Source: Alphaproteobacteria bacterium UBA1185 (GTDB lineage Bacteria > Pseudomonadota > Alphaproteobacteria > Rs-D84). From it: 64,000 nucleotides of DNA. The notes below the pieces were generated by a model, which saw nothing but the letters and a program-made list of their open reading frames with translations, was not told the origin of the DNA and made no database searches. Position 1 is the first letter of the stretch; every line of letters starts with the position of its first letter. The position numbers and the translations under genes are program-made. Where the stretch lies: positions 64,009 through 128,008 of the forward strand of contig DBYN01000004.1 in NCBI GenBank assembly GCA_002310415.1, in the 5' to 3' direction. Shown one piece after another: positions 1 through 64,000 of the stretch.

Positions 1-441
1 AAAAAAGATTTTGCAGTTTACTTAGCGGCAGATCATCGCGGTGTAGGATTAAAATTGTATTTATCTGAAATGTTACAAGCAGATGGGTACCAAGTCATAA
101 ACTTGGGTACAGATGATTTAAATACCCCCGTTGATTTTCCCGATATTGCTGCTAAATTAGCAGATAAAATGTTGGACGAACCACAATCGCGCGGAATTTT
201 AATCTGTGGAACAGGGGCAGGCATGGAAATTGCAGCAAACAGATATCGCCATATACGTGCCTCACGTTGCGAAAGACCCGAACAAGCACGCGATGACCGT
301 TTTCATGATGACATTAATGTATTAACTTTGGCAGCAGACGATATCGACATTGAAATTGCTTTTCTGTGCGCTCAGGCATTTTTGGAAAGTCCATTTGATA
401 ATTGTGAAAAGCGCATCCGTAGAATACAAAAAATATCTTAA
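1..441 (+). CDS. rpiB: Ribose-5-phosphate isomerase B (RpiB/LacAB family), 5' end cut by window edge
   Basis: Frame 1 is open from base 1 (KKDFAVYLAADHRGVGLKLYLSE...) and runs into the listed 55..441 ORF. It carries the motif ILICGTGAGMEIAANR. TAA stop at 439-441 is followed by a hairpin terminator. Confidence 0.85.
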   Translation, partial: KKDFAVYLAADHRGVGLKLYLSEMLQADGYQVINLGTDDLNTPVDFPDIAAKLADKMLDEPQSRGILICGTGAGMEIAANRYRHIRASRCERPEQARDDRFHDDINVLTLAADDIDIEIAFLCAQAFLESPFDNCEKRIRRIQKIS

Positions 442-476
442 AAAATACCCCGCAATAATTTTGCGGGGTATTTTTT
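441..476. terminator. Bidirectional rho-independent terminator
   Basis: 10-bp stem TACCCCGCAA/TTGCGGGGTA (446-470), flanked by an A run and a T run, between the convergent rpiB and 475..1218 genes. Confidence 0.8.
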
Positions 477-1218
477 ATTTTTGATATCCTTGTTGTTTTC
501 TAATCATGGACAGTATATACTCAGCCGCTCTATCAGCGCGCGCTTTACGCAAAGTCCAGTGGTCTTCTTTTGGTTTGCTTACAACATTAACACCCAACAT
601 TTTATGCAACAAAGCCCCGTTTGATTCTGCGTGATACCAATCAGATTTATCAACATATTCCATAACCCGAGACAAGGCATATTTGATTTCATCTGCGTTT
701 GAATTTGCTTTTTTATAATCTCTGATTGCAATAATTTTAATCAAACCCATCGTATTAGAATCAATCGCTAAACCAGCACCCAAAGCAGAAGACATATCAC
801 ACAATGTTGCATTTGGATTATAAGCCACTTTTTGCATTAATCTGTTAGCCATATCATCTGGGAACCATGGCCACAATGCGTTGAACATCTTGTATTCTTT
901 ATCGCCAGATAATAAACACAATAAATCCATAACACGTTTGCCATAAACTTTGTGAGCAAAACCAATTCTTTTATCTTTACCAGAAGATTTTGTTGCATGT
1001 TTTAATACAACAAACATCTTTTTCAATTCATCACAAGTTTGCAATAAATTTGTGTTTTCTGCCGCAATCATTGAAAAAATGTTTATAAACATGTCAATAT
1101 CTAAATAATTATGTGGCTTATACACCAACAACAATCTGTCCACAGCATCAAGAAATACCTTGTCTTCTTGGGAATATGGGTTTCTGTGATGCATAATAAA
1201 CATATCTTTGTTGTTCAT
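475..1218 (-). CDS. Hypothetical protein, 247 aa, no family recognised
   Basis: ATG at 1218 lies 8 nt downstream of AAGGAG (rc of 1227-1232). The ORF is clean and bracketed by hairpin terminators. Confidence 0.6.
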   Translation of the reverse strand: MNNKDMFIMHHRNPYSQEDKVFLDAVDRLLLVYKPHNYLDIDMFINIFSMIAAENTNLLQTCDELKKMFVVLKHATKSSGKDKRIGFAHKVYGKRVMDLLCLLSGDKEYKMFNALWPWFPDDMANRLMQKVAYNPNATLCDMSSALGAGLAIDSNTMGLIKIIAIRDYKKANSNADEIKYALSRVMEYVDKSDWYHAESNGALLHKMLGVNVVSKPKEDHWTLRKARADRAAEYILSMIRKQQGYQK

Positions 1219-1310
1219 AGTTTTGACTCCTTGTTTTATTATTTATGCACAATATAGCCAAAAAATAAAAAATGTCAAGTGTTTTATTGTAATATTCCTT
1301 TTTACAATCT

Positions 1311-1334
1311 AAAAACCGCCAGTGGCGGTTTTTA
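1311..1334. terminator. Terminator downstream of leuS
   Basis: AACCGCC-agt-GGCGGTT flanked by AAAAA and TTT. Confidence 0.75.
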
Positions 1335-1351
1335 GAAGAAAAGGGCGCAGA

Positions 1352-3751
1352 TTACTTTTTAACCACAAAATTAACCAATTTCTTTGGCACAACAATTGTT
1401 TTAATAATTGTTGCACCGGTTAATTGACGTTCTGCCGCTTTCTTGGCTGATTCTATTAAATCGTTTTCAGCAATATTAACAGGTACCACAAAATCATTTG
1501 CGCGCTTACCATTTACAGAAACGACAATTGTCATATCGCTTTCAACCAACTTAGATTCATCATATTTTGGCCATGGTTCAAAGACCAATATATCTTTGTG
1601 TCCCAATTTTTCCCACATTTCTTCGGTCAAATGTGGCGCAAATGGATTCAGCAATTGAATCAATATTTCATATGCTTTACGTGGCATTTTTCCGCCAGGA
1701 AATTCATTGATAAACTCCATCATGGCAGAAATAGAAGTATTAAAGCCCATATTTTCAATACGTTCTGTTACATCGGCAATCAATTTATTTACCAATCTGT
1801 CTTGTTCTGGTGTCAATTCATCATCTGTTAAATTATCAGAAAATGCTTCGACACGTTTCAAGAATCTTTGAACACCGGCCAGCGTACCTTCTGTCCACAC
1901 AGCATTATTTCTCCAAGGCCCCAAAGAAACCACTGTCACACGTCCAGCATCAGCACCAACTCTATCCAACAATTCTGCAGTCATAAAACCATTATTACGT
2001 GATTTAGACATTTTATGGCCATCACTTCCCATAAGCAGACCCTGAGCAGTACGTTTCGCATATGGTTCCGGTGTATTTACCAAACCCAAATCATATAAAA
2101 CATGATGCCAGAATCTTGAATAAATCAAATGACGAGTATTATGTTCATGTCCGCCATTATAGTGTGTAACTGGCATCCATTTTTCCATTTGTTCACGTGA
2201 ACAAAATTCTTTGTCATTTTTTGGGTCCAGATATCTTAAATAATACCAAGACGATCCAGCCCATTGTGGCATAGTGTCTGTTTCGCGTTTTGCGGGTCCA
2301 CCACACACAGGGCAGGTTGCATTTACCCAATCTGTTGCACGTGCTAACGGGCTTTCGCCATCATCAGTGGGACGGTAATCCATCATATATGGCTGCAACA
2401 GTGGCAGTTCAGATTCCGGCACAGGTTGCCACCCACACTTTTCACAATGAACGAGCGGAATTGGTTCACCCCAATACATTTGACGCGAAAAGCCCCAATC
2501 TTTTAATTTATATTTAGTTGTTCCACGCGCAAAGCCATGTTCAGAACCATATTTAATAGCGGCATCTATTGCTTCCTGTTTACCCATACCGTTTAAGAAA
2601 TCGGAATTGATGTGCTCACCATCGCCTTCCCATACTTCATCTGGTTTACCACCAGCCAACACAGGAATTATATCCAAACCAAATTTCTTTGCAAAATCCC
2701 AGTCACGTGAATCATGTGCAGGCACCGCCATAATCGTTCCATACGCATAATCAACCAACACATAATCAGATGTAAACACCGGAATTTCTGTGTTAGTAAA
2801 TGGATTAATAGCTTTGATACCCTTTAATTCAACACCTGTTTTTTCTTTGGTTGCATCGGTTCTTTCGATTTCAGTTTTTGCCGCAGATTCCTTGATATAT
2901 TTTTCAACTTCGTCTTTATTTGTTATTCGACCTGTATCCAGCCATTTACGCAACAATTTATGTTCTGGGGCAATAACGCAAAATGTCACACCAAAAATAG
3001 TATCAACACGCGTTGTATAAATTGTCATAGTATCATCACCGACTTTGAAATCTACATCTGCACCATGTGATTTGCCAATCAAATTTATTTCGTCTTTTTT
3101 GATACGGTCTTCAAAATCGACATGATTCAAGCCCTCCAACAATTTGTCGGCATATTTAGATAACGCCAAATTCCACTGCAATTTTAATTTCTTTTCAATA
3201 ACCCCATGACAACGCGGACATTTGTTATCTTCTAATTCTTCGTTTGTATATGTTGTTCTACAATTTGGACACCAATTCATCGGTAATTCAGATTTATAAG
3301 CCAAACCGTTTTTGAAAAATTGTATAAACATCCACTGTGTCCATTTAATATATTCTGGATCAGAAGTTGCAAACCGACTGTTTGGATCTATCGACCAACC
3401 GGCTCTATCTGCTGTTTCCGCATAAGATTTTCTTAATTCTGTCACTATATCAGCAGGGTGTTTACCAATTTTTGTTGCATAATGTTCAGCAGCAATACCC
3501 AAAGAATCAAACCCCATTGGATACAACACATCATATCCCTGATGACGACGAAAACGTGCCAACATGTCCAAACCTGAAAAAATAAACATATGTCCAGCAT
3601 GAAAGCCTGCACCAGACAAGAAAGGAAATTCTGACAACAAATAAAATTTTGGTTTTGAACCATCATTTTTTGGTGTAAATGCGTTCTCATCGCGCCAGCG
3701 TTTTTGCCATTTAGCTTCACGTTCCTTTATTTTTTGCATTTCATCAGACAT
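1352..3751 (-). CDS. leuS: Leucyl-tRNA synthetase
   Basis: 799-aa ORF with class I signatures FHAGHMF (HIGH-type) and HKMSKS. It has CxxC zinc knuckles (CPNCRT, CPRCHG) and an ATG start at 3751. Confidence 0.97.
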   Translation of the reverse strand: MSDEMQKIKEREAKWQKRWRDENAFTPKNDGSKPKFYLLSEFPFLSGAGFHAGHMFIFSGLDMLARFRRHQGYDVLYPMGFDSLGIAAEHYATKIGKHPADIVTELRKSYAETADRAGWSIDPNSRFATSDPEYIKWTQWMFIQFFKNGLAYKSELPMNWCPNCRTTYTNEELEDNKCPRCHGVIEKKLKLQWNLALSKYADKLLEGLNHVDFEDRIKKDEINLIGKSHGADVDFKVGDDTMTIYTTRVDTIFGVTFCVIAPEHKLLRKWLDTGRITNKDEVEKYIKESAAKTEIERTDATKEKTGVELKGIKAINPFTNTEIPVFTSDYVLVDYAYGTIMAVPAHDSRDWDFAKKFGLDIIPVLAGGKPDEVWEGDGEHINSDFLNGMGKQEAIDAAIKYGSEHGFARGTTKYKLKDWGFSRQMYWGEPIPLVHCEKCGWQPVPESELPLLQPYMMDYRPTDDGESPLARATDWVNATCPVCGGPAKRETDTMPQWAGSSWYYLRYLDPKNDKEFCSREQMEKWMPVTHYNGGHEHNTRHLIYSRFWHHVLYDLGLVNTPEPYAKRTAQGLLMGSDGHKMSKSRNNGFMTAELLDRVGADAGRVTVVSLGPWRNNAVWTEGTLAGVQRFLKRVEAFSDNLTDDELTPEQDRLVNKLIADVTERIENMGFNTSISAMMEFINEFPGGKMPRKAYEILIQLLNPFAPHLTEEMWEKLGHKDILVFEPWPKYDESKLVESDMTIVVSVNGKRANDFVVPVNIAENDLIESAKKAAERQLTGATIIKTIVVPKKLVNFVVKK

Positions 3752-3929
3752 ATTTTTTCCTTTTTTGTTCGGGTGTAAATTATTTTATTTCAACAAACAA
3801 ACCACGCGCAATTTTATACTGTATTCCCTGAAAAATCAAGTATTTTTACATAGCAAAGCAGGGGATTTTATACAAAAAATCGCCAACAAAAGATGTCAGC
3901 GATTTACATACAATTCTTTATAAAACACA

Positions 3930-4619
3930 CTATTTTACACGACAATTGTATTTGTAATTTACATCTTCAGATTCTTTTGATGCAAAATCCAAAACAATCG
4001 TCTGCCCATATTTAGCAGTGTAAACATCACCATCTTCGGTTATAACTTTCAAACTAACGCGTTCACCATCATTATCGCCGATATATGTCCGAACCAAGCG
4101 TTCTGTTTTTTCCAACGGCATAACAATATGATGCTTATCCAAATCTAATATCGCCCTGGAATCATACAAACGCACAAAAACATCCAAAGTCTTTGCATAA
4201 GCCAAAGGATTTTCTGTTTCACATGTTAAATGACTTTTCCAAAAGGGTGCTTTTGATTCAGAAACTTTACCTGTTATAATTCCTTCGCCATCAATAGGGT
4301 ACGACGAATCCAGACACACTGGCACCAATAAACTGAACACCAAAAATATTGAACCCAAAATCATATTGCCCGGTTTATTATCTCGCTTAACCGTTAAAAA
4401 CAGTAAATCAAAAAACGCCCATATTGCAGATATTAAAACACCAATAATGGTCAAATCCAATATGATGAAACACCAACCTTGACCCTTTTTGCCCATAGCA
4501 AATTTATGTGCACCAAATATACCCAAAATCGCACATAATATAATCAACCGCGCATTTTCAGTATCAAACCAAGAACATGTATTTTCTGAAATTTTCTTTT
4601 GAACAGAACGTTTTTTCAT
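3930..4619 (-). CDS. TM2-domain membrane protein
   Basis: Segment ILCAILGIFGAHKFAMGKKGQGWCFIILDLTIIG resembles the TM2 domain. The track ORF starts at a TTG (4667). The internal ATG at 4619 is preceded by AAAGGAGAGAG, so it was chosen as the start. Confidence 0.75.
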   Translation of the reverse strand: MKKRSVQKKISENTCSWFDTENARLIILCAILGIFGAHKFAMGKKGQGWCFIILDLTIIGVLISAIWAFFDLLFLTVKRDNKPGNMILGSIFLVFSLLVPVCLDSSYPIDGEGIITGKVSESKAPFWKSHLTCETENPLAYAKTLDVFVRLYDSRAILDLDKHHIVMPLEKTERLVRTYIGDNDGERVSLKVITEDGDVYTAKYGQTIVLDFASKESEDVNYKYNCRVK

Positions 4620-5355
4620 ACTCTCTCCTTTTTTTACCTGTAAGAGAATTATATCACACAAAGACAATAAAAAAAAGCAGATTATATAAATTTAATATGA
4701 TTACAGACATACCCAGATAAATAATCCGGTGAAAATAGGGGAATAAACACCCAAAAAACGCATAGAGAATACTGCAACCCCGCAGAAATCCTGGGTTTTT
4801 TGCATAAAAATATCAAAAAAACAGTAAAAAATTGGTAAAAATCACGATTTTTATAAAAATTGTAATATTTAATGTATTTAGTAAAAATATATAAACTGAA
4901 ATATGCCACAAAGAACAACAAATAAAAAAATGAAAAAAAATAAATAAAAGGGCGCATTTGTATAAAAAAATCCTTTTTATTAAAAAACGTAAAAAATTCA
5001 AAATTCGCATCAAATTAAAACAAGCAACCAAATCCATATACCACCAAAACCGCGAAAAACAGGCACAAATATCAACTATACACCGACGCTGATGACAAAC
5101 AAAAATCGCCCTAAGCCAGATAAATTCAGGCTTTAACACATAATCAACAAAGAAATGCGCAGTAGCAAATTATTTTGATAAAAACACACCAATCGATTCT
5201 CAGCGACCTGAGCATATAAATATATGATTTAAAACATTTATCTGGCTGAAAATTTGGGTCCCAAAAACGACCAATCTTTATAATCTCTGTATATTATGCA
5301 TAGTTTGGTATCGGGATCCCCGCGACCTAATACCAAATTGGTAAGATTTGATGTT

Positions 5356-5397
5356 TATATTATGTATAGTTTGCCGAGGCAAACTATACATAATATA
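5356..5397. repeat. Perfect 20-bp inverted repeat with 2-nt spacer (TATATTATGTATAGTTTGCC ga GGCAAACTATACATAATATA)
   Basis: Read directly from the sequence. A third, direct copy (17/19 identical) lies at 5290-5308. Confidence 0.9.
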
Positions 5398-5508
5398 CAT
5401 TATGCGCCTTTTGTGTATCCTATTTTTTTATCTTTAATCATTTAAAAAAACGCCGCCCCAAAATCGGATGACGGTGTTTTTTTCTGTTATTATTTTTAAT
5501 ATCTGTTA

Positions 5509-5793
5509 TTATCTTTGCCCTCTGCCACCATAATTTAATTCACTTAACAGTTGCGCTTGGCAGTCATAAGCATTAAAGAATGCCCTTTTCTTCATTCCAT
5601 GACTTAAACTAGTATGTTTATGTATAACTTCAAAATATTCACTCCAGATATCCGGAGATTCAAATCGTGCCTTTTTATCGGCAAATGCAATAATAATTTT
5701 ATTAATTTGCGCCTGCTTTTCCGAACCATTCGGGATTTCTGCAATTGCCATAATTTGTTTGCTTGTTACAATTTCTATTTCTTTATCGGCCAT
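5509..5793 (-). CDS. Hypothetical small protein (94 aa)
   Basis: The track ORF begins at TTG 5829. ATG at 5793 (MADKEIEIV...) is preceded by GAGGTG. A hairpin with A/T runs lies downstream at about 5447-5482. Confidence 0.5.
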   Translation of the reverse strand: MADKEIEIVTSKQIMAIAEIPNGSEKQAQINKIIIAFADKKARFESPDIWSEYFEVIHKHTSLSHGMKKRAFFNAYDCQAQLLSELNYGGRGQR

Positions 5794-5889
5794 ATTATCA
5801 CCTCTTCTTGCAATACAATTATAAACCAAACCATAAATTTGTCAAGCAAGTTTAAGCATATCCTTAGTATCTGGAATAAATCAGATAAT

Positions 5890-8800
5890 TTATTCACCAC
5901 TTGTCGCGATTACGTCTGTGGCTTCGTATACACCACTTTTGGCGATAATACGTAATGTATGCCCACTGGATAATTGTGTCGGTTCAGACAACGGTTCTTT
6001 TTGGGTCAAATTGATATAATATACACTGCCATTTGAACCTTTTACCGATAACGCTTTGTGTGTTTTATGTTCAAAATCTACCAAGCACATCGGCGCACCC
6101 ATAATAGTTACTTCTTTGGTCAAACAATCTGAACCACATACTACGCCAGGCAAACATAGGCACTCTTCACCATCCCATTCATATTTAACATCACAAACAC
6201 ACCATTCAGCACCAGTAATATATGTACGACCATGATTACCACAGGGGATACATGCGTCCATACCATCATCTGGTGCGACTGTATTCATACCACAAGGTAT
6301 CATACCACTATTATCACTAACTTCTGATTTCAGCCATGCACCACCTGGGCAATAGTTTCCGCTGTAACATTGGGCACGGTCTACCCAATCTTTTGATAAA
6401 TCATAATGAACTATGTATTCTCCAGCAACAGCACACACATAATTATCTTTATCACACACACATTCACCTTCTTTGGAAGCCCACACATACCCTGTTGGAC
6501 AAGTTGTAGAAACACAAGTATTTGTAGCATAACTCCACCCATAACCTTCATCACAAATACATTCTGTTGCACCAGCAGTATCTGTATGCCCGTGTTCACC
6601 ACATGATACACACGCAGACATACCACTCTTTGGCGCAACCGTATTTATATCACACGATGTCGAACCAATCAAACCATTAAGTTCTGATGTTACCCATGCA
6701 CCCCCTGGACAATAATGCCCTGGCTTACATTGACTACAATAATAATCACCTTTTTCGCCATACTCTACATATTCACCAGTATCACAACACAGATAATTAT
6801 CTTTATCACAGATACAACCTTCTTTAGAATTCCACACATACCCGGTTGGACAAGTTGTAGAAACACATTGTCTGCGATAAAAACTCCATGCATACCCCTC
6901 ATCACAAATACATTCTGTTGCACCAGTAGTCTCTGTATGCCCATGTTCACCACATGATACACATGTTGACGACTCTCCCCATGGTTCCGCTGTATTCATA
7001 TCACACAATATTTGGCCAACAGAACCGCTTGCTTCAACTTCTGATTTTTGCCATACACCGCCCGGACAATAATGCCCTGCATCGCATTTGCTGCAACCAT
7101 AATTTGTATAAGCATTACCTTTGCCATCATCGTAGTTTTCATAATATGCATAGCTACCATCATAACAACACACATAATTATCATCATCACAGATACAATG
7201 ACCACTTTTTTCATACCACACATACCCAGTTGGACAATTTGCAGGCAAACACATATTATCTGCTTCACTCCAGCCATAACCTTCATCACAAACACATGCA
7301 TCTGCACCAGCATCTGCATGTCCATGTTCAGGACAAGACATACACGCAGACATACCCTCGTACGGCGCAAATGTATCCACTCCGCACGATGTCATACCAG
7401 TATCACCATTCAATTGTGATATTTCCCATAAACCACCCTCACAATAATTCCCAGGCTCACATTCCCAACATGCATAATAATCACCTTTGTCACCTTTTTT
7501 TCCACCATCAGGTTCATAATGCGCATATTCGCCAACATCACAACATGCATAATTATCTTCATCACAAACACATTCACCTGCTTTGGAATCCCACATATAG
7601 CCAGTTGGACAAGTTGCAGAAATACATGTATTCGTTTTATAACTCCACCCATAACCCTCATTACAACTGCACTCTGTTGCACCAGTGGTATCTGTATATC
7701 CATTCTCACCACAAGGTATACATGCAGACATAGAACCGTCTGGTGCAGCTGTATTTATATCACATGGTATCAAACCAGCATTATCACTAACCTCTGATTT
7801 CAGCCACGCACCACCTGGACAATAGTGTCCGCTGTAACATTGGGCACGATCTGCCCATTCCCAATCATCATAATGAACTATGTACTCACCTGCATTAACA
7901 CATACATAATTATTTTCATCACAGGCACAAGCACTTCCATCCCATACATACCCAGTTGAACAAGGATTAAGAATACAAGCGCTTGCTGTATAATCATAAA
8001 CATACCCATCGTCACAATCACAGGCGGGATGCGACCCAGTTTCACATGAATATAAACCAGGGTTCTCTACTGACAATTCAGAACCACCTGGACAATAATA
8101 ACCATCCAAACAATATGCACAACTTACCATACCAGGTACACCATACGCATATTGCCCAGCGGGGCAATCTATGGTTAATAACCCCATTCGAATATAGAAA
8201 GTTTTATCACCAGAATCTTGTGCACTGACATTAATAGAATAAGTCCAGTTATTATCTTCATCATACCAACCATTAAAGAAATATCCTGGTTTACTGGGAA
8301 TTTGATAAAAAGAATATCCGACCCCTGGTATATAAAAATTAGCCGGCTCACCATTTGTCCACACAGACCCATCTATTTCGTATGTAATATTATAAACCGG
8401 AACATTACATTCGTCATGCGTTGCATTAGCAGCCATACCATTACACTTAAATGTTGTCGCTTGGGTTAAACAACCTGCGCCACTGCACGCAACACATTTT
8501 GTGCCCGAAAAACTTTCGCCAGCCTTGCAGATAACACTGTCTACTGGGGCGCACGATACATGACCATCAAAATATTCCTCAAAGCCTGTTATATATTGTG
8601 ATAATGGTACACCATTTTCTTGATACCACGAACAACTTGTTGCCACACTTGTGTGAGTAAAAGCATCATTAAACTGATTTGTAATTGTTGTCTGCTTATC
8701 AAGGTTGATAAACAATGTTGGAGGTATATAACCCTGCACATTATAACTTCCATTAAACATATCCGCAAACATGTATTCCACCGGTACCCCATATATACCA

Positions 8801-9669
8801 TCAAACAAACTATCAGGAATCTTTCCGATAAAATTATACCCGCAACCACTAAATACACCTGCAAATCGTGGCTGTATCGCCATCAAAGCAGGTGAATTGG
8901 TGGCCAATCCTGTTGTATTACCCAATGTCGGAAATATTGCCCCCAACGAACCAGATATTTCCCTTACTCTGCTTATATAATCAAAAATATGCACAGATTT
9001 ATTTTCATTAACAGAAACAGGATCGTTTTTATCATCAAAATTAAAAACTATAGCGGAACTGCCATCTTGAGCGTACCCCGTCGCATTTCCACCAATACGC
9101 ACAGTAACATCTGTAGCGGACACGTGGTATGTGTGGGAATACACACTATAAAAATAATTCGAAGGCACCTTATTTATGTATTCTACATTGCCATCACCCC
9201 AATCAATCCAAAATTTACCACCCGCACTTAACGAAAAACCAAAATAATCCCCAGTATCTCCTTTTTCATTTATATTGCCAATATTTACTTGGAATTTGTC
9301 CTGTTCCCACATGGCAACGTATGTTGTATTGGTTGTGGGGTTATCTGGCATTGTCCAATGAACCAATGTTTTTGACGCGTTACCGTTCGTTATAGTCTCT
9401 AACCCAACCCTGTCTGTGGAACAAGTGTCTTGATTATTAACCTTGGAATAATGTTCGGAATCACACCAACCCGCAAATATATAATTGTCTTTAATCGGAT
9501 TTGCGGGAACAACCGCATTTTCTGATGTTTCTATTTGATACACAGGGTCGTTACTGCCCGGTAAATGCCCGCCATTTAAATTATACGTAATTGTAACACC
9601 AAATGATGATGTTGCCGACATTACAAACGCAACAATACCGAATAAATATAACTTTATATTATGAAACAT
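5890..9669 (-). CDS. Giant secreted cysteine-rich repeat surface protein, paralog A (1259 aa from ATG 9669)
   Basis: The start was set at MFHNIKLYLFGIVAFVMSATSSFG (signal-peptide-like), which matches the start of paralog B. The N-terminus has Listeria/Bacteroides-type repeat (Flg_new-like) segments (TITYNLNGGHLPG...NYIFAGWCD). The middle holds five tandem Cys-rich modules of about 100 aa. The C-terminal ~70 aa is shared with paralog B. Confidence 0.85.
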   Translation of the reverse strand: MFHNIKLYLFGIVAFVMSATSSFGVTITYNLNGGHLPGSNDPVYQIETSENAVVPANPIKDNYIFAGWCDSEHYSKVNNQDTCSTDRVGLETITNGNASKTLVHWTMPDNPTTNTTYVAMWEQDKFQVNIGNINEKGDTGDYFGFSLSAGGKFWIDWGDGNVEYINKVPSNYFYSVYSHTYHVSATDVTVRIGGNATGYAQDGSSAIVFNFDDKNDPVSVNENKSVHIFDYISRVREISGSLGAIFPTLGNTTGLATNSPALMAIQPRFAGVFSGCGYNFIGKIPDSLFDGIYGVPVEYMFADMFNGSYNVQGYIPPTLFINLDKQTTITNQFNDAFTHTSVATSCSWYQENGVPLSQYITGFEEYFDGHVSCAPVDSVICKAGESFSGTKCVACSGAGCLTQATTFKCNGMAANATHDECNVPVYNITYEIDGSVWTNGEPANFYIPGVGYSFYQIPSKPGYFFNGWYDEDNNWTYSINVSAQDSGDKTFYIRMGLLTIDCPAGQYAYGVPGMVSCAYCLDGYYCPGGSELSVENPGLYSCETGSHPACDCDDGYVYDYTASACILNPCSTGYVWDGSACACDENNYVCVNAGEYIVHYDDWEWADRAQCYSGHYCPGGAWLKSEVSDNAGLIPCDINTAAPDGSMSACIPCGENGYTDTTGATECSCNEGYGWSYKTNTCISATCPTGYMWDSKAGECVCDEDNYACCDVGEYAHYEPDGGKKGDKGDYYACWECEPGNYCEGGLWEISQLNGDTGMTSCGVDTFAPYEGMSACMSCPEHGHADAGADACVCDEGYGWSEADNMCLPANCPTGYVWYEKSGHCICDDDNYVCCYDGSYAYYENYDDGKGNAYTNYGCSKCDAGHYCPGGVWQKSEVEASGSVGQILCDMNTAEPWGESSTCVSCGEHGHTETTGATECICDEGYAWSFYRRQCVSTTCPTGYVWNSKEGCICDKDNYLCCDTGEYVEYGEKGDYYCSQCKPGHYCPGGAWVTSELNGLIGSTSCDINTVAPKSGMSACVSCGEHGHTDTAGATECICDEGYGWSYATNTCVSTTCPTGYVWASKEGECVCDKDNYVCAVAGEYIVHYDLSKDWVDRAQCYSGNYCPGGAWLKSEVSDNSGMIPCGMNTVAPDDGMDACIPCGNHGRTYITGAEWCVCDVKYEWDGEECLCLPGVVCGSDCLTKEVTIMGAPMCLVDFEHKTHKALSVKGSNGSVYYINLTQKEPLSEPTQLSSGHTLRIIAKSGVYEATDVIATSGE
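6140..7970 (-). repeat. Five tandem ~290-bp coding repeats (Cys-rich modules starting C[PS]TGY[VM]W)
   Basis: Protein modules recur with C-x-C-D-x-D-N-Y, GHYCPGG and CGEHGHTDT-GATEC-CDEGYGWS. The first and last modules also share DNA runs (compare 6281-6420 with 7741-7900). Confidence 0.85.
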
Positions 9670-9717
9670 ATTCTTCCCCTTTCCCAGAATTCTGCGGATT
9701 ATATTCACTTCATAAAC

Positions 9718-9746
9718 ATTATAGCAAAAAGGTACCTTTAATTCAA
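9718..9746 (-). promoter_or_regulatory. Candidate hybrid sigma70 promoter TTGAAT-17-TATAAT facing gene A
   Basis: The -10 TATAAT (rc of 9718-9723) lies in the fixed flank. The -35 TTGAAT (rc of 9741-9746) spans the IR/core junction, so it exists only in this core orientation. Confidence 0.4.
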
Positions 9747-9890
9747 CATATTTTTTTATACTTTTACATTTTTTAATGATTTTTGACATTAATTCTCTAA
9801 CTCCCGTGGATTTATTGAGATACAGCGATTTTTATCACTGATATTTTATTGACAATATTTTGTTTTGAACGTAAAAATTAAAGGTACGTT
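9729..9890. promoter_or_regulatory. Invertible DNA switch, copy A: 15-bp IRs (9729-9743, 9876-9890) flanking a 132-bp core (9744-9875)
   Basis: The core equals the reverse complement of 57767-57898 (126/132 identical), while both flanks are co-linear with the twin locus. The IRs are AAGGTACCTTTAATT and AATTAAAGGTACGTT (14/15). Confidence 0.8.
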
Positions 9891-10077
9891 AAAACTTTAT
9901 ACTGCCCGCTCAACCCCACAGATTTCCGGGAGTATTTCCAGACACCAATTCTCCCCTTTTTTTTGGGGGGAGTACAACACAGCCTGGAAGGAGGTAAAAA
10001 ATCCAAATACAAAATAAATTTCGTAAATTGGTATTAAAAAAACTATTGTACCAGACGTGCGGTTCGACAAACTGATA

Positions 10078-10110
10078 ATAAAAAAACACCACCCAATCAA
10101 GAGTGGTGTT
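10078..10110 (-). terminator. Terminator downstream of mscL
   Basis: AACACCAC...GTGGTGTT hairpin with an A run on the plus strand (a U run on the minus transcript). Confidence 0.7.
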
Positions 10111-10127
10111 TATCACTTGATTTACAA

Positions 10128-10679
10128 TTATATTTTATTCGCAACTTTTTTAGCAACCTTGGTCACCTTTAACACTTTACCCTTTAAAGTTTTTAAACCC
10201 TTTGCTAAATCTGTATCTTCTGCGGGCCCAATTTCTTCTGGTTTAACAGCAGAACAACAAAATGCGCATTTTGTCGCCAATTTACTTATAGTTTGTTTAC
10301 AATACGGACACGCACGTGTTGTAACTGGTGCTTTGCTGCGTGCAGAATTAACAATTTTTACAAAGATAAATATCGCAACCATTGTTATCAAGAAACTGAT
10401 TACCGCATTCAAAAACGTTCCTATGTTCAAAGTAGTTGCACCCGCAGCCTGAGCCGCCACCATAGTATTATAATGAACACCTGGTTCACCGCCACCCAAC
10501 ACATAGAACCACTGTGAAAAATCAACATTACCAACCAACAACCCGACTGGTGGCATAATAACATCTTTAACCAAAGAATTAACAACACTGGTCATCACAG
10601 ACCCAACGATAATACCCACAGCCATATCAATTGCACTGCCTTTGTTAATAAATGCTTTAAAGTCTTTAATGATTTTCAT
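10128..10679 (-). CDS. mscL: Large-conductance mechanosensitive channel MscL with C-terminal CxxC..CxxCC extension
   Basis: The N-terminus MKIIKDFKAFINKGSAIDMAVGIIVGSVMTSVVNSLVKDVIMPPVG is typical of MscL. The extra C-terminal part contains CPYCKQTISKLATKCAFCC. Confidence 0.9.
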   Translation of the reverse strand: MKIIKDFKAFINKGSAIDMAVGIIVGSVMTSVVNSLVKDVIMPPVGLLVGNVDFSQWFYVLGGGEPGVHYNTMVAAQAAGATTLNIGTFLNAVISFLITMVAIFIFVKIVNSARSKAPVTTRACPYCKQTISKLATKCAFCCSAVKPEEIGPAEDTDLAKGLKTLKGKVLKVTKVAKKVANKI

Positions 10680-11239
10680 TATTTTTCTCCTTGTTTATTT
10701 ATGTGTTTTTCTATTGCATCCAAAACTTTGTTCAAAGTCCGATGGATATTTTCATCTTTGGTTTCAACCATAACATCCGCCAAAGCATAAACATCATAGC
10801 GTTCTTTTATCAATTGAGCCAAAATTTGACGACTGTCTGTATTCAATAACTGTGGTCTGGTATGGCGAAAATTTGTTCTTTTTACCAACAGTTCCAAATC
10901 AGCCTTTAACCAAATCGTTAATGATTTCTTTAAAACAATATCACGAACAGTGTCAGTTATAAATGCACCCTCACCCGTAGAAATAACCTTTACCAACGGC
11001 GGTGTTTCCAATAATCTTTCAATAACTTTTTCTTCTACACGACGGAACTCTTTTTCGCCATACATCGCAAAAATATCAACAACACTGCAACCCGCCGCTT
11101 TTTCAATTTCTTTGTCAGAATCAACAAACGGGATACCCAAACGTCGTGCCAAAGCACGCCCCACACTGGTCTTACCCGCGCCCATCAAACCAACCATTAC
11201 AATTGGTTTATTTAATTCTGTCTGTGTTTTAATTCTCAT
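10679..11239 (-). CDS. aroK: Shikimate kinase
   Basis: P-loop GLMGAGKTSVGRALARRLGIPFVDSD. The track start at 11287 is a TTG that gives a hydrophobic extension. ATG 11239 (MRIKTQ...) is preferred and ATG 11257 is also possible; neither has a clear SD. Confidence 0.8.
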   Translation of the reverse strand: MRIKTQTELNKPIVMVGLMGAGKTSVGRALARRLGIPFVDSDKEIEKAAGCSVVDIFAMYGEKEFRRVEEKVIERLLETPPLVKVISTGEGAFITDTVRDIVLKKSLTIWLKADLELLVKRTNFRHTRPQLLNTDSRQILAQLIKERYDVYALADVMVETKDENIHRTLNKVLDAIEKHINKQGEK

Positions 11240-11283
11240 GATTTTATATTTTATCATAAATATTAAAACAGACAATAAAAAAT

Positions 11284-12348
11284 TCAATCCAACGCCGCCA
11301 ATCTTTCCAATTGATCAGCCGAAATCAGCGCATCTATCATTTCGTCCAGACCTTCGCCACCCGCCAAAATATCGTCCAATTTATACAAAGTCAATTTAAT
11401 ACGATGATCTGTTACACGTTGTTCTGGAAAATTATAAGTTCTGATTTTTTCACTTCTGTCACCAGAACCAACCATACTGCGACGCGATGCATTTGATGCA
11501 TTCATTTGTTCACTGCGTTGCTTTTCATATAAACGTGAACGTAACACAGCCATCGCAGTTGCTTTGTTTTGTAATTGCGAACGTTCATTTTGACACGTTA
11601 CAACTATACCCGTTGGAAAATGAGTAATACGAATCGCAGAATCTGTTTTATTAACGTGTTGACCACCTGCCCCAGATGCACGGAAAATATCTATACGAAT
11701 ATCTTTGTCATCAATCACAACATCAATATCTTTTGCCTCTGGCATAACAGCGACAGATGCAGCAGATGTATGAATACGACCAGCCGCTTCTGTTTCAGGC
11801 ACGCGTTGCACACGATGAATACCAGATTCAAATTTTAATCTGGCATACACACCAATCCCATCAACTTTGAAAATGATTTCTTTGTATCCGCGCAACGAAG
11901 TTGCATTTTCTTCGATGATTTCAATTTTCCATCCATGACGAAGAGCATAAGATTGATACTGTCTGAATAAATCACCAGCAAACAAAGCCGATTCTTCCCC
12001 ACCGACACCTGCACGAATTTCTACAATCGCACTGTTATCATCTGCACTATCACGTGGCAACAAAGCAATCTGCAAATCGCGCTCTAAATCCGGCAAAGCA
12101 TGTTTTAATTCGTTTAATTGTTCTTCGGCTATACCCTTTAATTCAGGGTCAGAAAGCATTTCATTTGCGTCTTTGATTCCCTGCTCTGTTTGCAGATATT
12201 TATCTATTAATGGTAATACTTCGGATAATTGCGAATATTCTTTGGATAATCGTGTCAATTCATCACCAGATATTTCACCAGAATTCATTTTTGATTCAAT
12301 GTCTTTGGCACGCGATTTTATGTCCAATAATTTATCTTTGATAATCAT
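11284..12348 (-). CDS. prfA: Peptide chain release factor 1
   Basis: GGQ motif ([19 protein letters not shown]) and a PxT-type tripeptide ([15 protein letters not shown]) indicate RF1. The stop is TGA at 11284-11286. Confidence 0.95.
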
Positions 12349-12349
12349 A

Positions 12350-13642
12350 TTATTTCACCTTTATCTTTTGAACAACCGCATCAATCGCGACAGATTCTTG
12401 AAGCCCAGATTCCATATTTTTCAAAGACACTATTTTGTTTGCTACTTCATCATCGCCAATGATAATGCTGTTTTTTGCACCGATTTTATTGGCGTATTCA
12501 ATTTGATTTTTGAATTTTTTATCAGTATCCAAATACGGCACAGCAACAATTCCACTTTCACGCAATTTTGCAACCAGTTCCATAGCATACGAAACATTTT
12601 GTTGCCCCATAACCAAGACAGCGACATCAACAATATTTTCAAATCTTGATAAATCGATTTTGTTGTCTTCCATTAAACCAACCAGCATTTTGGAATAACC
12701 AACACCAGAACCAACACCAACGATTTTGGTCTTAGAAAATTTAGAAGCCAAGTTTTCATAACGACCACCACCACCAACCGCGCCCATTTCTGGAAAATCT
12801 TTCAAAAAGAATTCAAACACTATGCCGGTATAATAAGAATGTCCACGCATTATTGAAACATCTATTACAGCATCCTTTACACCCATTGTTTTTAATATTT
12901 CCATTAAATCGTCCATTTCTTTGACAGATTCAGACAATTTAGCAGATTTATCAGCAAATGATTTATATCCCGATGCAAAAACATCTTCAATTATATTTGC
13001 ATTTTGTTCACCAACAATTTCAATCAAAGCATCATTAAAATCTGCAAGTTTATCGCGTTTATCAATTAAAACGAATGCTTCACGACTTTGTTTATCGTCC
13101 AATTTCAGATATTCAAACATTGCATTCCAGAATTTACGGTTACTAATTCTGACTTCTGTTTTACCAATAAATTCAGATATGGAATCGTAAGCCATCATCA
13201 AAGTCGCGATAATTTCCGCTTCATAATTTGTTGACAATGAATTTATACCCATTATATCTAAATCCATCTGATAAAATTCACGATAGCGACCACGTTGGGT
13301 ACGTTCACCACGATACCGTTTTGAAAACTGTGCAGCACGAAACGGAAACACCAAATCGTTCAAATGACCAGCAACATAACGCGACAGACCAACTGTTCCG
13401 TCATAACGTAATCCCATTTTTGTATCACCTTTTTGAAACAAATACATCTGGGTTTCTATTTCAGCCCAATTATCTTTATCACTTAATACCTCTGCCCGTT
13501 CAATTGCTGGCAAATCCAACACAGAAAAACCCGCAATACGCAAAACAGCCAACATGCGTTGCGCACAATAATCAAAACAACGTTGTTGCACGGGTAACAA
13601 TTCTATAAATCCGGTCAAAGGTTTTGTTGGTTTCAAATCCAT
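12350..13642 (-). CDS. hisS: Histidyl-tRNA synthetase
   Basis: Class II motifs ([20 protein letters not shown]). The track start at 13651 is a GTG inside the SD. ATG at 13642 is preceded by AAAGGTGA. Confidence 0.93.
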
Positions 13643-13825
13643 TTTTTTCACCTTTTAATTAAATTAGTAAATTCTTATCGTTTCTATAACGACCATTATA
13701 TCATAAAAAATATGAAAATGCTAGAAACACACACCCAAACGGGCGTGATGCAAAAAAGATGAAAAAGATACAAATTTATTCATCATCATAAGGCGATTAT
13801 AGCAATAATATTTTAAATTTGCAAT

Positions 13826-13850
13826 AAAAAACCCGCAAATGCGGGCTTTT
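13826..13850 (-). terminator. Terminator downstream of 13855..15015
   Basis: CCCGC-aaat-GCGGG with flanking A/T runs. Confidence 0.6.
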
Positions 13851-13854
13851 AAAA

Positions 13855-15015
13855 TTACCATCTTAAACCGACGCGGAATTCATCGCCCCAATCAGCAATC
13901 TTTTGACCACCGACCGAACAATTCAACGCATCAAATCCTTTTTCAACCTGTGCCTTTTTAATCAAGACACCAGAAACCACACCACCAACTGTTCCCAACA
14001 CAACACCAGCGGTCAAATCAGATGCCAAACGAACACCATTAAATGAACCATCTGCATTTTTCCAAACACTGCGGTCTGAATCAATTTTTTTGAAAAATTC
14101 AGACACCCTGTTATAAGCCCCAGAAACATTAGCATCGTTACCATCACCATTACCCGCGGTTGAACCACCAGATTGATTACGCCACGTTGCATCACTATCA
14201 CCAGCCGAACCACTGAAACCATTATTATCTTTGACTTCAACTTTAACACCTGATGATTCTGTTCCACACATTTCATCTATCTTATCTTTGTATTGTTCCA
14301 ACCCAAGTTTTACAATTTCTTCTTTTGAAACATCTTTATCTTTAACTTGTATACTAACATTTTGCAATATTTCTGTTTTGGTATCAGAACATGTAACAAT
14401 TATACTTCCACGCCAATAACAGTTACCTTCCGTACATTTGTCTGGTTCTTTCTTGGGTTCTTCTTTTTTATCACAGTGACATGCAGCATATGCCTTACCC
14501 CCAATTAGTTTTACAACACCTTGGCTTTTGCGCAACATGCCATTTGCTTTGCTCGAATCAATGACATAAGGCACACATTTATCACCATCGCTTATTTTAC
14601 AAGTATCATCACATGCATTTGTACATATATTTTCTGCTTCTTGTTTGGTATGACAATAGCCACTAATAAGAGCGTTTTGCTGTTTTTGTGCGTCGTCCTT
14701 ATTATGAAATACCAACGGCATTAACTTACCCGCTTCACAACTTTGTGCAGCACAACGTAAACTTCCATTTTTAAATTGTACACATTTACCGTTTGTACCC
14801 GATTCAGGCGTACAATTGTCACCCACCTTTCCACAATTCGACTTAAAATCTTTCTCTTTAAATTCTGGCAAAGCGCATACATCATCCGTCATATACCCAG
14901 TCAAAGCATAAGACAAAGCCTTTGAACCAAACGTAGTCGTTATTCCCCATGCGGACTTTGATACAAAACCACCACAGACAAGCATAACTGATAAAGCAGA
15001 TACAAATTTTTTCAT
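13855..15015 (-). CDS. Secreted Cys-rich hypothetical protein with C-terminal hydrophobic segment
   Basis: Signal-like N-terminus MKKFVSALSVMLVCGGFVSKSAWG, many Cys residues, and a Gly/Val-rich hydrophobic stretch (AGVVLGTVGGVVSGVLI) near the C-terminus. An SD (GGAAAGGAAG) lies upstream. Confidence 0.6.
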   Translation of the reverse strand: MKKFVSALSVMLVCGGFVSKSAWGITTTFGSKALSYALTGYMTDDVCALPEFKEKDFKSNCGKVGDNCTPESGTNGKCVQFKNGSLRCAAQSCEAGKLMPLVFHNKDDAQKQQNALISGYCHTKQEAENICTNACDDTCKISDGDKCVPYVIDSSKANGMLRKSQGVVKLIGGKAYAACHCDKKEEPKKEPDKCTEGNCYWRGSIIVTCSDTKTEILQNVSIQVKDKDVSKEEIVKLGLEQYKDKIDEMCGTESSGVKVEVKDNNGFSGSAGDSDATWRNQSGGSTAGNGDGNDANVSGAYNRVSEFFKKIDSDRSVWKNADGSFNGVRLASDLTAGVVLGTVGGVVSGVLIKKAQVEKGFDALNCSVGGQKIADWGDEFRVGLRW

Positions 15016-15097
15016 AATTTCTTCCTTTCCTATGCGTATTATGATATCACAAAAACACTATTAAACAAAGCATTTTTTATACCATATCCGTATTTTT

Positions 15098-15802
15098 TTA
15101 AAAATATCGATGTAATTCACAGCCGTTTTTATTCAGCCATCTTTTTGCACGTTCCACCCCAAAACCATATAGTTTTGAAACACATGCCCAAAATTCAGGC
15201 GAATGATCCATATGTTCACGATGCGCTAATTCATGCATCACAACATATCGCATTACTTCGTATGGGGCAAACGCCAATCGCCAAGAAAAAGATATATTCC
15301 CATTTGATGAACACGATCCCCATCGCGATGTTGTATCCCGCAAAGATATATGTTTTGGCCAATATTGTTTTGGTGTTGTTTTTATTATTTCTTTAATTTC
15401 CATCAACAATTCAGATTTAACAAAATCACGAACACGTCTTTCGAACATATCCACCCCACCCCCAACACATAACGTTGTTTTATCACTGTCCAAATATTTG
15501 TTGGAACGCAAACTACCTTCGTGCTTTAACTTAACAATTCGTCCCAAAAATTCAATTGTATCATCTGGTTTTAAATGTTCTTTTTTGGGCGCGCACACGA
15601 AAATATTTTCAATCCATTTACGCTTTGATTCCAAAAATTTCATAACAAAAGCATTTGATGTTATCCATGGCTTTGAAATATGTATTTCAAAATTCGGGGT
15701 TGTTTTTGGTCGCAACGTTACATTACGCGCACCACGTCGTGTTTCTATGACAACAGGCACCACACAACCAGAAGACAAAGTAAAATTATTTTCAGATGAC
15801 AT
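15098..15802 (-). CDS. YgjP-like (DUF45/M48 family) metal-dependent hydrolase
   Basis: WGSCSSNGNISFSWRL followed by HELAHREHMDHSPEFW (HExxH) is typical of the family. The ATG overlaps the tkt stop (TAATG). Confidence 0.8.
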   Translation of the reverse strand: MSSENNFTLSSGCVVPVVIETRRGARNVTLRPKTTPNFEIHISKPWITSNAFVMKFLESKRKWIENIFVCAPKKEHLKPDDTIEFLGRIVKLKHEGSLRSNKYLDSDKTTLCVGGGVDMFERRVRDFVKSELLMEIKEIIKTTPKQYWPKHISLRDTTSRWGSCSSNGNISFSWRLAFAPYEVMRYVVMHELAHREHMDHSPEFWACVSKLYGFGVERAKRWLNKNGCELHRYF

Positions 15803-17577
15803 TATTTTATATATCTTTGAATTTCTTTGATAATTTTATCCACCGAAAAACCAAATTCATTATAAAGCGTATCCGAATCGCCCGACGCACCAAAAGAATC
15901 AATACCAATTACTGCATCTGCAATTTCAAACCAATTTCCGGGGGCAGCCGCTTCGATTGCTATTACACATCCACGCAGCATTTGATTTTTATATCTGTCA
16001 TCTTGATTACGAAATGTATTCATATTTACCACAGATACAACCTGAACATTTTTAAAACGCGATGCAATTTCTACTGCCAATGGAATTTCACTTCCAGTCG
16101 ATAAAATCGTTGTTTTTGCATGACCAGATTTAGCGGGATAAATTACATATGCACCCCGCGATAAATCTGAATCACGTGGTGTTGGAATTTGTTTAAATTT
16201 CTGACGAGATAAAATTATCGCAGATGGATTTTCCGTATCATTTATCGAACTGTTCCAAGCGTATGCAATTTCGGTCATATTGCATGGACGATATACATTT
16301 AAATTCGGTATTAAACGCAATGAAGGCAATTGTTCAATCGGCTGATGCGTTGGACCATCTTCCCCCACACAAATACTGTCATGCGAAAAAACATATACAG
16401 GTGACAAATGTGACAAAGCCGCCAAACGAATCGCGGGTTTCATATAATCACTGAACGCCAAAAATGTAGAGCCAACTGGACGCAATCCCCCCACACACAG
16501 CCCATTCATTATTGCGCCCATTGCATGTTCACGCACACCATAATTTATGTAATTACCATCAAATTTATTTGAAACTATGTCTTTTGAAAAATGTGTTTTG
16601 ACACGTGTGTTATCCGCCAAATCAGCAGACCCAGTTATCAAATCTGCACCCGCCCCCATCAGTAAATCCAAGTATATTCCGGATAATTCGCGTGTGGCAA
16701 TATGTTCCGGTGTCTTTGGTATTTTTATACGATTTAACGCGATAATCGCCTTGTTTGTCTTTGCGATTGGACGCCCACAAACTATACGCCATAAACGCTG
16801 ACCTTCTGTATCCATATTTTCAGAAATCAATCGTAATAATTCACTTTCCGACAAAGCCAAACCATGCGCCTTTGATGTATTTGCAACAGACGAACCACGT
16901 CCCAAGATATTTTTACATTGAATAAATACAGGTGATGTCGATTTCTTTGCGCGTTCCAAAGCCCGCTCAATTGATGAAATATCTTCGCCATGTACAGACA
17001 TTACATTCCACCCCATTGAACGCATACGCGCATTTATATCCATATCAGTCTGCGCAACCCCATCTATGCTGAATTTATTATCGTCCCACAACACAACCAA
17101 ATTATTTAAATTTAAACGACCCGCCAAAGCCATGGATTCAAATGCAACACCTTCCATTAAATCGCCATCTGAACACAAACAATAAGTCATGGCACGAATG
17201 CCACGTATTTTCTGGGACAGCGCCAGACCAACAGCATTTCCAACACCCTGGCCCAACGGTCCAGTTGTTGCATCAACACCATCAATTCCATATTCTGGAT
17301 GTCCAGGTAAACCGTTAAATTTTCTAAAACTGCGCAAATCACCAACATTGTAACCAGATAATTTTAACACAGAATATAACAAAGCACTGCCATGACCAGC
17401 AGACAAAACAAACCTGTCTATGCCACGTCGCAAATGATTTGCAAAGATACAAGTTATGATTTCCGCCGCATCTAACACTATACCGACATGCCCACTGCGC
17501 GCAGACAAAATCGCACCCAGTGCGTTCGCACGCACTGCTTTCGACATTTGTAGTAATTGTTTGGCATTAAATTTCAT
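15802..17577 (-). CDS. tkt: Transketolase (short, 591 aa)
   Basis: Motifs SGHVGIVLDAAE, SAGHGSALLYSVLKLSGY, GPLGQGVGNAVGLA and DGDLMEGV (TPP binding). Confidence 0.93.
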   Translation of the reverse strand: MKFNAKQLLQMSKAVRANALGAILSARSGHVGIVLDAAEIITCIFANHLRRGIDRFVLSAGHGSALLYSVLKLSGYNVGDLRSFRKFNGLPGHPEYGIDGVDATTGPLGQGVGNAVGLALSQKIRGIRAMTYCLCSDGDLMEGVAFESMALAGRLNLNNLVVLWDDNKFSIDGVAQTDMDINARMRSMGWNVMSVHGEDISSIERALERAKKSTSPVFIQCKNILGRGSSVANTSKAHGLALSESELLRLISENMDTEGQRLWRIVCGRPIAKTNKAIIALNRIKIPKTPEHIATRELSGIYLDLLMGAGADLITGSADLADNTRVKTHFSKDIVSNKFDGNYINYGVREHAMGAIMNGLCVGGLRPVGSTFLAFSDYMKPAIRLAALSHLSPVYVFSHDSICVGEDGPTHQPIEQLPSLRLIPNLNVYRPCNMTEIAYAWNSSINDTENPSAIILSRQKFKQIPTPRDSDLSRGAYVIYPAKSGHAKTTILSTGSEIPLAVEIASRFKNVQVVSVVNMNTFRNQDDRYKNQMLRGCVIAIEAAAPGNWFEIADAVIGIDSFGASGDSDTLYNEFGFSVDKIIKEIQRYIK

Positions 17578-17613
17578 TTTATGATATTATATCACAAAGA
17601 AAGGTGAAATAAA

Positions 17614-18042
17614 ATGTTAAAAATATGGACAGATGGAAGTTGTTTAGGTAACCCAGGCCCAGGCGGATGGGGCTTTGTAGCCACAGACGGAATACATACC
17701 GCCGAGCGTTCTGGTGGTGAAAAAGACACAACGAACAACAAAATGGAATTGACTGCTGTGATTCGGGCTTTACGTGCTGCACGCAAACATAGTGAAGTTG
17801 AAATTCATACAGACAGCCAATATGTTAAAAACGGCATGCAATCTTGGATAAAAAATTGGAAGAAAAACAACTGGAAAACCGCAGATAAAAAGCCAGTTAA
17901 AAATCAAGAATTATGGCAGGAGTTGGATGAATTGGCTTCCAAAATAAAAATTCATTGGGTTTGGGTCAAGGGTCATGCTGGCGAAGAATTTAATGAAATG
18001 GTTGATACATTGGCACGAAGCGTCGCCGAATCATTTAAGTAA
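17614..18042 (+). CDS. rnhA: Ribonuclease HI
   Basis: Motifs IWTDGSCLGNPGPGGWG and TNNKMELTAVIRAL. SD AAAGGTGA lies upstream. Confidence 0.93.
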   Translation: MLKIWTDGSCLGNPGPGGWGFVATDGIHTAERSGGEKDTTNNKMELTAVIRALRAARKHSEVEIHTDSQYVKNGMQSWIKNWKKNNWKTADKKPVKNQELWQELDELASKIKIHWVWVKGHAGEEFNEMVDTLARSVAESFK

Positions 18043-18076
18043 AAAATACCCCGAAATTTTTCGGGGTGTTTTTTTA
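18041..18076. terminator. Bidirectional terminator between rnhA and the ankyrin gene
   Basis: ACCCCGAAA/TTTCGGGGT hairpin flanked by A and T runs. Confidence 0.8.
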
Positions 18077-18535
18077 TTTTGTTTTGACATTGGCATCTAA
18101 TAGTTTTTGTTTCTTATCATTATAACGTGTCAAAAGATGCTCATATAGATACCCTTGTACTATTGCCGACCCATACTTTCCTGCTATATCAAAAACATTT
18201 TTATCAGCTTTATTCACTATATCTAAATCTATGTCGCAATGTGTTAATAAATAATATTCTACATCATTATGATTATTTTCTACAGCAAACATTATTGCTG
18301 TATCTCCTTTGATATTTTGTAAATTTGCATTTGCCCCGTTTTTAATGCAATATTCAACTGTGGGTAAATCTCCATACCTAGCAGCAAACATTAAGCCTGT
18401 CATTCCTGATTTATCTTGTGCATTTATATCCGATAAACTTTTTAAAAAATTTCTCATTCCAACTGTATCTGCATACTCAAATACTGTACTAAACGAAAGT
18501 GGAAGATATTTACTTTTTGCATTTTTTTTCGTCAT
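18074..18535 (-). CDS. Ankyrin-repeat protein
   Basis: ANK consensus segments (GMTGLMFAARYGDLPTVEYCIKNGANANLQNIKGDTAIMFAVENNH). Confidence 0.8.
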   Translation of the reverse strand: MTKKNAKSKYLPLSFSTVFEYADTVGMRNFLKSLSDINAQDKSGMTGLMFAARYGDLPTVEYCIKNGANANLQNIKGDTAIMFAVENNHNDVEYYLLTHCDIDLDIVNKADKNVFDIAGKYGSAIVQGYLYEHLLTRYNDKKQKLLDANVKTK

Positions 18536-18537
18536 TT

Positions 18538-19092
18538 TTAGAAACTCCTTATGTTAATTTCTTCTTTTTTCTTAGACAATATCCGCTTAACTATATCTGG
18601 ATATTTTTTCTTGTGCAACTCTGGCCAAAGCTGATATCCAGATGGATTTATTACATAAGCATCATCCAAAGAATCAAAATAGTGCCATACCACCCCATAT
18701 AAAAACTGGGTACGGGTACAATCATCAAACAAACATACATGATCCAAAGAATTTCTCACAAACAAAGTACATCTGTGCGTTACATATGAATCAATCAATC
18801 TAAAATTATCCCTTTCGCCCAATAGTCCAAAATCATTATGTAGTGGTACTTCAGATTCATCACCATACTCTTTGATAGTCCCCTTTTTATTTATCATATT
18901 ATAAAGTTTTACCACCCTTCTCAATTCATAAGGCAGCAGTTTATCACCAGCTGATTTTTCCCAGTAATTTTTACATAATGTTTTAAAAAAGTTTGGGACA
19001 GAACCAAATTCAATTCCTGTTTCTAAGTGGTTATAATCTATTTCAGGTATAGTTTGGAACAATTCAAAAACCACTTCTTTACCTATTATCAT
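18538..19092 (-). CDS. Hypothetical protein, 184 aa
   Basis: ATG start. It abuts the downstream ankyrin gene with a 2-nt gap. No confident family assignment. Confidence 0.55.
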   Translation of the reverse strand: MIIGKEVVFELFQTIPEIDYNHLETGIEFGSVPNFFKTLCKNYWEKSAGDKLLPYELRRVVKLYNMINKKGTIKEYGDESEVPLHNDFGLLGERDNFRLIDSYVTHRCTLFVRNSLDHVCLFDDCTRTQFLYGVVWHYFDSLDDAYVINPSGYQLWPELHKKKYPDIVKRILSKKKEEINIRSF

Positions 19093-19149
19093 TTTTATAC
19101 CTTGTTATTTTACAGTCGCATAATACACTAAACAAAATGATTGTCAAGA

Positions 19150-19884
19150 TTATTTTTGTCTTGATTTTGCGACCAAGGTTCCCAAATCTTCGGGTGTAAA
19201 TGTTCCACGAACGCGAATTGGTATATTATGTTGTTGTGCGGTCATAACACTGCGTGGATGCAATACTTTGGCACCATTGTTTGCCATTTTTAACATATCA
19301 TCATAAGATACAAAATCTAATTTTTTTGCATCCTTTACAACGTTCGGGTCGGCATCATACACACCATCAACATCAGTATAAATATCACAATAATCTGCAC
19401 CAATTGCTGCAGCAATCGCGACCGCCGATGTATCCGAACCCTCACGCCCCAATGTCGTAATATCTTTGTTATACGTTATACCCTGAAAACCGGTAATAAC
19501 AGGGATAGTTCCTTTTGACCAATCTTGCCAAATTGGTGCAGTAATATATTTAATTTTCGCATCACCAAATTTGTCATCAGTCCATATTCCCATTTGCAAA
19601 GCATTATAACTGCGCGCTGGACAACCAATCGCATTTAATGCCATTGCCAACAAAGCGACAGATGTACATTCGCCAGTTGATAACAATGCGTCCAATTCAC
19701 GTAAATTTGGTTTATCTGTAATTTGATGTGCCAAGTTCGTCAAAGCATTTGTTGTTTTACCCATCGCAGAAACAACCACGGCGATTTCCGCCGTTTGGCG
19801 CTGTTCGGCGATAATATTTGCAACGTTTTTTATTTTACCAATATCAGCGACAGAAGTTCCGCCGAATTTCATAACTATTTTCAT
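19150..19884 (-). CDS. Aspartate kinase catalytic (amino-acid kinase) domain only, 244 aa, no ACT domains
   Basis: Motifs MKFGGTSVAD, LGREGSDTSAVAIAAAIGADYCDIYTDVDGVYDADP and GAKVLHPRSV match aspartokinase. The ORF stops right after the catalytic domain. Confidence 0.8.
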   Translation of the reverse strand: MKIVMKFGGTSVADIGKIKNVANIIAEQRQTAEIAVVVSAMGKTTNALTNLAHQITDKPNLRELDALLSTGECTSVALLAMALNAIGCPARSYNALQMGIWTDDKFGDAKIKYITAPIWQDWSKGTIPVITGFQGITYNKDITTLGREGSDTSAVAIAAAIGADYCDIYTDVDGVYDADPNVVKDAKKLDFVSYDDMLKMANNGAKVLHPRSVMTAQQHNIPIRVRGTFTPEDLGTLVAKSRQK

Positions 19885-19910
19885 TATCGTTACCTGTTTA
19901 TAAAAAACAA

Positions 19911-20570
19911 CTAGCCCTTAAATCCCATAGCAACGATAAACATTTCCACAGAATCTTTACGTGAAGCTGGCGGTTTAATATGATGAACCGTTTCAAAGTG
20001 TTCTTTGATTTGTTTTAACAAATCGTTTGTTGTACCACCTGTAAAAGATTTAGCAACAAATGTTCCGCCCACTTTTAACGCACGTAACGCAAAATCCAGC
20101 GCATATTCTAACAAAACCATTTGACGAATATGGTCTGTCTTTTTATGTCCAACTGTATTTGGTGCCATATCAGACATAACAACATCTGCTGTGCCACGTC
20201 CCATCTCATCATGCGACAAATTTAATTTGTCTTCCAACCATTTTAATGCTTCATCAGTTGTAAAATCACCCTGATAAAATTCTACATTATTTATTGGTTT
20301 TATTTCCAGCAAATCCATCGCAAAAATTCTAGATTTTGGATATTTTCGTGCCACATACTGTGACCAAGAACCTGGCGCTGCCCCCAAATCAACCACAACT
20401 TGACCGTTACGAAAGAAATGATATTTCTCATCCATTTCTATGATTTTGAACGCGGCACGCGCACGATAGCCCTCTTTCTGGGCTTTGGCAACGTAAGGAT
20501 CAGATGCCTGACGTTGTATCCAAGCCACCGAAGATTTACGCGCCGCAATTTTTTTATTCAAAATCTTCAT
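19911..20570 (-). CDS. rlmE: 23S rRNA (uridine-2'-O)-methyltransferase RlmE/FtsJ
   Basis: Motifs YRARAAFKIIEMDEKY and VVDLGAAPGSWSQ. The track start is a TTG at 20576; the ATG at 20570 was used. Confidence 0.9.
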   Translation of the reverse strand: MKILNKKIAARKSSVAWIQRQASDPYVAKAQKEGYRARAAFKIIEMDEKYHFFRNGQVVVDLGAAPGSWSQYVARKYPKSRIFAMDLLEIKPINNVEFYQGDFTTDEALKWLEDKLNLSHDEMGRGTADVVMSDMAPNTVGHKKTDHIRQMVLLEYALDFALRALKVGGTFVAKSFTGGTTNDLLKQIKEHFETVHHIKPPASRKDSVEMFIVAMGFKG

Positions 20571-20579
20571 TATCAAATA

Positions 20580-21062
20580 TTATTGCTGACCGTTTTTCAA
20601 TTTTTCCATAACGGCTTCCATACCACCCATTTTCTGAATCATAGCCATTTGCTGTTTCATCTTGGTATATTGTTTGATTATGTGTTCTACTTCGCGAACT
20701 GTGCAACCTGCTGTTTCTGCGATACGAGCCTTGGCATTTGCAAATATTTTTTCTGGGTCAGCGCGTTCTTCTGCACTCATTGCTTCCAAAATTTTTATTT
20801 GTGCATCAACACTGCCATCTGCTATTTTTTCCTTCATGGCATTCACAGCATCTTTCATACCCGGGACCATTTTCAACAGCCCACTGAAATTGCTCATCTT
20901 CTTAATCTGCTTTAATTGTGCCAACATATCATTCATGTCAAATTGACCCGCCATCATACGTTGCGCAGTTTCTTTCATGCCAGATGGCATTTTGGCTGCT
21001 TCTTGTTCCAAATCATTGATGTCGTTTTGTGCTTTTGCTTTCTTTTTACCGAATCCAAACAT
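20580..21062 (-). CDS. Stand-alone SRP54/Ffh M-domain-like protein (160 aa)
   Basis: The Met-rich sequence GQFDMNDMLAQLKQIKKMSNFSGLLKMVPGM...ILEAMSAEERADPEKI...ARIAETAGCTVREVEHIIKQYTKMKQQM aligns by eye with the Ffh M domain. No NG (GTPase) domain is present in or next to the ORF. Confidence 0.75.
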   Translation of the reverse strand: MFGFGKKKAKAQNDINDLEQEAAKMPSGMKETAQRMMAGQFDMNDMLAQLKQIKKMSNFSGLLKMVPGMKDAVNAMKEKIADGSVDAQIKILEAMSAEERADPEKIFANAKARIAETAGCTVREVEHIIKQYTKMKQQMAMIQKMGGMEAVMEKLKNGQQ

Positions 21063-21073
21063 ACGCGTTCTCC

Positions 21074-21400
21074 TTATTTACCATGAGATTTATCGTCCAT
21101 AACTTTACCAGTATAATACATTTTGATAATACGTAACGATTCATATAGTGCTGCTTCTTCATCGATTGACATGCATTCTACAGCTTTACGTAAAGAATAT
21201 GTATCTGCCAAAGCAAGATGTATTTTTTTGTTATCATCACCTTTTGCTTTTAAATGCTCAATTTGTTCAGCTATTTTATCGCCTTCATTGCCATGTCTAT
21301 TGTTAAACACTCTTGTCCAATATGCCCATCGTTCTTTATGTTTGTTAATCGCATTTAAAACTACCTGTTTGTTTACATTAAATTCTACCCGCATAGTCAT
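21074..21400 (-). CDS. Hypothetical protein (108 aa)
   Basis: ATG at 21400 (MTMRVEF...) is preceded by AAAGGAG. It lies between uvrA and the M-domain gene. Confidence 0.5.
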   Translation of the reverse strand: MTMRVEFNVNKQVVLNAINKHKERWAYWTRVFNNRHGNEGDKIAEQIEHLKAKGDDNKKIHLALADTYSLRKAVECMSIDEEAALYESLRIIKMYYTGKVMDDKSHGK

Positions 21401-21443
21401 TTTATTACTCCTTTGTTTTAATCGTTTACTAGCGATAAACATC

Positions 21444-24302
21444 CTACTTATTTTTCTTAGGTTTGTCCAGATACTTTTTCAAATATTGTCCGGTCAAAGA
21501 ATCAGGATTTTTTGCTATATCTTCTGGTGTCCCGGTTGCTATAATCTGACCGCCACCTGCACCACCGCTTGGCCCCAAATCAATAATCCAATCGGCTGTT
21601 TTAATAACTTCCAAATTATGTTCTATGACAATGACCGTATTTCCCTGGTCAACCAATTCATGTAATACATACAATAAAGATTTTATATCTTCAAAATGTA
21701 ATCCTGTTGTTGGTTCGTCCAGAATATAAATTGTTTGACCAGTACTGCGTGCTGCCAATTCTTTGGATAATTTGATACGTTGTGCCTCACCGCCCGATAA
21801 ATCCAAAGAACTTTGTCCCAATTTAATATAATCCAATCCCACACGTTTTAACAAAGCCAATTTACGTTCAATTTTGGGAACATTTACAAAAAATCTGTAT
21901 GCTTCTTCGACCGTCATATTTAACACATCAGCAATAGATTTACCTTTGTATTTAACAGCCAATGTTTCATCATTATATCTTTGCCCATGACATTTATCAC
22001 ATTCAACGTAAATATCAGCCAAGAAATTCATTTCTATTTTAATTTGACCGTCCCCCTGACAGGCTTCACAGCGACCACCTTTGACATTGAACGAAAAACG
22101 TCCTGCATCATATCCACGCGCTTTGGCTTCCGGTAAGGCCGCAAAGAAATCACGAATATCATTAAACACACCAACATAAGTCGCTGGATTACTGCGCGGA
22201 CTGCGCCCAATAGGCGATTGGTCTATGTCAACAACTTTATCTATATTTTCAATACCACGAATAATATCATGCGCACCCGCCTCTAATTTAGAATTGTATA
22301 ACACACGCATTATTGCAGGGTATAATGTGTTTAACAACAAAGTAGATTTTCCAGACCCAGACACACCCGTCAAAGCAATAAATTTTCCCAACGGAAAATC
22401 CACACTTATATTTTTAAGATTATTTTCGCGCGCACCTTCTATTCTTATGAATTTACCGTTACCAGTACGACGTTCCTTGGGAATCTCTATCTTGCGTTTA
22501 CCCGACAAATATTGACCTGTCAAAGAATCAGGATTTTTGATAACCTGCGCCGGCGTACCAGATGCAACGACATTTCCGCCGTTTATTCCCGCTCCACGAC
22601 CAATATCAACCAAATAATCCGCCTGACGCATCATGTCTTCATCATGTTCAACCACAATAACCGTATTGTCTTTGTCGCGCAACATTTTAAGTGTATCTAT
22701 CAATTTATCATTATCACTTTGATGCAAACCGATAGACGGTTCATCCAAAACATAAAGCACGCCAGATAAACCACTGCCAATTTGTGAAGCCAATCTTATA
22801 CGTTGTGCTTCCCCACCAGACAAAGTTCCGGCCATACGCGACATTGTCAAATACCCAAGCCCGACATTTTGTAAAAAATATAATCTGGATGTAATTTCAC
22901 GCACAATCATATTCGCAATATCATTTTCTTTTTGGGTTAAATGATTTGGCAAATCTTGAAACCATTTCAAAGATTCGTCCACAGACATATCACAAACATC
23001 CATAATATCGCACCCATTTATTTTTATACATAATGCCTGAATATTCAAACGCTTGCCATGACAAACTGGACACTCTATTTCAGATTGATATTTTGATAAT
23101 TCGTTTCGCATAGATTCAGAATCTGATTCACGCAATCTACGTTCCAGATTTGGAATAACACCTTCAAAAGGCTTTTCATACACATAACCATTCCAATTCA
23201 CTTTGATTGGTTCATCACCAGTCCCATATAAAATAATATCTTTTTCGTTTTTAGATAACGCGTGCCAAGGTTTAGATAACGGTATTTTATATTTTTTATG
23301 CAAAGCATCTATGATATTTTCGTATTGACTTAACATACCGCCACGCGACCAAGGCGCAATCGCACCACCCAAAATAGATTTTGTAGTATCAGGCACAATC
23401 AAATCGGGTGAAACATTTAATTGAACCCCCAACCCATCACAAGCACTACATGCGCCCACTGGGGCATTAAAGGAAAATAATCTTGGTTCTATTTTTGGAA
23501 CAGTAAACCCGCTAACTGGACATGCATATTCTTGGGAATACAAGGAATCTTCACCTGTATCTAATCTGCGTACAATAACCGCACCCGGCACCAAACGTAG
23601 CGAGGCTTCAAAAGAAGAATATAATCGCGAACGAAATTCTTCCATTTCTTCATCTGACAAAGGTTTATCCGGCATCGCAACTCTGTCTATTATCACAAAA
23701 ATATTATGTTTTTTATTTTTATCCAATGCCGGCACAGAAGCCAAATCATACAATACACCATCAACAATTGCGCGCTGATACCCCTGTTTTATCAAAAACG
23801 CTATTTCTTTTTTGTATTCACCCTTTCTTTCACGCACCATAGGTGCCAATATATAAAACTTTGTACCATTTGGAATTTTCAAAGTCCAATCAACCATTTC
23901 AGCAATAGTCTGAGATTTTATTGGCAATCCAGTAACAGGCGAATACGGTATACCTATGCGCGCCCACAATAAACGCAGATAATCATATATTTCCGTTACA
24001 GTTCCAACTGTAGAACGCGGATTTTTTGACGTAGTTTTTTGTTCAATTGAAATTGCAGGAGATAAACCTTCAATTAAATCAACATCAGGCTTTTTCTGCA
24101 TATCCAAAAATTGACGCGCATAACTGGACAAAGATTCGACATATCTGCGCTGACCTTCGGCATATATTGTATTAAAAGCCAAAGACGATTTTCCAGACCC
24201 AGATACACCAGTTAACACCACCAATTTATTCTTTGGTAGATCTAAATCTATGTTTTTAAGATTGTTTTCGCGCGCACCGCGAATTTTTATAAATCCTGTC
24301 AT
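21444..24302 (-). CDS. uvrA: Excinuclease ABC subunit A
   Basis: 952 aa with two ABC modules ([23 protein letters not shown]; LSGGEAQRI twice) and Cys-cluster zinc modules. Confidence 0.98.
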
Positions 24303-24357
24303 GGCATTTATAAAATAGTGTAAAAAAACAAAAAATCAATATATATGGTACAAAAAA

Positions 24358-25215
24358 TTATTCTGCAACACCGGCTGTTTTCAAAGCATTTGGGGCCATA
24401 GATATACCAGATTTACGTGTATTTGCGGCACCTAATTTATTCATCAATTGACCGTCAACCCACACATCTATTGCACCAACATTTCCAAATGTTGCCTTGA
24501 AATTATCACCATTTGGCATGTAATAAACATCACCTTGGGATAAAACACGTGAAAAAACAGAATTACCTTTGGCGTCATCTATTTTAACCCAAGATTCTTT
24601 TTCTGCCTGTAATACAACACGTGATTCAGAAACATTTTTTTCACCAAATTTTTCACGCACAGGGTATCTGAAATTTGGTTCTGTCGATACAACCGCAACA
24701 ACGGTTTCTATTTCAGTTTGCCCTTCTGATACAGTGTTTTCCTTTTTACCAGCCAAAATAAATATTAACACCAAACCAATCAGCATAACAGCAAAAACAC
24801 TTGCGAACCAAATCCAGTGTTTTTTTACATACTGTACAGATGATTTAAACCATCTAAGTAATAATTCTTTGTCAATCTTTATTTTACGTTTTGGTTTTTC
24901 TGGTACATTCTCGACTTCTTCCACCGCTTCATCTTTGATTATACCCAATTCACGTTTTAACTTTGCAATAACTTCCTCTGGATTTAATCCAAGTTCTGTA
25001 GCATAACTGCGCGCAAAACCCAAAATATAAACATCTTCTGGAATGATACGATAATTGCCCTCTTCCAAAGCAATCAAAAACTCTTCTCGAATACACAACA
25101 ACTTTGCAATCGTTGCGATTTCACGTTTTCTACGACCAGTTGTACGAGCATTACGCAATATTTCACCCACAGTCATTTCTGTTTTATTTTGTAATGTTTC
25201 TTGTTTTTCTTCCAT
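24358..25215 (-). CDS. rodZ: RodZ-like cytoskeleton protein (HTH + TM + C-terminal domain)
   Basis: N-terminal XRE-type HTH (TVGEILRNARTTGRRKREIATIAKLLCIREEFLIALEEGNY), one TM segment, and a C-terminal ESWVKIDD...GNVGAIDVWVDG pattern. ATG at 25215 follows AAGGA. Confidence 0.7.
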   Translation of the reverse strand: MEEKQETLQNKTEMTVGEILRNARTTGRRKREIATIAKLLCIREEFLIALEEGNYRIIPEDVYILGFARSYATELGLNPEEVIAKLKRELGIIKDEAVEEVENVPEKPKRKIKIDKELLLRWFKSSVQYVKKHWIWFASVFAVMLIGLVLIFILAGKKENTVSEGQTEIETVVAVVSTEPNFRYPVREKFGEKNVSESRVVLQAEKESWVKIDDAKGNSVFSRVLSQGDVYYMPNGDNFKATFGNVGAIDVWVDGQLMNKLGAANTRKSGISMAPNALKTAGVAE

Positions 25216-25262
25216 GATTAAATCCTTTGATATTGGTATGTTATGACAGAATATACCAAAAG

Positions 25263-26180
25263 TCAATCTACCAACCAAAAATCTTTTATAGCCTGTCTTA
25301 ATTCACTTTCATCCGTTATCTGATTTACTTTTATACGAAATTGCGCAGAATTAGGCAGCCCAGCAGAATACCACGCAACATGTTTACGAAACATAGGAAT
25401 TGCTACCTTAACCCCGTAATATTCAATCATGTAATCCAAATGGTTTAAAACCGTTACACCAATATTTTTTGGTTTTCGACACAAACCACAAAACCGCCCA
25501 AAAATCCATGGTTGTCCAAGCATTCCACGTCCGATCATTGCACCATCATACCCCAATTGTTGCACATCTTCTATGTCTTCAACAGATTTTATATCACCAT
25601 TAGCAATAATCGGCAACGGCAAATCTGGTTTCATTGGTAAAACAGACTTTCCAGAATATCCTTGGGCGCGTGTTCTACCATGAATTGTTACAAACGCAGC
25701 GCCAGATTCTGCGGCAATTCGAACCAGGTCCCGCCAATCTTTATGTTCTTCATCCCATCCTAAACGCGTTTTAACAGATACAGGTATTTGAACAGATTTT
25801 ACACAACTTTCTATTATACGACCAGCCAATACATGGTCTTTCATCAAAAAAGCCCCAGCCCCGGCACGCGTTGCAACTTTGGGTACTGGACAGCCCATAT
25901 TTATATCTATCCATTTTGCACCAGAATCTTGTAAAATCTTTGCTGCCTGCCCCATTAAATCAGGTTCTGCACCGAATATCTGCGCACCTATATTTCCTTC
26001 ATCGTCATAATTATCAAAATTACGAATACAATTTTTATGCCCCTCCACTAACGAATGACAAGATATCATTTCTGTTACCATTGAAACATCAGGCGCAAAT
26101 TGACGTACAATTTTACGAAATGGCTTGTCTGTTATCCCAGCCATAGGCGCAACAAAAATTTGACTGTTTTTATTAAACAT
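25263..26180 (-). CDS. dus: tRNA-dihydrouridine synthase
   Basis: Motifs VAPMAGITDKPFRK, IDINMGCPVPKV and HGRTRAQGYSG. The start is uncertain (ATG 26180 or 26201). The upstream part of the track ORF overlaps the divergent ftsB-like gene. Confidence 0.88.
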   Translation of the reverse strand: MFNKNSQIFVAPMAGITDKPFRKIVRQFAPDVSMVTEMISCHSLVEGHKNCIRNFDNYDDEGNIGAQIFGAEPDLMGQAAKILQDSGAKWIDINMGCPVPKVATRAGAGAFLMKDHVLAGRIIESCVKSVQIPVSVKTRLGWDEEHKDWRDLVRIAAESGAAFVTIHGRTRAQGYSGKSVLPMKPDLPLPIIANGDIKSVEDIEDVQQLGYDGAMIGRGMLGQPWIFGRFCGLCRKPKNIGVTVLNHLDYMIEYYGVKVAIPMFRKHVAWYSAGLPNSAQFRIKVNQITDESELRQAIKDFWLVD

Positions 26181-26199
26181 TTGTGATATAATAAACGAC

Positions 26200-26526
26200 A
26201 TGTGGTCAAAAATCAAAAAATTCTTTGCGTTTTTAAAAAGTGCTTGGCTTGGTGGTGCGCGCGGTAAATGGGGTATTTTATTTATGATTACCGCTTTGTT
26301 TTTCTTTGTTCGATTATTTTGTGGCACACAGAATGTGCAAAATTTCATTATAAACACATGGCGATTAAATCACAAACGCACAGAGTTGGATATTGCTCAA
26401 AAGAATCTAAAACAAATGCAAAATCACATATACCTGCTGCAACACACATCACCAGATTATGTCGAAGAATTGGGGTTAAAGACATTAAACCTGGGCAACC
26501 CCGAATTTAAAGAATTAAAATATTAA
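26200..26526 (+). CDS. ftsB: Septum formation initiator (FtsB/DivIC-like)
   Basis: Single TM segment (WGILFMITALFFFVRLF), then a coiled coil (ELDIAQKNLKQMQNHIYLL), then a DYVEELGLKTLNLGNP tail. Confidence 0.6.
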   Translation: MWSKIKKFFAFLKSAWLGGARGKWGILFMITALFFFVRLFCGTQNVQNFIINTWRLNHKRTELDIAQKNLKQMQNHIYLLQHTSPDYVEELGLKTLNLGNPEFKELKY

Positions 26527-26591
26527 AATAACCACCCCCAATTATAAATCCTTATTTAGTAGTCTGATTGAGCGATTATCACAAAAAACAC

Positions 26592-26619
26592 TTGACATAT
26601 ATGTTTTTTGTATTATATT
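26592..26619 (+). promoter_or_regulatory. Candidate sigma70 promoter TTGACA-16-TATATT
   Basis: The hexamers were read directly, about 60 nt upstream of the 26678 ATG. Confidence 0.5.
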
Positions 26620-26677
26620 TTGATTATTAAGAGAAAAATCTTGAACACAAAAACAACTAAACCAAAAGGAAAAACAC

Positions 26678-27115
26678 ATGTTTTCAGAACAAGACTACGT
26701 AGATGCTTTAAAATTTTGTAAAGAACAAAACTACCCTTTGAACAACCTAGGAGTTGTCACAAGAATCCGCCCAAACACCAGCGACAATAATTTGTACAAT
26801 ATAGTAGAAGTAGTACGACTAAGCACATTCCTACGTGAAGAAATGCGTGAATACTGTTCTAGTTGTTCTGGTATGTACCGTGTAGGTAATGAAGGATCAG
26901 AACATAGTTGTTGCGAGATGGATGAAGACGGTGACGTAGATTTAAAATTTTACACCAAAATTGGTGATGTTGTTTTACTTGGTAGAGACAACACTCGGAC
27001 GAGTCATCCATATGCGATTGTACAAAATATTAGATACGAAATGATGCTTGAAAACTTAAAACGCGCAAAAAATAAAGTTTTTGGCAACATAGTAGAAAAT
27101 CAACAACAGAAATAA
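26678..27115 (+). CDS. Hypothetical protein, 145 aa
   Basis: ATG with AAAAGGA upstream, and a terminator hairpin downstream. Confidence 0.55.
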   Translation: MFSEQDYVDALKFCKEQNYPLNNLGVVTRIRPNTSDNNLYNIVEVVRLSTFLREEMREYCSSCSGMYRVGNEGSEHSCCEMDEDGDVDLKFYTKIGDVVLLGRDNTRTSHPYAIVQNIRYEMMLENLKRAKNKVFGNIVENQQQK

Positions 27116-27123
27116 AAAATAGA

Positions 27124-27151
27124 TAAAACCCTGAAATTTTCAGGGTTTTTC
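27124..27151. terminator. Bidirectional terminator
   Basis: ACCCTGA-aatttt-CAGGGT flanked by AAAA and TTTTT, between convergent genes. Confidence 0.8.
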
Positions 27152-27166
27152 TTTACACAATAAATC

Positions 27167-27646
27167 TTAGTTTAAATAAATTATCATCGCATTCAGATAG
27201 AACGCAAACATCAGCCAGATTATGTACGGTATAACCAACCAGAAAGATGCTTGACGGATTCTGTAAAATGCGCGCGCCATAAATATAGCAGTGATAATCA
27301 ATGCAGTTAATACTATTAATGCTGCTTCTGGTAAATGCGCACCAAAAAACACAAACGACCATAAAAAATTAAGCACTATGTTTATACCAAATGCAGTATA
27401 CGCACCAACTTTATCGTGACGACTTGAATTTTTATTACGTTGCATAACCAAAAATAATGCCAAACCGATAAGAAAATATAATATTGTCCAAACAACACTG
27501 AACACCCAACCATCTGGGGTCAAAACAGAATTGTTTAGTGTGGCATACCACGCATCTTGACCAGATTGTATTGGCGAAAAAAATATTCCCAATAATCCAG
27601 GCAAAAAAGACAAAACCATTGCCAGAACAAATTTCCAAAAAGCCAT
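27167..27646 (-). CDS. tspO: TspO/MBR family tryptophan-rich sensory protein
   Basis: Five-TM pattern with WYATLNNSVLTPDGWVFSVVWTILY, typical of TspO. SD AAAAGGAG lies upstream. Confidence 0.85.
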   Translation of the reverse strand: MAFWKFVLAMVLSFLPGLLGIFFSPIQSGQDAWYATLNNSVLTPDGWVFSVVWTILYFLIGLALFLVMQRNKNSSRHDKVGAYTAFGINIVLNFLWSFVFFGAHLPEAALIVLTALIITAIFMARAFYRIRQASFWLVIPYIIWLMFAFYLNAMIIYLN

Positions 27647-27820
27647 TTTTTACTCCTTTTGTTTCACAGAAAGTATACCACCCAAAAAAACATAAACCTA
27701 TTGGAAAGAATTCATAGAAAAAAACTAAAAAATATGATATAATGTAACTTGAAAAAAATCGTGGCATGCGGTTTATTTCACTTGTCTAAAAACCACCGAA
27801 TTCTAAAAACGGTGGTTTTT

Positions 27821-29347
27821 TTATTTATTATTCACGCCATACTTGCCACGATTGATTGGACGATAAGAAATCGCCTCTGCTAAATCTGCCATTATAATAT
27901 TGTCATCACCGCGCAAATCTGCAATTGTACGTGCCAAACGTTTAATACGATTATAACCACGCGCAGACAAACCCATTTTTTCAGCTGCTGTATTCAGAAA
28001 CTCTGTTAATTCGTCGGTTAAAACAACATATTTGTCCATATCTGCACCATCCAAAAGTGCATTCATATACCCCTGACGTTTAATCTGTTTTTGACGCGCA
28101 GCCACAACCCTTTCACGAATTTGCGCACTAGTTTCCACGTTTTCGTCTTTGACTTTGTTCATTTCCCATGGATTCACAGCATCAACATCAACATGTAAAT
28201 CGATTCGGTCTAACAAAGGTCCAGATATTTTATTTTGATATGCTTCCGCACAACGGGGGGCACGAGAACAAGACAAAGCCGCATTTCCCAGATGTCCACA
28301 AGGACATGGATTCATCGCGGCGATCAATTGAAAATGTGCAGGGTAAGTTGAATTACGTTTAGCACGCGAAATCACAATTTTGCCAGATTCCATTGGTTGA
28401 CGTAATATTTCCAATGTCGCACGATTAAATTCAGGTAATTCATCTAAAAATAAAACCCCGTTATGCGCCAAAGATATTTCACCAGGTTTTGCATCACTGC
28501 CCCCACCAGCCAGCGCAACAGGGCTTGCCGTATGATGCACACTGCGAAATGGACGATTATATATCAAAGCCTGTCCATCTAACTTACCCGCTATTGAATA
28601 AATTATCGATGTTTCTAAAACCTCATTTGCGGTCATCTCTGGCATAATAGTTGGTAATCTTGATGCCAACATTGTTTTTCCAGATCCCGGTGGTCCCACC
28701 ATTAACATAGCATGTCCACCCGCAGCAGCAATTTCCAAAGCACGTTTAGCAGCCTGTTGACCATGAACTTCTGATAAATCACCAACTTTTGTATCTGATT
28801 CTGCAATCTTCATCATTTGTGGCAATGGCAAAATCTGCGTCCCATGAAAATGATTTATTAAATCAAGAACATGATTTGGTGCCAGTATATTTGTATGGCC
28901 AGCCCAACGAGCCTCTGAACCTTGAACCCCGGGACAAATGATGCCCAGATTATTATTATTCGCCCAAACACTGGCTGGTAAAACACCACCAGTTCGAACA
29001 ACTGCACCGTCTAAACCTATTTCACCGATAATTACATATTCAGACAATTTATCTTCGGGCAACACACCCATAGCACACAAAATGCCACATAAAATTGGCA
29101 AATCAAAATGCGAACCGGTCTTTTCTATATCTGCAGGCGATAAATTCACAGTCAATCTTTTAGACGGCAAAGACAAATTCAACGCAGATAATGCATTACG
29201 TATTCTTTCAGCAGATTCTTTGACCGCCCTGTCTGCCAAACCGATGATATTAAATTCAGGCTTTGCAAAGCCGGCAGACAATTGTACTTGGACATCTATT
29301 GGTGTGATATCCATGCCATTAAAAATTATAGATTTTAAATTTATCAT
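27821..29347 (-). CDS. comM: Mg-chelatase-like ATPase YifB/ComM
   Basis: Walker A MLMVGPPGSGKTMLA and Walker B GVLFLDELPEF, with a Lon-like N-terminal domain. The start was chosen at ATG 29347 (MINLKS...). Confidence 0.9.
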   Translation of the reverse strand: MINLKSIIFNGMDITPIDVQVQLSAGFAKPEFNIIGLADRAVKESAERIRNALSALNLSLPSKRLTVNLSPADIEKTGSHFDLPILCGILCAMGVLPEDKLSEYVIIGEIGLDGAVVRTGGVLPASVWANNNNLGIICPGVQGSEARWAGHTNILAPNHVLDLINHFHGTQILPLPQMMKIAESDTKVGDLSEVHGQQAAKRALEIAAAGGHAMLMVGPPGSGKTMLASRLPTIMPEMTANEVLETSIIYSIAGKLDGQALIYNRPFRSVHHTASPVALAGGGSDAKPGEISLAHNGVLFLDELPEFNRATLEILRQPMESGKIVISRAKRNSTYPAHFQLIAAMNPCPCGHLGNAALSCSRAPRCAEAYQNKISGPLLDRIDLHVDVDAVNPWEMNKVKDENVETSAQIRERVVAARQKQIKRQGYMNALLDGADMDKYVVLTDELTEFLNTAAEKMGLSARGYNRIKRLARTIADLRGDDNIIMADLAEAISYRPINRGKYGVNNK

Positions 29348-29419
29348 AAAATACATATTAAAACTTGCACATATTGTTTTCAAGGTCTAAAATACGTTCA
29401 TCAGAAAAAGGATAAAAAT

Positions 29420-30304
29420 ATGCCCACAAAAAATCACAATGTCGTTCGCGAATGGTTTAATACAATATTTTATGGTGGCTTAATCGCTATTCTGTTTCGC
29501 AGTTTTTTATTGGAACCGTTTAATATACCATCTGGTTCTATGATACCATCACTGCATGTCGGCGACCATATTTTTGTAAAAAAATGGGCATACGGATATT
29601 CCAGATATTCTTTTCCTTTTGGTTCATGGAATATGTGGAATGGACGTTTTTTCGCATCACACGAACCAGAAATTGGTGACATAATCGTGTTTCGCAAACC
29701 AAATGCTAACGTTGAATACGTAAAAAGGTTGATTGGCAAACCCGGCGATACAATTCAAATGAAATCTGGTCGGCTGTATGTTAATAGCAAGTTGGTCGAG
29801 CGCACTAACCCTCAACCGTACATAGTTGCAAATTTACCCAAATCTATGCGTAGTGTTGGATATTACAAAGATAATATGTCTATCAAAGGTAATAAAATTT
29901 GGATAGATAATAAACCAGCACCGTTTAATTATACTATTGAATATAAATCGGATACAATCTGTAACGCGCAACCATATGAATGTGGTGTTTATAATGCAAC
30001 AGAATATACAGAAATATTACCAAATGGCGCAGAACACAGTATCATTGAAATGTCTGACAATGCGCCATTGGATAATACCGATGTGTTCACTGTTCCCGAA
30101 AATCATTATTTCTTTATGGGCGACAATCGCGATAACAGCGCAGACAGCAGAACAGACATGGTGTCATATGTTTCACGCGATAATGTATTGGGCAACGTTT
30201 GGTTTATATGGTATTCGCACAACTATTATTCTCCAATGATAGCATTCTGGAATTGGGGTAATAAGATGCGTTGGGACAGATTCGGACAATCAAAAAAGAA
30301 ATAA
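29420..30304 (+). CDS. lepB: Signal peptidase I
   Basis: Motifs IPSGSMIPSL (catalytic Ser box), YVKRLIGKPGD and GDNRDNSADSR. Confidence 0.92.
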   Translation: MPTKNHNVVREWFNTIFYGGLIAILFRSFLLEPFNIPSGSMIPSLHVGDHIFVKKWAYGYSRYSFPFGSWNMWNGRFFASHEPEIGDIIVFRKPNANVEYVKRLIGKPGDTIQMKSGRLYVNSKLVERTNPQPYIVANLPKSMRSVGYYKDNMSIKGNKIWIDNKPAPFNYTIEYKSDTICNAQPYECGVYNATEYTEILPNGAEHSIIEMSDNAPLDNTDVFTVPENHYFFMGDNRDNSADSRTDMVSYVSRDNVLGNVWFIWYSHNYYSPMIAFWNWGNKMRWDRFGQSKKK

Positions 30305-30314
30305 AGAAAAAATC

Positions 30315-30944
30315 ATGAAATTGAATTATACTTTCAAAGATAAAAGTTTGCTGGAATTGGCTTTAACCCAAAGTGGTATTGATTCCAAACATAACAATGA
30401 AAGATTGGAATTCATTGGGGACAGGGTTTTGGGATTATCTGTCGCTGGGTTGCTTTACGATATGTATCCAAATGAAAACGAAGGTGGTTTGGCACGTCGT
30501 CACGCACTGCTTGTTTCTACTAACACACTGGCACGCGTTGCCGCAGATTTAGATATTGGAAAATATATTAAACATGGACATATGACGGGTGGCAAAATTA
30601 ATCATATTTTGGCAAATACAATGGAAGCAATATTGGGCGCAATATTTTTAGATTCTGGCTTTGAATCTGCCCGTAAAATCATCGTTGATATATGGACAGA
30701 ATTGGCTGCTGCTGAAATCATCGCCCCAAAAGATGCCAAAACGGCTTTGCAAGAATTTGTTCAACATCACGATTCTGGTGCCTTACCAAACTATGTATAT
30801 CACGAACCAACTGGGGCTTCGCACAATCCAGAATTTACAGTAACAGTAACCGCATTAAATAAATCTGCAGAAGGTGTTGGCCCATCAAAAAAGGCTGCCA
30901 GTTTGGCTGCTGCCGAAAATTTATTAAAAATTCTTGCAATTTAA
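30315..30944 (+). CDS. rnc: Ribonuclease III
   Basis: Signature NERLEFIGDRVLGL and a C-terminal dsRBD-like segment (PEFTVTVTALNKSAEGVGPSKKAASLAAA). Confidence 0.93.
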   Translation: MKLNYTFKDKSLLELALTQSGIDSKHNNERLEFIGDRVLGLSVAGLLYDMYPNENEGGLARRHALLVSTNTLARVAADLDIGKYIKHGHMTGGKINHILANTMEAILGAIFLDSGFESARKIIVDIWTELAAAEIIAPKDAKTALQEFVQHHDSGALPNYVYHEPTGASHNPEFTVTVTALNKSAEGVGPSKKAASLAAAENLLKILAI

Positions 30945-30989
30945 TGGTTTGACGGCTACAATCACAACAATGTAAACAAAGGAAAAAAA

Positions 30990-31364
30990 ATGTTTTCAAT
31001 CTTATTGGTTTTATTAGTCATAGTCGCAGTTTTAATGACTGGTTTAATTTTGTTACAAAAATCTGAGGGTTCTGGAATGTCTGGTTCAACTGCTGCATCA
31101 ATGTTTGGTGGTGTTTTGACTGGATCGGCTGCTGGTAATTTTCTGACCAAGACAACAGCGTGGCTTGCAACAATATTCTTTGTGTTATGTGCTTTGTTAT
31201 CATTAGTTGTTGCAAAGACCAGTATTTCACAACAAAATCAATCTGGTTTACGTCAAGAATTGGTATCAGATATGGTGCAAAAGGCAAATGAAACACCGGC
31301 ACAATCCACACCGGTTGACGCTGTACAAACAGATACCCCAACTGAACCAGTGAAAGCAAAATAA
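30990..31364 (+). CDS. secG: Preprotein translocase subunit SecG
   Basis: Two TM segments with LILLQKSEGSGMSG, typical of SecG. Confidence 0.85.
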   Translation: MFSILLVLLVIVAVLMTGLILLQKSEGSGMSGSTAASMFGGVLTGSAAGNFLTKTTAWLATIFFVLCALLSLVVAKTSISQQNQSGLRQELVSDMVQKANETPAQSTPVDAVQTDTPTEPVKAK

Positions 31365-31479
31365 AAAAAATTATAGATATTTAAAAAATGCCCGTCGCAC
31401 ATGACGGCATTTTTTGTAATAATTTTTGGCTCAAGTGTAAATAATGTATCTTTTTGAAATAAAAAATAAAACAGCAAAA

Positions 31480-31509
31480 GAAAAACCCTGAAATTAATCA
31501 GGGTTTTTA
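31480..31509. terminator. Terminator downstream of ankyrin gene 31517..32179
   Basis: ACCCTGA-aattaa-TCAGGGT flanked by A/T runs. It has the same stem family as the one at 27124. Confidence 0.75.
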
Positions 31510-31516
31510 TGTTTGA

Positions 31517-32179
31517 TTATTTGTGTCTTAATCTACGAAGCCTCAAATTTCTCATACGTTGTTTTTCTTTCTTTTTGGCTTGAAAATTGTTATATGCTAT
31601 TTGTGCAGTTAGTTCGTCTATCTTTTGTTTTAGATTGGCATTTTCTTGTTCTGATTTTGCCAAATTGGCTTTCAATGCGGTAAATGGTGCTTCTTTCAAC
31701 AATTCGATTACTTCTTTTGGGGCTCCGCTAAATAAAGCAATCGTCAATGGTGTACGACCATCTTTGGCTTTTGCGTTTACATCGGCGCCTTTATCAATTA
31801 ATAATTCAATTACTTCTTTTGAGGCTTCGTTAGCACAAGCAAACATCAATGGTGTCCAACCATAATTGTTTTTTGCGTTTACATTGGCATCTTTAGCAAT
31901 TAATAATTCAATTACTTCTTTTGAGGCTTTGTTAGCACAAGCAAACATCAATGGTGTCCGACCACCATTGGCTTTTGCGTTTACTTTGGCACCTTTAGCA
32001 ATTAATAATTCGATTACTTCTTTTCGTGCTTCGTGATATAAAGCAAACACCAATGGTGTCCAACCATCATTGTCTGTTGCGTTTACATCGGCACCATCCT
32101 GGATGGCTTGGTTTATTTCTGATATTGAACCCTTTCTAATGGCAGTCAATAAATAACGTTCTTTAACTGTCCATACCAT
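31517..32179 (-). CDS. Ankyrin-repeat protein with coiled-coil and basic tail
   Basis: Near-identical 33-aa ANK units (KEVIELLIAKGAKVNAKANGGRTPLMFACAN...). The C-terminus has a coiled coil and ends in RMRNLRLRRLRHK. Confidence 0.85.
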   Translation of the reverse strand: MVWTVKERYLLTAIRKGSISEINQAIQDGADVNATDNDGWTPLVFALYHEARKEVIELLIAKGAKVNAKANGGRTPLMFACANKASKEVIELLIAKDANVNAKNNYGWTPLMFACANEASKEVIELLIDKGADVNAKAKDGRTPLTIALFSGAPKEVIELLKEAPFTALKANLAKSEQENANLKQKIDELTAQIAYNNFQAKKKEKQRMRNLRLRRLRHK

Positions 32180-32302
32180 TTTTTATCCTTTTTGTTGTTT
32201 GTCAAGGCTAATATAATACACAAAATATAATTAGTCAACTGTCTGTTATAGAAAAACCAAGATTATCAAAAAGATACATTATTTACACTTGAGCCTAATT
32301 TT

Positions 32303-33994
32303 TTATATACCTTTCTCTATGCAAGCCTGACCACAAGTATCTTCACATTCGCTTGAATCATCAAAAACATAAGTTTTAACCCAATCTGTATTTGCGCCAT
32401 CGAATTTACACCAACATTGTTCCCCTGTTGTTGTTATTGAACGATTAAGTTCAGCATTAACTTGGATGGTATCCAAAGATGTACATTTTGCCATACCGTG
32501 GTACTTTGTACCGTCGGCATATATAACAGCCCAACCACCATAAGGTATATCAGAACATTGACTGGAATCCACATTACCAAATCTGTAATTACCATTACCT
32601 TGCAAATCAACCTTGGCAAAACAAGAACCTTTGTAAGTGCGAAAATTTGCATTTGGGGTTTTCGGTTGATTACTTGTTAAAAATTCTTCTTTTTCAGTGA
32701 AATCTTTGGCACAATCCTCTTCGCACCACGTTTCACATCCATCAGCATCTTTATATGCCTGGTAAGAATATTCCCAATTGGCATTTGCACCGGCTGTTTT
32801 GCACCAACAATATTTTCCAGTTCCAGAACGATTAAAATCGTTATTATTTAAAATACTTTCAGTTGCCATACATTTAGCAAAACCTGTATAGGTGGCACCA
32901 TTACCAAGTGTTATACTCCAACCCCCAAAAGGAACATCTTTACATAAATTGCTGTTTGATAAAGTATACGAGTTGTTTTTGTTTTGAAAGGCTGTAAAAC
33001 ATCTACCCGCTTTATCGCGCACTTTTGAATTAGAGTTAATAATTTCATCCTGGACATCAGACACTTCTTCTTGCCCGCCAAGAAATGTTTCGGCATATAA
33101 ATCATCATAATACGCTATAAACTCACGAGCCCGCCCCTGCGTATGTATCGCAATCAAAAGACCATTTTCATCAAAAATGGGACCTCCTGAATTACCGCCC
33201 CATGATTGACACGAAGTTTTATCAACCGATGCTTTGTCACCAGACGATTCAAAATCAGACAAATGACAATGAAAAGAGCCTTTTAATTGGTCTGAATCAT
33301 TTGGAAATATTTTTGTAAATAACTTAGTCTCACCAATTTCTTTTATAAAATTGTCTTTGTTAATTTTTTTATTAGACAATGCCTTCTTGAACTCATCCCT
33401 TGCAGCCAGTATTTGTTTATCACTCATAATAGGCAAAGCACCATAACCGACAACTTCAAAATAACCAGAATACATATCGCCAGTGGTTACAAATGGGACA
33501 CTTTCTGCATATTCATCTGGTATTTTATACATAGCGGAATCATTACCCTGCTTTCCCATACCACTATACATAAACTCTACCTGCATTTCAGTACCGTCTT
33601 GCAATCTTACAGATATAGGATCTGTTCCGTTATCATCTACACAATGTCTTGCGGTGTACACATATAATTTACCATCATTTGGATTTTTAACTATGGTTCC
33701 TGTGCAATAATTACCACCCTTATCATACAAAGCAACCACAGCGTTATAAGGTGATTTTTGTTTTTGTTCATCTGTTAAATAACAACGTCTGTCAATTGTA
33801 TAATCATTGTAATGCGCACCATTATTTTGACAACGGTCAGAAAAACTTCCTGTTCGCACACCAGAAGCATGTTCAAAAGCATTCTCTTTTATTGCTTTGT
33901 TTACCGCGGTTTTAACATAATCATAACCATTTACCCCAAAAGACGCACCAGGTAAGCACGCGATCAACAAAGATACCCAAGACACTTTTGACAT
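32303..33994 (-). CDS. Secreted trypsin-like (S1) serine protease with two C-terminal Cys/Trp-rich modules
   Basis: Signal-like MSKVSWVSLLIACLPGASFG, His box YTARHCV, and Ser box GGNSGGPIF. The track start at 33997 is a TTG; the ATG at 33994 was used. Confidence 0.8.
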   Translation of the reverse strand: MSKVSWVSLLIACLPGASFGVNGYDYVKTAVNKAIKENAFEHASGVRTGSFSDRCQNNGAHYNDYTIDRRCYLTDEQKQKSPYNAVVALYDKGGNYCTGTIVKNPNDGKLYVYTARHCVDDNGTDPISVRLQDGTEMQVEFMYSGMGKQGNDSAMYKIPDEYAESVPFVTTGDMYSGYFEVVGYGALPIMSDKQILAARDEFKKALSNKKINKDNFIKEIGETKLFTKIFPNDSDQLKGSFHCHLSDFESSGDKASVDKTSCQSWGGNSGGPIFDENGLLIAIHTQGRAREFIAYYDDLYAETFLGGQEEVSDVQDEIINSNSKVRDKAGRCFTAFQNKNNSYTLSNSNLCKDVPFGGWSITLGNGATYTGFAKCMATESILNNNDFNRSGTGKYCWCKTAGANANWEYSYQAYKDADGCETWCEEDCAKDFTEKEEFLTSNQPKTPNANFRTYKGSCFAKVDLQGNGNYRFGNVDSSQCSDIPYGGWAVIYADGTKYHGMAKCTSLDTIQVNAELNRSITTTGEQCWCKFDGANTDWVKTYVFDDSSECEDTCGQACIEKGI

Positions 33995-34039
33995 CAAAAA
34001 AAACTTATACAGGCTTTCGATTTAAACGGTTACTTGCAA

Positions 34040-34279
34040 TTATTTCTTTTTCGTTGTTTTCTTTGCGACAGATTTCTTTGCACCACCAGCCGGCATCTTT
34101 TTATATTCCTGATACAGCGCGGCGCCACAAATATAAACGACCAACGCAGATATCACAGTAAACAGACCGGCAATCAAATCACCAGCAAAATAAAAGAAAC
34201 AAATCAATGCAACAATCAAAACGACCGTATACGCAATATTGTTCTTTAATACTTTACCTAATTTTTCAAGAAATTTCAT
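34040..34279 (-). CDS. Small membrane protein with Lys-rich tail (79 aa)
   Basis: Strong SD (AAAGGGGGA) and two hydrophobic segments. Confidence 0.5.
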   Translation of the reverse strand: MKFLEKLGKVLKNNIAYTVVLIVALICFFYFAGDLIAGLFTVISALVVYICGAALYQEYKKMPAGGAKKSVAKKTTKKK

Positions 34280-34373
34280 TTTATCCCCCTTTCTTATCTG
34301 TTATGCGCCAATTATAACACAAAAATTACAAAAAATAAAGCACCATTTTTTCTAATGGTGCTTTAAACACAGT

Positions 34374-35090
34374 TTAATATATAATCTGCTTCTTCTTTGA
34401 TAACAAATCAATTAACACATCATTTTTTTTGTGTGTATGTACAATTAAGTTATTATTCAACAAATCCGCGCAATTAAACGGCATATCCCGGTAATTATAA
34501 TCTGTATCCTCAAAGAAAAAATTATATTGTTCTATAATGATAGATGTTAGAATTTTATCAGGGCTTAACGAAGAATTTTTTTCGATTTTATAATCTGCAT
34601 CAACAAAACATAAAACATTGCTCAATGTATATACAATATCACTGCTTCTATTTTCCCCTAAAAAACTAAGACTTTCAGACAATGTTTTTACAGATGTAAA
34701 ATCTACAAACGGAAACAAATAGAACGAGTTCGGTCCCACCATACTCCCGGTTGGATGTATATCTAGTATAATTTTTTGCCAACTATCTTTTAATTTATTT
34801 CTATCGAACGGTCTGCTGTTTCCTTCTTGGTCCTCGATCACGTATCGTACATCTTCCATAATTTTTATCGGACGCATATCTCGAAATTTATTGTTTTTGC
34901 ATATTATGTCAGGAACAGATACTAAATTATACCTTCCACGGTCTATATACTCCTTATATTTTTCCTCAAAAGAGTAACTCCTACCAAAGTCCCATTTATT
35001 TAAGCCTGCCTTACCAAACTTCTTAGCAGATACTGCTGTTAATATCAATTTTCCAACATACTGTGTTTTTTCGAGTTTATAATATTCCAT
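34374..35090 (-). CDS. Hypothetical protein, 238 aa
   Basis: ATG preceded by AAAGGGGG. No family recognised. Confidence 0.55.
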   Translation of the reverse strand: MEYYKLEKTQYVGKLILTAVSAKKFGKAGLNKWDFGRSYSFEEKYKEYIDRGRYNLVSVPDIICKNNKFRDMRPIKIMEDVRYVIEDQEGNSRPFDRNKLKDSWQKIILDIHPTGSMVGPNSFYLFPFVDFTSVKTLSESLSFLGENRSSDIVYTLSNVLCFVDADYKIEKNSSLSPDKILTSIIIEQYNFFFEDTDYNYRDMPFNCADLLNNNLIVHTHKKNDVLIDLLSKKKQIIY

Positions 35091-35125
35091 TTTTACCCCC
35101 TTTTAGTAATATATTCACCAAGTTT

Positions 35126-35872
35126 TTATAAAATCACTTGCCCACCAATATTTGCATTACGCGGTATTGGGCCAAAAGAAGATTGTTTACTGACATAAAT
35201 ATTACCTTTGACAGAAAACTGACCACAGAAACTTAATTTATCCACATTACGAATAAACAAATTTCCACGAATCTTTGCATCACATGGCAAAGTATATTTA
35301 CGCATATTTTGTATAAACAAATTACCGTCAATCTTTACACCATTTGATAACACTGGCGAAGATGGGTATAAATCTACGATAACATCACCAGTCAAATTTT
35401 GTTTTGGTAAAACTTTTGACGGCAAAGAAATCTGTTTGACAACCACAGGCTTTTTAACACCAATTGTTTTTATTTGTGGTTTTATACCTGTTTTTATGCT
35501 TGCTTTTAAAGGCAATGCTAAATTTGGTTTGATTTTACGTTGATTGATTTTGCGATTATCAACATTGTTCATTTTATGAGCAACAATAACTGCATTATTT
35601 TTTCTTGCATCATTAATTTGATTGTGATTTATCACATTCAAAATCAACCCCGCAAACAAAACAATTATTGCCACTAGCAAAGTCAAATTGACTATACCAA
35701 CAATATCAATACTTTTAACCCAGTTCCAAATTTTTTTACATACACGTACAATAAAACGCCAAACGCTTTTGCACAAATTCCATGGAAACAACAGTATTTT
35801 CTTTAACCACTGTTTCATAGTACGAGAACGAGTATTACGCGTTGCACTTTTTAATTTTTTCGATTTATTCAT
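35126..35872 (-). CDS. Membrane-anchored hypothetical protein with beta-helix-like C-terminal repeats
   Basis: Basic N-terminus and one TM segment (IVGIVNLTLLVAIIVLFAGLILNVI). The C-terminus has repeated x-[IV]-x-G-N-[LI]-[FY]-[IV] units (KIDGNLFIQN, KIRGNLFIRN, SVKGNIYVS). Confidence 0.55.
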   Translation of the reverse strand: MNKSKKLKSATRNTRSRTMKQWLKKILLFPWNLCKSVWRFIVRVCKKIWNWVKSIDIVGIVNLTLLVAIIVLFAGLILNVINHNQINDARKNNAVIVAHKMNNVDNRKINQRKIKPNLALPLKASIKTGIKPQIKTIGVKKPVVVKQISLPSKVLPKQNLTGDVIVDLYPSSPVLSNGVKIDGNLFIQNMRKYTLPCDAKIRGNLFIRNVDKLSFCGQFSVKGNIYVSKQSSFGPIPRNANIGGQVIL

Positions 35873-35874
35873 AT

Positions 35875-36288
35875 TTAATCCTTTTGGTTTTGTAAAATTT
35901 TGAAAATACCATTGGTAACTTCACGTAACATATTCGTTGCCATGTTATAGTAATTATCAGCATCATCTTTATACTTTGTTATGCTACGTTTATCCATACT
36001 TACACACGTACAACCTGAACTACTTTTAATAAATTTTGTAAATACACCCGTTGAAGCATCAAATATATACGCTTCACCCGAATCAATATCATCACGATAA
36101 AAACGTATTTCTATCGGAACAACAGTTTTGAATGATATAAGTCCATCTTCTGGCCATGTATAACGGGCAGACATACCATTTTTCATCATGACATTAACAT
36201 CATCAGATACCAAAGAAAAAACACTAATCTCGCGCAGTTCTTTTTCTATCCGAAACATTTTGTTATCCGCTTTTAACAAAAATTCCAT
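35875..36288 (-). CDS. Hypothetical protein (137 aa)
   Basis: ATG at 36288 (MEFLLKADNK...) lies 8 nt after AAGGAG. Its stop abuts the next gene's start. Confidence 0.55.
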   Translation of the reverse strand: MEFLLKADNKMFRIEKELREISVFSLVSDDVNVMMKNGMSARYTWPEDGLISFKTVVPIEIRFYRDDIDSGEAYIFDASTGVFTKFIKSSSGCTCVSMDKRSITKYKDDADNYYNMATNMLREVTNGIFKILQNQKD

Positions 36289-36398
36289 ATAATTACTCCT
36301 TGTTTTACGCAATATTATAGACACACAAAATCATTTGTCAAGATATTTTTGACATTTTTTTAATACGCCAATACACAACACTCTGTTCCTTAAAAAAC

Positions 36399-36427
36399 TT
36401 GACAATTGCGTTATTTTGTGTTATAAT
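36399..36427 (+). promoter_or_regulatory. Consensus sigma70 promoter TTGACA-17-TATAAT
   Basis: Perfect hexamers at 36399-36404 and 36422-36427, 28 nt upstream of the 36455 ATG. Confidence 0.7.
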
Positions 36428-36454
36428 AAGTGATGATGACAAAAGGACAATAAA

Positions 36455-38101
36455 ATGACAAATTCTTTTCCAGACGAATGGATAACATTAAACGATGTCG
36501 TATTGCTTATTGCATACAACGAAGTGTTAAGAACCAAAATTATGGATACCTTAATAGATTTACACAGCAAAGGCCAACATCCTGATTGGATAAAACAAAC
36601 TCATGTCAACAGATACAAATTTAACAAAAAATATCTGGAAGCCTTTTGTAAAGAATATGGTTTTGATTTGGCGGCACCAATAAAAAGACACGCTGTCGAT
36701 TATAAAAGCAAAAATTGGTTGTGCACCAAAGAATTAAGACAATATCTTCCAGGGTCAGAAAGTCAAATTCTGACAATATTACAGAAACTGCAATCACAAA
36801 TGCCTGATGCTATCAAAGAAAAACAAAATGGTCCTGTTGTACGTTTGTGCCTGCACAAAAAGTATATCGATACCGTAAAATCTATTATAAACAAAGAAAC
36901 AGCCAAACAAATCCAAAACGTAGACACCAATACAATATACGCAAATTGTTTTATGGAAAAAACCGGTCCAGACGAATGGATTAGTTTAACATATGTCAGA
37001 AATTTGATTTTAAACGGTCTTGAAGAACGCGACAGATTACATGATTCTTTGATGGCTTTGTATAACACGCAACAATACCCAAATTGGATACAGCGCGCAA
37101 CCAAAAAGCAATACATGTTCAACAAAAAGTATTTACCAGAATTCTGCATGATGTATTCATTTGAAATAAAAGATACACCTGATAGTAATATAAAATGGTT
37201 AAGAATTGTAGATTTACAACATTTAATAAGTAAATCTTGTCAAGATTTCTCCAAAACTCTAACCGCCGCACTACAAGACCTGCATAGCAGACACATATTT
37301 TCTAACTGGGTATGTCGCCCAAGCGAAAGCAGATATTATTTAAACGAAAAATATTTGATACCTTTTACAAAAATGTACAACTTTCGTTTAATTTGTCAGG
37401 ACACCAGAACCGAAGAATGGTTATCTGCCGCCGAAATATGGCAACAAACAAAATGTATAGAATTTAATAAAATCAGCCGATTATTAAAAAAACACCAATC
37501 CGATATGCCCGAATGGATACAAACAAAAAGAAAAAAACAATTACCTTGTCTGTGTTTACATCGCGACCATGTTTCAGAATTTTGCAAAATTGCCGGTATA
37601 CAATTATGCAAAGATACAAACGCAAAAACATCTGAGTGGTTTGCAACATCTGAATACAGATTATTTCTAAAAGATTTTGACGCAAATACACAAACGAACG
37701 CACTGGAAACAGCATTTACAAACATCGCAAAAACACATCCAGATTGGATTCAATATAAAACATGCAAAAACGGTCAAGAAAGATTATGTCTACACAAAAA
37801 TCACGTTGCTGATTTTTGTACCGAAACTGGTTTTATATGCAACAACAAGAAAACGGAACAATGGTTGGATGTTCGCGAACTTGGTTTAATGACACACATA
37901 TCACCTGCTAAAATATTGGTCACATTACAAAACAACCAAAAAGCAAACCCAGAAATTATCCAAATCAGACGTCTTAGTTCAAGACCTGTTTTATGTCTGC
38001 ACCGCGACCATGTCACCAAAATAACAGAATGGATGCAAAATTTAGATAAAAAAAGTATTGCTATGATAATTGTAAAAGACAGCGGATACAAATTGAAATA
38101 A
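36455..38101 (+). CDS. Orphan protein built of seven ~65-80-aa repeats
   Basis: Each unit has an [ED]-W-[ILF] motif near its start and P-[DNE]-[WAI]-I-[KQ] near its end (PDWIKQ, PDAIKE, PNWIQR, SNWVCR, PEWIQT, PDWIQY, PEIIQI). Two tail subtypes alternate: [KE]KYL..F (FNKKYL, LNEKYL) or LCLH+xH. Confidence 0.7.
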   Translation: MTNSFPDEWITLNDVVLLIAYNEVLRTKIMDTLIDLHSKGQHPDWIKQTHVNRYKFNKKYLEAFCKEYGFDLAAPIKRHAVDYKSKNWLCTKELRQYLPGSESQILTILQKLQSQMPDAIKEKQNGPVVRLCLHKKYIDTVKSIINKETAKQIQNVDTNTIYANCFMEKTGPDEWISLTYVRNLILNGLEERDRLHDSLMALYNTQQYPNWIQRATKKQYMFNKKYLPEFCMMYSFEIKDTPDSNIKWLRIVDLQHLISKSCQDFSKTLTAALQDLHSRHIFSNWVCRPSESRYYLNEKYLIPFTKMYNFRLICQDTRTEEWLSAAEIWQQTKCIEFNKISRLLKKHQSDMPEWIQTKRKKQLPCLCLHRDHVSEFCKIAGIQLCKDTNAKTSEWFATSEYRLFLKDFDANTQTNALETAFTNIAKTHPDWIQYKTCKNGQERLCLHKNHVADFCTETGFICNNKKTEQWLDVRELGLMTHISPAKILVTLQNNQKANPEIIQIRRLSSRPVLCLHRDHVTKITEWMQNLDKKSIAMIIVKDSGYKLK

Positions 38102-38123
38102 CAGTCAAACACACAAAATACAT

Positions 38124-38151
38124 TTGACAACTATTGACTTTGTGTTAGAAT
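38124..38151 (+). promoter_or_regulatory. Candidate promoter TTGACA-16-(TGT)TAGAAT
   Basis: Hexamers with an extended -10 TG were read directly, 38 nt upstream of the 38189 ATG. Confidence 0.55.
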
Positions 38152-38188
38152 AATCGCCACACAAAGATATTATACAAAGGACAAAACA

Positions 38189-38764
38189 ATGAAACTTTAC
38201 ACAACTGTTACATACAGGGTATCGTACCAAAATATTTTCGACAACCTAGAACACATTATTTCCGATGATTTAACATTAGATTCAGCAAAACATTCTTTTG
38301 CAGTGGTACCAAGCCCCGCCAATAAAGTAACAGTTACACGCATCGTAAATCTGTACGAAGATATAAAAGATGATTGGAAACAAATTACTGCAACACCAAC
38401 AGATAATTTCAGTTTCTATGTCAGCGATAAATTACCGACACTGGAAAATATCACAAATGCTTTAAACAAAGAATCCGACGGTTTTATTGGCTGGCAATAT
38501 ATTGATTTACCCGAACAATCCAAGAAAGTAGTTGTATCAACCGTACTTGTTTCTGAATACAATTGGAGCAGTTGGAACGGATACACACACAAAGCAGACG
38601 TACTTGTCAGAAAACTAAATAAAAATGATGTTGTTATAAACACCAAAGGACACGAAATTTGGCCACAAAAAACCGGAAACATTCCGTCCGAACTGGCAAG
38701 ATTATTTAAAAAGAATTCTGAACCATTGGAATTCATAAAAAATAATAATGTAAAAATCAAATAA
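38189..38764 (+). CDS. Hypothetical protein, 191 aa
   Basis: ATG with AAAGGA upstream and a terminator hairpin downstream. Confidence 0.55.
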   Translation: MKLYTTVTYRVSYQNIFDNLEHIISDDLTLDSAKHSFAVVPSPANKVTVTRIVNLYEDIKDDWKQITATPTDNFSFYVSDKLPTLENITNALNKESDGFIGWQYIDLPEQSKKVVVSTVLVSEYNWSSWNGYTHKADVLVRKLNKNDVVINTKGHEIWPQKTGNIPSELARLFKKNSEPLEFIKNNNVKIK

Positions 38765-38769
38765 CACAT

Positions 38770-38796
38770 AAAACCAGCATATTTATGCTGGTTTTG
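38770..38796 (+). terminator. Terminator downstream of 38189..38764
   Basis: ACCAGCAT-attt-ATGCTGGT followed by TTTT. Confidence 0.75.
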
Positions 38797-38827
38797 ATTT
38801 TATCACAACAAAACAACAACAAAGATT

Positions 38828-38850
38828 GATGGCGCGCCCAGCAGGACTCG
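38828..38850 (-). repeat. 23-nt duplicate of the tRNA-Arg 3' end (GATGGCGCGCCCAGCAGGACTCG)
   Basis: Identical to 39043-39065. That stretch covers 2 nt past the CCA, the CCA, the discriminator base, the acceptor 3' strand and half of the T arm. Confidence 0.9.
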
Positions 38851-38971
38851 CTCGGCATTTTGCCTGCGCGGCAACCGTAACGATTTGATTGCACTACGTT
38901 TATCAAATCTACTTGTTGTCGAACCTGTCGTTGCTTCGCAACTTTCTTCGGTTCTCGTCCAAAATCACACC

Positions 38972-39003
38972 ACACAAAAATAAAACCGGGATAAACCCGA
39001 TTT
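38972..39003 (-). terminator. Possible terminator downstream of tRNA-Arg
   Basis: Short GC stem (CGGG/CCCG) followed on the minus strand by UUUUAUUUUU. Confidence 0.45.
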
Positions 39004-39044
39004 AATTTTTGCTCTAATCACGACGAAGCGATAGTGAATACGGA

Positions 39045-39121
39045 TGGCGCGCCCAGCAGGACTCGAACCTGCAACCCACAGATTAGAAATCTGTTGCTCT
39101 ATCCAATTGAGCCATGGGCGC
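39045..39121 (-). tRNA. tRNA-Arg (anticodon UCU), CCA encoded
   Basis: Hand-folded cloverleaf: acceptor GCGCCCA/TGGGCGC, D arm GCTC..GAGC, anticodon stem ACAGA/TCTGT with loop TTTCTAA, T arm GCAGG-TTCGAGT-CCTGC. Length 77 nt. Confidence 0.92.
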
Positions 39122-39163
39122 ACGTGTGCTGATTTTATATCAAAAACCCTACGATTGCAACTT

Positions 39164-40378
39164 TTATTTCCTGATATTTACTTTCAAGAATATTTTTTTG
39201 CCACGTTGAACCATTATTGATTCAGCCGGTTTCACAATATATTCTTTGTCGGTTATTTTTTCACCGTCAATTTGAATACCGCCCTGTTCCACCATACGAC
39301 GCGCTTCTGATTTAGAATCAAATAATTTCACAGCGACCAAGAAATCAACAATATACATTGGATCATGCATTTTTAAATCAAAACTTGGCGCATCTGTCGC
39401 ATTACCACCACCAAACAACGATGTAGCTGTGGTTTCCGCCTCTTGTGCGGCTTTTGTTCCATGTGCGATTTCAGTTGCAGCAAATGCCAAACGTTTTTTG
39501 ACATCGTTTAATTCCGCACCTTGCAAAGACGACAATTTTTCAATTTTTTCAATTGGAATTTCTGTGAATATTTTCAAGAAAGTTATTACTAAATCATCTG
39601 GCGTATTACGAAAATATTGATAATATTCATACGGAGATGTTTTGTCTTCGTTCACCCAAACCGCATTACCCGCAGATTTTCCAATTTTATTTCCGTTTGC
39701 ATCGGTTATTAAATTGGTTGACAAAACAAAAACTTCTTTGCCGCATTGTTTGCGCACCAATTCAACCCCCATAACAGAATTGCCCCATTGGTCTGCACCA
39801 CAAAGTTGCACTGTGCAATTATATTTGTTGTAAAGAGTTAAATAATCAACCGCTTGAAAAGTCATATAATTAAATTCCAAAAAAGTCATACCATTTTCCA
39901 ACCGTTTTTTAACGCTTTCCATAGATAACATACGTGGCACAGTAAAATCTGTTCCGTATTTAGCCAAAAAATCAAGATGCGAATAACCTTTCATCCAATC
40001 ATAGTTATCAACCATAATCGCACAATTTTCAGAATCATTAAAATCAACAAATTTAGCAATAGATTTTTTTAACCCTGCACTGTTAATTGCAATCTGTTCA
40101 TCTGTCATCATTGGGCGCCCTTTGTCACGACCAGATGGATCCCCAATACGTGCGGTTGCACCACCAACCAATGCAATTGGCTTATGGCCATATTTTTGAA
40201 ACCAACGCAACAACATCAAAGATGCAACATGCCCCACATGCAAAGAATCTGCCGTTGGGTCCGTTCCCCAATACACAGTAACTTTGCCATTTGCCAATGC
40301 TTGTTTTAATCCGTCCATATTTGAACATTGATTTATAAAACCGCGCTTTTCCAATTCTTGTAATACATCTTTTTGCAT
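39164..40378 (-). CDS. tyrS: Tyrosyl-tRNA synthetase
   Basis: HIGH-type SLHVGHV, KMSKS-type KIGKSAGN, and a C-terminal S4-like domain (SKSEARRMVEQGGIQIDGEKI). Confidence 0.95.
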   Translation of the reverse strand: MQKDVLQELEKRGFINQCSNMDGLKQALANGKVTVYWGTDPTADSLHVGHVASLMLLRWFQKYGHKPIALVGGATARIGDPSGRDKGRPMMTDEQIAINSAGLKKSIAKFVDFNDSENCAIMVDNYDWMKGYSHLDFLAKYGTDFTVPRMLSMESVKKRLENGMTFLEFNYMTFQAVDYLTLYNKYNCTVQLCGADQWGNSVMGVELVRKQCGKEVFVLSTNLITDANGNKIGKSAGNAVWVNEDKTSPYEYYQYFRNTPDDLVITFLKIFTEIPIEKIEKLSSLQGAELNDVKKRLAFAATEIAHGTKAAQEAETTATSLFGGGNATDAPSFDLKMHDPMYIVDFLVAVKLFDSKSEARRMVEQGGIQIDGEKITDKEYIVKPAESIMVQRGKKIFLKVNIRK

Positions 40379-40441
40379 ATTTATTCCCTTTATATTGATT
40401 ATATATTAACTGAAAACCTGCTTTTTTTCAACCGTAAAATC

Positions 40442-40476
40442 AAAAAACCGCGCCCAAAAGCGCGGTTTTCGTTTTT
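40442..40476. terminator. Terminator downstream of tsf
   Basis: AACCGCGC-ccaaaa-GCGCGGTT flanked by A and T runs. Confidence 0.8.
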
Positions 40477-40492
40477 CTTAATCTGTCCTGAT

Positions 40493-41362
40493 TTAGCCCA
40501 ACATTTTTGCGACTTCATCAGCCAAATTATCTTCGCGCTTTTGAATACCTTCACCCAGCACGTAATACGCATAACCAGCCAATTTGCCACCATGTTCAGC
40601 GACAACTTCTTTGACTGTCTTGCTTGGGTCCATAACAAATGGTTGTTCTTCCAAAACGGATTCGCCGTAATATTTTTTGATACGACCTTCGACCATTTTT
40701 TCAACGATATTTTCAGGTTTGCCGGCTGTTGCACCAGATTCGATGAACACTTTCTTTTCACGTTCAACTGATTTTGGATCAACATCAGCAATTGTCATAA
40801 ATTCAGGTTTATTCGCAGCGATGTGCATAGCGATTTTATTACCGATTTCATCGATTTTTGGGTCATCGCCATTGATTGCAACAACAACACCGATTTGTCC
40901 CATGCCCGGAACCAAAGCATTATGAACGTAAGTATAGATATGATCGCCATTTACTTTTGCAATACGACGCAAACTCATATTTTCACCAATTGTAGCAATT
41001 GTCGCGGCAATATCATCTTTTACAGCAGCCAAAGTTGCATCAAAATCGCCACCCAATTCAGCGGCTTTGTTTGCAACATTTGCAACCAATGTTTGGAACT
41101 TGTCATTTTTAGCAACGAAATCTGTTTCTGCATTTAATTCAACAACACAGCCCATATCATCACATTTGACAACAGTTACCAAACCAGACGCAGCAACACG
41201 ACCTGCTTTGGATGCGGCTTTGACAATACCTTTTTGGCGCAACCAATCAGCAGCGGCTTCAATATCACCATTGTTTTCGACCAATGCTTTTTTACAGTCC
41301 ATCATACCCGCGGATGTTTTTTCACGAAGTTCCTGAACCAATTTTGCTGTTATTTCTGCCAT
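40493..41362 (-). CDS. tsf: Elongation factor Ts
   Basis: The N-terminus AKLVQELREKTSAGMMDCKKAL is typical of EF-Ts. It lies immediately downstream of rpsB. Confidence 0.95.
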   Translation of the reverse strand: MAEITAKLVQELREKTSAGMMDCKKALVENNGDIEAAADWLRQKGIVKAASKAGRVAASGLVTVVKCDDMGCVVELNAETDFVAKNDKFQTLVANVANKAAELGGDFDATLAAVKDDIAATIATIGENMSLRRIAKVNGDHIYTYVHNALVPGMGQIGVVVAINGDDPKIDEIGNKIAMHIAANKPEFMTIADVDPKSVEREKKVFIESGATAGKPENIVEKMVEGRIKKYYGESVLEEQPFVMDPSKTVKEVVAEHGGKLAGYAYYVLGEGIQKREDNLADEVAKMLG

Positions 41363-41387
41363 TGTTTATTCCTTTCTTTTGTTAAGA

Positions 41388-42239
41388 TTATTTATCTGCT
41401 TTGTCTGCTATCTTGCTGCGACGTACTTCGCGAGCCTCAGATGTTTTAGATTTTTGCTTAGATTCTTTAACCTTTGCATCATGTTCTAATTCTTCGGCTG
41501 CCACTTCTGCATCGTCTGCGGCCTCTTTTTTACCAGCGGCACCGCCCAATCTTTTTTCAATACCAGACAAAATAGCATCCACAAACAAATCGCAATACAA
41601 CTGAGTTGCACGTGATGCATCATCGTTTCCCGGAACTGGATAATCAACCAATTCAGGATTAGAATTTGTATCACAAATCGCGACAGTTGGGATATCCAAA
41701 ACTTTTGCTTCGTGAACTGCATTTGCTTCACGTGGCACATCAATAACAATCATCGCCTGTGGAATGCCATGCATTTCCAAAATACCGCCAAAAATATCGC
41801 GTAATTTAGCAACTTCTTTGGTCATAACACCGACTTCTTTCTTGGTCAATCCTAATTTGTCAGCATTAGCAATATCCTGTTCCATTTTTTTCAAACGACG
41901 AATGCTTTGTGAAACTGTTGTCCAGTTTGTCAACATACCACCCAACCAGCGATTGTTAACGTAAAATTGACCGCAACGTTCAGCAGCATCTTTGACAATA
42001 TCTTTTGCCTGATGTTTAGTGGCAACGAACAAAATTTTTCCACCAGCGGCAGCAATTGCTTCCAAAGCAACCAAAGCACGATGCAACAACGGTGCAGTTT
42101 TATTCAAATTGATAATGTGAATTTTATCTTTTACGCCATAAACATATGGTGTCATCAATGGATTCCAGCGACGTGTATGATGTCCAAAATGAACACCCGC
42201 TTCCATTAATTGTTTCATAGTAAAAGTTGGCAATGCCAT
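41388..42239 (-). CDS. rpsB: 30S ribosomal protein S2 (with acidic/basic C-terminal extension)
   Basis: Motifs MKQLMEAGVHFGHHTRRWNP and NNRWLGGMLTNW. Confidence 0.96.
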   Translation of the reverse strand: MALPTFTMKQLMEAGVHFGHHTRRWNPLMTPYVYGVKDKIHIINLNKTAPLLHRALVALEAIAAAGGKILFVATKHQAKDIVKDAAERCGQFYVNNRWLGGMLTNWTTVSQSIRRLKKMEQDIANADKLGLTKKEVGVMTKEVAKLRDIFGGILEMHGIPQAMIVIDVPREANAVHEAKVLDIPTVAICDTNSNPELVDYPVPGNDDASRATQLYCDLFVDAILSGIEKRLGGAAGKKEAADDAEVAAEELEHDAKVKESKQKSKTSEAREVRRSKIADKADK

Positions 42240-42436
42240 GATTTTATCCTTTTTTTCTGTTGTTATCCTCGGTCAACGGGTGTAAAAAACCAAATGAATT
42301 GGACAGAAATTATACCCATTACCTGTGTTCTTCGTGCAAGCACGTGCCACCATAATAACCCAAACATATTGTAAAATCAAGTATTTTTTGAAAAAACAAC
42401 CAAAATTATAAATAAGAAAAAATTCTTTGAAAAATA

Positions 42437-42464
42437 TTGACAAATTGTATTTACAGTCTATATT
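42437..42464 (+). promoter_or_regulatory. Candidate promoter TTGACA-16-TATATT
   Basis: Hexamers read directly upstream of the 42484 ATG. Confidence 0.5.
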
Positions 42465-42483
42465 TATATACGGGTGATGAGTA

Positions 42484-44427
42484 ATGCAAACGATAAAACG
42501 AATTTTGATTGGATTTGTTACAGCCGTTTCAATTGTGACGGGGTGCTTTGCCGATTCAAAATGTGATAGTTCAGCATATTATCGCACACACAAAACAGAA
42601 TGCGAAAAAAGTTCAAACATCACAACTATATTGGCAGTAGCGGGTGGCGCTGCGTTGGCCGGTGTTGGAATTGCACTGGCTAATAACGGTTCATCAAATA
42701 ACGCAAGTTCCCCAGAACATTCAAATCAAACAATAACTCTGCGTTCGTCAAATACGAACAGCAATTATGCTTTGACAGACAAAATACAAAACAATAAAAT
42801 TTATACATCTTACATTTATTCCGAAACAAACGGCGCAGATATATCTGATGATATCTTGCAATTTGCCAAGGCAACCGAAACATACACCAAAAATTATAAA
42901 CAATTCGATTCCGTCAATCTTGCCTATGCAATTGCACGTGGATATACGGGTAAAAATGTCAATATTGCGATAATGGACGATTTTAATTATCACCATGGTT
43001 ATACAGTGCATAATTTGGCGCAATATGCTGCAAAAGATGCTAATATCGCGAATTATAATTTAACATACAGCCAACAATCATTTGTACCTTTTGACAAAAT
43101 AGCAGAAACCATAAAATATTCTGCACCTGCACACATTTACAACAACAGTTGGCAAATGGATTCAACCCAATATATGAATGCGGCAACTGTTGTTTATAAC
43201 AATTTCGACCCAAAAACTTATGCAAATGCCCAGCAATATATGTATTCGATTACCAGTCAGAATTTTATAAATCAAATCATTAACACAGCAATTGAAAATG
43301 ACAGCATTTTTGTTTGGGCGGCTGGCAACGATAGCCAAAAAGAAAGCGGTGCTTTGTCCGCTATGCCGTTGGCATTTCCTGAATTAAACGGGCATTTTGT
43401 AAACGTTGTGGCATTTGATCAAAATGCAAAAAAATTGGCTTGGTACAGCAATCAATGCGGTGTTACACAAAATTATTGCATTGCTGCCCCTGGTTCACTT
43501 TTACAAACAGACGCAAAAGAAACAACCGTCAGCGGGACAAGTTTTGCTGCCCCAATTGTTTCTGGCGCCATAGCAGTTATCAAAGAAGCATTTCCATATA
43601 TGACCGCCACACAAATAACTGAATTATTATTTACAACTGCACGTGATTTAGGTGACCCTGGTGTTGATGCCGTTTATGGTTGGGGTTTATTAGATATGGA
43701 AACCGCCACAAAACCAGTTGGAACACCAAAAATTGTTTTATCAAACGAAACCATTCAACCATTAACCGACGCAAATGTCGGTGGTATCGCCGCTAGTGCC
43801 ATTAAAAATGCCGGTTTAGAAATCGCCTTTGTCGATGATTTTGGACGCGCATTTAAAACGAAGTTATCAGATAGCATAAATGTTATTCCTTATGGACGCG
43901 CATTTGGTAAATTACAAAATAACGAAGATAATTTTGTTACAATTTTTGATAATCTAGAATTTGGCTTCAAAAAAACAAACATTTTGGAATCAAATGGATT
44001 TATTACGTCAAAATCAAACAATTTAACAAATTTTGTCGGGTATAAAAATGAATTTGTTTTTGATAATTTCAGCATTTATCAAAACGTTCGTTTTGGTACA
44101 ACAGCCCCAAAATCAGAATATAATTCGATTATAAACGGCTTTTCGAATATATATACTTCGTCTGTATCAACAGGCATAAAATGGAACGATTTTATATTTG
44201 AATTATCAATTCCAGAAACAATTTTGTACGGCAACATGTACATGAATTTACCAATTGGACGGGCAAATGACGGGCAAATGCTATATAATCAAACGAACAT
44301 CAATTTAAAAACAAAACCCAGTGTTGAATATTCTGTTAAATACAAAAACATTTATGCTGGTTACATAAATAACTATGATTACCAAGACGAATTTTTTATA
44401 ATGGCAAAAACAAAATTTACATTCTAA
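42484..44427 (+). CDS. Subtilisin-like (S8) serine protease with autotransporter-like C-terminal beta-domain
   Basis: Signal peptide; Asp box NIAIMDDF, His box HHGYTVHN, Ser box GTSFAAPIVSGAIA. The C-terminus ends in an aromatic residue (AKTKFTF). Confidence 0.8.
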   Translation: MQTIKRILIGFVTAVSIVTGCFADSKCDSSAYYRTHKTECEKSSNITTILAVAGGAALAGVGIALANNGSSNNASSPEHSNQTITLRSSNTNSNYALTDKIQNNKIYTSYIYSETNGADISDDILQFAKATETYTKNYKQFDSVNLAYAIARGYTGKNVNIAIMDDFNYHHGYTVHNLAQYAAKDANIANYNLTYSQQSFVPFDKIAETIKYSAPAHIYNNSWQMDSTQYMNAATVVYNNFDPKTYANAQQYMYSITSQNFINQIINTAIENDSIFVWAAGNDSQKESGALSAMPLAFPELNGHFVNVVAFDQNAKKLAWYSNQCGVTQNYCIAAPGSLLQTDAKETTVSGTSFAAPIVSGAIAVIKEAFPYMTATQITELLFTTARDLGDPGVDAVYGWGLLDMETATKPVGTPKIVLSNETIQPLTDANVGGIAASAIKNAGLEIAFVDDFGRAFKTKLSDSINVIPYGRAFGKLQNNEDNFVTIFDNLEFGFKKTNILESNGFITSKSNNLTNFVGYKNEFVFDNFSIYQNVRFGTTAPKSEYNSIINGFSNIYTSSVSTGIKWNDFIFELSIPETILYGNMYMNLPIGRANDGQMLYNQTNINLKTKPSVEYSVKYKNIYAGYINNYDYQDEFFIMAKTKFTF

Positions 44428-45297
44428 TTATTCTGATTTTGGTTCACTTTTGCGCATCAAATCAAAATTATGTATATAACTGAACGACACACCAACCGAA
44501 GTATTTGAACCTTTGTTTTCTGCCTGACGCGAATGAATTTGTCGATATTGAACGTATGGCCCAAACGTAAAATCCCCCCATAAATTTGTATCAAATCGAA
44601 CATTAGCCATAAAATCATAGCGTAAATCTTCACCAACATATTGCGAATAGGACAAATATTTTCTGTAATACCCATCAGAAGCAAATTTTACCCCTTCACG
44701 AATTTCATATGCTAAACGCCATCCTGCTTCGAATGCAGATTTATTTACCTTTTCTTCATCATATGTAAAATCATATTCATAAACACCAACCAAATATAAA
44801 CTTTTTATAATCGCATTATCAAACAAAGAAAAACCCGCATTTGGACGAATAACCTTGCGACGAGGGTCACCAACAAATTCAGTTTCATATTGTGCACGCA
44901 TTATTGGTCCCAATTTGAAATAATCAAAATCCAACCAAGCATACGCCAAATCAGATGACAATAATATTTTATCAGCACTTTCATCAACAGTTTTTTCTTC
45001 GTCATATGGTTTCAAAGTTTGTTTCCCATATTCCATAAATATGGCATTATCCCATTTGAAACGTTCAAAGCCATATTCCAAAGCAACATCAAAAACACCT
45101 TTGATATTTTCTTGGCTAGTCGCCTTTAACGCCGCAACTGGTGAATTTTGGTATTCGCCTGGATTCCCCATAGATGTATTTGACCAATCAAACCCAATAC
45201 GACGAACATTTAAATTAAATTTTGTTTCCTTTGGTGCATCATCTGCAAAAGAAACCATTGGTAACAAGATACTTAATAATAAAATAATTTTTTTCAT
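44428..45297 (-). CDS. Putative outer-membrane beta-barrel protein
   Basis: Signal peptide MKKIILLLSILLPMVSFA, and alternating aromatic/polar beta-strand pattern. Confidence 0.6.
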   Translation of the reverse strand: MKKIILLLSILLPMVSFADDAPKETKFNLNVRRIGFDWSNTSMGNPGEYQNSPVAALKATSQENIKGVFDVALEYGFERFKWDNAIFMEYGKQTLKPYDEEKTVDESADKILLSSDLAYAWLDFDYFKLGPIMRAQYETEFVGDPRRKVIRPNAGFSLFDNAIIKSLYLVGVYEYDFTYDEEKVNKSAFEAGWRLAYEIREGVKFASDGYYRKYLSYSQYVGEDLRYDFMANVRFDTNLWGDFTFGPYVQYRQIHSRQAENKGSNTSVGVSFSYIHNFDLMRKSEPKSE

Positions 45298-45312
45298 ACC
45301 ATATCCCTTGTG

Positions 45313-45933
45313 CTATTTCCATATTTGTAAAATTCCACCATCATCAGTATATTTCCACCCTGCACTACGCACAGCAATCGTAAATTTAGTACGATAAGAA
45401 ACAGGCAACTTTGCAATAACATTATTTCCAGAAATTGTTTTTGTTTCAATTTCAATATTATGTTCATGTGCAATACGATTTAATTCTGCCCAATCATTTA
45501 ATCCATTGGGCAAAACAACAGAAATCGTAAATTTTTCACCAGATTCAACAGCCGGAATCCAGTTTTGAATTTCATTTTTTGTTAACCAATCTTTGATTAA
45601 ATCATTATCAAAATTCCACGTAATATTTGCAGAATAAGCAGTTGATGAAATACGTTCATTGGTAACACTGGATGATGTAACAAAATTGATTAAATCACTA
45701 TCCTTGGTATCGTTTAACAATTGTCGGAAAGCATCTTTATCAGAATATCCAGAAATAACATCAAAAAACACCTGACGCAAAGCAGAATTCGTTGCTTTGA
45801 TTTTCGCATTTGCGGCCGTATCACTTTCCTGATGAACCCGCAAAGCGCCCGATAGTTCCGCACCACCCACATCAAACAGCCCAGAACAAATCATCAAAGC
45901 ACATAAACCCAAAACACTTAAAACGCGTTTCAT
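45313..45933 (-). CDS. Secreted hypothetical protein, 206 aa
   Basis: Signal-like N-terminus MKRVLSVLGLCALMICSGLF. It lies in the same operon-like run as the flanking outer-membrane genes. Confidence 0.5.
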   Translation of the reverse strand: MKRVLSVLGLCALMICSGLFDVGGAELSGALRVHQESDTAANAKIKATNSALRQVFFDVISGYSDKDAFRQLLNDTKDSDLINFVTSSSVTNERISSTAYSANITWNFDNDLIKDWLTKNEIQNWIPAVESGEKFTISVVLPNGLNDWAELNRIAHEHNIEIETKTISGNNVIAKLPVSYRTKFTIAVRSAGWKYTDDGGILQIWK

Positions 45934-45946
45934 GATACAATAAAAC

Positions 45947-47470
45947 CTAGAATCTCATATTGATACCAACACGTATTCCCATCGATTTGTATACAGAATT
46001 AACTTCTTTTTTATCTTCAATCGCCCAACCAGCCGATTGCCAACTGGTATAGATATCTTGATATTCTTCATACACATCAACATCTATATCATTATCAGTC
46101 AACAAACCATCATCATACGCATCTAAAATCTCATTTATTGCATCTAACTCTGCACTATACCAAGCAGGACTTAAATACGTTTTTGCCTTTGCATCGGACA
46201 CTTTGTAATAATCCAAAGTAAAGCCCAATGACAACGAAGTTGCATCACTTATCGCAGTAACCCAACCCGCATTCATAGCAAAATGATAAGCATCGCCAAA
46301 TCCACCCTTGTCTTCTACACTGGTTGGGTGCGCCCAATCAACACGATATGGTTGATCGCCAGTTGATTTATAAATTGGCAAACCAAATTCAATACCACCA
46401 GTCAACAAATTATCTTTATTTATTTGATATTCCGCATCCAAAGCCAAATAAGGTCCAGCCCATTCAGTTTCATATTTATGCGATGTACTTGGCTGTTCAT
46501 AATAATATGTTCCACCCATATTCAAACGCGGCCAACCAGTATTATTTGGAAAAACATACTGATCATAGTCATCCATCACAACATCACCATTTTCATCCGT
46601 CTGAAAACCACCATACCCCTTCGGATTAGCAAGTGGATAACCATCTTCGGTCCAAAATTCCACCAATGGCCCACATTGTACTTCGTCACCAAATTGCAAA
46701 CAATTCACAAAACTTGCAGAATCCAAAACATCCACAGCCAAACCATAATTCTTTTCGGTTGTTAATTCATGTTTAAAATAACGATAACCAATTGACGGCG
46801 TAATCTTCGCGCGTCCCCATGTAAAGAAATCAGTTAAACCAAACGCGATATTAAATCCCATCTGTTTACCATCTTTACTGGTTCCAACAGACATAGCCGG
46901 GGTCCCCACAATAGTATCTTCATATTGCACGGTACCACCAACATCAAGCACCGGCATTTCAACAACACTCCACACTGCATATTCAGACGAAATATCATCG
47001 TCAATCATTGGTGAATCACCAAATTGCAGTCCATATTTAAAGCCCGCCTTTAATTGCATCTTTGTATTATCACCAAAATAATAAACACCACGCGCATCAA
47101 AAACATTCCACGCCAAATTATCATAATGCAACTTTGACCCCGCAGCATTCATATCAAATTCCCACTTACCAATTTCATGCGACAACCCCGCATCCAAAAC
47201 AAAACCCTGTTTATTTGAAGTTTGTTGTGCAGTCTTTTTATTTTGCGCATTCTGTTTTTGATTTCCCATCTGGTTTTCCATACCGTATGGGTTGTTTCCG
47301 TACCCACGCTGTGCACCATATCCGTACGAATTATAATAACCGGCACGCGTATATCTTTGCTGTGGATTTTGATATAAATTACCATTATAATAAGTTCCAA
47401 CAGCACCAGCAACCGCAGGGAACAAAGCCATTACAGCCATACTGCTAATGATACGAAATACATTTTTCAT
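45947..47470 (-). CDS. Outer-membrane beta-barrel protein with Tyr/Gly/Asn/Gln-rich N-terminal region
   Basis: The start was reset to ATG 47470 (MKNVFRIISSMAVMALFPAVAGA, SD GAAAGGAA), because the track TTG start at 47629 lies inside tRNA-Leu. The C-terminus GIRVGINMRF is typical of an outer-membrane protein. Confidence 0.72.
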   Translation of the reverse strand: MKNVFRIISSMAVMALFPAVAGAVGTYYNGNLYQNPQQRYTRAGYYNSYGYGAQRGYGNNPYGMENQMGNQKQNAQNKKTAQQTSNKQGFVLDAGLSHEIGKWEFDMNAAGSKLHYDNLAWNVFDARGVYYFGDNTKMQLKAGFKYGLQFGDSPMIDDDISSEYAVWSVVEMPVLDVGGTVQYEDTIVGTPAMSVGTSKDGKQMGFNIAFGLTDFFTWGRAKITPSIGYRYFKHELTTEKNYGLAVDVLDSASFVNCLQFGDEVQCGPLVEFWTEDGYPLANPKGYGGFQTDENGDVVMDDYDQYVFPNNTGWPRLNMGGTYYYEQPSTSHKYETEWAGPYLALDAEYQINKDNLLTGGIEFGLPIYKSTGDQPYRVDWAHPTSVEDKGGFGDAYHFAMNAGWVTAISDATSLSLGFTLDYYKVSDAKAKTYLSPAWYSAELDAINEILDAYDDGLLTDNDIDVDVYEEYQDIYTSWQSAGWAIEDKKEVNSVYKSMGIRVGINMRF

Positions 47471-47562
47471 GATTATTCCTTTCTTGATATATAGAGCATT
47501 ATAACATAAAATAGTTGAAAAAAAAATACTTTTATAATATATTTTGAAAAAAATTTCTTTAT

Positions 47563-47647
47563 GTGGCCATGGCGAAATTGGTAGACGCGCAGCACTAAGG
47601 ATGCTGTGGAGCAATCCTTGGGGGTTCAATTCCCCCTGGCCACACCA
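47563..47647 (+). tRNA. tRNA-Leu (anticodon AAG), type II with long variable arm, CCA encoded
   Basis: Hand fold: acceptor GTGGCCA/TGGCCAC, D arm GCG-AAATTGGTAGA-CGC, anticodon stem CAGCA/TGCTG with loop C-T-A-A-G-G-A, variable arm TGGAGCAATCCTTG, T arm GGGGG-TTCAATT-CCCCC. Length 85 nt. Confidence 0.88.
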
Positions 47648-47692
47648 CCCTTCGCGTCTGCGACGCGGTCTGGGTGGCAGGCCATCTTTTTA
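47648..47692 (+). terminator. GC-rich nested hairpin and T run after tRNA-Leu
   Basis: Inner stem CGCGTC/GACGCG, outer stem CCACCC/GGGTGG (the 5' arm overlaps the CCA), followed by TCTTTTT. Confidence 0.55.
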
Positions 47693-47755
47693 ATAAAAAA
47701 ACATAATTTTACACTTGCCCTGAAAAATATAAATTTGCTAACATTGTTCTAAGGA

Positions 47756-50746
47756 ATGAAAAGGATTACTCTGTTTTTAACTACGTGCCTTGGTCTGTCT
47801 GTATTTCAGACGGCATTATGTGCCGATACGGATTCTGTTCGCGCTGCTACGAAACGTGGTGCAACAAATACTGTCCAAACAAAATCTGTTTCAACCCGTT
47901 CAACAAATACATCATCAAAAAATAATTTGGAACATTCTGAAAACACACGCACATCGACACAGAGTGCCCGAACGGCCACGAATGTACAAAGCCGAACCCC
48001 AACAACACAAAAACAAACGGTAAAGCAACGCGTCTCTGTACCATCCAGACAGGCAAAGACCGTTACTACCCGCACGCAATCTGTTAAACCGACAAATTCT
48101 GTGGTATCACGCACCGCGTCAACAAAAAAGTCAGATACAAAACAAAAATCGACTGCAACCCGCAAAGCGGTAAACAAACAACCAAAACATGTCGGTCGTG
48201 CAACAACATTAAACGAAGAAAAAATCCAAGAAATAAAATCCAAAGATTATTCGAAATGCAGAACTGTATATTGGGAATGTATGGATGAATTTTGTGCTAA
48301 CAAAGATACAAATTTACGTCGTTGCGCATGTTCGAATCGAATTCATGAATTTGACGGTGTCAAAGAAAACTTGTCCAACGCGGAAGAAAAGATGTTTGAA
48401 TTTAATCAACGCTTGCTTATGGTCAATATGGACAAAGAAGACGTTACCGCAATTTCCACCGCAACCGAAGGTGAAGACGCTTCGACAAGCACCGAAGATA
48501 AATCTGATTCGGAATTATTGTTACAAAAGATAACAAGTGCATTGAATAATTCCGATGATTCCAAGATTAAAAATAATTTATCTTCTATTTCGTTAGATTT
48601 AGACATTGAAAACGCGTGGGATACTGTTGATTCCATTGGCGGAATTGCAACATCTGCAAAAACTGGTCTGGCTTTGTATGATGCTGCCCAACCTGTGTGT
48701 CTGGAAATGGCAAAGGAAGTTTGTTCCGAAGAAGAAATGGTCATAACACGCAAAAGTTATGAATTGGCAATCCAACAAGATTGCAACACTGTTAAATCTG
48801 CATACAATTCTAAATACAACGAAACAATCGGAAAAGTTCGCGAAAGTAGCGCTTTGTTGGATATGGCGCGTTTAAACGCGTACCAGCAAAGAAATTCAGA
48901 TGATTTGTTAACCTGTAAACGTAAAATTTTAGATAAATTATCAGATTCTTCGATATGTGGGGAAAAACTTTACAAATGTTTGGATGTCACTGGTCAATAT
49001 ATAAATCCTGCTGATGGGTCTGTATTTTTATCTGAGAATTTGTCTAATTTAACAACATTAATAACGAAACCAACGGATGCCAACGCGAAATGGTCTACTG
49101 TTACAAGCAACGCCCCGTTTGTGTCATTTTTAAATTCTAAACGTGATGCGTTGGAAATCGCGACAGAAAAATGCCAAGATATGGCTGACACGATATGGAA
49201 AGAATTTTTGGATGATGCTTTGGCACAAATTAAATTGGCACAAAATAATAAATTGGAAGAAATTCGTCGTAACTGTACAAAATTGGTAACAGATTGCAAG
49301 AAAGAACAATCACAAAACATCAAAGAATTCGACCAAGATGCATTATTAACGTTTAATGTGTTGGCTGATGCAACTGTGAATGAAATGTGTCGCGATATAA
49401 CGAATGCATGCACTGCATTAATGAATACAACATTTGAGGATGATACATGGGCATCTGGTATAACTGGGGTAGAGGCAGACATATCTTATGAAACGATATT
49501 GGAAACATGTATGGATGTTGGGCGTGTATGTCTGACGCAAAAATGCGCTGGTACATCTGATAATTTCGCATTATGCAAAGAAACCCTTGCCCCCACCCGG
49601 CAAGCGATATTGAAACGTGAATATTGTTGGACCGAGGTTGAAAATTGCGTAAAACAAGCAACAAATTTAAACGCAATTTATGATTACTATACATGGATGC
49701 AAAGTGCAACATTTGGTGATACTCCAAATTGGGCAATCCCAACATTTGATAAACAATATAAGAAAACTTGTGATACAGAAACAGAACCCGAAGGTTCCGC
49801 ATCCCCCGATAAAATAGCATGTTTAATAACACATAAAATCTGGGGTGATTGTAAATTAAATGATATCACCAACACAGAAACTGGCATATTTACCCAGTCG
49901 GGCTGTATATTACCAAAAACCGCCTATAAAACTACTGGCGATTGTAACAACACCATCCCAATCACGAATAATGAAGATACATTATTGGGCATTTTGGCTG
50001 ACGGCACCAGTAACCCGGATTGTGACCTAAACCGGTGCGACATTGGATACGAATATTATCCCAACTATGCCGATCATGACAAATACCCACAATGCTTAAT
50101 TTGTGCACAAAAAATACAGACCACTGACGGCACCCCCACAGACCGCAATAATATCATAGAGGTTACCGAAAATATCACAAACTATTGTAAAAATGGTTGC
50201 GAACGAAAGGATCATTATAGAAATTGTTGTGCCTATACAAACACTTTGTTTGAAGGGTCAAAAGTGGATAACGAAGTTTGTGTTCCAGATTTAGAAGAAT
50301 CACCAGAATACAACGCCCACCATATCCAAACGGTTACTTGTAACGGTGAAGACAAATATTATTGTCCCAATCATGACTCCACTAATCCAAAAAACATAAA
50401 ATTATATTGCATATTACCAACCGATAAAGAGCCCACGTATGATACGGAAACCGATTCTATAACATGTCCCGATGGTTATTGGGTGTTAGTCGACGACCAC
50501 GGCAATTATTTTAATCCTGCAACCAAGGATCTTGATGACAAATGGCAACCAATATCTGAAAAAGGTATGATCATGTCCTATCAACCATCAAAAACAGATC
50601 AACCATGTATAATCATGTTTATTCCAGACCAGCAAGAATGGAATGCTGTGGACCAGCAAGCCTATCCCCTAACCGAATGCACTGTCAACATTAATCCAAA
50701 AAACAGAACCGAAAACAATCATTTTAAAATTAGATTCTATAAATAA
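47756..50746 (+). CDS. Large secreted Cys-rich protein (996 aa) with Thr/Ser/Lys/Arg-rich N-terminal region
   Basis: Signal peptide MKRITLFLTTCLGLSVFQTALCA. A low-complexity region of about 130 aa is followed by an ~830-aa Cys-rich body. No family recognised. Confidence 0.7.
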   Translation: MKRITLFLTTCLGLSVFQTALCADTDSVRAATKRGATNTVQTKSVSTRSTNTSSKNNLEHSENTRTSTQSARTATNVQSRTPTTQKQTVKQRVSVPSRQAKTVTTRTQSVKPTNSVVSRTASTKKSDTKQKSTATRKAVNKQPKHVGRATTLNEEKIQEIKSKDYSKCRTVYWECMDEFCANKDTNLRRCACSNRIHEFDGVKENLSNAEEKMFEFNQRLLMVNMDKEDVTAISTATEGEDASTSTEDKSDSELLLQKITSALNNSDDSKIKNNLSSISLDLDIENAWDTVDSIGGIATSAKTGLALYDAAQPVCLEMAKEVCSEEEMVITRKSYELAIQQDCNTVKSAYNSKYNETIGKVRESSALLDMARLNAYQQRNSDDLLTCKRKILDKLSDSSICGEKLYKCLDVTGQYINPADGSVFLSENLSNLTTLITKPTDANAKWSTVTSNAPFVSFLNSKRDALEIATEKCQDMADTIWKEFLDDALAQIKLAQNNKLEEIRRNCTKLVTDCKKEQSQNIKEFDQDALLTFNVLADATVNEMCRDITNACTALMNTTFEDDTWASGITGVEADISYETILETCMDVGRVCLTQKCAGTSDNFALCKETLAPTRQAILKREYCWTEVENCVKQATNLNAIYDYYTWMQSATFGDTPNWAIPTFDKQYKKTCDTETEPEGSASPDKIACLITHKIWGDCKLNDITNTETGIFTQSGCILPKTAYKTTGDCNNTIPITNNEDTLLGILADGTSNPDCDLNRCDIGYEYYPNYADHDKYPQCLICAQKIQTTDGTPTDRNNIIEVTENITNYCKNGCERKDHYRNCCAYTNTLFEGSKVDNEVCVPDLEESPEYNAHHIQTVTCNGEDKYYCPNHDSTNPKNIKLYCILPTDKEPTYDTETDSITCPDGYWVLVDDHGNYFNPATKDLDDKWQPISEKGMIMSYQPSKTDQPCIIMFIPDQQEWNAVDQQAYPLTECTVNINPKNRTENNHFKIRFYK

Positions 50747-50844
50747 CAAGACAACATCGCCTTAAATAATAATTTTTCCCGTCCAATTCGGCATAAGTGT
50801 CAGATTGTTTCGGGAAATCGTCCCCCCTGTGCATGACAAACAAA

Positions 50845-51363
50845 TTATATGTTTATCGTCTTGATTACAGATTTTATTGTCTTTAATTGTTCATCATCAA
50901 ATTTACCCAACACCCAATCAACTGGCGATATTTGGGAACCAAAATCATGTGGATGCCCAATACCGATTCTGATGCGTTTATAATCACCACCAACTGCAGA
51001 ATCTATTGATTTTATACCGTTATGCCCCGCACTGCTGCCACCAATTTTTTCACGTTTTTCACCCAGTTTTATATCCATATCGTCATGAATTACGATTAAA
51101 TTTTCCAACGGAATTTTATAAAAAGTCATCAATGGCAATACCGCATCACCACTGTTATTCATAAAAGTTTGTGGTTTTGCCAAAATAATTTTTTTTCCAT
51201 CAATCTCACAGCGTGTTGTTAACGCATTTTTTTCTTTTTTCCATACACTATCATTTGGTGCCAGTACATCCACAGCCATAAATCCAACATTATGACGTGT
51301 GTTTTCGTATTCTTTTCCTGGATTTCCTAATCCAACAATTAAAACAGGTTTATTTTCTTGCAT
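50845..51363 (-). CDS. pth: Peptidyl-tRNA hydrolase
   Basis: Motifs LIVGLGNPGKEYENTRHNVGF and GHNGIKSI. Confidence 0.93.
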   Translation of the reverse strand: MQENKPVLIVGLGNPGKEYENTRHNVGFMAVDVLAPNDSVWKKEKNALTTRCEIDGKKIILAKPQTFMNNSGDAVLPLMTFYKIPLENLIVIHDDMDIKLGEKREKIGGSSAGHNGIKSIDSAVGGDYKRIRIGIGHPHDFGSQISPVDWVLGKFDDEQLKTIKSVIKTINI

Positions 51364-51410
51364 GTTACGCCCTTTGTTTTATACTATGATATCATATAAA
51401 GGAGAAAAAT

Positions 51411-51968
51411 ATGAAAATAAATTCAATATCTTTAATTTCTGTTTTAACTTTGTTGACTGGAACTGCATCTGCAACTGCTGGTGTGATGGCTGATTTCTAT
51501 ATCGGTGGTATGGTTGGTGCTGGTGGTCAAACCATTTTTACCAAAGATAACGATAAAACAGATTCGGCAACGTTATTTGGCGCAAACGTCGGTATTGATA
51601 TCCCACTTTTCAGATTAGAAGCAGAATATAATTATCTGAAATCCGCCGATTTATACACAAATGCAGGTATGGTAAACGCTATGTTCAAAGTACCATCTAC
51701 ACTTATCCAACCATATTTTGGTGTGGGTGCTGGTATGATATTTGATGGTAAACATACACCAACGACAAACATTGAATACAAAATTGATTCAACTGCCGCA
51801 TACCAAGCAATGTTGGGTGCAACGATTGATGTGTTGGCTTTGCCGATTAAATTTGACATCGAAGGTCATGCTTTGTACGTACCAGACATTTACGAAATAC
51901 CAGGCACAAACACAACACCAGATATGTTGCAATATAACATTCGTTTAAAAGCAAGATTTATATTCTAA
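51411..51968 (+). CDS. Small outer-membrane beta-barrel protein (OmpA-like/opacity-type fold)
   Basis: Signal peptide, alternating strand pattern, and C-terminal RLKARFIF. Strong SD AAAGGAG. Confidence 0.75.
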   Translation: MKINSISLISVLTLLTGTASATAGVMADFYIGGMVGAGGQTIFTKDNDKTDSATLFGANVGIDIPLFRLEAEYNYLKSADLYTNAGMVNAMFKVPSTLIQPYFGVGAGMIFDGKHTPTTNIEYKIDSTAAYQAMLGATIDVLALPIKFDIEGHALYVPDIYEIPGTNTTPDMLQYNIRLKARFIF

Positions 51969-51982
51969 GGAATAATTTATAA

Positions 51983-54757
51983 ATGATAACTTTGATTGAC
52001 GGAAACTCTTTGGTATTTCGTGCATATTACGGCATGCATGGTAATCTTACGCGCAGCGATGGTATGCCGATTGGCGCAGTATATGGCTTTTTCAATATGA
52101 TTCTGCCACTACTTGCGCAAACCAAAGAAAACGATTCTGTGATTTGTGTGTTTGATGCTTCCAGAATCTCTTTTCGCCAAGATATTTATCCAGAATACAA
52201 AACAAACCGAAGCGAAACACCGGCTGATTTAATTCAACAATCTGAATTAATTCGAATCGGTGCACATGCTATGGGTATACCTGTATTATGTATTCCTGGT
52301 GTCGAAGCAGACGATGTTATCGCAACAATAGCAACTCAAAACTGCGACCAATCAAACAGCACCCGTATCATTACTGGCGACAAAGATTTAATGCAATTGG
52401 TGTCAGATTGTGTATTTTTGTATGACGGTATGAAACAACGTGAAATTCACGAAACGCAGGTTTTTGAAAAATTTGGTGTTAAACCGTCTCAGGTTATTGA
52501 TGTCCAATCATTAATGGGCGATTCGACTGATAATGTTCCGGGGGTTCCGGGGGTTGGACCCAAAACAGCAACTGATTTAATTTCAACTTTTGGTACATTG
52601 GATAATTTATACGCAAATCTTGATTCTGTTAAAAATGAACGTATTCGTAATTTATTGCACGATAACAAAGAGATGGCATATATATCAAAAAAATTAGTAA
52701 CTTTGAAACGCGATGTTGATTTGGACGGTTTGTTGATAAAGCCATTTCAATTTAACAAACAGTCAGCACTGGATTTTGTTCAAAATAAAATAGAAAGCAA
52801 AGCATTAGTTGCAAAAATAGAGAAATTATTTCCAAATAATCCTATGCAACCAACACAACCGGTTCCAGAATATTCTAAATCTGTGTGTCCATTTGTTGAA
52901 ATCCCAGAAATCCAAAACACTAAAAATACTAATTTAAACGAAATGGATATCAAAACCATCACAACAGAATCAGAATTAGATGAATTTTTATCACACGTAA
53001 CGAATAAACTTGCTTTTGATACAGAAACAACCGGATTAAACCAAACAGAAGACAAACTTGTTGGTTTGTCTTTGGCGTACGATGATTCGCATGGTGCCTA
53101 TATTCCGATTCGACATATTACTCGGTCTATGGATTTGTTTGGCAAAGATAACTTGGCACCAAATCAATTATCGATAGAATTGGTATATAAAAAACTTTGG
53201 CCAATATTTACAGATAAAAATGTTACTAAACTTGCACATAATTTAAAATATGATTTGCATATTTTGGCTAACGAAAGTTGGGATATAACAAAAATTTATC
53301 CATTTGACGACACAATGCTATTGTCTTATATTTTACATGGAACATTGCATGGACATGGTCTGGATGAATTAGCCGAAAAATATCTTAATCACACAAACAT
53401 AAAATTCAGTGATTTATTTGATGCAAAAATCAAAGACGCAGACAGACATTTTGATACCCTGCCCATTGATGTGGCGGCAAAGTATTCTGGTGAAGATTCT
53501 ATCGTGTGTATGGCACTTTATAATTTAATGCGTCCAGAATTGGATGAAAATAAAGACTTGCGTAAATTATATAAAACCTGCGATTTACCTTTGTGCTTGG
53601 TGCTTTGTATAATGGAAAGAAATGGCGTTGCGGTCAACAGGGACAGATTAAATCAATTATCATCGGTTTTTCATAATCAATTATCAAAACTGGAATCTGA
53701 AATATATGAATTGGCAGGACATGAATTTAATATCGGAAGTCCTAAACAACTTGCAACTGTATTATTTGATGAATTAAAATTAACATCTGGTAAAAAACGT
53801 TCCACAGATGCAGATACATTAAATGATTTAATTGAAACGCATCCAATAATTGAAAAAATATTAAATTGGCGGTCAGTCGCAAAATTGGCGGGCACTTATG
53901 CAGATGCACTGCCACATCAGATTGCCAAAGATGGACGTATACATACAACTTATTTACAAACAAGCACTAATACAGGTCGCCTTTCCAGTCGCAATCCAAA
54001 TTTACAAAACATTCCAATAAAGACAGAACTTGGCGAAGAAATAAGGAAATGTTTTGTCGCCGAACCCGGCAATTTGTTTATTGGTATAGATTATTCTCAA
54101 ATTCAACTGCGATTATTGGCAGATGTCGCAAATGTTGCGGTGTTCAAAGAAACTTTTAATGCGGGTCTGGATATACATGAACAAACTGCACGCAAAATAT
54201 TTAATATTCCAGATGATAAACCTGTACCAAAAGATTTAAGACGTGCTGCCAAGACAATTAATTTTTCAATTGTGTACGGTATATCTTCTTGGGGATTGGC
54301 AAGTCAATTAAATACTACGCGTGATGAAGCAACAAAGATTATAGATTCTTATATGTCAAGATTACCCGAAATCAAAACATATATTAAATATATAACTGAT
54401 TTTGTATTAGAAAACCATTGTGTTTATACACCTTGGCATCGCAAAATTGAAATTCCCGAGGCATCAAATCCGCGCATGCGTGGATATGCAATACGTGCCG
54501 CGATAAATGCGCCTATCCAAGGTTTCGAAGCGGACATTATGCGACGTGCCATGATAAATATATATAATAATATTATTGTTCCGAATAAAAACGATATAAA
54601 AATGTTATTACAAGTTCACGATGAAATCGTGTTTGAATGCACAGAAAAACAAGCGGAACATTTTGCAACATTAATTAAACATGAAATGGAAACAGTAACA
54701 AAATTATCTGTTCCATTATTAGCAGAAGCCACCATCGCACCAATCTGGGATAAATAA
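51983..54757 (+). CDS. polA: DNA polymerase I
   Basis: 5'-3' exonuclease N-terminus (LIDGNSLVFRAYYG), 3'-5' exonuclease region (LAFDTETTGL), and polymerase motifs IGIDYSQIQLRLLA and LLQVHDEIVFE. Confidence 0.97.
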   Translation: MITLIDGNSLVFRAYYGMHGNLTRSDGMPIGAVYGFFNMILPLLAQTKENDSVICVFDASRISFRQDIYPEYKTNRSETPADLIQQSELIRIGAHAMGIPVLCIPGVEADDVIATIATQNCDQSNSTRIITGDKDLMQLVSDCVFLYDGMKQREIHETQVFEKFGVKPSQVIDVQSLMGDSTDNVPGVPGVGPKTATDLISTFGTLDNLYANLDSVKNERIRNLLHDNKEMAYISKKLVTLKRDVDLDGLLIKPFQFNKQSALDFVQNKIESKALVAKIEKLFPNNPMQPTQPVPEYSKSVCPFVEIPEIQNTKNTNLNEMDIKTITTESELDEFLSHVTNKLAFDTETTGLNQTEDKLVGLSLAYDDSHGAYIPIRHITRSMDLFGKDNLAPNQLSIELVYKKLWPIFTDKNVTKLAHNLKYDLHILANESWDITKIYPFDDTMLLSYILHGTLHGHGLDELAEKYLNHTNIKFSDLFDAKIKDADRHFDTLPIDVAAKYSGEDSIVCMALYNLMRPELDENKDLRKLYKTCDLPLCLVLCIMERNGVAVNRDRLNQLSSVFHNQLSKLESEIYELAGHEFNIGSPKQLATVLFDELKLTSGKKRSTDADTLNDLIETHPIIEKILNWRSVAKLAGTYADALPHQIAKDGRIHTTYLQTSTNTGRLSSRNPNLQNIPIKTELGEEIRKCFVAEPGNLFIGIDYSQIQLRLLADVANVAVFKETFNAGLDIHEQTARKIFNIPDDKPVPKDLRRAAKTINFSIVYGISSWGLASQLNTTRDEATKIIDSYMSRLPEIKTYIKYITDFVLENHCVYTPWHRKIEIPEASNPRMRGYAIRAAINAPIQGFEADIMRRAMINIYNNIIVPNKNDIKMLLQVHDEIVFECTEKQAEHFATLIKHEMETVTKLSVPLLAEATIAPIWDK

Positions 54758-54790
54758 AAATTTTTAATCAAACAATATCAACGGTAACAA

Positions 54791-57691
54791 TTATTCACCT
54801 GATGATATTACGTCTGTGGCTTCGTATACACCACTTTTGGCGATAATACGTAATGTATGCCCACTGGATAACTGGGTTGGTTCGGATGGATTCGCAGCCG
54901 TCAAATTGATATAATATACATTGCCATTTGAACCTTTTACTGATAATGCTTTTTGTGTTTTATGCCCAAAATCTATCAAACACATCGGCGCACTTAACAC
55001 AGACACTTCTACTGTTTTACACGCACACACTTCAACTGATTGTAATGTACCAAATGCCTGTGAACCAGTAATTGTTTCTGCATCTATTTGTGATATTAAT
55101 GAAGATATGTCTTGCCCAAAATAATCGTCCCAATAATTATCATCTGGGTTAGAATATGGATTTTCCGCCGAAGAATCTATACATTTTGCTTTTAATTCTG
55201 CAGAAAACACACCCGCATATGCTGATACTACATCATTACGGTTGGTAAAAAACGGCAACGACACATCCAACAAATCCCCATGATTACGCACATTCACCAA
55301 TGTGGAACAATCCGTATATCTTTTACCCGCTGCATTATAAGTATCCGCATTATAACGACACGTCATATAAGAAATTCCAGCAGTATCATAATCACAAGCC
55401 GGAAATTGACTTAACATTGCTTCTACTTCTTCGTCTTCACAACTCATATCAAACACCATTGGTGCCAATTCTGGCTCTTCTGCACATATCGCTCTGATCA
55501 TGCAAACCTCAAAAAGCATATAAGTTTCTTCAGTAAGAGTAAATTGCGTAGAAATGCATTCATCAAGACTTTGGGCGCCATCACCATTTAAATCAAACCA
55601 TGCACGTTCTAAACCCATTAAACCATCAATATATTTATTAGCCGGACAATCAAATTCCCATTTTGCCCAATATTCTTCATTTGCCCCAGAATCTATTGTT
55701 ACATCATACGAACAATCTGTTAATTCTGCATCTGTACACCAACCAACAAAATTATATCCATCTTTGGTTGGTTGTTTCAAATTAATCGGCAGATTTTCGT
55801 CGGTATATTTTGACGGATTGTCTTGAGTATTCACCCCACCATTCAAATGATATGTAATAGTATAAGCCCTGATACATTCGGTTGAATTCGAATTACCTGC
55901 GTAATCATCCGGACACTTGTATATGGCACCGAATGTTGGGCATGTTTCGACAGATTTATCACACGCCACACACTTCTTGGCACCGGTATCATATTTAAAT
56001 TCTTTTCTACAATACAAATAATCAGAATCAACACACGAAACATGATTATCATAATCATCGTTAAACACATCTTCAAACCCAGTAATTGCCTGATGCGTCC
56101 CAGACGGGCAAGATTCTATGAATTCGGTGCCAAAAAACACATTATACATATGATTAGATGCTGGCTCACCCGTTTCAGCGTTTATATTATCAATACCCGC
56201 AAACAATGTTGGTGGAATGTAATGATTTCGTCCCAAATTCCAACACCAACCAAAAGTATAACCAAAAGGACTCCAAGAATTATAATCAGTGCTAAGTGCA
56301 CCCGATATACCACTGAACAAATTTGCTGGTACCGGACCAATCAAATGATCACAACTTGCAAAAGTATTCGCAAACATACTGGATGCCGGTTGCCCTTTTA
56401 TACCGCTGAATAAACTTCCTGGTATTGTTCCGTTTAAATTGTCGCAACCTTCAAATGTGCTTTGAAACATTCCTTTTGCCGGCTGTCCTTCTATACCACT
56501 AAACAATGTTGGTGGTATTGCATAATATACAGTATCATTTTCTGTTGAATTTGTCTCATCCACTATATCTGTATGGGTTAAATTTCTACAATCTTCAAAT
56601 GTACCAGAAAACATACTATCCGCCGGTTGTCCTTCTATACCACTGAACAAGCTTCCTGGTATCGGACCAGTTAAATTTCTACAATTATGAAATGTAGCCT
56701 CAAACATTTGCGATGCCGGTTGACCATCTATGCCACTGAATAAACTTCCTGGTATTGTACCAGTTAAATTTTCACAATTATAAAATGTCGAGTAAAACAT
56801 ATAAGCGGATATTTGACCAGACACACCACTAAACAACGTTGGCGGAATCGCATAATTCATACCAGGATTATTTGGGTCCGGAATATCTGTCCCAATTAAA
56901 TTGGTACAATTAGCAAAAGTACTACCAAACATATGTTTTACTGGTGTACCACTAAATATCTGTCCCAAAGAACCATATATTTTACGAACTTTCGCACGAA
57001 CAACCGATGCACTCGCCGTTGAAACATCGGATGTATTTGCTGGCGTTCCAGACCAATAATGACCACCAAAACTAATTACCGGTTCTGGAAATTCAGCGGA
57101 TGTGTTATATGCGGTTGCCTGCCCCCCCAATCGTATCATATATGATGTTGAAGAACCTGTATATTTATGTGCATAGGTCTGAGTAGATGTTGTATTTAAA
57201 TTGGCCGTTAACCGCTCAATATCACCATCGCCCCAATCAATCCAAAATTCACCTGCGGCACCGATTTGAAATCCAAAATAATCATTATTATTATCATTTG
57301 CGACAATATTTATGATGTCCATTTTGAATTTATCTTGTTCCCACATAGCAATATACGTTGTATTACTGGTCAAATTATTCGGTATAGTCCATCTTACCAG
57401 TGTTTTTGAACCTGTTGTTTCCAACCCAACACGATTGGTTGAACAGGTATCTTGTCCATTAACACTCGCATAATGTGCCGAATCACACCATCCGGTAAAT
57501 ATATAATTGTCTTTAATCGGATTTGCGGGAACAACCGCATTTTCTGATGTTTCTATTTGATACACCGAATCATTATTACCTGGTAAATGTCCACCATTTA
57601 AATTATACGTAATTGTAACACCAAATGATGACGTTATTGATGTCATAAATACAAAAATACTGAATAAATATAACTTTATATTATGAAACAT
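54791..57691 (-). CDS. Giant secreted repeat surface protein, paralog B (966 aa)
   Basis: About 165 N-terminal aa and about 70 C-terminal aa are close to paralog A, including exact DNA runs of 69 nt and 65 nt. The middle differs: ~34-aa LRR-like units and a second Flg_new-like segment (YTITYHLNGGVNTQ...GYNFVGWCTD). Confidence 0.85.
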   Translation of the reverse strand: MFHNIKLYLFSIFVFMTSITSSFGVTITYNLNGGHLPGNNDSVYQIETSENAVVPANPIKDNYIFTGWCDSAHYASVNGQDTCSTNRVGLETTGSKTLVRWTIPNNLTSNTTYIAMWEQDKFKMDIINIVANDNNNDYFGFQIGAAGEFWIDWGDGDIERLTANLNTTSTQTYAHKYTGSSTSYMIRLGGQATAYNTSAEFPEPVISFGGHYWSGTPANTSDVSTASASVVRAKVRKIYGSLGQIFSGTPVKHMFGSTFANCTNLIGTDIPDPNNPGMNYAIPPTLFSGVSGQISAYMFYSTFYNCENLTGTIPGSLFSGIDGQPASQMFEATFHNCRNLTGPIPGSLFSGIEGQPADSMFSGTFEDCRNLTHTDIVDETNSTENDTVYYAIPPTLFSGIEGQPAKGMFQSTFEGCDNLNGTIPGSLFSGIKGQPASSMFANTFASCDHLIGPVPANLFSGISGALSTDYNSWSPFGYTFGWCWNLGRNHYIPPTLFAGIDNINAETGEPASNHMYNVFFGTEFIESCPSGTHQAITGFEDVFNDDYDNHVSCVDSDYLYCRKEFKYDTGAKKCVACDKSVETCPTFGAIYKCPDDYAGNSNSTECIRAYTITYHLNGGVNTQDNPSKYTDENLPINLKQPTKDGYNFVGWCTDAELTDCSYDVTIDSGANEEYWAKWEFDCPANKYIDGLMGLERAWFDLNGDGAQSLDECISTQFTLTEETYMLFEVCMIRAICAEEPELAPMVFDMSCEDEEVEAMLSQFPACDYDTAGISYMTCRYNADTYNAAGKRYTDCSTLVNVRNHGDLLDVSLPFFTNRNDVVSAYAGVFSAELKAKCIDSSAENPYSNPDDNYWDDYFGQDISSLISQIDAETITGSQAFGTLQSVEVCACKTVEVSVLSAPMCLIDFGHKTQKALSVKGSNGNVYYINLTAANPSEPTQLSSGHTLRIIAKSGVYEATDVISSGE
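56170..56990 (-). repeat. About seven tandem ~34-aa coding repeats (IPGSLFSGI-GQPA--MF--TF--C-NLTG)
   Basis: The repeated peptide pattern was read from the translation. It resembles BspA/DUF285-type leucine-rich repeats. Confidence 0.7.
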
Positions 57692-57751
57692 ATTCTTCCC
57701 CTTTCCTAAGAATTCTGCGGATTATATTCACTTCATAAACATTAAAGCAAA

Positions 57752-57913
57752 AAGGTACCTTTAATTTTTACGTTCAAAACAAAAAATCGTCAATAAAATA
57801 TCAGCGATAAAAATCGCTGTATCTCAATAAATCCGCGGGATTTAGAGAATTAATGTCAAAAATCATTAAAAAATATAAAAGTATAAAAAAATATGTTGAA
57901 TTAAAGGTACCTT
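57752..57913. promoter_or_regulatory. Invertible DNA switch, copy B: perfect 15-bp IRs (57752-57766, 57899-57913) flanking a 132-bp core (57767-57898)
   Basis: The core is the reverse complement of 9744-9875 (126/132), and the flanks are co-linear with copy A. The core contains hairpin CAGCGAT-AAAA-ATCGCTG and palindrome AAATCC-GCG-GGATTT. Confidence 0.8.
57765..57793 (-). promoter_or_regulatory. Candidate core-borne promoter TTGACG-17-TAAAAA facing gene B
   Basis: The -35 is the rc of 57788-57793 and the -10 is the rc of 57765-57770. The same element (TTGACA, 9849-9877) points away from gene A at copy A. The -10 is weak because it lacks the final T. Confidence 0.35.
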
Positions 57914-58065
57914 AAAACTTTATACTGCCCACCAAACCACGCTGATTTCCGGGATTATTCCAGACACCAATTCTCCCCTTTGGGGGAGTACGGCGCAGCC
58001 GGGAGGGAGGTTGTTCTCCCCCAAAAGGGAGGGGTACGAGTAGTACAAACAAGAACAGAAAAAAC

Positions 58066-58944
58066 TTAATCTTCCCCAAAATCCATATCGCGTAATTTTT
58101 CTGCGCGTGGTGTGATTTTTTCGACAGATGTTTTGATTTGTTCTATGTCAGATGTTGTTTGCAAGAAATGTTTTTGCAGGTTTTCCGATCTGTCATTTAA
58201 TCGGTTTAAATCCGTCAATAATAAATCTAATTCACGTTTTATTTTGCCGGCTACGCGTTTGATTTTTATGTCTGATAATACCGCACGAATTGTGTTCAAT
58301 GTTGCCCATAATGTTGCGGGTGATACAATAAACACTTTCTTGCGTGCTGCATATTCGATTGTGTCTGGAAATTCGCTGTGTAATTCTTCAAATATAGATT
58401 CAGATGCAATAAACATCATCGCAGATTCAGCGGTTACACCCGCAATTATGTATTTTTCAGCAATTGCATCTATGTGTTTTCGAACGTCCAGTTCAAATTG
58501 TTTCCTGTAACCAGCATTTTCTTTGTTCGATAAAATGCGATTGTAACTTTCCAATGGAAATTTGCTGTCTATTATCATATCGCCGGGCGGGTATGGTAAA
58601 CGAATAACGCAATCTGGGCGAACACCAGTCGATAAAACACTTTGAAAAGCGTAACTTTCGGGTGGCATAATATCTGCAACCAAATCTTCCAGTTGTCTTT
58701 CACCAAAAGAACCACGAGCCTGTTTATTTCCCATCAAAATATCTTTGAAATTCGCGATATCGGAACTTATGTTTTTTAACTCGATTGCATTTTGGGATAA
58801 CATTCCCAATCTTTCAGACAATCTTTCGCGCAGTCTGGTATTATCTTCGTGCAGGCTGGATATATCAAAAGTTTGTTTGCGGAATATCAATACTAATAAT
58901 AAAACCACAATTAAGCCCAACAATAATAAAATATAAGTTGTCAT
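58066..58944 (-). CDS. rmuC: DNA recombination protein RmuC
   Basis: N-terminal TM segment plus coiled coil, and an RmuC-type core (RPDCVIRLPYPPGDMIIDSKFPL). Confidence 0.85.
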   Translation of the reverse strand: MTTYILLLLGLIVVLLLVLIFRKQTFDISSLHEDNTRLRERLSERLGMLSQNAIELKNISSDIANFKDILMGNKQARGSFGERQLEDLVADIMPPESYAFQSVLSTGVRPDCVIRLPYPPGDMIIDSKFPLESYNRILSNKENAGYRKQFELDVRKHIDAIAEKYIIAGVTAESAMMFIASESIFEELHSEFPDTIEYAARKKVFIVSPATLWATLNTIRAVLSDIKIKRVAGKIKRELDLLLTDLNRLNDRSENLQKHFLQTTSDIEQIKTSVEKITPRAEKLRDMDFGED

Positions 58945-58997
58945 TTGAAAATCCTTTGCTACAATTCAAATGTAATGATTATAAAAAGGTTTTATAA

Positions 58998-59498
58998 ATG
59001 TTGCAAATGAAACTTTGTGGCGATTTGATTTTGCGTGAAAAATGCGAACCTGTATCTGAAATTACGTCGGATATTTTAAACACTATGGATGAGATGGTGA
59101 AAATGATGTCTGAACAGAACGGGGTGGGGTTGGCTGCGCCACAAATTGGTGTTACAAAACGTTTTTTAATTATGATGGATCCAGATACAAATACGATTTA
59201 CCGCATGATAAATCCCAAAATCATATCTAAAAGTGAAAAAACTTGTGTTATGGAAGAGGGCTGTTTGTCCGTTTTGGGTGCAGATGGTCTTCCTGTATAT
59301 GCTCATGTTCAAAGACCAGAATCTATAGAGATAGAATGGACAGATGAAAATGGTAAATTGTTACATGCAAAAATGTCTGGTGTGCCTGCACGCATAGCGC
59401 AACATGAAACAGACCATTTGGACGGTATTTTATTCATAGATTATTTATCTGGTACAAAACGTGAAATGTTAATGCGTAAAGTAAACAGGAAACACTAA
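58998..59498 (+). CDS. def: Peptide deformylase
   Basis: Motifs GVGLAAPQIG, EGCLS and QHETDHLDG. Confidence 0.93.
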   Translation: MLQMKLCGDLILREKCEPVSEITSDILNTMDEMVKMMSEQNGVGLAAPQIGVTKRFLIMMDPDTNTIYRMINPKIISKSEKTCVMEEGCLSVLGADGLPVYAHVQRPESIEIEWTDENGKLLHAKMSGVPARIAQHETDHLDGILFIDYLSGTKREMLMRKVNRKH

Positions 59499-60310
59499 TG
59501 AAATTAATTTTAATGGGAACAAATGATTTTGTTGTTCCTGTATTTGATAGTTTGGCAAATAAACACGATATTATCGGTGTTTTTACGCGTGCACCAAAAC
59601 CAATGGGGCGTAAACACATTTTAACCCCTTCGCCGGTTCATGTTTGGGCAACAAATCGCGGGTTAATCGTTCATACATCTATCAAAGAATTTGATTCCGT
59701 TACTGAAAAACCGGATGCAATAATTGTTATGTCTTATGGTGTTATATTGCGTGAAAATGTTTTAAATACTGCTAAATGTATAAATATTCATCCAAGTGCT
59801 TTACCTAAATATCGTGGTCCATCGCCAATCAGGACGGCAATATTAAACGGTGATACAAATATTGATGTATGTTTAATGAATATGGTTGCCGAAATGGATG
59901 CTGGCGATGTTTATATGCGTAAAAATATTGCGCTGGATGTAAATGATACAAATGCAATTGTTGAAGCCAAAGTATCAAATGTCGCAATTGATATGTTAAA
60001 TAAATATTTATCAAACTCAGATATTTTTCATGCGGTACCACAAAATGGAACACCAACATTTACTAAAAAATTTACTGGTGATGACGAAATCATAGATTGG
60101 CATAAATCACCAATTCAGATTCATAATCAAATACGTGCGTTGGGGTGTGGGCGAACAAAAATCAATGGCATCGATGTCAAGATTTTAGAAACACGTTTTG
60201 AAAATAACGAAGTGAAAATTGTTAAAATTCAGCCCGCTGGTAAAAATGCTATGGATTGGAAAAGTTTTGTAAACGGTTTGCATGGTGCAGAAATAAAATA
60301 TGGAATTTAA
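59498..60310 (+). CDS. fmt: Methionyl-tRNA formyltransferase (short, 270 aa)
   Basis: Motif NIHPSALPKYRGPSPI. The start overlaps the def stop (TAATG). Confidence 0.88.
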   Translation: MKLILMGTNDFVVPVFDSLANKHDIIGVFTRAPKPMGRKHILTPSPVHVWATNRGLIVHTSIKEFDSVTEKPDAIIVMSYGVILRENVLNTAKCINIHPSALPKYRGPSPIRTAILNGDTNIDVCLMNMVAEMDAGDVYMRKNIALDVNDTNAIVEAKVSNVAIDMLNKYLSNSDIFHAVPQNGTPTFTKKFTGDDEIIDWHKSPIQIHNQIRALGCGRTKINGIDVKILETRFENNEVKIVKIQPAGKNAMDWKSFVNGLHGAEIKYGI

Positions 60311-60315
60311 GTTGC

Positions 60316-61074
60316 ATGACACGATATAAAATAGAAGTTGAATATGATGGAACTGATTTAATTGGCTGGCAGGAAAATCGCCAAGGTCCATCCGTTCAAT
60401 CATTATTACAAAATGCAATCAAAGAATTTTGTGGCGAACAAACGACAGTGTTTTCTGCGGGGCGTACAGATGCAGGGGTGCATGCGATTGCTATGCCGGC
60501 TCATTTTGATTTGGAACGCGATTGGGATTGTGACACAGTTATGCGTGCAATAAATTTTTATTTGGTAAATAAACCTGTTTCTGTGTTGAATTGCGTAAAA
60601 GTTCCTGACGATTTTCATGCACGCTTTAATTGTGTTCAACGATTATATAAATACGTTATTATAAACCGTTCGTCGCCAATTGTATTAAATAAAAATCGTG
60701 CCTGGTGGGTGCCACAAAAATTAGACATTGATTTAATGCGCCTTCAATCACAAAAGTTAATTGGTAAACATGATTTTACTTCGTTTCGTGCTGCACAGTG
60801 TCAGGCTAAAAGCCCGATAAAAACACTAGATTCTTGCATAATTACGCAAAATGGCGATGAAATAATTTTTGAATTTGCTGCACGTTCTTTTTTGCATCAT
60901 CAAGTTCGTAATATGGTTGGAACATTGGTTGATATTGGATTAGGTAAACCGTATTTCATAGATGAAATCCTTGCAGAAAAAAAACGTGGGGCTGCTGGTG
61001 TAAATGCGCCAGCGTGTGGATTATATTTTGTCAAAGGTATTTATGCCACAGACGATGATTTGAAATCTTTGTAA
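60316..61074 (+). CDS. truA: tRNA pseudouridine synthase A
   Basis: MTRYKIEVEYDGTDLIGWQ and catalytic GRTDAGVHA. The ATG at 60316 was chosen over the upstream ATG at 60256, which overlaps the fmt 3' end. Confidence 0.92.
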   Translation: MTRYKIEVEYDGTDLIGWQENRQGPSVQSLLQNAIKEFCGEQTTVFSAGRTDAGVHAIAMPAHFDLERDWDCDTVMRAINFYLVNKPVSVLNCVKVPDDFHARFNCVQRLYKYVIINRSSPIVLNKNRAWWVPQKLDIDLMRLQSQKLIGKHDFTSFRAAQCQAKSPIKTLDSCIITQNGDEIIFEFAARSFLHHQVRNMVGTLVDIGLGKPYFIDEILAEKKRGAAGVNAPACGLYFVKGIYATDDDLKSL

Positions 61075-62992
61075 TCTTGCCAGAAGGATAAATAACCAGC
61101 CCACCATTTAAAATTTTTGCATGACATTTTGGGGCCTTGGTTTCTGTTGGTGTAACTATAAAGTCTATTGATTTATCACGACAGGCTTCGTTGATATTAT
61201 CTAAGACAGTTTTTATTGTTTGCATATAAACTAATTTCCAATTTGATGTGTTGTATATGCATAATCCTTTGTTGCATTTTTTGCGATTAATTTTATCACT
61301 TGGTTGTTCATTATTAAGTGTTTGCCACGATGGAAAAGCAAAGAAGTGTTTTGACGATTTAGATTTATTAAAATGTAATTTATCATTTTCAACAAAACCA
61401 ACCAATTCATTATCGTATGTAGAATAAAACAAAGGTCTGTCTTGATTTGTTTGGATAAATACAGCGCAGATTATGAACACAAATCCAATAACATAATTTA
61501 TATTTCTTTTAAAATAATTTTCAGACTTTGGTTTGACGATCAGTATGATACACAGCAACCCAATAACAGACAAAATCAAGACAGTATTAGACATACTGTC
61601 GATTGTTATATTAGCATACGGAAAATTAGCAATATTTTTTGCTATGTTCAATGCAAAATTATAAATATTATTTGTTATATCTAAAATATAATGATTTCCA
61701 CATAATGCAAAAACAGTTCCAATTATTACTAATGGCATAATCAGTAACGAAAATATCGGTAAAATGATAATGTTACCGATAACTGTGTATACGGGAATAT
61801 AACCAAAGTGTGCAATTACAAATGGTAGTGTAAAAATGCCTGCAACAATCGCGATAAGTAATGTTATGCAAATAGTGTGCCAAATACGTTTGAACAAATT
61901 TCTTTTATGATATTCTTTGTTATCAAATAACCAAAGTAATCCAAATACTGCGGCAAAAGACAATTGAAAGCCCGCATGCATAACATAAAATGGATTGATT
62001 AAGAATATTAGTAAAAATATCATCGCTGCATTACGCAAAGATAATATATTGCGATTAAATATGCACGCAATACAAATCAAAGTGGTCATTAAAAACGCAC
62101 GCAGTGTTGCAACACCAAATCCAGAAATCCCAATATAACACAATAATCCCAACCATGTGCAAATAATCGCAGGATATTTTGCCGGAATTCTTTTTGTAAT
62201 CGGCGATATACATCTGAATAATAAATAAAACAAAGTGAATAACCAGCCACCAACTAATGCAATATGAAAACCACTGATTGACCATACATGACCAATACCA
62301 ATTGATTGCCAAATATTAAGTTCTGATTTTGGGATTGTTTTCTTGTAACCTAAAACTAATGCATCGGTTAAAACAGAGTTCGCCTTGTTATGAATATTAA
62401 CCCGTGTATTTATAATATAGTGATTTTGCGGACTGATGTCATAATCTTTGAAAAATCCTGTGCCAGATAAATGGGTAAAATATGCCCATCGTGCAAAATC
62501 AAAAGAATCTGGGGCATATGCGGGTGATGGATGAAATAATATTGCATTTCCAGATATTTTATCGTTGATATTTGGTATATCTTGGTTGTTTCCTAATGTT
62601 ATGCGTACATTTGTATAATTATTAAGTGGCAATTTAGCATTTATTTGATTAGCGGGTATTTTTATTAAAACACGTGTCGATTCATTTGAAAAATCCAAAT
62701 CTTTGATAATACCAGAAATATTATAAGATTTTGATAAAGTGTTTATTTGTGGTGTGTTTATTATTTGACTAAAAGACATCGTATAAAAGAAACCAAATAA
62801 AAACAAAGCCACCGCCGTCAAAATAATACTTTTATGCTTGTATATTATCAGCCCCAACAAAACAGTAATCAGAATCGGAAACTGAAAACCTGGTTCACTG
62901 TGTAATGAAAAATACAACGCGCCACCAAAAGCCACAATAAATGGTGACCATAAAAATAAGTTCTTGCGTTGGTTTTCTAAGAATTCTTTCAT
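61031..62992 (-). CDS. comEC: ComEC/Rec2-family competence membrane protein (no metallo-beta-lactamase domain seen)
   Basis: Polytopic membrane protein with GHVWSISGFHIALVGG. ATG at 62992 (MKEFLENQRKNLFLWSPF). I see no HxHxDH motif in the C-terminal part. Confidence 0.85.
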   Translation of the reverse strand: MKEFLENQRKNLFLWSPFIVAFGGALYFSLHSEPGFQFPILITVLLGLIIYKHKSIILTAVALFLFGFFYTMSFSQIINTPQINTLSKSYNISGIIKDLDFSNESTRVLIKIPANQINAKLPLNNYTNVRITLGNNQDIPNINDKISGNAILFHPSPAYAPDSFDFARWAYFTHLSGTGFFKDYDISPQNHYIINTRVNIHNKANSVLTDALVLGYKKTIPKSELNIWQSIGIGHVWSISGFHIALVGGWLFTLFYLLFRCISPITKRIPAKYPAIICTWLGLLCYIGISGFGVATLRAFLMTTLICIACIFNRNILSLRNAAMIFLLIFLINPFYVMHAGFQLSFAAVFGLLWLFDNKEYHKRNLFKRIWHTICITLLIAIVAGIFTLPFVIAHFGYIPVYTVIGNIIILPIFSLLIMPLVIIGTVFALCGNHYILDITNNIYNFALNIAKNIANFPYANITIDSMSNTVLILSVIGLLCIILIVKPKSENYFKRNINYVIGFVFIICAVFIQTNQDRPLFYSTYDNELVGFVENDKLHFNKSKSSKHFFAFPSWQTLNNEQPSDKINRKKCNKGLCIYNTSNWKLVYMQTIKTVLDNINEACRDKSIDFIVTPTETKAPKCHAKILNGGLVIYPSGKITKISNHRLWHKYL

Positions 62993-63070
62993 ATGTGAAT
63001 TATAGGATTTTATTTGCTTGCACCGCAACCAATATTTTTCTAATATAACCAAAACCAAGGAGAAAAAACT

Positions 63071-64000
63071 ATGTCCAAATATATCTTTGTCACCGGTGGG
63101 GTTGTATCCAGTTTAGGCAAGGGCGTTTCAGCGGCATCGTTGGGCGCCCTTCTTCAATCGCGGGGGTATTCCGTTCACGTTCGTAAATTTGACCCGTATT
63201 TAAATGTTGATCCCGGCACTATGTCGCCATTACAACATGGGGAAGTTTATGTTACAAACGATGGTTTTGAAACAGACCTTGATTTGGGTTATTACGAAAG
63301 ATTTTTGGGTGTCAAATTATCAAGAACAGATTCTGTTTCTGGTGGTCGTATTTATTGGGATGTGTTGAATGCAGAAAGACATGGCGATTATTTGGGCGCA
63401 ACTGTTCAGTTGATTCCACATGTATCTAATAAAATCAAAGAATATATCGGTCGTCCGACAGATACTGATTTCGTGATTTGTGAAATAGGTGGAACAGTTG
63501 GCGATATCGAAGGCAAAATCTTTCTTGAATCTATTCGTCAATTTGCAAACGATGTAGGGCGGCGAAATGTTATGTTTGCGCATTTAACCTTGGCGCCATA
63601 TTTGGAACAAAGCGGTGAATTAAAAACAAAACCGACACAAATGTCTGTGCGAAGATTGCTTGAAAATGGGATTCAGGCTGATGTTTTATTTGTCCGGTCT
63701 CCGCGTATGCTGACCCCAGATGAACAGGCAAAAATTGGTATGTTCTGTAATTTACCAGCAAAAAATGTTATAACCAGTATGAACGTTGATAACATTTATA
63801 AAATTCCATTGGTTTACGAAGAACAGCATGTATTTGATATAATGGCTGAACATTTTGATTTGCCAATAGCAAATGGCGATATGTCAAAATTTCATAAAAT
63901 AGAAGACTATCTGAACGCAGATTTGCCAACATGCACAATCGGTATGGTTGGAAAATATTTTGATGTGCCAGATGCTTATAAATCTTTGAACGAAGCATTA
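63071..64000 (+). CDS. pyrG: CTP synthase, 3' end cut by window edge
   Basis: MSKYIFVTGGVVSSLGKGVSAASLGALL follows SD AAGGAG. The frame is open to base 64000. It is absent from the ORF track because no stop lies in the window. Confidence 0.93.
   Translation, partial: MSKYIFVTGGVVSSLGKGVSAASLGALLQSRGYSVHVRKFDPYLNVDPGTMSPLQHGEVYVTNDGFETDLDLGYYERFLGVKLSRTDSVSGGRIYWDVLNAERHGDYLGATVQLIPHVSNKIKEYIGRPTDTDFVICEIGGTVGDIEGKIFLESIRQFANDVGRRNVMFAHLTLAPYLEQSGELKTKPTQMSVRRLLENGIQADVLFVRSPRMLTPDEQAKIGMFCNLPAKNVITSMNVDNIYKIPLVYEEQHVFDIMAEHFDLPIANGDMSKFHKIEDYLNADLPTCTIGMVGKYFDVPDAYKSLNEAL

Follow-up and report, generated by a model that had tools for sequence, protein, structure and literature searches.

Recombination in the msp2/p44 genes of Anaplasma (Rickettsiales) is guided by conserved 5' and 3' ends and replaces the centre. 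Other variable systems act on promoters: in Mycoplasma penetrans, genes scattered over the chromosome each have their own invertible promoter (PMC2268961), and in Bacteroides fragilis the global serine invertase Mpi flips many dispersed promoters that have short inverted repeats and is encoded elsewhere (PMC4747536). Here, we describe two genes, A and B, that share features with such systems and lie in a 64-kb stretch of DNA (positions 64,009 to 128,008 of contig DBYN01000004.1), referred to below as the window. UvrA is 89-92% identical to its counterparts in rumen alphaproteobacterial MAGs and 82-85% identical to those in Candidatus Enterousia MAGs. By this comparison, the host belongs to the order Rs-D84, which lives in gut and rumen, and is an alphaproteobacterium of the Candidatus Enterousia type. 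These bacteria are widespread and uncultured, have genomes of ~1 Mb, and are believed to depend on partner cells (PMC12306168). As argued below, A and B are probably members of a modular, Sec-exported, phase-variable family of surface (adhesin-like) proteins, the ends of which recombine between copies and strains.

Organization of genes A and B

5890..9669, minus strand: gene A, 1259 aa, start ATG at 9669
54791..57691, minus strand: gene B, 966 aa
9598..9669, minus strand: signal peptide of A, MFHNIKLYLFGIVAFVMSATSSFG
57620..57691, minus strand: signal peptide of B, MFHNIKLYLFSIFVFMTSITSSFG, a second allele with 99% nucleotide identity to L001/P0030

Both genes are flanked in the window by unique housekeeping genes (mscL, polA, and rmuC). 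Gene A reaches 9789 in the open reading frame list because the frame reads through the upstream switch. Working from the N-terminus, A consists of the signal peptide, Flg_new, a WGDG/PKD-like domain with two repeats, a Cys linker, Flg_new, six Cys-rich units, and a C-terminal domain (CTD); the order in B is signal peptide, Flg_new, WGDG/PKD-like domain with seven repeats, Cys linker, Flg_new, a stretch that we call the X region, and the CTD. The repeats that follow the WGDG/PKD-like domain are ~31 aa each. Flg_new (PF09479) scored 47.7 bits in A and 69.0 bits in B against a Pfam cut-off of 27, with two stretches per protein, and both proteins also matched TIGR02543 (the Listeria-Bacteroides repeat). 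An earlier reading of the DNA made without database searches (the sequence-only reading) had given A and B a common signal peptide, Flg_new-like repeat, and WGDG segment, all of which were borne out.

The signal peptides end in ...TSSFG followed by VTITY, and no lipobox Cys was found in A or B; with no Cys at +1 after the signal peptide, a bacterial lipoprotein was rejected. A Pfam search revealed no autotransporter domain in either protein, and a classical autotransporter (type Va, with a barrel of ~250-300 aa) was also rejected, as the tail is only ~75 aa and its last residue is Glu rather than aromatic. A PHROGs search with A and B yielded zero matches and so lends no weight to a derivation from phage tail fibres.

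The middle regions

6130..8094, minus strand: A-specific passenger, Cys-rich repeats (YCPGG six times, C[PS]TGY five times)
55028..55651, minus strand: B-specific X region, aa 681-888, which takes in the end of the second Flg_new segment

The middles of A and B had been described as unrelated and built from completely different repeat types. Lack of relationship holds for A aa 526-1180 and B aa 704-888, between which no similarity was detectable, but not for A aa 166-525 and B aa 162-703, which are collinear homologues at 31-36% identity; nor are the repeat types completely different, as the two proteins have the ~31-aa repeats in common. By BLASTP, similarity runs on to A aa 343 and B aa 377 (48% identity, E 8e-91), and A 269-523 aligned to B 440-703 (31%, E 1e-21). 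The mistake lay in how far the unrelated middle extends; the cassette concept itself stands.

The six Cys-rich units of A (aa 526-1180) are ~120 aa each, contain 11% Cys, and are mutually only ~46% identical as protein. Tandem Repeats Finder reported no DNA-level tandem array in A and one 93-nt array of two copies in B. The A passenger matched Ephrin_rec_like weakly (E 1e-4), under the Pfam cut-off. P0032, P0033, and P0034, which are short members of the family, have bodies distantly related to the X region of B. There were zero direct matches of PF03382 (DUF285/BspA-like) to A and B, even at E = 1; the repeat region of B aligns with P0035 and P0036 (E 2e-23), which themselves match PF03382 (E 1e-15) and PKD_4. 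A confident AlphaFold model of B aa 119-560 (pLDDT 82.8) has a beta-sandwich, then a repeat region poor in regular secondary structure, and Foldseek returned no significant PDB neighbour for it.

The shared ends

9475..9543 = 57497..57565, minus strand: 69-nt exact run of A and B, codons 43-65, inside Flg_new, a putative gene-conversion tract
5909..5973 = 54807..54871, minus strand: 65-nt exact run of A and B, last strands of the CTD

The high similarity that had been noted for the first ~165 and last ~70 residues of A and B amounts to protein identities of 74% (aa 1-165) and 85%. At the nucleotide level, blastn gave 76% identity over 479 nt at the 5' end and 85% over 209 nt at the 3' end, and an ungapped recount gave ~80% and ~87%, respectively. 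Sequence comparison recovered both of the exact runs claimed earlier, position for position; the 5' end holds further runs of 38 and 30 nt, and 56 nt of the 65-nt run are identical in L001 and L090 as well. When alignment columns were shuffled with local identity kept, a run of 69 nt was reached in 3 of 100,000 shuffles and one of 65 nt in 60 of 100,000. The synonymous changes between A and B are patchy: codons 41-70 and the final 20 codons have a pS of ~0.14, and codons 71-134 reach 0.7-1.0 (saturated) although their amino acids remain conserved. When only codons for identical residues were counted, the longest stretch of unchanged codons was also longer than permutation would predict (p = 0.001 for the 5' end and p = 0.03 for the 3' end). 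Homology between A and B gives out within ~5 nt of the stop codon.

The invertible element and the 5' leader

9670..9728, minus strand: 5' leader of A, with ribosome-binding site AAAGGGGAAG
57692..57751, minus strand: 5' leader of B, shared with A
9729..9890, minus strand: invertible element of locus A, 15-nt inverted repeats AATTAAAGGTAC(C/G)TT at 9729-9743 and 9876-9890, 132 nt between them
57752..57913, minus strand: invertible element of locus B, reversed relative to locus A; after inversion, 95.7% identical to the A element
9891..9995, minus strand: stretch upstream of switch A that is conserved at B (83% identity), with a CTCCCC/GGGGAG hairpin
57914..58011, minus strand: conserved stretch upstream of switch B, hairpin arms at 57973-57991 and 58013-58031, the second arm exceeding the stretch

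The leaders alone (59-60 nt) are 97% identical between A and B, and the 75-nt BLAST segment that combines the leader with the proximal inverted repeat (upstream positions 388-461) is 96% identical. Upstream lies a 162-bp element, the inverted repeats of which have a GGTACC core; their motif occurs in the window at these four sites only, and none of 100 shuffles gave four matches. A promoter-like site toward the gene is present in both orientations of the element: at locus A, TTGAAT-17 nt-TGcTATAAT points into gene A, and at locus B, TTGACG-18 nt-AAAAAT points toward gene B. Among relatives, the A-type orientation occurs in L004 and L006 and the B-type in L001 and L005. Inverted repeats around a promoter-like segment, and both orientations of that segment (A versus B, and in relatives from other samples), are the inverton features seen here. 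Together, they support, with caveats, the suggestion that A and B belong to what looks like a variable surface-antigen family. The hairpin upstream of the switch may be an insulator against read-through.

No recombinase gene is encoded in the 64-kb window; in L001, 9 kb separate the family gene from a gene for a small serine recombinase of 205 aa (PF00239 plus HTH_7; L001 10983-11600), and the enzyme that acts on A and B would be expected to resemble it. A second type of switch, AAACGTACGTTTAA, is found in L087/L002 and presumably resembles the published Mpi repeat consensus. Metagenome assemblies break at or inside the switch, and a search of JGI metagenomes with a 23-nt leader pattern yielded 0 matches.

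The C-terminal domain

5893..6129, minus strand: CTD of A, aa 1181-1259, predicted all-beta, conserved Cys pair, end ...ATSGE
54794..55027, minus strand: CTD of B, aa 889-966, second mid-CTD haplotype (AANP-SEP), tip ...SSGE

A CTD profile found only 23 matches in 1.84 billion representative proteins. About 19 of these terminate within a few residues of the C-terminus, three are internal, short repeated stretches, and the bodies and signal peptides of the matching proteins are unrelated. The CTD alone retrieved nothing but a fragment of A itself from a 5.8-billion-protein index. Searches of Pfam, NCBIfam, and PDB sequences gave no match under E ~0.01 and none that was consistent; the AlphaFold model of the CTD is of low confidence (pLDDT 56.6), and Foldseek found it no structural neighbour at E < 0.7. 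Seventeen CTD sequences failed to match the type IX models (Por_Secre_tail) of Pfam and NCBIfam at E up to 1. A type IX secretion CTD was rejected, as no model matched and the host is an alphaproteobacterium and not a member of the Bacteroidota.

Judged by these searches, the ~75-residue CTD is an undescribed domain, without a known family. Its location at the extreme C-terminus of unrelated bodies is the distribution expected for a sorting or anchoring domain, and it would most likely serve outer-membrane translocation or cell-surface anchoring. The sequence-only reading had regarded the conserved ends as secretion or anchoring modules; the predicted Sec-type signal peptide with leader and switch on the 5' side, and the almost exclusively C-terminal domain on the 3' side, support this, albeit with caveats. 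It is possible, if somewhat unlikely, that the CTD is an unrecognised outer-membrane sorting or anchoring signal of genome-reduced gut Alphaproteobacteria and their kin, and that it forms with the invertible 5' module a plug-in display, passengers and possibly promoterless partial copies being swapped between fixed loci via the ends.

Family members and mosaic genes

The same signal peptide and CTD accompany other bodies in P0030, P0032, P0033, P0034, P0004, and P0050. The related contigs are from other samples, and orthologues and paralogues among them are not always separable. It was in these contigs that the search for further members recommended earlier succeeded, and the blocks were found to be reassorted. 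L001/P0030 has a B-like 5' end (92.7% at the nucleotide level) and an A-like 3' end (97.5%). The nearest pairs change along the 5' end: over the signal-peptide codons, the partner of A is L005 (93%) and that of B is L001 (99%); over codons 26-70, A and B pair with each other (91%); and over codons 71-125, L004 pairs with L005 (85%). Two mid-CTD haplotypes exist, one in A and L001 (83/84 identical) and the other in B, L090, and L091 (81/81), with 65/84 identical between the groups; their distribution is independent of passenger and flank. Over 340 aa, P0038 and B do not differ (100% identity), yet P0038 has the A-type tip, and L091 joins the downstream flank of locus A (111/120) to a P0030-like body. 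Bodies that are 97.7-100% identical among strain-level variants have different end haplotypes, and exchange is thus recent. Divergence of the ends in step with the middles had been named as the outcome that would speak against recombination; instead, signal peptide, passenger, tail haplotype, and flank reassort. The patchy pS and the reassorted blocks, together with the codon-run tests, indicate ongoing recombination at the ends and support the proposal that it homogenises them.

The N-terminal profile did not find the family in 185,579 GTDB species representatives, though close relatives of the host are included. Applied to the 5.8-billion-protein index, it returned one weak Flg_new protein, and known members were missed by this search, which is therefore uninformative.

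Origin of the shared ends

In the explanation that we prefer, every family member would comprise three parts. The first is the hairpin, the 162-bp invertible promoter element, the 59-60 nt leader, and a signal peptide beginning MFHNIKLYLF..., usually then Flg_new; the second is a variable passenger assembled from a few module types (the PKD-like domain with DUF285-like repeats, Flg_new, Cys-rich Ephrin-receptor-like repeats, and the X region); the third is the CTD of ~75 residues. Homologous recombination and gene conversion would begin in the conserved ends, homogenising them and shifting passengers among expression loci. A site-specific invertase encoded outside the window would flip the promoters one by one, and because each is flipped independently, a different subset of proteins would be displayed per cell.

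Of the other explanations, the one that survives best, though unlikely, makes A and B the expression sites of a silent-cassette system of the Anaplasma msp2 or Borrelia vlsE type, with promoterless donors elsewhere in the genome. Candidate donors exist on short contigs from other samples: L090 and L091 have copies that lack the 5' part but retain the conserved 3' end, preceded by unrelated DNA with stop codons. On a third contig, L092, an A-like 3' end is joined to foreign DNA downstream, with homology that starts at the contig edge. However, tblastn and blastn detected no partial family copy in the 64-kb window, A and B are both full length with a switch of their own, and the truncated copies, whose contigs measure 724-1453 nt, may be pseudogenes or ends of the assembly graph.

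A little less probable is that the genes go back to one ancient duplication, that inserted domains then replaced or enlarged the middle, and that no exchange is under way. Collinearity of A and B does extend across the second Flg_new, and most of the difference between them lies in the number of repeats and one inserted block, but ends of a single age should have diverged evenly at synonymous sites, which is not seen, and near-identical bodies with different end haplotypes mark the exchange as recent. Purifying selection alone, keeping the signal peptide/Flg_new and tail alike in copies that do not recombine, is improbable and already disfavoured. The conserved blocks are recognisable protein modules and homology stops within ~5 nt of the stop codon, both as selection would have it. 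Left unexplained, however, are patches of near-zero synonymous change that border on saturated synonymous positions within one conserved domain, the closer match between A and B in the non-coding leader and switch (96%) than in the coding 5' end (76%), and the four-gamete incompatibility among passenger, mid-CTD haplotype, and flank. An assembly artefact, in which collapsed or chimeric repeats mimic shared ends, is very improbable despite metagenome assemblies breaking at these repeats, as the ends in the window are 76-87% identical rather than identical, each gene sits within unique housekeeping flanks, and the same architecture recurs in independent samples.

If A and B do belong to a recombining, phase-variable family, it would bear on how these bacteria live. 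We know of no description of how Rs-D84/Candidatus Enterousia contact a partner or host. That ~6.7 kb of the 64-kb window is coding sequence of A and B, under individually switchable promoters, points to variable adhesion or to phage or immunity evasion as central to their lifestyle. The CTD, itself an unannotated family, marks a set of such proteins and may represent a new route of surface sorting. Assembly breaks at genes of this type are also explained by the shared 5' and 3' modules; such breaks may account for the absence of the family from MAG collections, which matters when gut MAGs are mined for surface proteins.

Comparison with known systems

By analogy, the closest counterparts of the A/B family appear to be the bab genes of Helicobacter pylori and the variable lipoproteins of Mycoplasma. 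H. pylori babA/babB/babC and comparable pairs of Hop outer-membrane proteins, like A and B, have near-identical N- and C-terminal regions and a divergent middle; intragenomic gene conversion between loci produces chimeras, the paralogue at a given locus varies by strain, and expression is phase variable (PMC4552749). The C-terminus of Bab, however, is a large outer-membrane barrel, whereas the A/B tail is a predicted all-beta domain of ~75 aa from no known family; Bab varies in phase by a CT dinucleotide tract and A/B by an invertible promoter, and, unlike Bab, the A/B passengers combine several shuffled module types.

The Mycoplasma families (M. bovis vsp, M. agalactiae vpma, and M. penetrans mpl/P35) share with A/B a host of reduced genome, a conserved 5' untranslated region and signal-peptide coding region, and variable, repetitive bodies. 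Their products are lipoproteins of a wall-less monoderm and are without a conserved C-terminal domain, whereas A and B have no lipobox, have such a domain, and come from a diderm alphaproteobacterium. The small serine recombinase near the family gene in L001 recalls Mpi, but the Bacteroides switches belong to another phylum and mostly control polysaccharide operons. Type IX CTDs of the Bacteroidota resemble the A/B tail in being beta-rich, ~70-100 aa long, and at the extreme C-terminus of Sec-exported, otherwise unrelated proteins; with no Pfam or NCBIfam match, an alphaproteobacterial host, and no type IX components seen, this is an analogy only. Like A/B, msp2/p44 is an alphaproteobacterial surface-protein family, but msp2 is expressed from a single site and draws on numerous promoterless pseudogenes as donors, whereas A and B are two full genes, each with a switch of its own, and the evidence for donors is at most a hint. 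Pathogens already show the principle; the lineage and the tail domain are new.

Extent and shared ends of genes A and B

Genes A and B, two large secreted-protein genes, were aligned with each other, and the following features are used below.

5890-9669, minus strand: gene A, 1259 amino acids (ATG at 9669, stop codon at 5890-5892)
54791-57691, minus strand: gene B, 966 amino acids
9475-9543 = 57497-57565: exact A/B run of 69 nt
5909-5973 = 54807-54871: exact A/B run of 65 nt

A mechanical ORF list extends gene A to 9789, as its frame is open through the upstream element, but the true start is the ATG at 9669, which lies behind the ribosome-binding site AAAGGGGAAG. The additional 40 codons (9670-9789; MSKIIKKCKSIKKYVELKVPF...) cross the invertible element and the leader, and the database protein P0034, from a relative, carries the same artefactual N-terminal extension.

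Both exact runs had been reported by the sequence-only reading and were recovered at these positions; further exact runs of 38 and 30 nt lie in the 5' end. When local identity is taken into account, column shuffles produced a run of 69 nt in 3 of 100,000 cases and one of 65 nt in 60 of 100,000. By blastn, A and B align as DNA in only two blocks, 479 nt at the start (76%) and 209 nt at the end (85%); at the protein level, residues 1-165 are 74% identical and the final 70 residues 85%. The point at which homology to A or B stops is never more than ~5 nt from the stop codon.

The shared ends are mosaics

Divergence between A and B was estimated by Nei-Gojobori counts in 20-codon windows. Synonymous divergence (pS) lies between 0.14 and 0.16 for codons 41-70, equals 0.14 for the final 20 codons, and rises to 0.69-1.02 in codons 71-134, while pN there is only 0.12-0.22. 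When the comparison is limited to codons that specify the same residue in A and B and have synonymous alternatives, up to 23 consecutive codons are identical at the 5' end (permutation p = 0.001) and up to 21 at the 3' end (p = 0.03); across A residues 170-345 the same-codon fraction is 0.48, without a long run (p = 0.28). Because pS is patchy and the identical-codon runs are long, the ends are mosaics of recently shared and old tracts. Uniform divergence had been named as the outcome that would speak against homogenization, and the ends diverge in patches. As read from these sequences, such mosaics carry the signature of gene conversion, rather than that of a single duplication or of selection at the protein level alone.

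Reassortment between copies and strains

Contigs from other samples (L-numbers) were compared with A and B segment by segment, a check that the sequence-only reading had suggested; at the 3' end, the alignment comprised A, B, L001, L090, and L091. CTD denotes the conserved C-terminal domain of ~75 residues, and passenger the variable middle between the conserved ends.

Closest sequences by segment
Signal-peptide codons 1-25: A with L005, 93%; B with L001, 99%
Codons 26-70: A with B, 91%
Codons 71-125: L004 with L005, 85%
Passenger: L091 with L001; L090 with B (97.7% over 1229 nt)
Mid-CTD: two haplotypes, A and L001 (83/84) and B, L090, and L091 (81/81); 65/84 between groups
Next 56 nt: the same in A, B, L090, and L001
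CTD tip: A, L090, and L091 are A-type (19/19); B differs
Downstream flank: common to A and L091 only (111/120)

The nearest neighbor at the 5' end thus differs by segment. All four combinations of passenger, mid-CTD haplotype, and flank were seen, which requires at least two exchanges. Over 340 amino acids, the relative's protein P0038 matches B at 100%, yet it ends in the A-type tip IATSGE; nine differences cluster at its 5' edge. Ends and middles consequently do not diverge in step across strains, and block reassortment, patchy pS, and codon runs together bear out the proposal that recombination or gene conversion homogenizes the ends. By the same sequence comparison, locus A, as defined by its downstream flank, is occupied by another family member in one strain. 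Immediately downstream of A is a 106-amino acid ORF (5509-5829) that is conserved beside the family gene in L091; it has a predicted strong promoter-like site of its own (TTGACA-16 nt-TATAAT) and no match in PHROGs.

Three short contigs (724-1453 nt) carry further family-gene sequence; the window itself contains no partial copy.

L090, 1-65: lead of a copy that begins abruptly within the gene, at B residue 561, after unrelated DNA with an in-frame stop codon
L091, 1-171: lead of a copy that begins at about residue 412 of P0030, after unrelated DNA with stops
L092, 424-724: A-like 3' end (98% at the nucleotide level) with a foreign downstream flank; as homology runs to the contig edge, the copy may or may not be truncated

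Such sequences may represent promoterless donor cassettes, pseudogenes, or the ends of assemblies.

The middles and the modular family

The sequence-only reading had the middles of A and B as unrelated. Its overall finding is real and its interpretation largely right, but on this point it overstated the case: BLASTP similarity continues inward, making A and B homologous to A residue 525, and only A 526-1180 and B 704-888 differ in kind. Similarity from the 5' end reaches A residue 343/B residue 377 (48% identity, E 8e-91), and A 269-523 matches B 440-703 (31%, E 1e-21). By region, A 166-345 and B 162-380 are 36% identical, and A 346-525 and B 541-703 are 31% identical. The parts follow a common order: signal peptide, Flg_new (PF09479), FWIDWGDG domain, repeats of ~31 amino acids with the motif IPxxLF (two in A, seven in B), a Cys-containing linker, and a second Flg_new. 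An AlphaFold model of B 119-560 is confident (pLDDT 82.8, pTM 0.87) and shows a beta-sandwich, after which comes a long stretch of repeats that have little regular secondary structure; the model has no significant neighbor in the PDB. A 526-1180 comprises six Cys-rich units of ~120 amino acids each (11% Cys), with weak similarity to Ephrin_rec_like (E 1e-4) just under the Pfam cut-off.

A search with the first 380 amino acids of B gave many proteins with only the WGDG-plus-repeat module and a few with the common ends. Among 31 members with that module, Pfam finds PKD_4 in four, PKD in three, and DUF285 in two (E 1e-15); A and B themselves match none of these models. In P0030 (563 amino acids), a different body is framed by the signal peptide of B and an A-like tail. 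P0032, P0033, and P0034 (338-378 amino acids) share this signal peptide and Flg_new; their X region is a distant match to that of B (23%, E 7e-14), and their tail has diverged. In P0004 the signal peptide is fused directly to the WGDG module, and P0050 (1287 amino acids) has three WGDG-plus-repeat modules and the tail. Because members combine the same ends with differing bodies, the family is modular: the ends stay constant, and a small stock of blocks supplies the passengers.

No family member turned up in a scan of 185,579 GTDB species genomes, a collection that does contain close relatives of the host. Contigs L001, L002, L003, and L088 begin 38-160 nt upstream of the gene, and contig breaks near the gene may account for the absence.

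The upstream module

The shared 5' block reaches upstream of the genes, into the leader (59-60 nt) and the switch, an invertible promoter element.

9729-9890 (A) and 57752-57913 (B): 162-bp switch, inverted between loci, 95.7% identical
L087 7850-8000, L002 1-141, and L088 1-141: second switch type, repeats AAACGTAC(G/C)TTTAA

A 75-nt BLAST segment spanning the leader and proximal inverted repeat is 96% identical, and the ~120 nt beyond the switch, which carry a CTCCCC/GGGGAG hairpin, are 83% identical. The non-coding regulatory DNA is thus more alike than the coding 5' end, in keeping with concerted evolution or with strong constraint acting on the recombinase and promoter sites. The switch is bordered by 15-nt inverted repeats, AATTAAAGGTAC(C/G)TT, around 132 nt; the motif occurs only at these four sites in the window, and none of 100 shuffles gave four matches. 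In the A orientation, TTGAAT-17 nt-TGcTATAAT is directed into the gene; in the B orientation, TTGACG-18 nt-AAAAAT lies within the segment directed at it. Putative promoter-like sites thus face the gene both ways, and either orientation may be the ON state.

Relatives have the switch in the A-type (L004, L006) or B-type (L001, L005) orientation. Inversion between A and B, and both orientations in relatives, agree with the suggestion that switches and cassettes would together make up a variable surface-antigen-like family. P0033 and P0050 are preceded by the second switch type. At this point two contigs of a single sample open with the same 141-mer, as expected of a branch in a k = 141 assembly graph caused by a repeat common to two loci. 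No recombinase gene is encoded in the window. On L001, 9 kb separate the family gene from a gene for a small serine recombinase (10983-11600; 205 amino acids, Resolvase plus HTH_7), which is a candidate for the invertase.

The C-terminal domain

An exhaustive search of 1.84 billion representative proteins with a profile built from six tails yielded just 23 matches. About 19 of them stop no more than a few residues short of the C-terminus (e.g., 211-283 of 285; 1217-1285 of 1287), and three are short, repeated, and internal to the protein. The matching proteins carry signal peptides, and their bodies are unrelated; one group is made of LPxGYTxLEYIESTGTQYIDTG repeats. Conserved features are a Cys pair, YYINL, LRI, and, in most sequences, an acidic final residue. 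Pfam, NCBIfam, and PDB sequences gave no match; the AlphaFold model has six beta-strands at low confidence (pLDDT 56.6), and Foldseek found nothing with it. Because the domain sits at the extreme C-terminus and is paired with unrelated passengers, we infer a role in sorting or anchoring, in keeping with the earlier view of the ends as secretion or anchor modules. Type IX C-terminal domains offer an analogy only, the CTD being outside that family. An autotransporter barrel was rejected because the CTD is too short, and a lipoprotein because A and B have no lipobox.

In L089 (5231-5300), the contig of P0046, a gene for a CTD protein adjoins an rRNA operon. Inside the 5' end of its ORF is an (AC)n tract of ~16 units, translated THTHTH, a stretch also present in P0044 and P0052; the tract may act as a slipped-strand phase-variation switch, in another branch of the tail-domain family.

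Host, neighborhood, and known systems

The window encodes leuS, prfA, uvrA, polA, rmuC, def, fmt, and other housekeeping genes, together with outer-membrane proteins, a subtilase, and ankyrin-repeat proteins, which are typical of host-associated or intracellular bacteria. Other observations are as follows.

18074-18535 and 31517-32179: ankyrin-repeat proteins, judged by eye from translations
47756-50746, 13855-15015, and 32303-33997: three more secreted Cys-rich proteins
36455-38101: 548-amino acid protein with several internal repeats of ~110 amino acids (EWISL/EWLS...PDWIQ...LCLHK), no Pfam match
45947-47629, minus strand: 560-amino acid outer-membrane protein, Pom family
47563-47647, plus strand: predicted tRNA-Leu, overlapping the TTG-started 5' end of the Pom-family ORF

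The true start of the Pom-family ORF is probably the internal methionine of MKNVFRIISS... Two of the Cys-rich proteins (996 and 386 amino acids) have no Pfam match, and the third is a trypsin-like protease whose C-terminal repeats are Cys-rich; the shared switch, leader, and tail domain are absent from all three.

UvrA shares 89-92% identity with its counterparts in alphaproteobacterial MAGs from sheep and buffalo rumen and 82-85% with those in MAGs of Candidatus Enterousia; a circular MAG of 958,618 bp is among the Enterousia-like genomes. Genomes of the order Rs-D84 lineage are below ~1 Mb and lack most biosynthesis; an obligate symbiotic or parasitic life on other cells in the animal gut has been proposed for the lineage (PMC12306168).

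For the architecture of conserved ends, the closest analogue is the H. pylori bab family; for the 5' module, it is Mycoplasma vsp/vpma, with their conserved 5' untranslated regions and signal peptides; and for one switch per gene at scattered loci, M. penetrans mpl (PMC2268961) and the Mpi-controlled promoters of B. fragilis (PMC4747536) are closest. The A/B system is a variant of a well-known strategy and not a new principle. What is new here is the lineage, the undescribed tail domain, and the combination of a per-gene invertible promoter with two-ended cassette exchange of multi-module passengers.

Follow-up and report, generated by a model that had tools for sequence, protein, structure and literature searches.

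A probable multi-locus invertible DNA element upstream of large secreted-protein genes in Candidatus Enterousia

Two paralogous genes lying 48 kb apart in the 64,000-nucleotide stretch of DNA analysed here (the window) share their 5' flanks, except for one short block that stands in opposite orientations at the two loci. The question raised by this arrangement is whether the block is a DNA switch operated by a site-specific recombinase and caught here in both of its states, as the preliminary description of this DNA proposed, or the trace of an event of another kind. A PrfA-based scan of GTDB representative genomes assigned this DNA to Candidatus Enterousia, a genus of the alphaproteobacterial order Rs-D84, the nearest representatives being ~83% identical at the nucleotide level. 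Order Rs-D84 comprises uncultured bacteria with genomes of less than 1 Mb and no respiratory chain, and Candidatus Enterousia is widespread in animal guts (PMC12306168). For comparison, contigs of the same species from cow rumen and other metagenomes were recruited through exact-protein look-ups of the neighbouring genes. All comparison contigs (designated by L-numbers), L017 included, are short-read metagenome assemblies; L017 and L018 were obtained from different samples within a single study. Contigs L001, L003, L006 and L007 end in or beside one of the inverted repeats (IRs) described below, and L002 and L004 are chimeric past the switch. Look-ups of the exact products of genes A and B, with two alternative starts each, returned no record; the Fmt look-up gave short contigs only, none of them reaching the switch; the N-terminal 167 aa, used by themselves as a protein query, found no match, and full-length protein searches found no close orthologue of gene A assembled elsewhere. 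Throughout, A-state denotes the orientation of locus A, in which, in the direction of the gene, the TTTACG end of the core adjoins the distal IR, and B-state that of locus B, in which the CAACAT end does so. The features of the two loci are as follows:

5890..9669, minus strand: gene A, encoding a secreted protein of 1259 aa with a signal peptide, a Flg_new domain and Cys-rich tandem modules
9670..9728, minus strand: leader of gene A, fixed, 59 nt, holding a Shine-Dalgarno-like run (GGGGAAG, part of AAAGGGGAAGAAT) and the -10 of a hybrid promoter-like site (TGCTATAAT)
9729..9743: proximal IR of switch A, AAGGTACCTTTAATT
9744..9875: core of locus A, 132 bp, in A-state; identical in L002 and flipped at the same locus in L018
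9876..9890: distal IR of switch A, AATTAAAGGTACGTT on the plus strand, which is AACGTACCTTTAATT read toward the core
9891..9990, minus strand: distal flank of cassette A, co-linear with the B flank, with a G+C-rich hairpin CTCCCC...GGGGAG
54791..57691, minus strand: gene B, encoding a 966-aa paralogue with a signal peptide, a Flg_new domain and a BspA-like repeat middle
57692..57751, minus strand: leader of gene B
57752..57766: proximal IR of switch B
57767..57898: core of locus B, 132 bp, in B-state; the same state in L005, L006, L014 and L018
57899..57913: distal IR of switch B
57914..58046, minus strand: distal flank of cassette B, its boundary at 58046 being set by strains without the cassette

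The products of genes A and B have the N-terminal ~130 aa and the C-terminal ~80 aa in common, and both contain Flg_new, the Listeria-Bacteroides repeat domain. They are indeed large paralogues encoded on the minus strand, although at 1259 and 966 aa the earlier epithet "giant" was generous. The genes upstream of switch A are MscL, AroK and PrfA, and those upstream of switch B are RmuC, Def and Fmt. The only Rfam matches in the window are two tRNAs. A change of GC skew near 58 kb was considered as a breakpoint and rejected, as the skew tracks gene strand.

At both loci the element measures 162 bp and consists of a 132-bp core between 15-bp IRs. When the cores were aligned in both orientations, 9744-9875 agreed with the reverse complement of 57767-57898 at 126 of 132 positions, against 20 of 132 in the direct comparison, so that the count given in the preliminary description was reproduced. 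The IR AAGGTACCTTTAATT is found at 9729-9743, at 57752-57766 and, on the reverse strand, at 57899-57913, which makes both IRs of locus B perfect; the distal IR of locus A (9876-9890) reads AACGTACCTTTAATT on the reverse strand, begins with AACG and agrees at 14 of 15 positions. Each IR contains a perfect palindrome, AAGGTACCTT, the proximal sites reading AAAGGTACCTTT. An independent repeat search returned a single 171-nt inverted repeat (9729-9899 / 57743-57913, 94%) together with direct repeats on either side (9676-9743 / 57699-57766 at 93%; 9876-9936 / 57899-57959 at 87%), in keeping with the co-linear flanks reported around both cores. The IRs themselves proved statistically rare: with up to two mismatches allowed, four copies of the 15-mer were counted in the window versus 0.37 expected, none of 100 shuffles reached four, and all four matches are the IRs of switches A and B. 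As to further IR pairs, the window holds none beyond these two, while five further copies were recovered in other contigs. Thus, in all of these copies an IR pair bounds a short segment, and inverton segments are mostly under 300 bp (PMC11602134).

The wider comparison revealed a cassette of constant order, namely a hairpin-rich distal flank (~100 nt), an IR, the 132-bp core, a second IR, the 59-nt leader and a gene of the Flg_new family. It is known in four upstream contexts:

MscL: window locus A, L002, L004 and L018
RmuC: window locus B, L005, L006 and L007
5S rRNA: L014
'ctxZ', an unnamed context: L017

Window locus A, L002, L004 (junction only) and L017 are in A-state, and window locus B, L005, L006, L014 and L018 in B-state; loci of the RmuC and 5S types were in B-state in every assembly where they were found. 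The seven cores that are complete share a length of exactly 132 bp. One of their ends is invariant in the seven copies over 20 nt (CAACATATTTTTTTATACTT) and the other over ~36 nt including TTGACR (TTTTATTGAC[A/G]AT[A/T]TTTTGTTTTGAACGTAAA), whereas the core middles diverge by up to 16%.

It is the MscL locus that provides both orientations at one position, between assemblies; in none of the datasets did the two states occur together within a sample. Its core has the orientation of the window in L002, L004 and L017 and the opposite one in L018, with the breakpoints of L018 at the inner edges of the IRs (window 9876 and 9743) and with ~98% identity to the window over the part that begins at UvrA and reaches the distal IR, and 97.7% from the proximal IR into gene A. 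L017 and L018, in turn, are 100.000% identical over 5,682 nt, a stretch whose last bases are those of the distal IR, and their sequences part at the very first core base; zero mismatches followed by divergence at the IR indicate a very recent recombination event at this site. Past the distal IR, L018 continues with a B-state core, leader and gene, and L017 with a paralogous A-state core that shows 7 differences from L018 spread along the 132 nt. In L017 this core is followed by an IR with a SNP of its own (AACGTACCTTAAATT), by ~45 nt of distal flank in reverse complement and by unrelated genes. Judged by this order, the L017 junction would be the exact product expected of recombination joining two cassettes, with the distal IR of the MscL locus and the proximal IR of its partner as the sites. 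Such an inter-locus exchange would be the same inverted-site reaction as a local flip; the reciprocal junction was not seen in the contigs compared. On the evidence of these junctions, recombination at the IRs is real and recent, and an IR-bounded invertible element occurring in two states, the central point of the preliminary description, is supported by the flipped core of L018 and by the divergence of L017 and L018 at the IR.

Orientation differences could in principle be generated during assembly, since the element is repeated. Contigs that break in or beside the IR, the chimeric nature of L002 and L004 beyond the switch and the short-read origin of all comparison data fit such an artefact. 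The 15-nt IR, however, is far below the k-mers used (31-141), so that reads must span every contig junction; both orientations of the window recur independently (A in L002, B in L005 and L014), and the seven spread differences between the cores of L017 and L018 leave no long shared k-mer for a false join. We regard this explanation as exceedingly improbable. An old inversion fixed at locus A, stemming from a single illegitimate or short-homology event between the 15-bp repeats and requiring no dedicated machinery, would in turn account for the single orientation of each locus in closely related strains (A: window, L002 and L004; B: window, L005 and L006) and for the recombinase not having been found. 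Against it stand the opposite orientation of the same locus in L018, the breakpoint of L017 and L018 at the IR with zero flanking divergence, the 95.5% identity of cores A and B versus 76-87% in the adjacent distal flanks, and the invariance of IRs and core ends in seven copies whose middles have diverged. Furthermore, RecA-dependent exchange usually needs homology longer than 15 bp, and the repeats thus fall below its usual length. Therefore, we hold a fixed old inversion to be very improbable.

The cassette is not a constant feature of these loci. In the related species represented by L027 there is none behind MscL, which is directly followed by a TM2 gene and leuS, and in some strains of the same species (L009 and L010) the RmuC locus lacks it from window position 58046 onward, from which it follows that switch and gene together form a lineage-specific, variably present insertion. 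No comparable IR-bounded element was found upstream of homologous genes in other Enterousia species (L015, L016 and L107-L116), and ten assemblies of one such locus are identical and without the switch, again indicating that the switch is lineage-specific. The IR-pair pattern GTACCTTTAATT-N120-145-AATTAAAGGTAC had 0 matches in GTDB representative genomes; its two matches in JGI metagenomes were unrelated and rejected as chance hits. The invariant core end together with the IR found no match in IMG/VR, and neither did the switch in a blastn comparison with plasmids and phages. A variably present insertion of this kind might suggest a MITE-like non-autonomous element that landed upstream of an ancestral gene, the orientation of copy A being a rare and old accident, and L017 offers two observations in the same sense: a gene-less copy with terminal inverted repeats of ~60 nt, and, elsewhere in the contig, a flank with a half site. 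However, all copies but one keep the same spacing to genes of a single family, and the window holds just two copies, both gene-associated and none in an unrelated context. There is no target-site duplication and no direct repeat abutting the IRs; the plasmid, phage, viral, GTDB-representative and JGI collections yielded no related sequence; a transposase is as absent as a recombinase, and the 5.7 kb that L017 and L018 share without a difference before diverging at the IR point to a recent event instead of an old one. A MITE-like origin is thus improbable in our view.

On the other hand, several observations indicate that material is exchanged between cassettes. Between the two cores of the window genome there are 6 differences in 132 positions, whereas same-locus cores of other strains show 15-17 although the flanks are ~98% identical; cores are thus closer within a genome than across strains, and we conclude that they move or are converted between loci. 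The same gene (99-100% identical) follows RmuC in L005 and 5S rRNA in L014, and L005 combines at the RmuC locus a B-type flank with an A-type 5' part of the gene. Together with the L017 junction, where two distal flanks face each other across one core, these observations are what would be seen if the sites served mainly for inter-locus exchange, in the manner of a shufflon or of Mycoplasma vsa/vpma, with core orientation as a by-product of large inversions. Nevertheless, the full IR-core-IR unit, outward promoter-like site included, is present at every locus, which would be superfluous if one exchange site per gene sufficed; locus A and L018 are co-linear on both sides, amounting to a net local flip; and the cassettes are patched together from A-type and B-type blocks 50-200 nt long, a mosaic pattern that resembles ordinary gene conversion, not site-specific exchange. 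Given this mosaicism, the flipped core of L018 could itself have arrived by cassette replacement instead of an in-situ flip. A system devoted mainly to inter-locus exchange is therefore unlikely, yet this reading and that of a local flip do not exclude each other. It is tempting to speculate on a two-level system in which one recombinase, acting on one 15-bp site, would perform both local flips of promoter cassettes and inter-locus inversions that re-pair genes, cores and contexts, a proposal that we put forward tentatively and with some doubt.

Two details narrow down where the strands would be exchanged. A C/G difference at position 3 of the IR stays with the MscL flank in both states, being thus flank-bound and confining the exchange to positions 4-15. 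Moreover, 6.6 kb beyond its junction L017 carries an inverted second copy of 'ctxZ' and of the distal flank, and this flank copy ends in AACGTAC directly followed by GGAATTTT (AACGTAC/GG), so that homology stops in the middle of the palindrome. Taken together, the C/G difference and this half site locate strand exchange at or just inside GTAC.

The search for an invertase gene came back empty in the 64-kb window and in same-species contigs totalling ~100 kb. The window ORFs of non-obvious function were compared with Pfam and PHROGs and none matched an integrase, resolvase, invertase or transposase, the remaining window ORFs were housekeeping genes by inspection with no recombinase among them, and none was found among the called genes of the ~100 kb. 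No recombinase gene therefore adjoins the element in the fashion of fimS, its neighbours being MscL/AroK/PrfA and RmuC/Def/Fmt, while dispersed loci with one shared IR, in four upstream contexts, are what an Mpi-type system displays. As the recombinase genes are not local, we infer that the enzyme is encoded elsewhere in the ~0.9-Mb genome and acts in trans; it might be the housekeeping Xer-type recombinase, as so small a genome may have no other. Thus, the element is probably one copy of a multi-locus inverton of Candidatus Enterousia, served by a trans-acting site-specific recombinase.

Invertons are known across many phyla, Proteobacteria included (PMC11602134). Among the systems compared, the promoter invertons of Bacteroides fragilis governed by Mpi would be the closest working analogue, and this analogy fits better than that with E. 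coli fimS, so that of the two types named in the preliminary description the multi-locus, Mpi-like layout holds up, whereas fimS fails for want of an adjacent recombinase gene. Work from 2001 by Krinos and from 2003 by Coyne is said to have established that the B. fragilis promoter invertons are controlled in trans by the serine recombinase Mpi. Both systems have many short segments, bearing promoters or, in Enterousia, promoter-like sites, at dispersed loci, with one shared IR and placed before genes for surface structures; in both, most segments are without an adjacent recombinase gene and the IRs have a short palindromic core. One enzyme serves all Mpi loci, and a corresponding action in trans is what we suppose here. 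The differences are the phylum, the Enterousia genome of less than 1 Mb, the shorter Enterousia core (132 bp), the targets, which are single large secreted-protein genes in Enterousia and polysaccharide operons in the case of Mpi, and the IR sequence, which is probably unrelated. The fimS switch, operated by FimB and FimE, is likewise a short IR-bounded segment with a promoter (in Enterousia a putative one) directed out through one IR into a surface-structure gene, and flipping so short a segment probably needs DNA bending; fimS, however, exists as one locus, measures 314 bp, has 9-bp IRs and lies directly beside its tyrosine recombinase genes, whereas Enterousia has several loci, none with an adjacent recombinase. 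Salmonella Hin/hix and Gin/Cin are similar in that their site is centred on a short palindrome flanked by A/T-rich arms and that the invertible segment bears a promoter, in Enterousia a putative one, but hix measures 26 bp and the segment, of ~1 kb, encodes the invertase and an enhancer, for either of which the 132-bp Enterousia core is too small. Multigene inversion systems provide a further parallel, one of them being vsa/HvsR of M. pulmonis. The Vpma/Xer1 system of M. agalactiae is another (PMC2268961, PMC5634654). Like Enterousia, these mycoplasmas have a reduced genome and variable surface proteins whose genes form a family conserved at the 5' ends; their recombination sites lie in the 5' regions of the genes and inversions between genes reshuffle the locus, a pattern into which the L017 junction and the swaps of genes and contexts would fit. 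In the mycoplasmas, however, a single promoter is brought to one or another gene of a silent cluster, which also holds the gene for the Xer-like recombinase, whereas each dispersed Enterousia gene has a full cassette of its own; since every copy carries the full cassette, the single shared expression site typical of Vpma and Vsa does not exist here.

If the core flips, the next question is what the flip would change for the genes. The promoter-like strings named in the preliminary description are present (TTGAAT-17-TATAAT at 9746-9718 on the minus strand and the core-borne TTGACA site at 9849 on the plus strand), and the sites to be considered are these:

9849..9878, plus strand: P2 of locus A, core-borne, TTGACA-18-AAAAAT, pointing away from gene A in A-state
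57764..57793, minus strand: P2 of locus B, core-borne, TTGACG-18-AAAAAT, pointing into gene B in B-state
9718..9746, minus strand: P1, hybrid, TTGAAT-17-TATAAT with TG, its -35 formed by the core end plus the IR and its -10 lying in the leader
9727-9698, minus strand: P3, in the fixed leader, TTGCTA-18-TATAAT
57802..57819, minus strand: a terminator-like hairpin, CAGCGAT-TTTT-ATCGCTG, with a T-rich tail, just upstream of P2

Promoter-like matches of this kind are common in such AT-rich DNA, six having been found versus 3.3 +/- 1.7 in shuffles. Homologous genes in related species have fixed sigma-70-like promoters, as read by eye, which makes the consensus meaningful in the genus. P2 follows the pattern TTGACR-17/18-(T)AAAAAT, with a -10 that straddles the border between core and IR and with a -35 and spacing that are invariant in the seven cores; it faces the gene in B-state only. 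P1 exists in A-state only, and its -10 is TATAAT only in window locus A and L002, the corresponding hexamer in window locus B, L005, L014 and L018 being TTTAAT, where the critical A at -11 is missing. P3, TTGCTW-18-TATAAT, is present in all copies and faces the gene in both states. The earlier statement that promoter geometry changes with orientation therefore stands as far as the strings go, but three sites compete and the hybrid one has a good -10 only in locus A and L002. The chances that P2 is the switched promoter, which would make B-state ON and A-state OFF, appear roughly even to us. P2 is favoured by being the only site that lies wholly on the mobile part, by its terminal position in the core, which matches classical invertons, and by accounting for the longer conservation at one core end. 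On that view, locus A may be an OFF-state copy that has acquired a leader promoter, TGCTATAAT. Should P3 be active, the gene would be expressed regardless and the switch would modulate its expression and not gate it. The core hairpin was also considered as a conserved functional part and rejected, its folding energy being -14.1 kcal/mol in locus B and -0.8 to -8.7 elsewhere.

In the mechanism that we infer, for the recombinase and its switching frequency no less than for the promoter and its ON state, an enzyme encoded outside the window would recognise the 15-bp site AAGGTACCTTTAATT with its palindrome AAGGTACCTT and exchange strands between two inverted sites, most likely at or near the GTAC centre. 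Two sites of one and the same cassette would make the 132-bp core flip; with sites from different cassettes, the intervening segment of the chromosome would be inverted, and cores and genes would swap partners. In the orientation of locus B, transcription from P2 would cross the proximal IR and the 59-nt leader before entering the surface-protein gene, the presumed ON state, whereas in the orientation of locus A it would lead away from the gene, which would be OFF as far as P2 is concerned; the T-to-A change that makes TGCTATAAT in the leader of locus A may nonetheless allow this copy to be expressed. The net effect would be phase and antigenic variation of large secreted proteins of the Flg_new, LRR and Cys-repeat types.

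Multi-locus invertons are a known mechanism but had not been described before in the lineage of Candidatus Enterousia. If served in trans, as we suppose here, they would not be confined to Bacteroidota. That a genome of less than 1 Mb maintains large, mosaic secreted proteins at several loci and has a recombination switch in front of each of them suggests a strong diversifying pressure on the cell surface, exerted by the host cell, phage or the immune system, as in mycoplasmas. Were the two-level system real, an inverton regulon of the Bacteroides type would be joined to gene shuffling of the Mycoplasma type in a gut alphaproteobacterium with a reduced genome. The IR sites are apparently hot spots for larger rearrangements, and this matters for assembly and binning, as contigs repeatedly break there; the orientation of the switch, for its part, can be read from any rumen metagenome. 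In one related species a (CA)12 tract occupies the place of the switch, which suggests that the gene family may be phase-varied by other means elsewhere.

The contigs L001, L003 and L007, which belong to the same species and come from other metagenome assemblies, have their ends at positions corresponding to about 9880 (locus A) and about 57897 (locus B) of the window. Two Logan contigs obtained from different sequencing runs both end at the identical base within the distal 15-bp inverted repeat (IR) of locus A (...AACGTACCTTT), this being the last base common to the distal and proximal sites on one strand, and a third contig ends 2 nt beyond the IR of locus B. The coincidence of these contig ends at the IRs may reflect branches of the assembly graph generated by variant junctions.

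In the A-state, i.e. the orientation found at locus A, an in-frame ATG located within the core at 9789 lengthens the gene A frame by 40 stop-free codons (window 9670-9789, minus strand; MSKIIKKCKSIKKYVELKVPF...) and alters ORF calling. No such in-frame extension exists upstream of the gene at locus B, which is in the B-state and where the first start codon following a stop is 57691 according to the ORF list. The 40-codon extension of gene A is probably fortuitous.

Strains devoid of cassette B are represented by L009 (3571-3622) and L010 (1725-1840), whose RmuC protein is 100% identical to that of the window, with 99.4-99.7% identity at the DNA level. Because the sequences of these cassette-free strains bear no relation to the window from position 58046, this position is the left edge of cassette B. 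Repeats are found in the distal flanks of the window cassettes and in L017, another contig of the same species:

Window 9940-9975 and 57960-58046, distal flanks: G+C-rich hairpin repeats of the form GTACTCCCC-loop-GGGGAG, with related variants
L017 5815-5925 and 12497-12597, upstream context ctxZ and distal flank: inverted repeat of about 110 nt

Similar G+C-rich hairpins recur between genes in other Enterousia MAGs (L029, L031, L046, L049 and L107), and hence have the appearance of a REP-like family of repeats in this genus. The two copies of the L017 inverted repeat bracket a 6.6-kb segment with genes for an HTH protein, Peptidase_S66, MGMT, HU, ACC and APH, and the right copy breaks off within a recombination site, of which only half is left (AACGTAC|GGAATTTT). 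The bracketed segment may be either a larger invertible segment or the relic of recombination with a pseudo-site.

In another Enterousia species (contigs L107-L116) four family genes of about 1950, 1165, 429 and 2342 aa are arranged in tandem, and the 580 nt upstream of the 1165-aa gene are the same in 10/10 assemblies, with no flip. Both features indicate that elsewhere in the genus the Flg_new family is large and clustered but not subject to the same kind of switching.

P0006, a homologous large Flg_new gene on contig L015, likewise from an Enterousia species other than that of the window, has a (CA)12 tract (2759-2782) within its called ORF, in the 5' end, between an upstream ATG and a signal-peptide-like segment. 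The repeat is a candidate slipped-strand phase-variation tract in the same gene family as genes A and B.

Further features of the window are:

38792-38850 and 39007-39065: duplicated 3' end of tRNA-Arg(tct), copies 215 bp apart
39045-39121, minus strand: tRNA-Arg(tct)
18074-18535 and 31698-32093: ankyrin-repeat proteins
32303-33997: trypsin-like secreted protease
42484-44427: subtilase, secreted protease
45947-47629: Protochlamydia-type outer-membrane protein

The tRNA-Arg duplication and the five ORFs adjoining it (34374-38764), which gave no Pfam or PHROGs matches and one of which (36455-38101) is internally duplicated, may represent what is left of an integrated element, but no integrase was detected by Pfam or PHROGs. 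The ankyrin-repeat proteins, the several secreted proteases and the Protochlamydia-type outer-membrane protein encoded in the window suggest a host-associated lifestyle of the organism. One of the ankyrin-repeat protein genes contains 102-nt tandem repeats.

Follow-up and report, generated by a model that had tools for sequence, protein, structure and literature searches.

Per-gene invertible promoters are described for the mpl (P35) lipoprotein family of Mycoplasma penetrans, in the part of PMC2268961 that takes up the work of Horino et al. 2003. This genome-reduced, host-associated bacterium has dispersed paralogous surface-protein genes, up to 38 in number, each with its own short invertible element, and the recombinases are not encoded inside the element. 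The element is reportedly ∼135 bp long, with inverted repeats of ∼12 bp. Invertible promoters of the polysaccharide loci of Bacteroides fragilis are flipped by Mpi (Coyne et al. 2003, as cited in passages of PMC2268961, PMC11602134 and PMC11868660). A single recombinase acts there in trans on many dispersed promoter segments of ∼170–230 bp, which have in common a repeat motif with a palindromic centre. This motif is said to be ARACGTWCGT. The Escherichia coli fimS segment, the substrate of FimB and FimE, is a short invertible segment directly upstream of a surface-structure gene, and recombinases encoded elsewhere can flip it. It is a single locus of 314 bp with 9-bp repeats, adjacent recombinase genes and the whole promoter inside the element. 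Hin/Gin/Cin segments are bounded by hix/gix sites, which are imperfect palindromes of 26 bp, and the invertase gene lies within the segment or adjoins it. Invertons are widespread: PhaseFinder recovered 4,686 of them in 54,875 genomes (PMC11868660), and surveys with PhaseFinder, PhaVa and DeepInverton have yielded thousands of elements (Jiang et al. 2019; PMC11602134; PMC11868660).

The window (the whole 64-kb stretch of DNA analysed here) has a G+C content of 36.5%, and its host is, to judge from its protein sequences, an alphaproteobacterium of the rumen with a reduced genome, a relative of Candidatus Enterousia. The nearest relatives of its RmuC, the gene of which adjoins the switch copy of main concern here, have at most 94% amino-acid identity and come from rumen and gut Alphaproteobacteria MAGs, many of them named Candidatus Enterousia; contigs with proteins identical to those of the window come from bovine and other ruminant metagenomes. 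The Candidatus Enterousia group is part of the uncultured order Rs-D84 and has genomes of ∼0.75–1.0 Mb, without respiration and without most biosynthesis; together with its relatives it is abundant, uncultured and genome-reduced in gut and rumen, and its lifestyle is unknown (PMC12306168). The flip-flop switch is a well-known device and its mechanism is not new; it has not been reported before in this bacterial group, and the literature yielded no report of phase variation or invertons for Candidatus Enterousia or order Rs-D84.

Two switch copies, A and B, lie upstream of two paralogous genes for secreted proteins. Their anatomy is that of an inverton: an intergenic segment with a pair of inverted repeats, matching at 15/15 positions in copy B and 14/15 in copy A. 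Inverted repeats, intergenic position, a promoter and a place upstream of surface genes are all features of the surveyed invertons, although the surveys rest on reads or isolate genomes. The dispersed paralogous genes with a short element each, the recombinase outside the element and the genome-reduced, host-associated bearer all recall M. penetrans mpl. In contrast with mpl, the host is one of the Alphaproteobacteria and not of the Mollicutes, the cargo consists of secreted Flg_new-repeat proteins and not lipoproteins, the repeat sequence is unrelated, two to three loci are involved, and inversion is known from sequence alone. Control of scattered promoters in trans would likewise bring Mpi to mind, but the promoters here are sigma-70-like and not of the Bacteroides −7/−33 type, the cargo is protein genes and not capsule operons, and the switch copies are paralogues that arose by duplication, not independent promoters. 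Against the Mpi motif in the form given above, the best register of the repeat matches at 8/10 positions (AAAGGTACCT or TAACGTACCT). Whereas fimS contains its whole promoter, the best promoter here is split, with its −35 in the element and its −10 in the flank. As for the Hin/Gin/Cin type, the segment has 132 nt, is non-coding and has no resolvase-domain ORF nearby. The element is best read as a real inversion-type element of the invertible-promoter class, with a layout closest to that of M. penetrans mpl.

Two repeat-bounded segments and their genes

The features of the two loci are as follows.

54791–57691, minus strand: gene B, 966 aa, secreted, with Listeria-Bacteroides (Flg_new) repeats.
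57692–57751, minus strand: fixed 5′ leader of gene B, 95% identical to the copy A leader; it holds a −10-like TGcTTTAAT (57749–57741, without A at −11), a second fixed TATAAT (57726–57721) and the ribosome-binding site AGGGGA.
57752–57766: gene-proximal inverted repeat of copy B, AAGGTACCTTTAATT, from sequence reading and pattern search.
57764–57793, minus strand: promoter-like site at the core end of copy B, TTGACG-17-TAAAAA (57793–57765) or, at 18-nt spacing, AAAAAT; it faces gene B.
57767–57898: putative invertible core of copy B, 132 nt, reverse-complemented relative to the copy A core.
57876–57901, plus strand: the other conserved core end of copy B, an A/T-rich stretch and the −35-like TTGAAT (57896–57901).
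57899–57913: far-side inverted repeat of copy B, AATTAAAGGTACCTT, the exact reverse complement (15/15 match).
57914–58017: far flank of copy B, common to copy A (78% identical, direct), including a GC-rich REP-like hairpin element.
5890–9669, minus strand: gene A, 1259 aa, a secreted protein with Flg_new repeats and Cys-rich repeats, paralogue of gene B.
9729–9890: copy A switch, with repeats at 9729–9743 and 9876–9890 (14/15 match) and core at 9744–9875, in the orientation opposite to copy B.

Genes A and B both start with a signal peptide followed by a Listeria-Bacteroides repeat (Flg_new, PF09479). Their first ∼120 aa and last ∼80 aa are common and their middles wholly different; conserved ends around a variable middle are, by sequence, the mark of a family of variable surface or secreted proteins. 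Secreted repeat proteins of this build are the usual cargo of phase variation. A third relative, from another strain, is a mosaic of genes A and B. In strain L001, the gene adjoining RmuC (7300–10386) has an N-terminal region ∼97% identical to that of gene A, a gene B-like middle, and LysS instead of PolA as its downstream neighbour; read from these alignments, it shows mosaic exchange and rearrangement among paralogues between strains. Exact-protein look-ups with genes A and B, with three alternative starts, returned no record, and a homologue search with the N-terminal 161 aa returned nothing. A look-up with PolA led to contigs whose breaks fall within gene B, at its conserved 3′ end. Full-length homologue searches brought one further switch-bearing contig, L092, and other relatives (L090, L091, L093 and L094) without the switch. 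As a separate point on gene A, an ATG inside the copy A core (9789) opens, in the assembled orientation, a 40-codon in-frame extension (9670–9789, minus strand), and the mechanical ORF call is 1299 aa; the extension is probably spurious, since its position is upstream of where transcription is predicted to start and the signal peptide would become internal.

The copy B segment spans 162 bases (57752–57913), with perfect inverted repeats around the 132-nt core, and both sequence reading and pattern search agree with the preliminary description on the 15/15 pair. That description had also assigned the same repeat sequence to copy A. The 15-mer AAGGTACCTTTAATT is indeed identical at 9729–9743, and its partner at 9876–9890 (AACGTACC...; minus strand AACGTACCTTTAATT) has one mismatch. 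Every further match to the 15-mer in a pattern search across the 64-kb window has three mismatches. First-order Markov simulations give an expectation of ∼0.15 perfect 15-nt inverted repeats with a gap of ≤200 nt per 64-kb window, so that the repeat by itself is only mildly unusual and the comparison of the two loci is decisive. Aligned directly, copies A and B are 82% identical in the N-terminal coding region, 95% in the 60-nt leader or gene-side flank, and 78% in the far flank (∼105 nt past the second repeat). The 132-nt cores are 54% identical when aligned directly and 94.7–95.5% after one is reverse-complemented, and direct homology breaks off exactly at the repeats and resumes at the second repeat. 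Direct flanks, a core that reaches 95% only when inverted, and breakpoints at the repeats together show, at the level of sequence comparison, that the segment was inverted exactly at its repeats at least once since the loci duplicated. The proposal that copy B is a second inversion-type switch in the opposite orientation is thereby supported. Short-read misassembly is an unlikely source of the pattern, because a 15-nt repeat is far below the k-mers used in assembly and because each type of junction recurs in independently assembled contigs: that of copy A in L007, and that of copy B in L001, L002 and L092. Many contigs stop within or beside the switch, which a two-copy repeat would produce regardless. 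The divergent tails of L007 and L009, considered as alternative switch junctions, were rejected as chimeric joins to window positions 12902–12964 and 14452–14506.

The switch occurs in three contexts: (i) downstream of MscL (copy A of the window; L007, L008 and L009), (ii) downstream of RmuC (copy B of the window; L001 and L002), and (iii) downstream of 23S-5S rRNA (L092). The third of these, after the 5S rRNA gene of a related strain, bears out the earlier suggestion of a multi-locus system. At every locus one block moves as a unit, consisting of the far flank, the switch, the leader or 5′ UTR and the N-terminal coding region. Taken by themselves, the 10 outermost base pairs of each repeat, AAGGTACCTT, make a perfect palindrome, which would suit a crossover site bound by a dimer and can also be read as a target-site duplication. 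On the latter reading, the element would be MITE-like and non-autonomous, inserted independently and in either orientation into the palindromic target AAGGTACCTT, which is duplicated on insertion and, being palindromic, makes a direct repeat that also reads as inverted; the repeats are equally well described as a direct target duplication of 10 bp, with the element between its two halves ending in 5-bp terminal repeats, TAATT/AATTA. However, every copy sits at the same position in the same duplicated block of far flank, element, leader and gene. All five full-length copies (5/5) precede the Flg_new gene family, and in L002 and L009, which are truncated contigs, the junction with the far flank is the same. 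Neither a solo copy nor an empty site was seen in the window, in ∼1.5 Mb of related genomes or in public collections, dispersed copies were absent from other Enterousia loci, and there was no plasmid or phage match. Without solo copies and empty sites, insertion of such an element is a very improbable origin of the pattern. Copy B is instead probably one of a family of per-gene invertible switches upstream of genes for variable secreted Flg_new-repeat proteins.

Searches outside the window bear on how far this family extends. The repeat pair has zero matches in 185,579 species-representative genomes or viral contigs, the leader and core-end patterns have zero matches in JGI metagenomes, and 80 RmuC loci of related MAGs (∼1.3 Mb) contain neither core nor repeat. 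Plasmid and phage collections hold no similarity to the switch, and neither the switch nor its flanks match an Rfam RNA family. By the zero matches in public collections, the switch is confined to one poorly sampled species-level lineage. Within that lineage, the cores of copies A and B are 95.5% identical, while copy B and L001, both at the RmuC locus, have 88.6% identity, and the partial core of L002 (RmuC locus) is 100% identical to the core of L092 (rRNA locus). Since copies within a genome are closer than copies at the same locus across strains, the sequences indicate concerted evolution or ongoing exchange between copies.

Conserved core ends and candidate promoters

Core length is exactly 132 nt in 5/5 recovered cores, and the perfect repeat and this length are retained in four distinct copies that differ by 5–15% in sequence. 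The repeats, together with ∼38 nt inside one core end and ∼47 nt inside the other, are nearly invariant; substitutions cluster in the central ∼45 nt. By their sequence, the extents of the invariant ends fit promoter elements, and both ends face outward. The block bearing TTGACG is conserved in all copies. Two palindromes in the variable centre, the hairpin CAGCGAT-AAAA-ATCGCTG (57802–57819) and AAATCC-GCG-GGATTT (57829–57843), are present in copy B as first described, where they had been put forward as sites for accessory proteins. They are intact in copy B only and are broken, with no compensatory changes, in copy A, L001 and L002/L092. Their place in the most variable part of the core and their lack of conservation make a role as accessory sites unlikely, and the proposal is rejected. 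A terminator function was separately considered for the hairpin at 57802–57819: on the gene-sense strand of copy B it resembles a terminator, but it is unconserved and without compensatory changes, and the idea was dismissed.

Canonical sigma-70-type sites, defined as at least 10/12 matches plus a good −10, reach 2.8 times the density of coding DNA in the intergenic DNA of the window (6 kb), and 11/13 of them are placed upstream of a gene and correctly oriented to it. This enrichment and orientation make sigma-70-type sites informative in this organism. In a simple promoter scan of the A/T-rich switch regions, site counts were not above chance. Candidate sites were scored with a rough position matrix based on E. 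coli frequencies, with the following results.

Reference promoters upstream of window genes: 9/10 score 10.3–16.0 bits; the site upstream of rpsB scores 7.8.
Copy A hybrid promoter, 9718–9746, minus strand, facing gene A: TTGAAT-17-TGcTATAAT, 12.0 bits.
Copy A fixed leader site: TTGCTA-18-TATAAT, 9.2 bits.
Copy A core-borne site, facing away from gene A: TTGACA-18-AAAAAT, 8.6 bits.
Copy B core-borne site, facing gene B: TTGACG-18-AAAAAT, 8.1 bits, below most good window promoters.
Copy B fixed leader site: TTGCTT-18-TATAAT, 7.9 bits.
Copy B hybrid with the core flipped: TTGAAT-17-TGcTTTAAT, 6.2 bits.

There are in all three overlapping candidate promoters, among them the orientation-independent fixed TTGCTW-18-TATAAT. 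The hybrid of copy A draws its −35, TTGAAT, from the edge of core and repeat and its extended −10, TGcTATAAT, from the fixed flank; its 12.0 bits fall, on the E. coli-based matrix, within the range of gene-upstream promoters in the window. In copy B, TTGAAT faces the far flank, where TTTATA offers no usable −10 partner. TTGACG-17-TAAAAA on the minus strand (57793–57765) and the replacement of TATAAT by TTTAAT as fixed −10, both named in the preliminary description, check out. The low score of the flipped hybrid of copy B comes from TTTAAT, in which the A at position −11, a critical base, is missing. TTTAAT is also the fixed −10 of L001 and L092 and hence that of 3/4 distinct copies, so that copy A may be the only one with the hybrid promoter.

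If copy B is one of a family of per-gene switches, each would consist of a 132-bp core between 15-bp inverted repeats, placed 60 bp upstream of a paralogous gene. One core end would supply the A/T-rich stretch and the −35 TTGAAT, which needs a −10 in the fixed flank, and the other a complete, weaker TTGAC(G/A)-18-AAAAAT site. With promoter parts at both core ends, flipping would change which promoter faces the gene. As assembled, gene A is probably ON, driven by the near-consensus hybrid promoter, and gene B is probably low or OFF. Gene B is predicted to be weakly expressed either way, with 8.1 and 7.9 bits as assembled and 6.2 and 7.9 bits flipped, against 12.0 for gene A. Given the defective fixed −10 (TTTAAT), flipping alone may not fully activate gene B, and the single-base difference in this −10 is predicted to matter as much as orientation. 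The idea of alternate expression of the two genes, raised at the outset, finds no firm support: the two loci do have opposite orientations, but orientation is constant at each locus in every assembly available and gene B scores weakly in both.

The same promoter parts could also act as a toggle in which both orientations express the gene from different promoters, hybrid or core-borne, so that inversion alters strength or regulation and the outward promoter transcribes the far flank. Both core ends are conserved to promoter-like extents and face outward, and the core-borne site scores 8.1–8.6 bits in both copies, as such a toggle would have it. Yet the far flank is the least conserved part (78%), has no Rfam family and consists partly of a dispersed REP-like element, and the core-borne −10 (AAAAAT or TAAAAA) is unlike that of good window promoters; a toggle of this kind is quite improbable.

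Search for a recombinase and possible activity of the switch

Some 50 ORFs of the window were scanned against profiles of Pfam, NCBIfam and PHROGs, and none has an integrase, resolvase, large serine recombinase or transposase domain. Among the hypothetical ORFs, ten were compared with NCBIfam and ten with PHROGs (seven with both), with no recombinase-like match; the remaining genes are recognisable housekeeping genes, such as LeuS, UvrA, PolA, Def, Fmt, TruA, ComEC and MscL. The earlier statement that the 64 kb hold no recombinase is therefore correct. Precomputed Pfam annotations show no recombinase within ∼6 kb either side of the switch in L001, and the 4.2-kb contig L092 has no other called gene. 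Given its absence from the window, it is natural to suppose that the enzyme acts in trans: a site-specific recombinase encoded outside the window would bind the repeats and flip the core. The suggestion that a single recombinase serves both loci holds in so far as the repeats are identical and one enzyme could act on them. However, the shared repeat is not independent evidence of a master invertase, because the whole unit is a duplicated block and the repeats are common by descent, which is not evidence of an independent regulon.

Both orientations of the segment exist, but at different, paralogous loci whose flanks are direct. At the RmuC locus, three strains (window, L001 and L002) show the orientation of copy B. 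For the MscL locus, represented by two haplotypes, the orientation is that of copy A in the window, L007 and, with a variant repeat, L009. No locus occurs in both orientations in any assembly, where assemblies report the majority state and only ∼3 independent strains represent each locus. These observations would also follow from a fossil inversion, that is, one flip by template switching or illegitimate recombination at short repeats after the duplication, now fixed, with no dedicated recombinase and no ongoing phase variation. Besides the constant orientation per locus in every assembly, the scans that found no recombinase agree with a single ancient event, and so does copy A, with its one repeat mismatch and better −10, as if locked. 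Nevertheless, the perfect 15-bp repeats, the 132-nt length and both ends have been kept while the core centres differ by 11–15%, and such conservation would hardly be expected if the inversion machinery were not under selection. Moreover, with majority orientations only and ∼3 independent strains per locus, the numbers are too small to decide against switching. A fossil inversion is a real rival, though a rather unlikely one; perfect repeats, fixed length and ends conserved across diverged strains are sequence features in favour of an active system.

Independently of the switch, an Enterousia-like sister species gives a hint of phase variability. Two homologous genes of this species from a single sample, P0002 and P0004, have (CA)13 (L091 6278–6303) and (CA)12 (L093 2759–2782) directly after a start codon; with (CA)12 the frame continues into the signal peptide, and with (CA)13 it runs into a stop. 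Such a CA tract suggests, by its form, slipped-strand phase variation in the same protein family. Just upstream of the CA tracts lies a motif, CCGCAGAA(T/A)TCT, common to the leader of the window.

An active family of per-gene switches may be extended to a wider picture. A Rs-D84 bacterium with a genome of <1 Mb would run switches in the style of M. penetrans at three or more loci, with two outward promoters whose identity is swapped by inversion; the enzyme would be distant, possibly a housekeeping Xer-type one, and identical sites would drive core exchange and large rearrangements between loci. Taken as a whole, this picture is unlikely. If true, the identical sites at several loci would explain the differing gene neighbourhoods of related strains. 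A small genome here devotes DNA to large variable secreted proteins, subject to inversion in one lineage and apparently to a dinucleotide repeat in a sister lineage. The two modes of control point to strong, fluctuating surface selection, possibly by phage, protists, host immunity or a partner cell. The orientation ratio at the three loci provides a handle for tracking surface selection in metagenomes, and AAGGTACCTTTAATT adds a clean, sequence-defined candidate recombination site. For an obscure gut lineage with a reduced genome, the switch offers a useful way into its biology.

Other repeats and loci

Both switches have the REP-like GC-rich element (TTCTCCCCTTGGGGGGAGTACGG...CGGGAGGGAGGT) in their far flank (57969–58031 and 9950–9995). 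The element is also dispersed in related genomes, with examples at L028 10936–11021, L038 12089–12363 and L094 1960–2060. It is intergenic in several related species, sometimes tandem, and often upstream of Flg_new genes. In L038, which belongs to another species, an element of ∼430 nt (11020–11470) lies directly downstream of RmuC; its terminal inverted repeats are ∼90 nt long by eye, with a 59-nt stretch confirmed as perfect, and are followed by tandem repeats with the REP-like element. It could be a MITE or another invertible segment.

Within the window, a 33-nt inverted repeat (32/33 complementary; 31425–31457 and 32266–32298) brackets a complete ankyrin-repeat gene (31517–32179, minus strand), along with a promoter-like TTGACT-17-TATATT (32238–32210) and a terminator (31476–31513). 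Its layout suggests either a cassette with terminal repeats at its ends or a second invertible segment of larger size. The intergenic DNA downstream of gene A holds a perfect 20-nt palindrome with a 2-nt spacer (TATATTATGTATAGTTTGCC/GGCAAACTATACATAATATA) and, 70 nt away, a third copy that is 95% identical; together they occupy 5288–5307 and 5356–5397. Five consecutive ORFs at 34374–38764 (238, 248, 149, 548 and 191 aa) have no significant match in Pfam, NCBIfam or PHROGs, the one NCBIfam match being at chance level (E = 0.035). One of the five is preceded by a perfect consensus promoter, TTGACA-17-TGnTATAAT (36399–36427).
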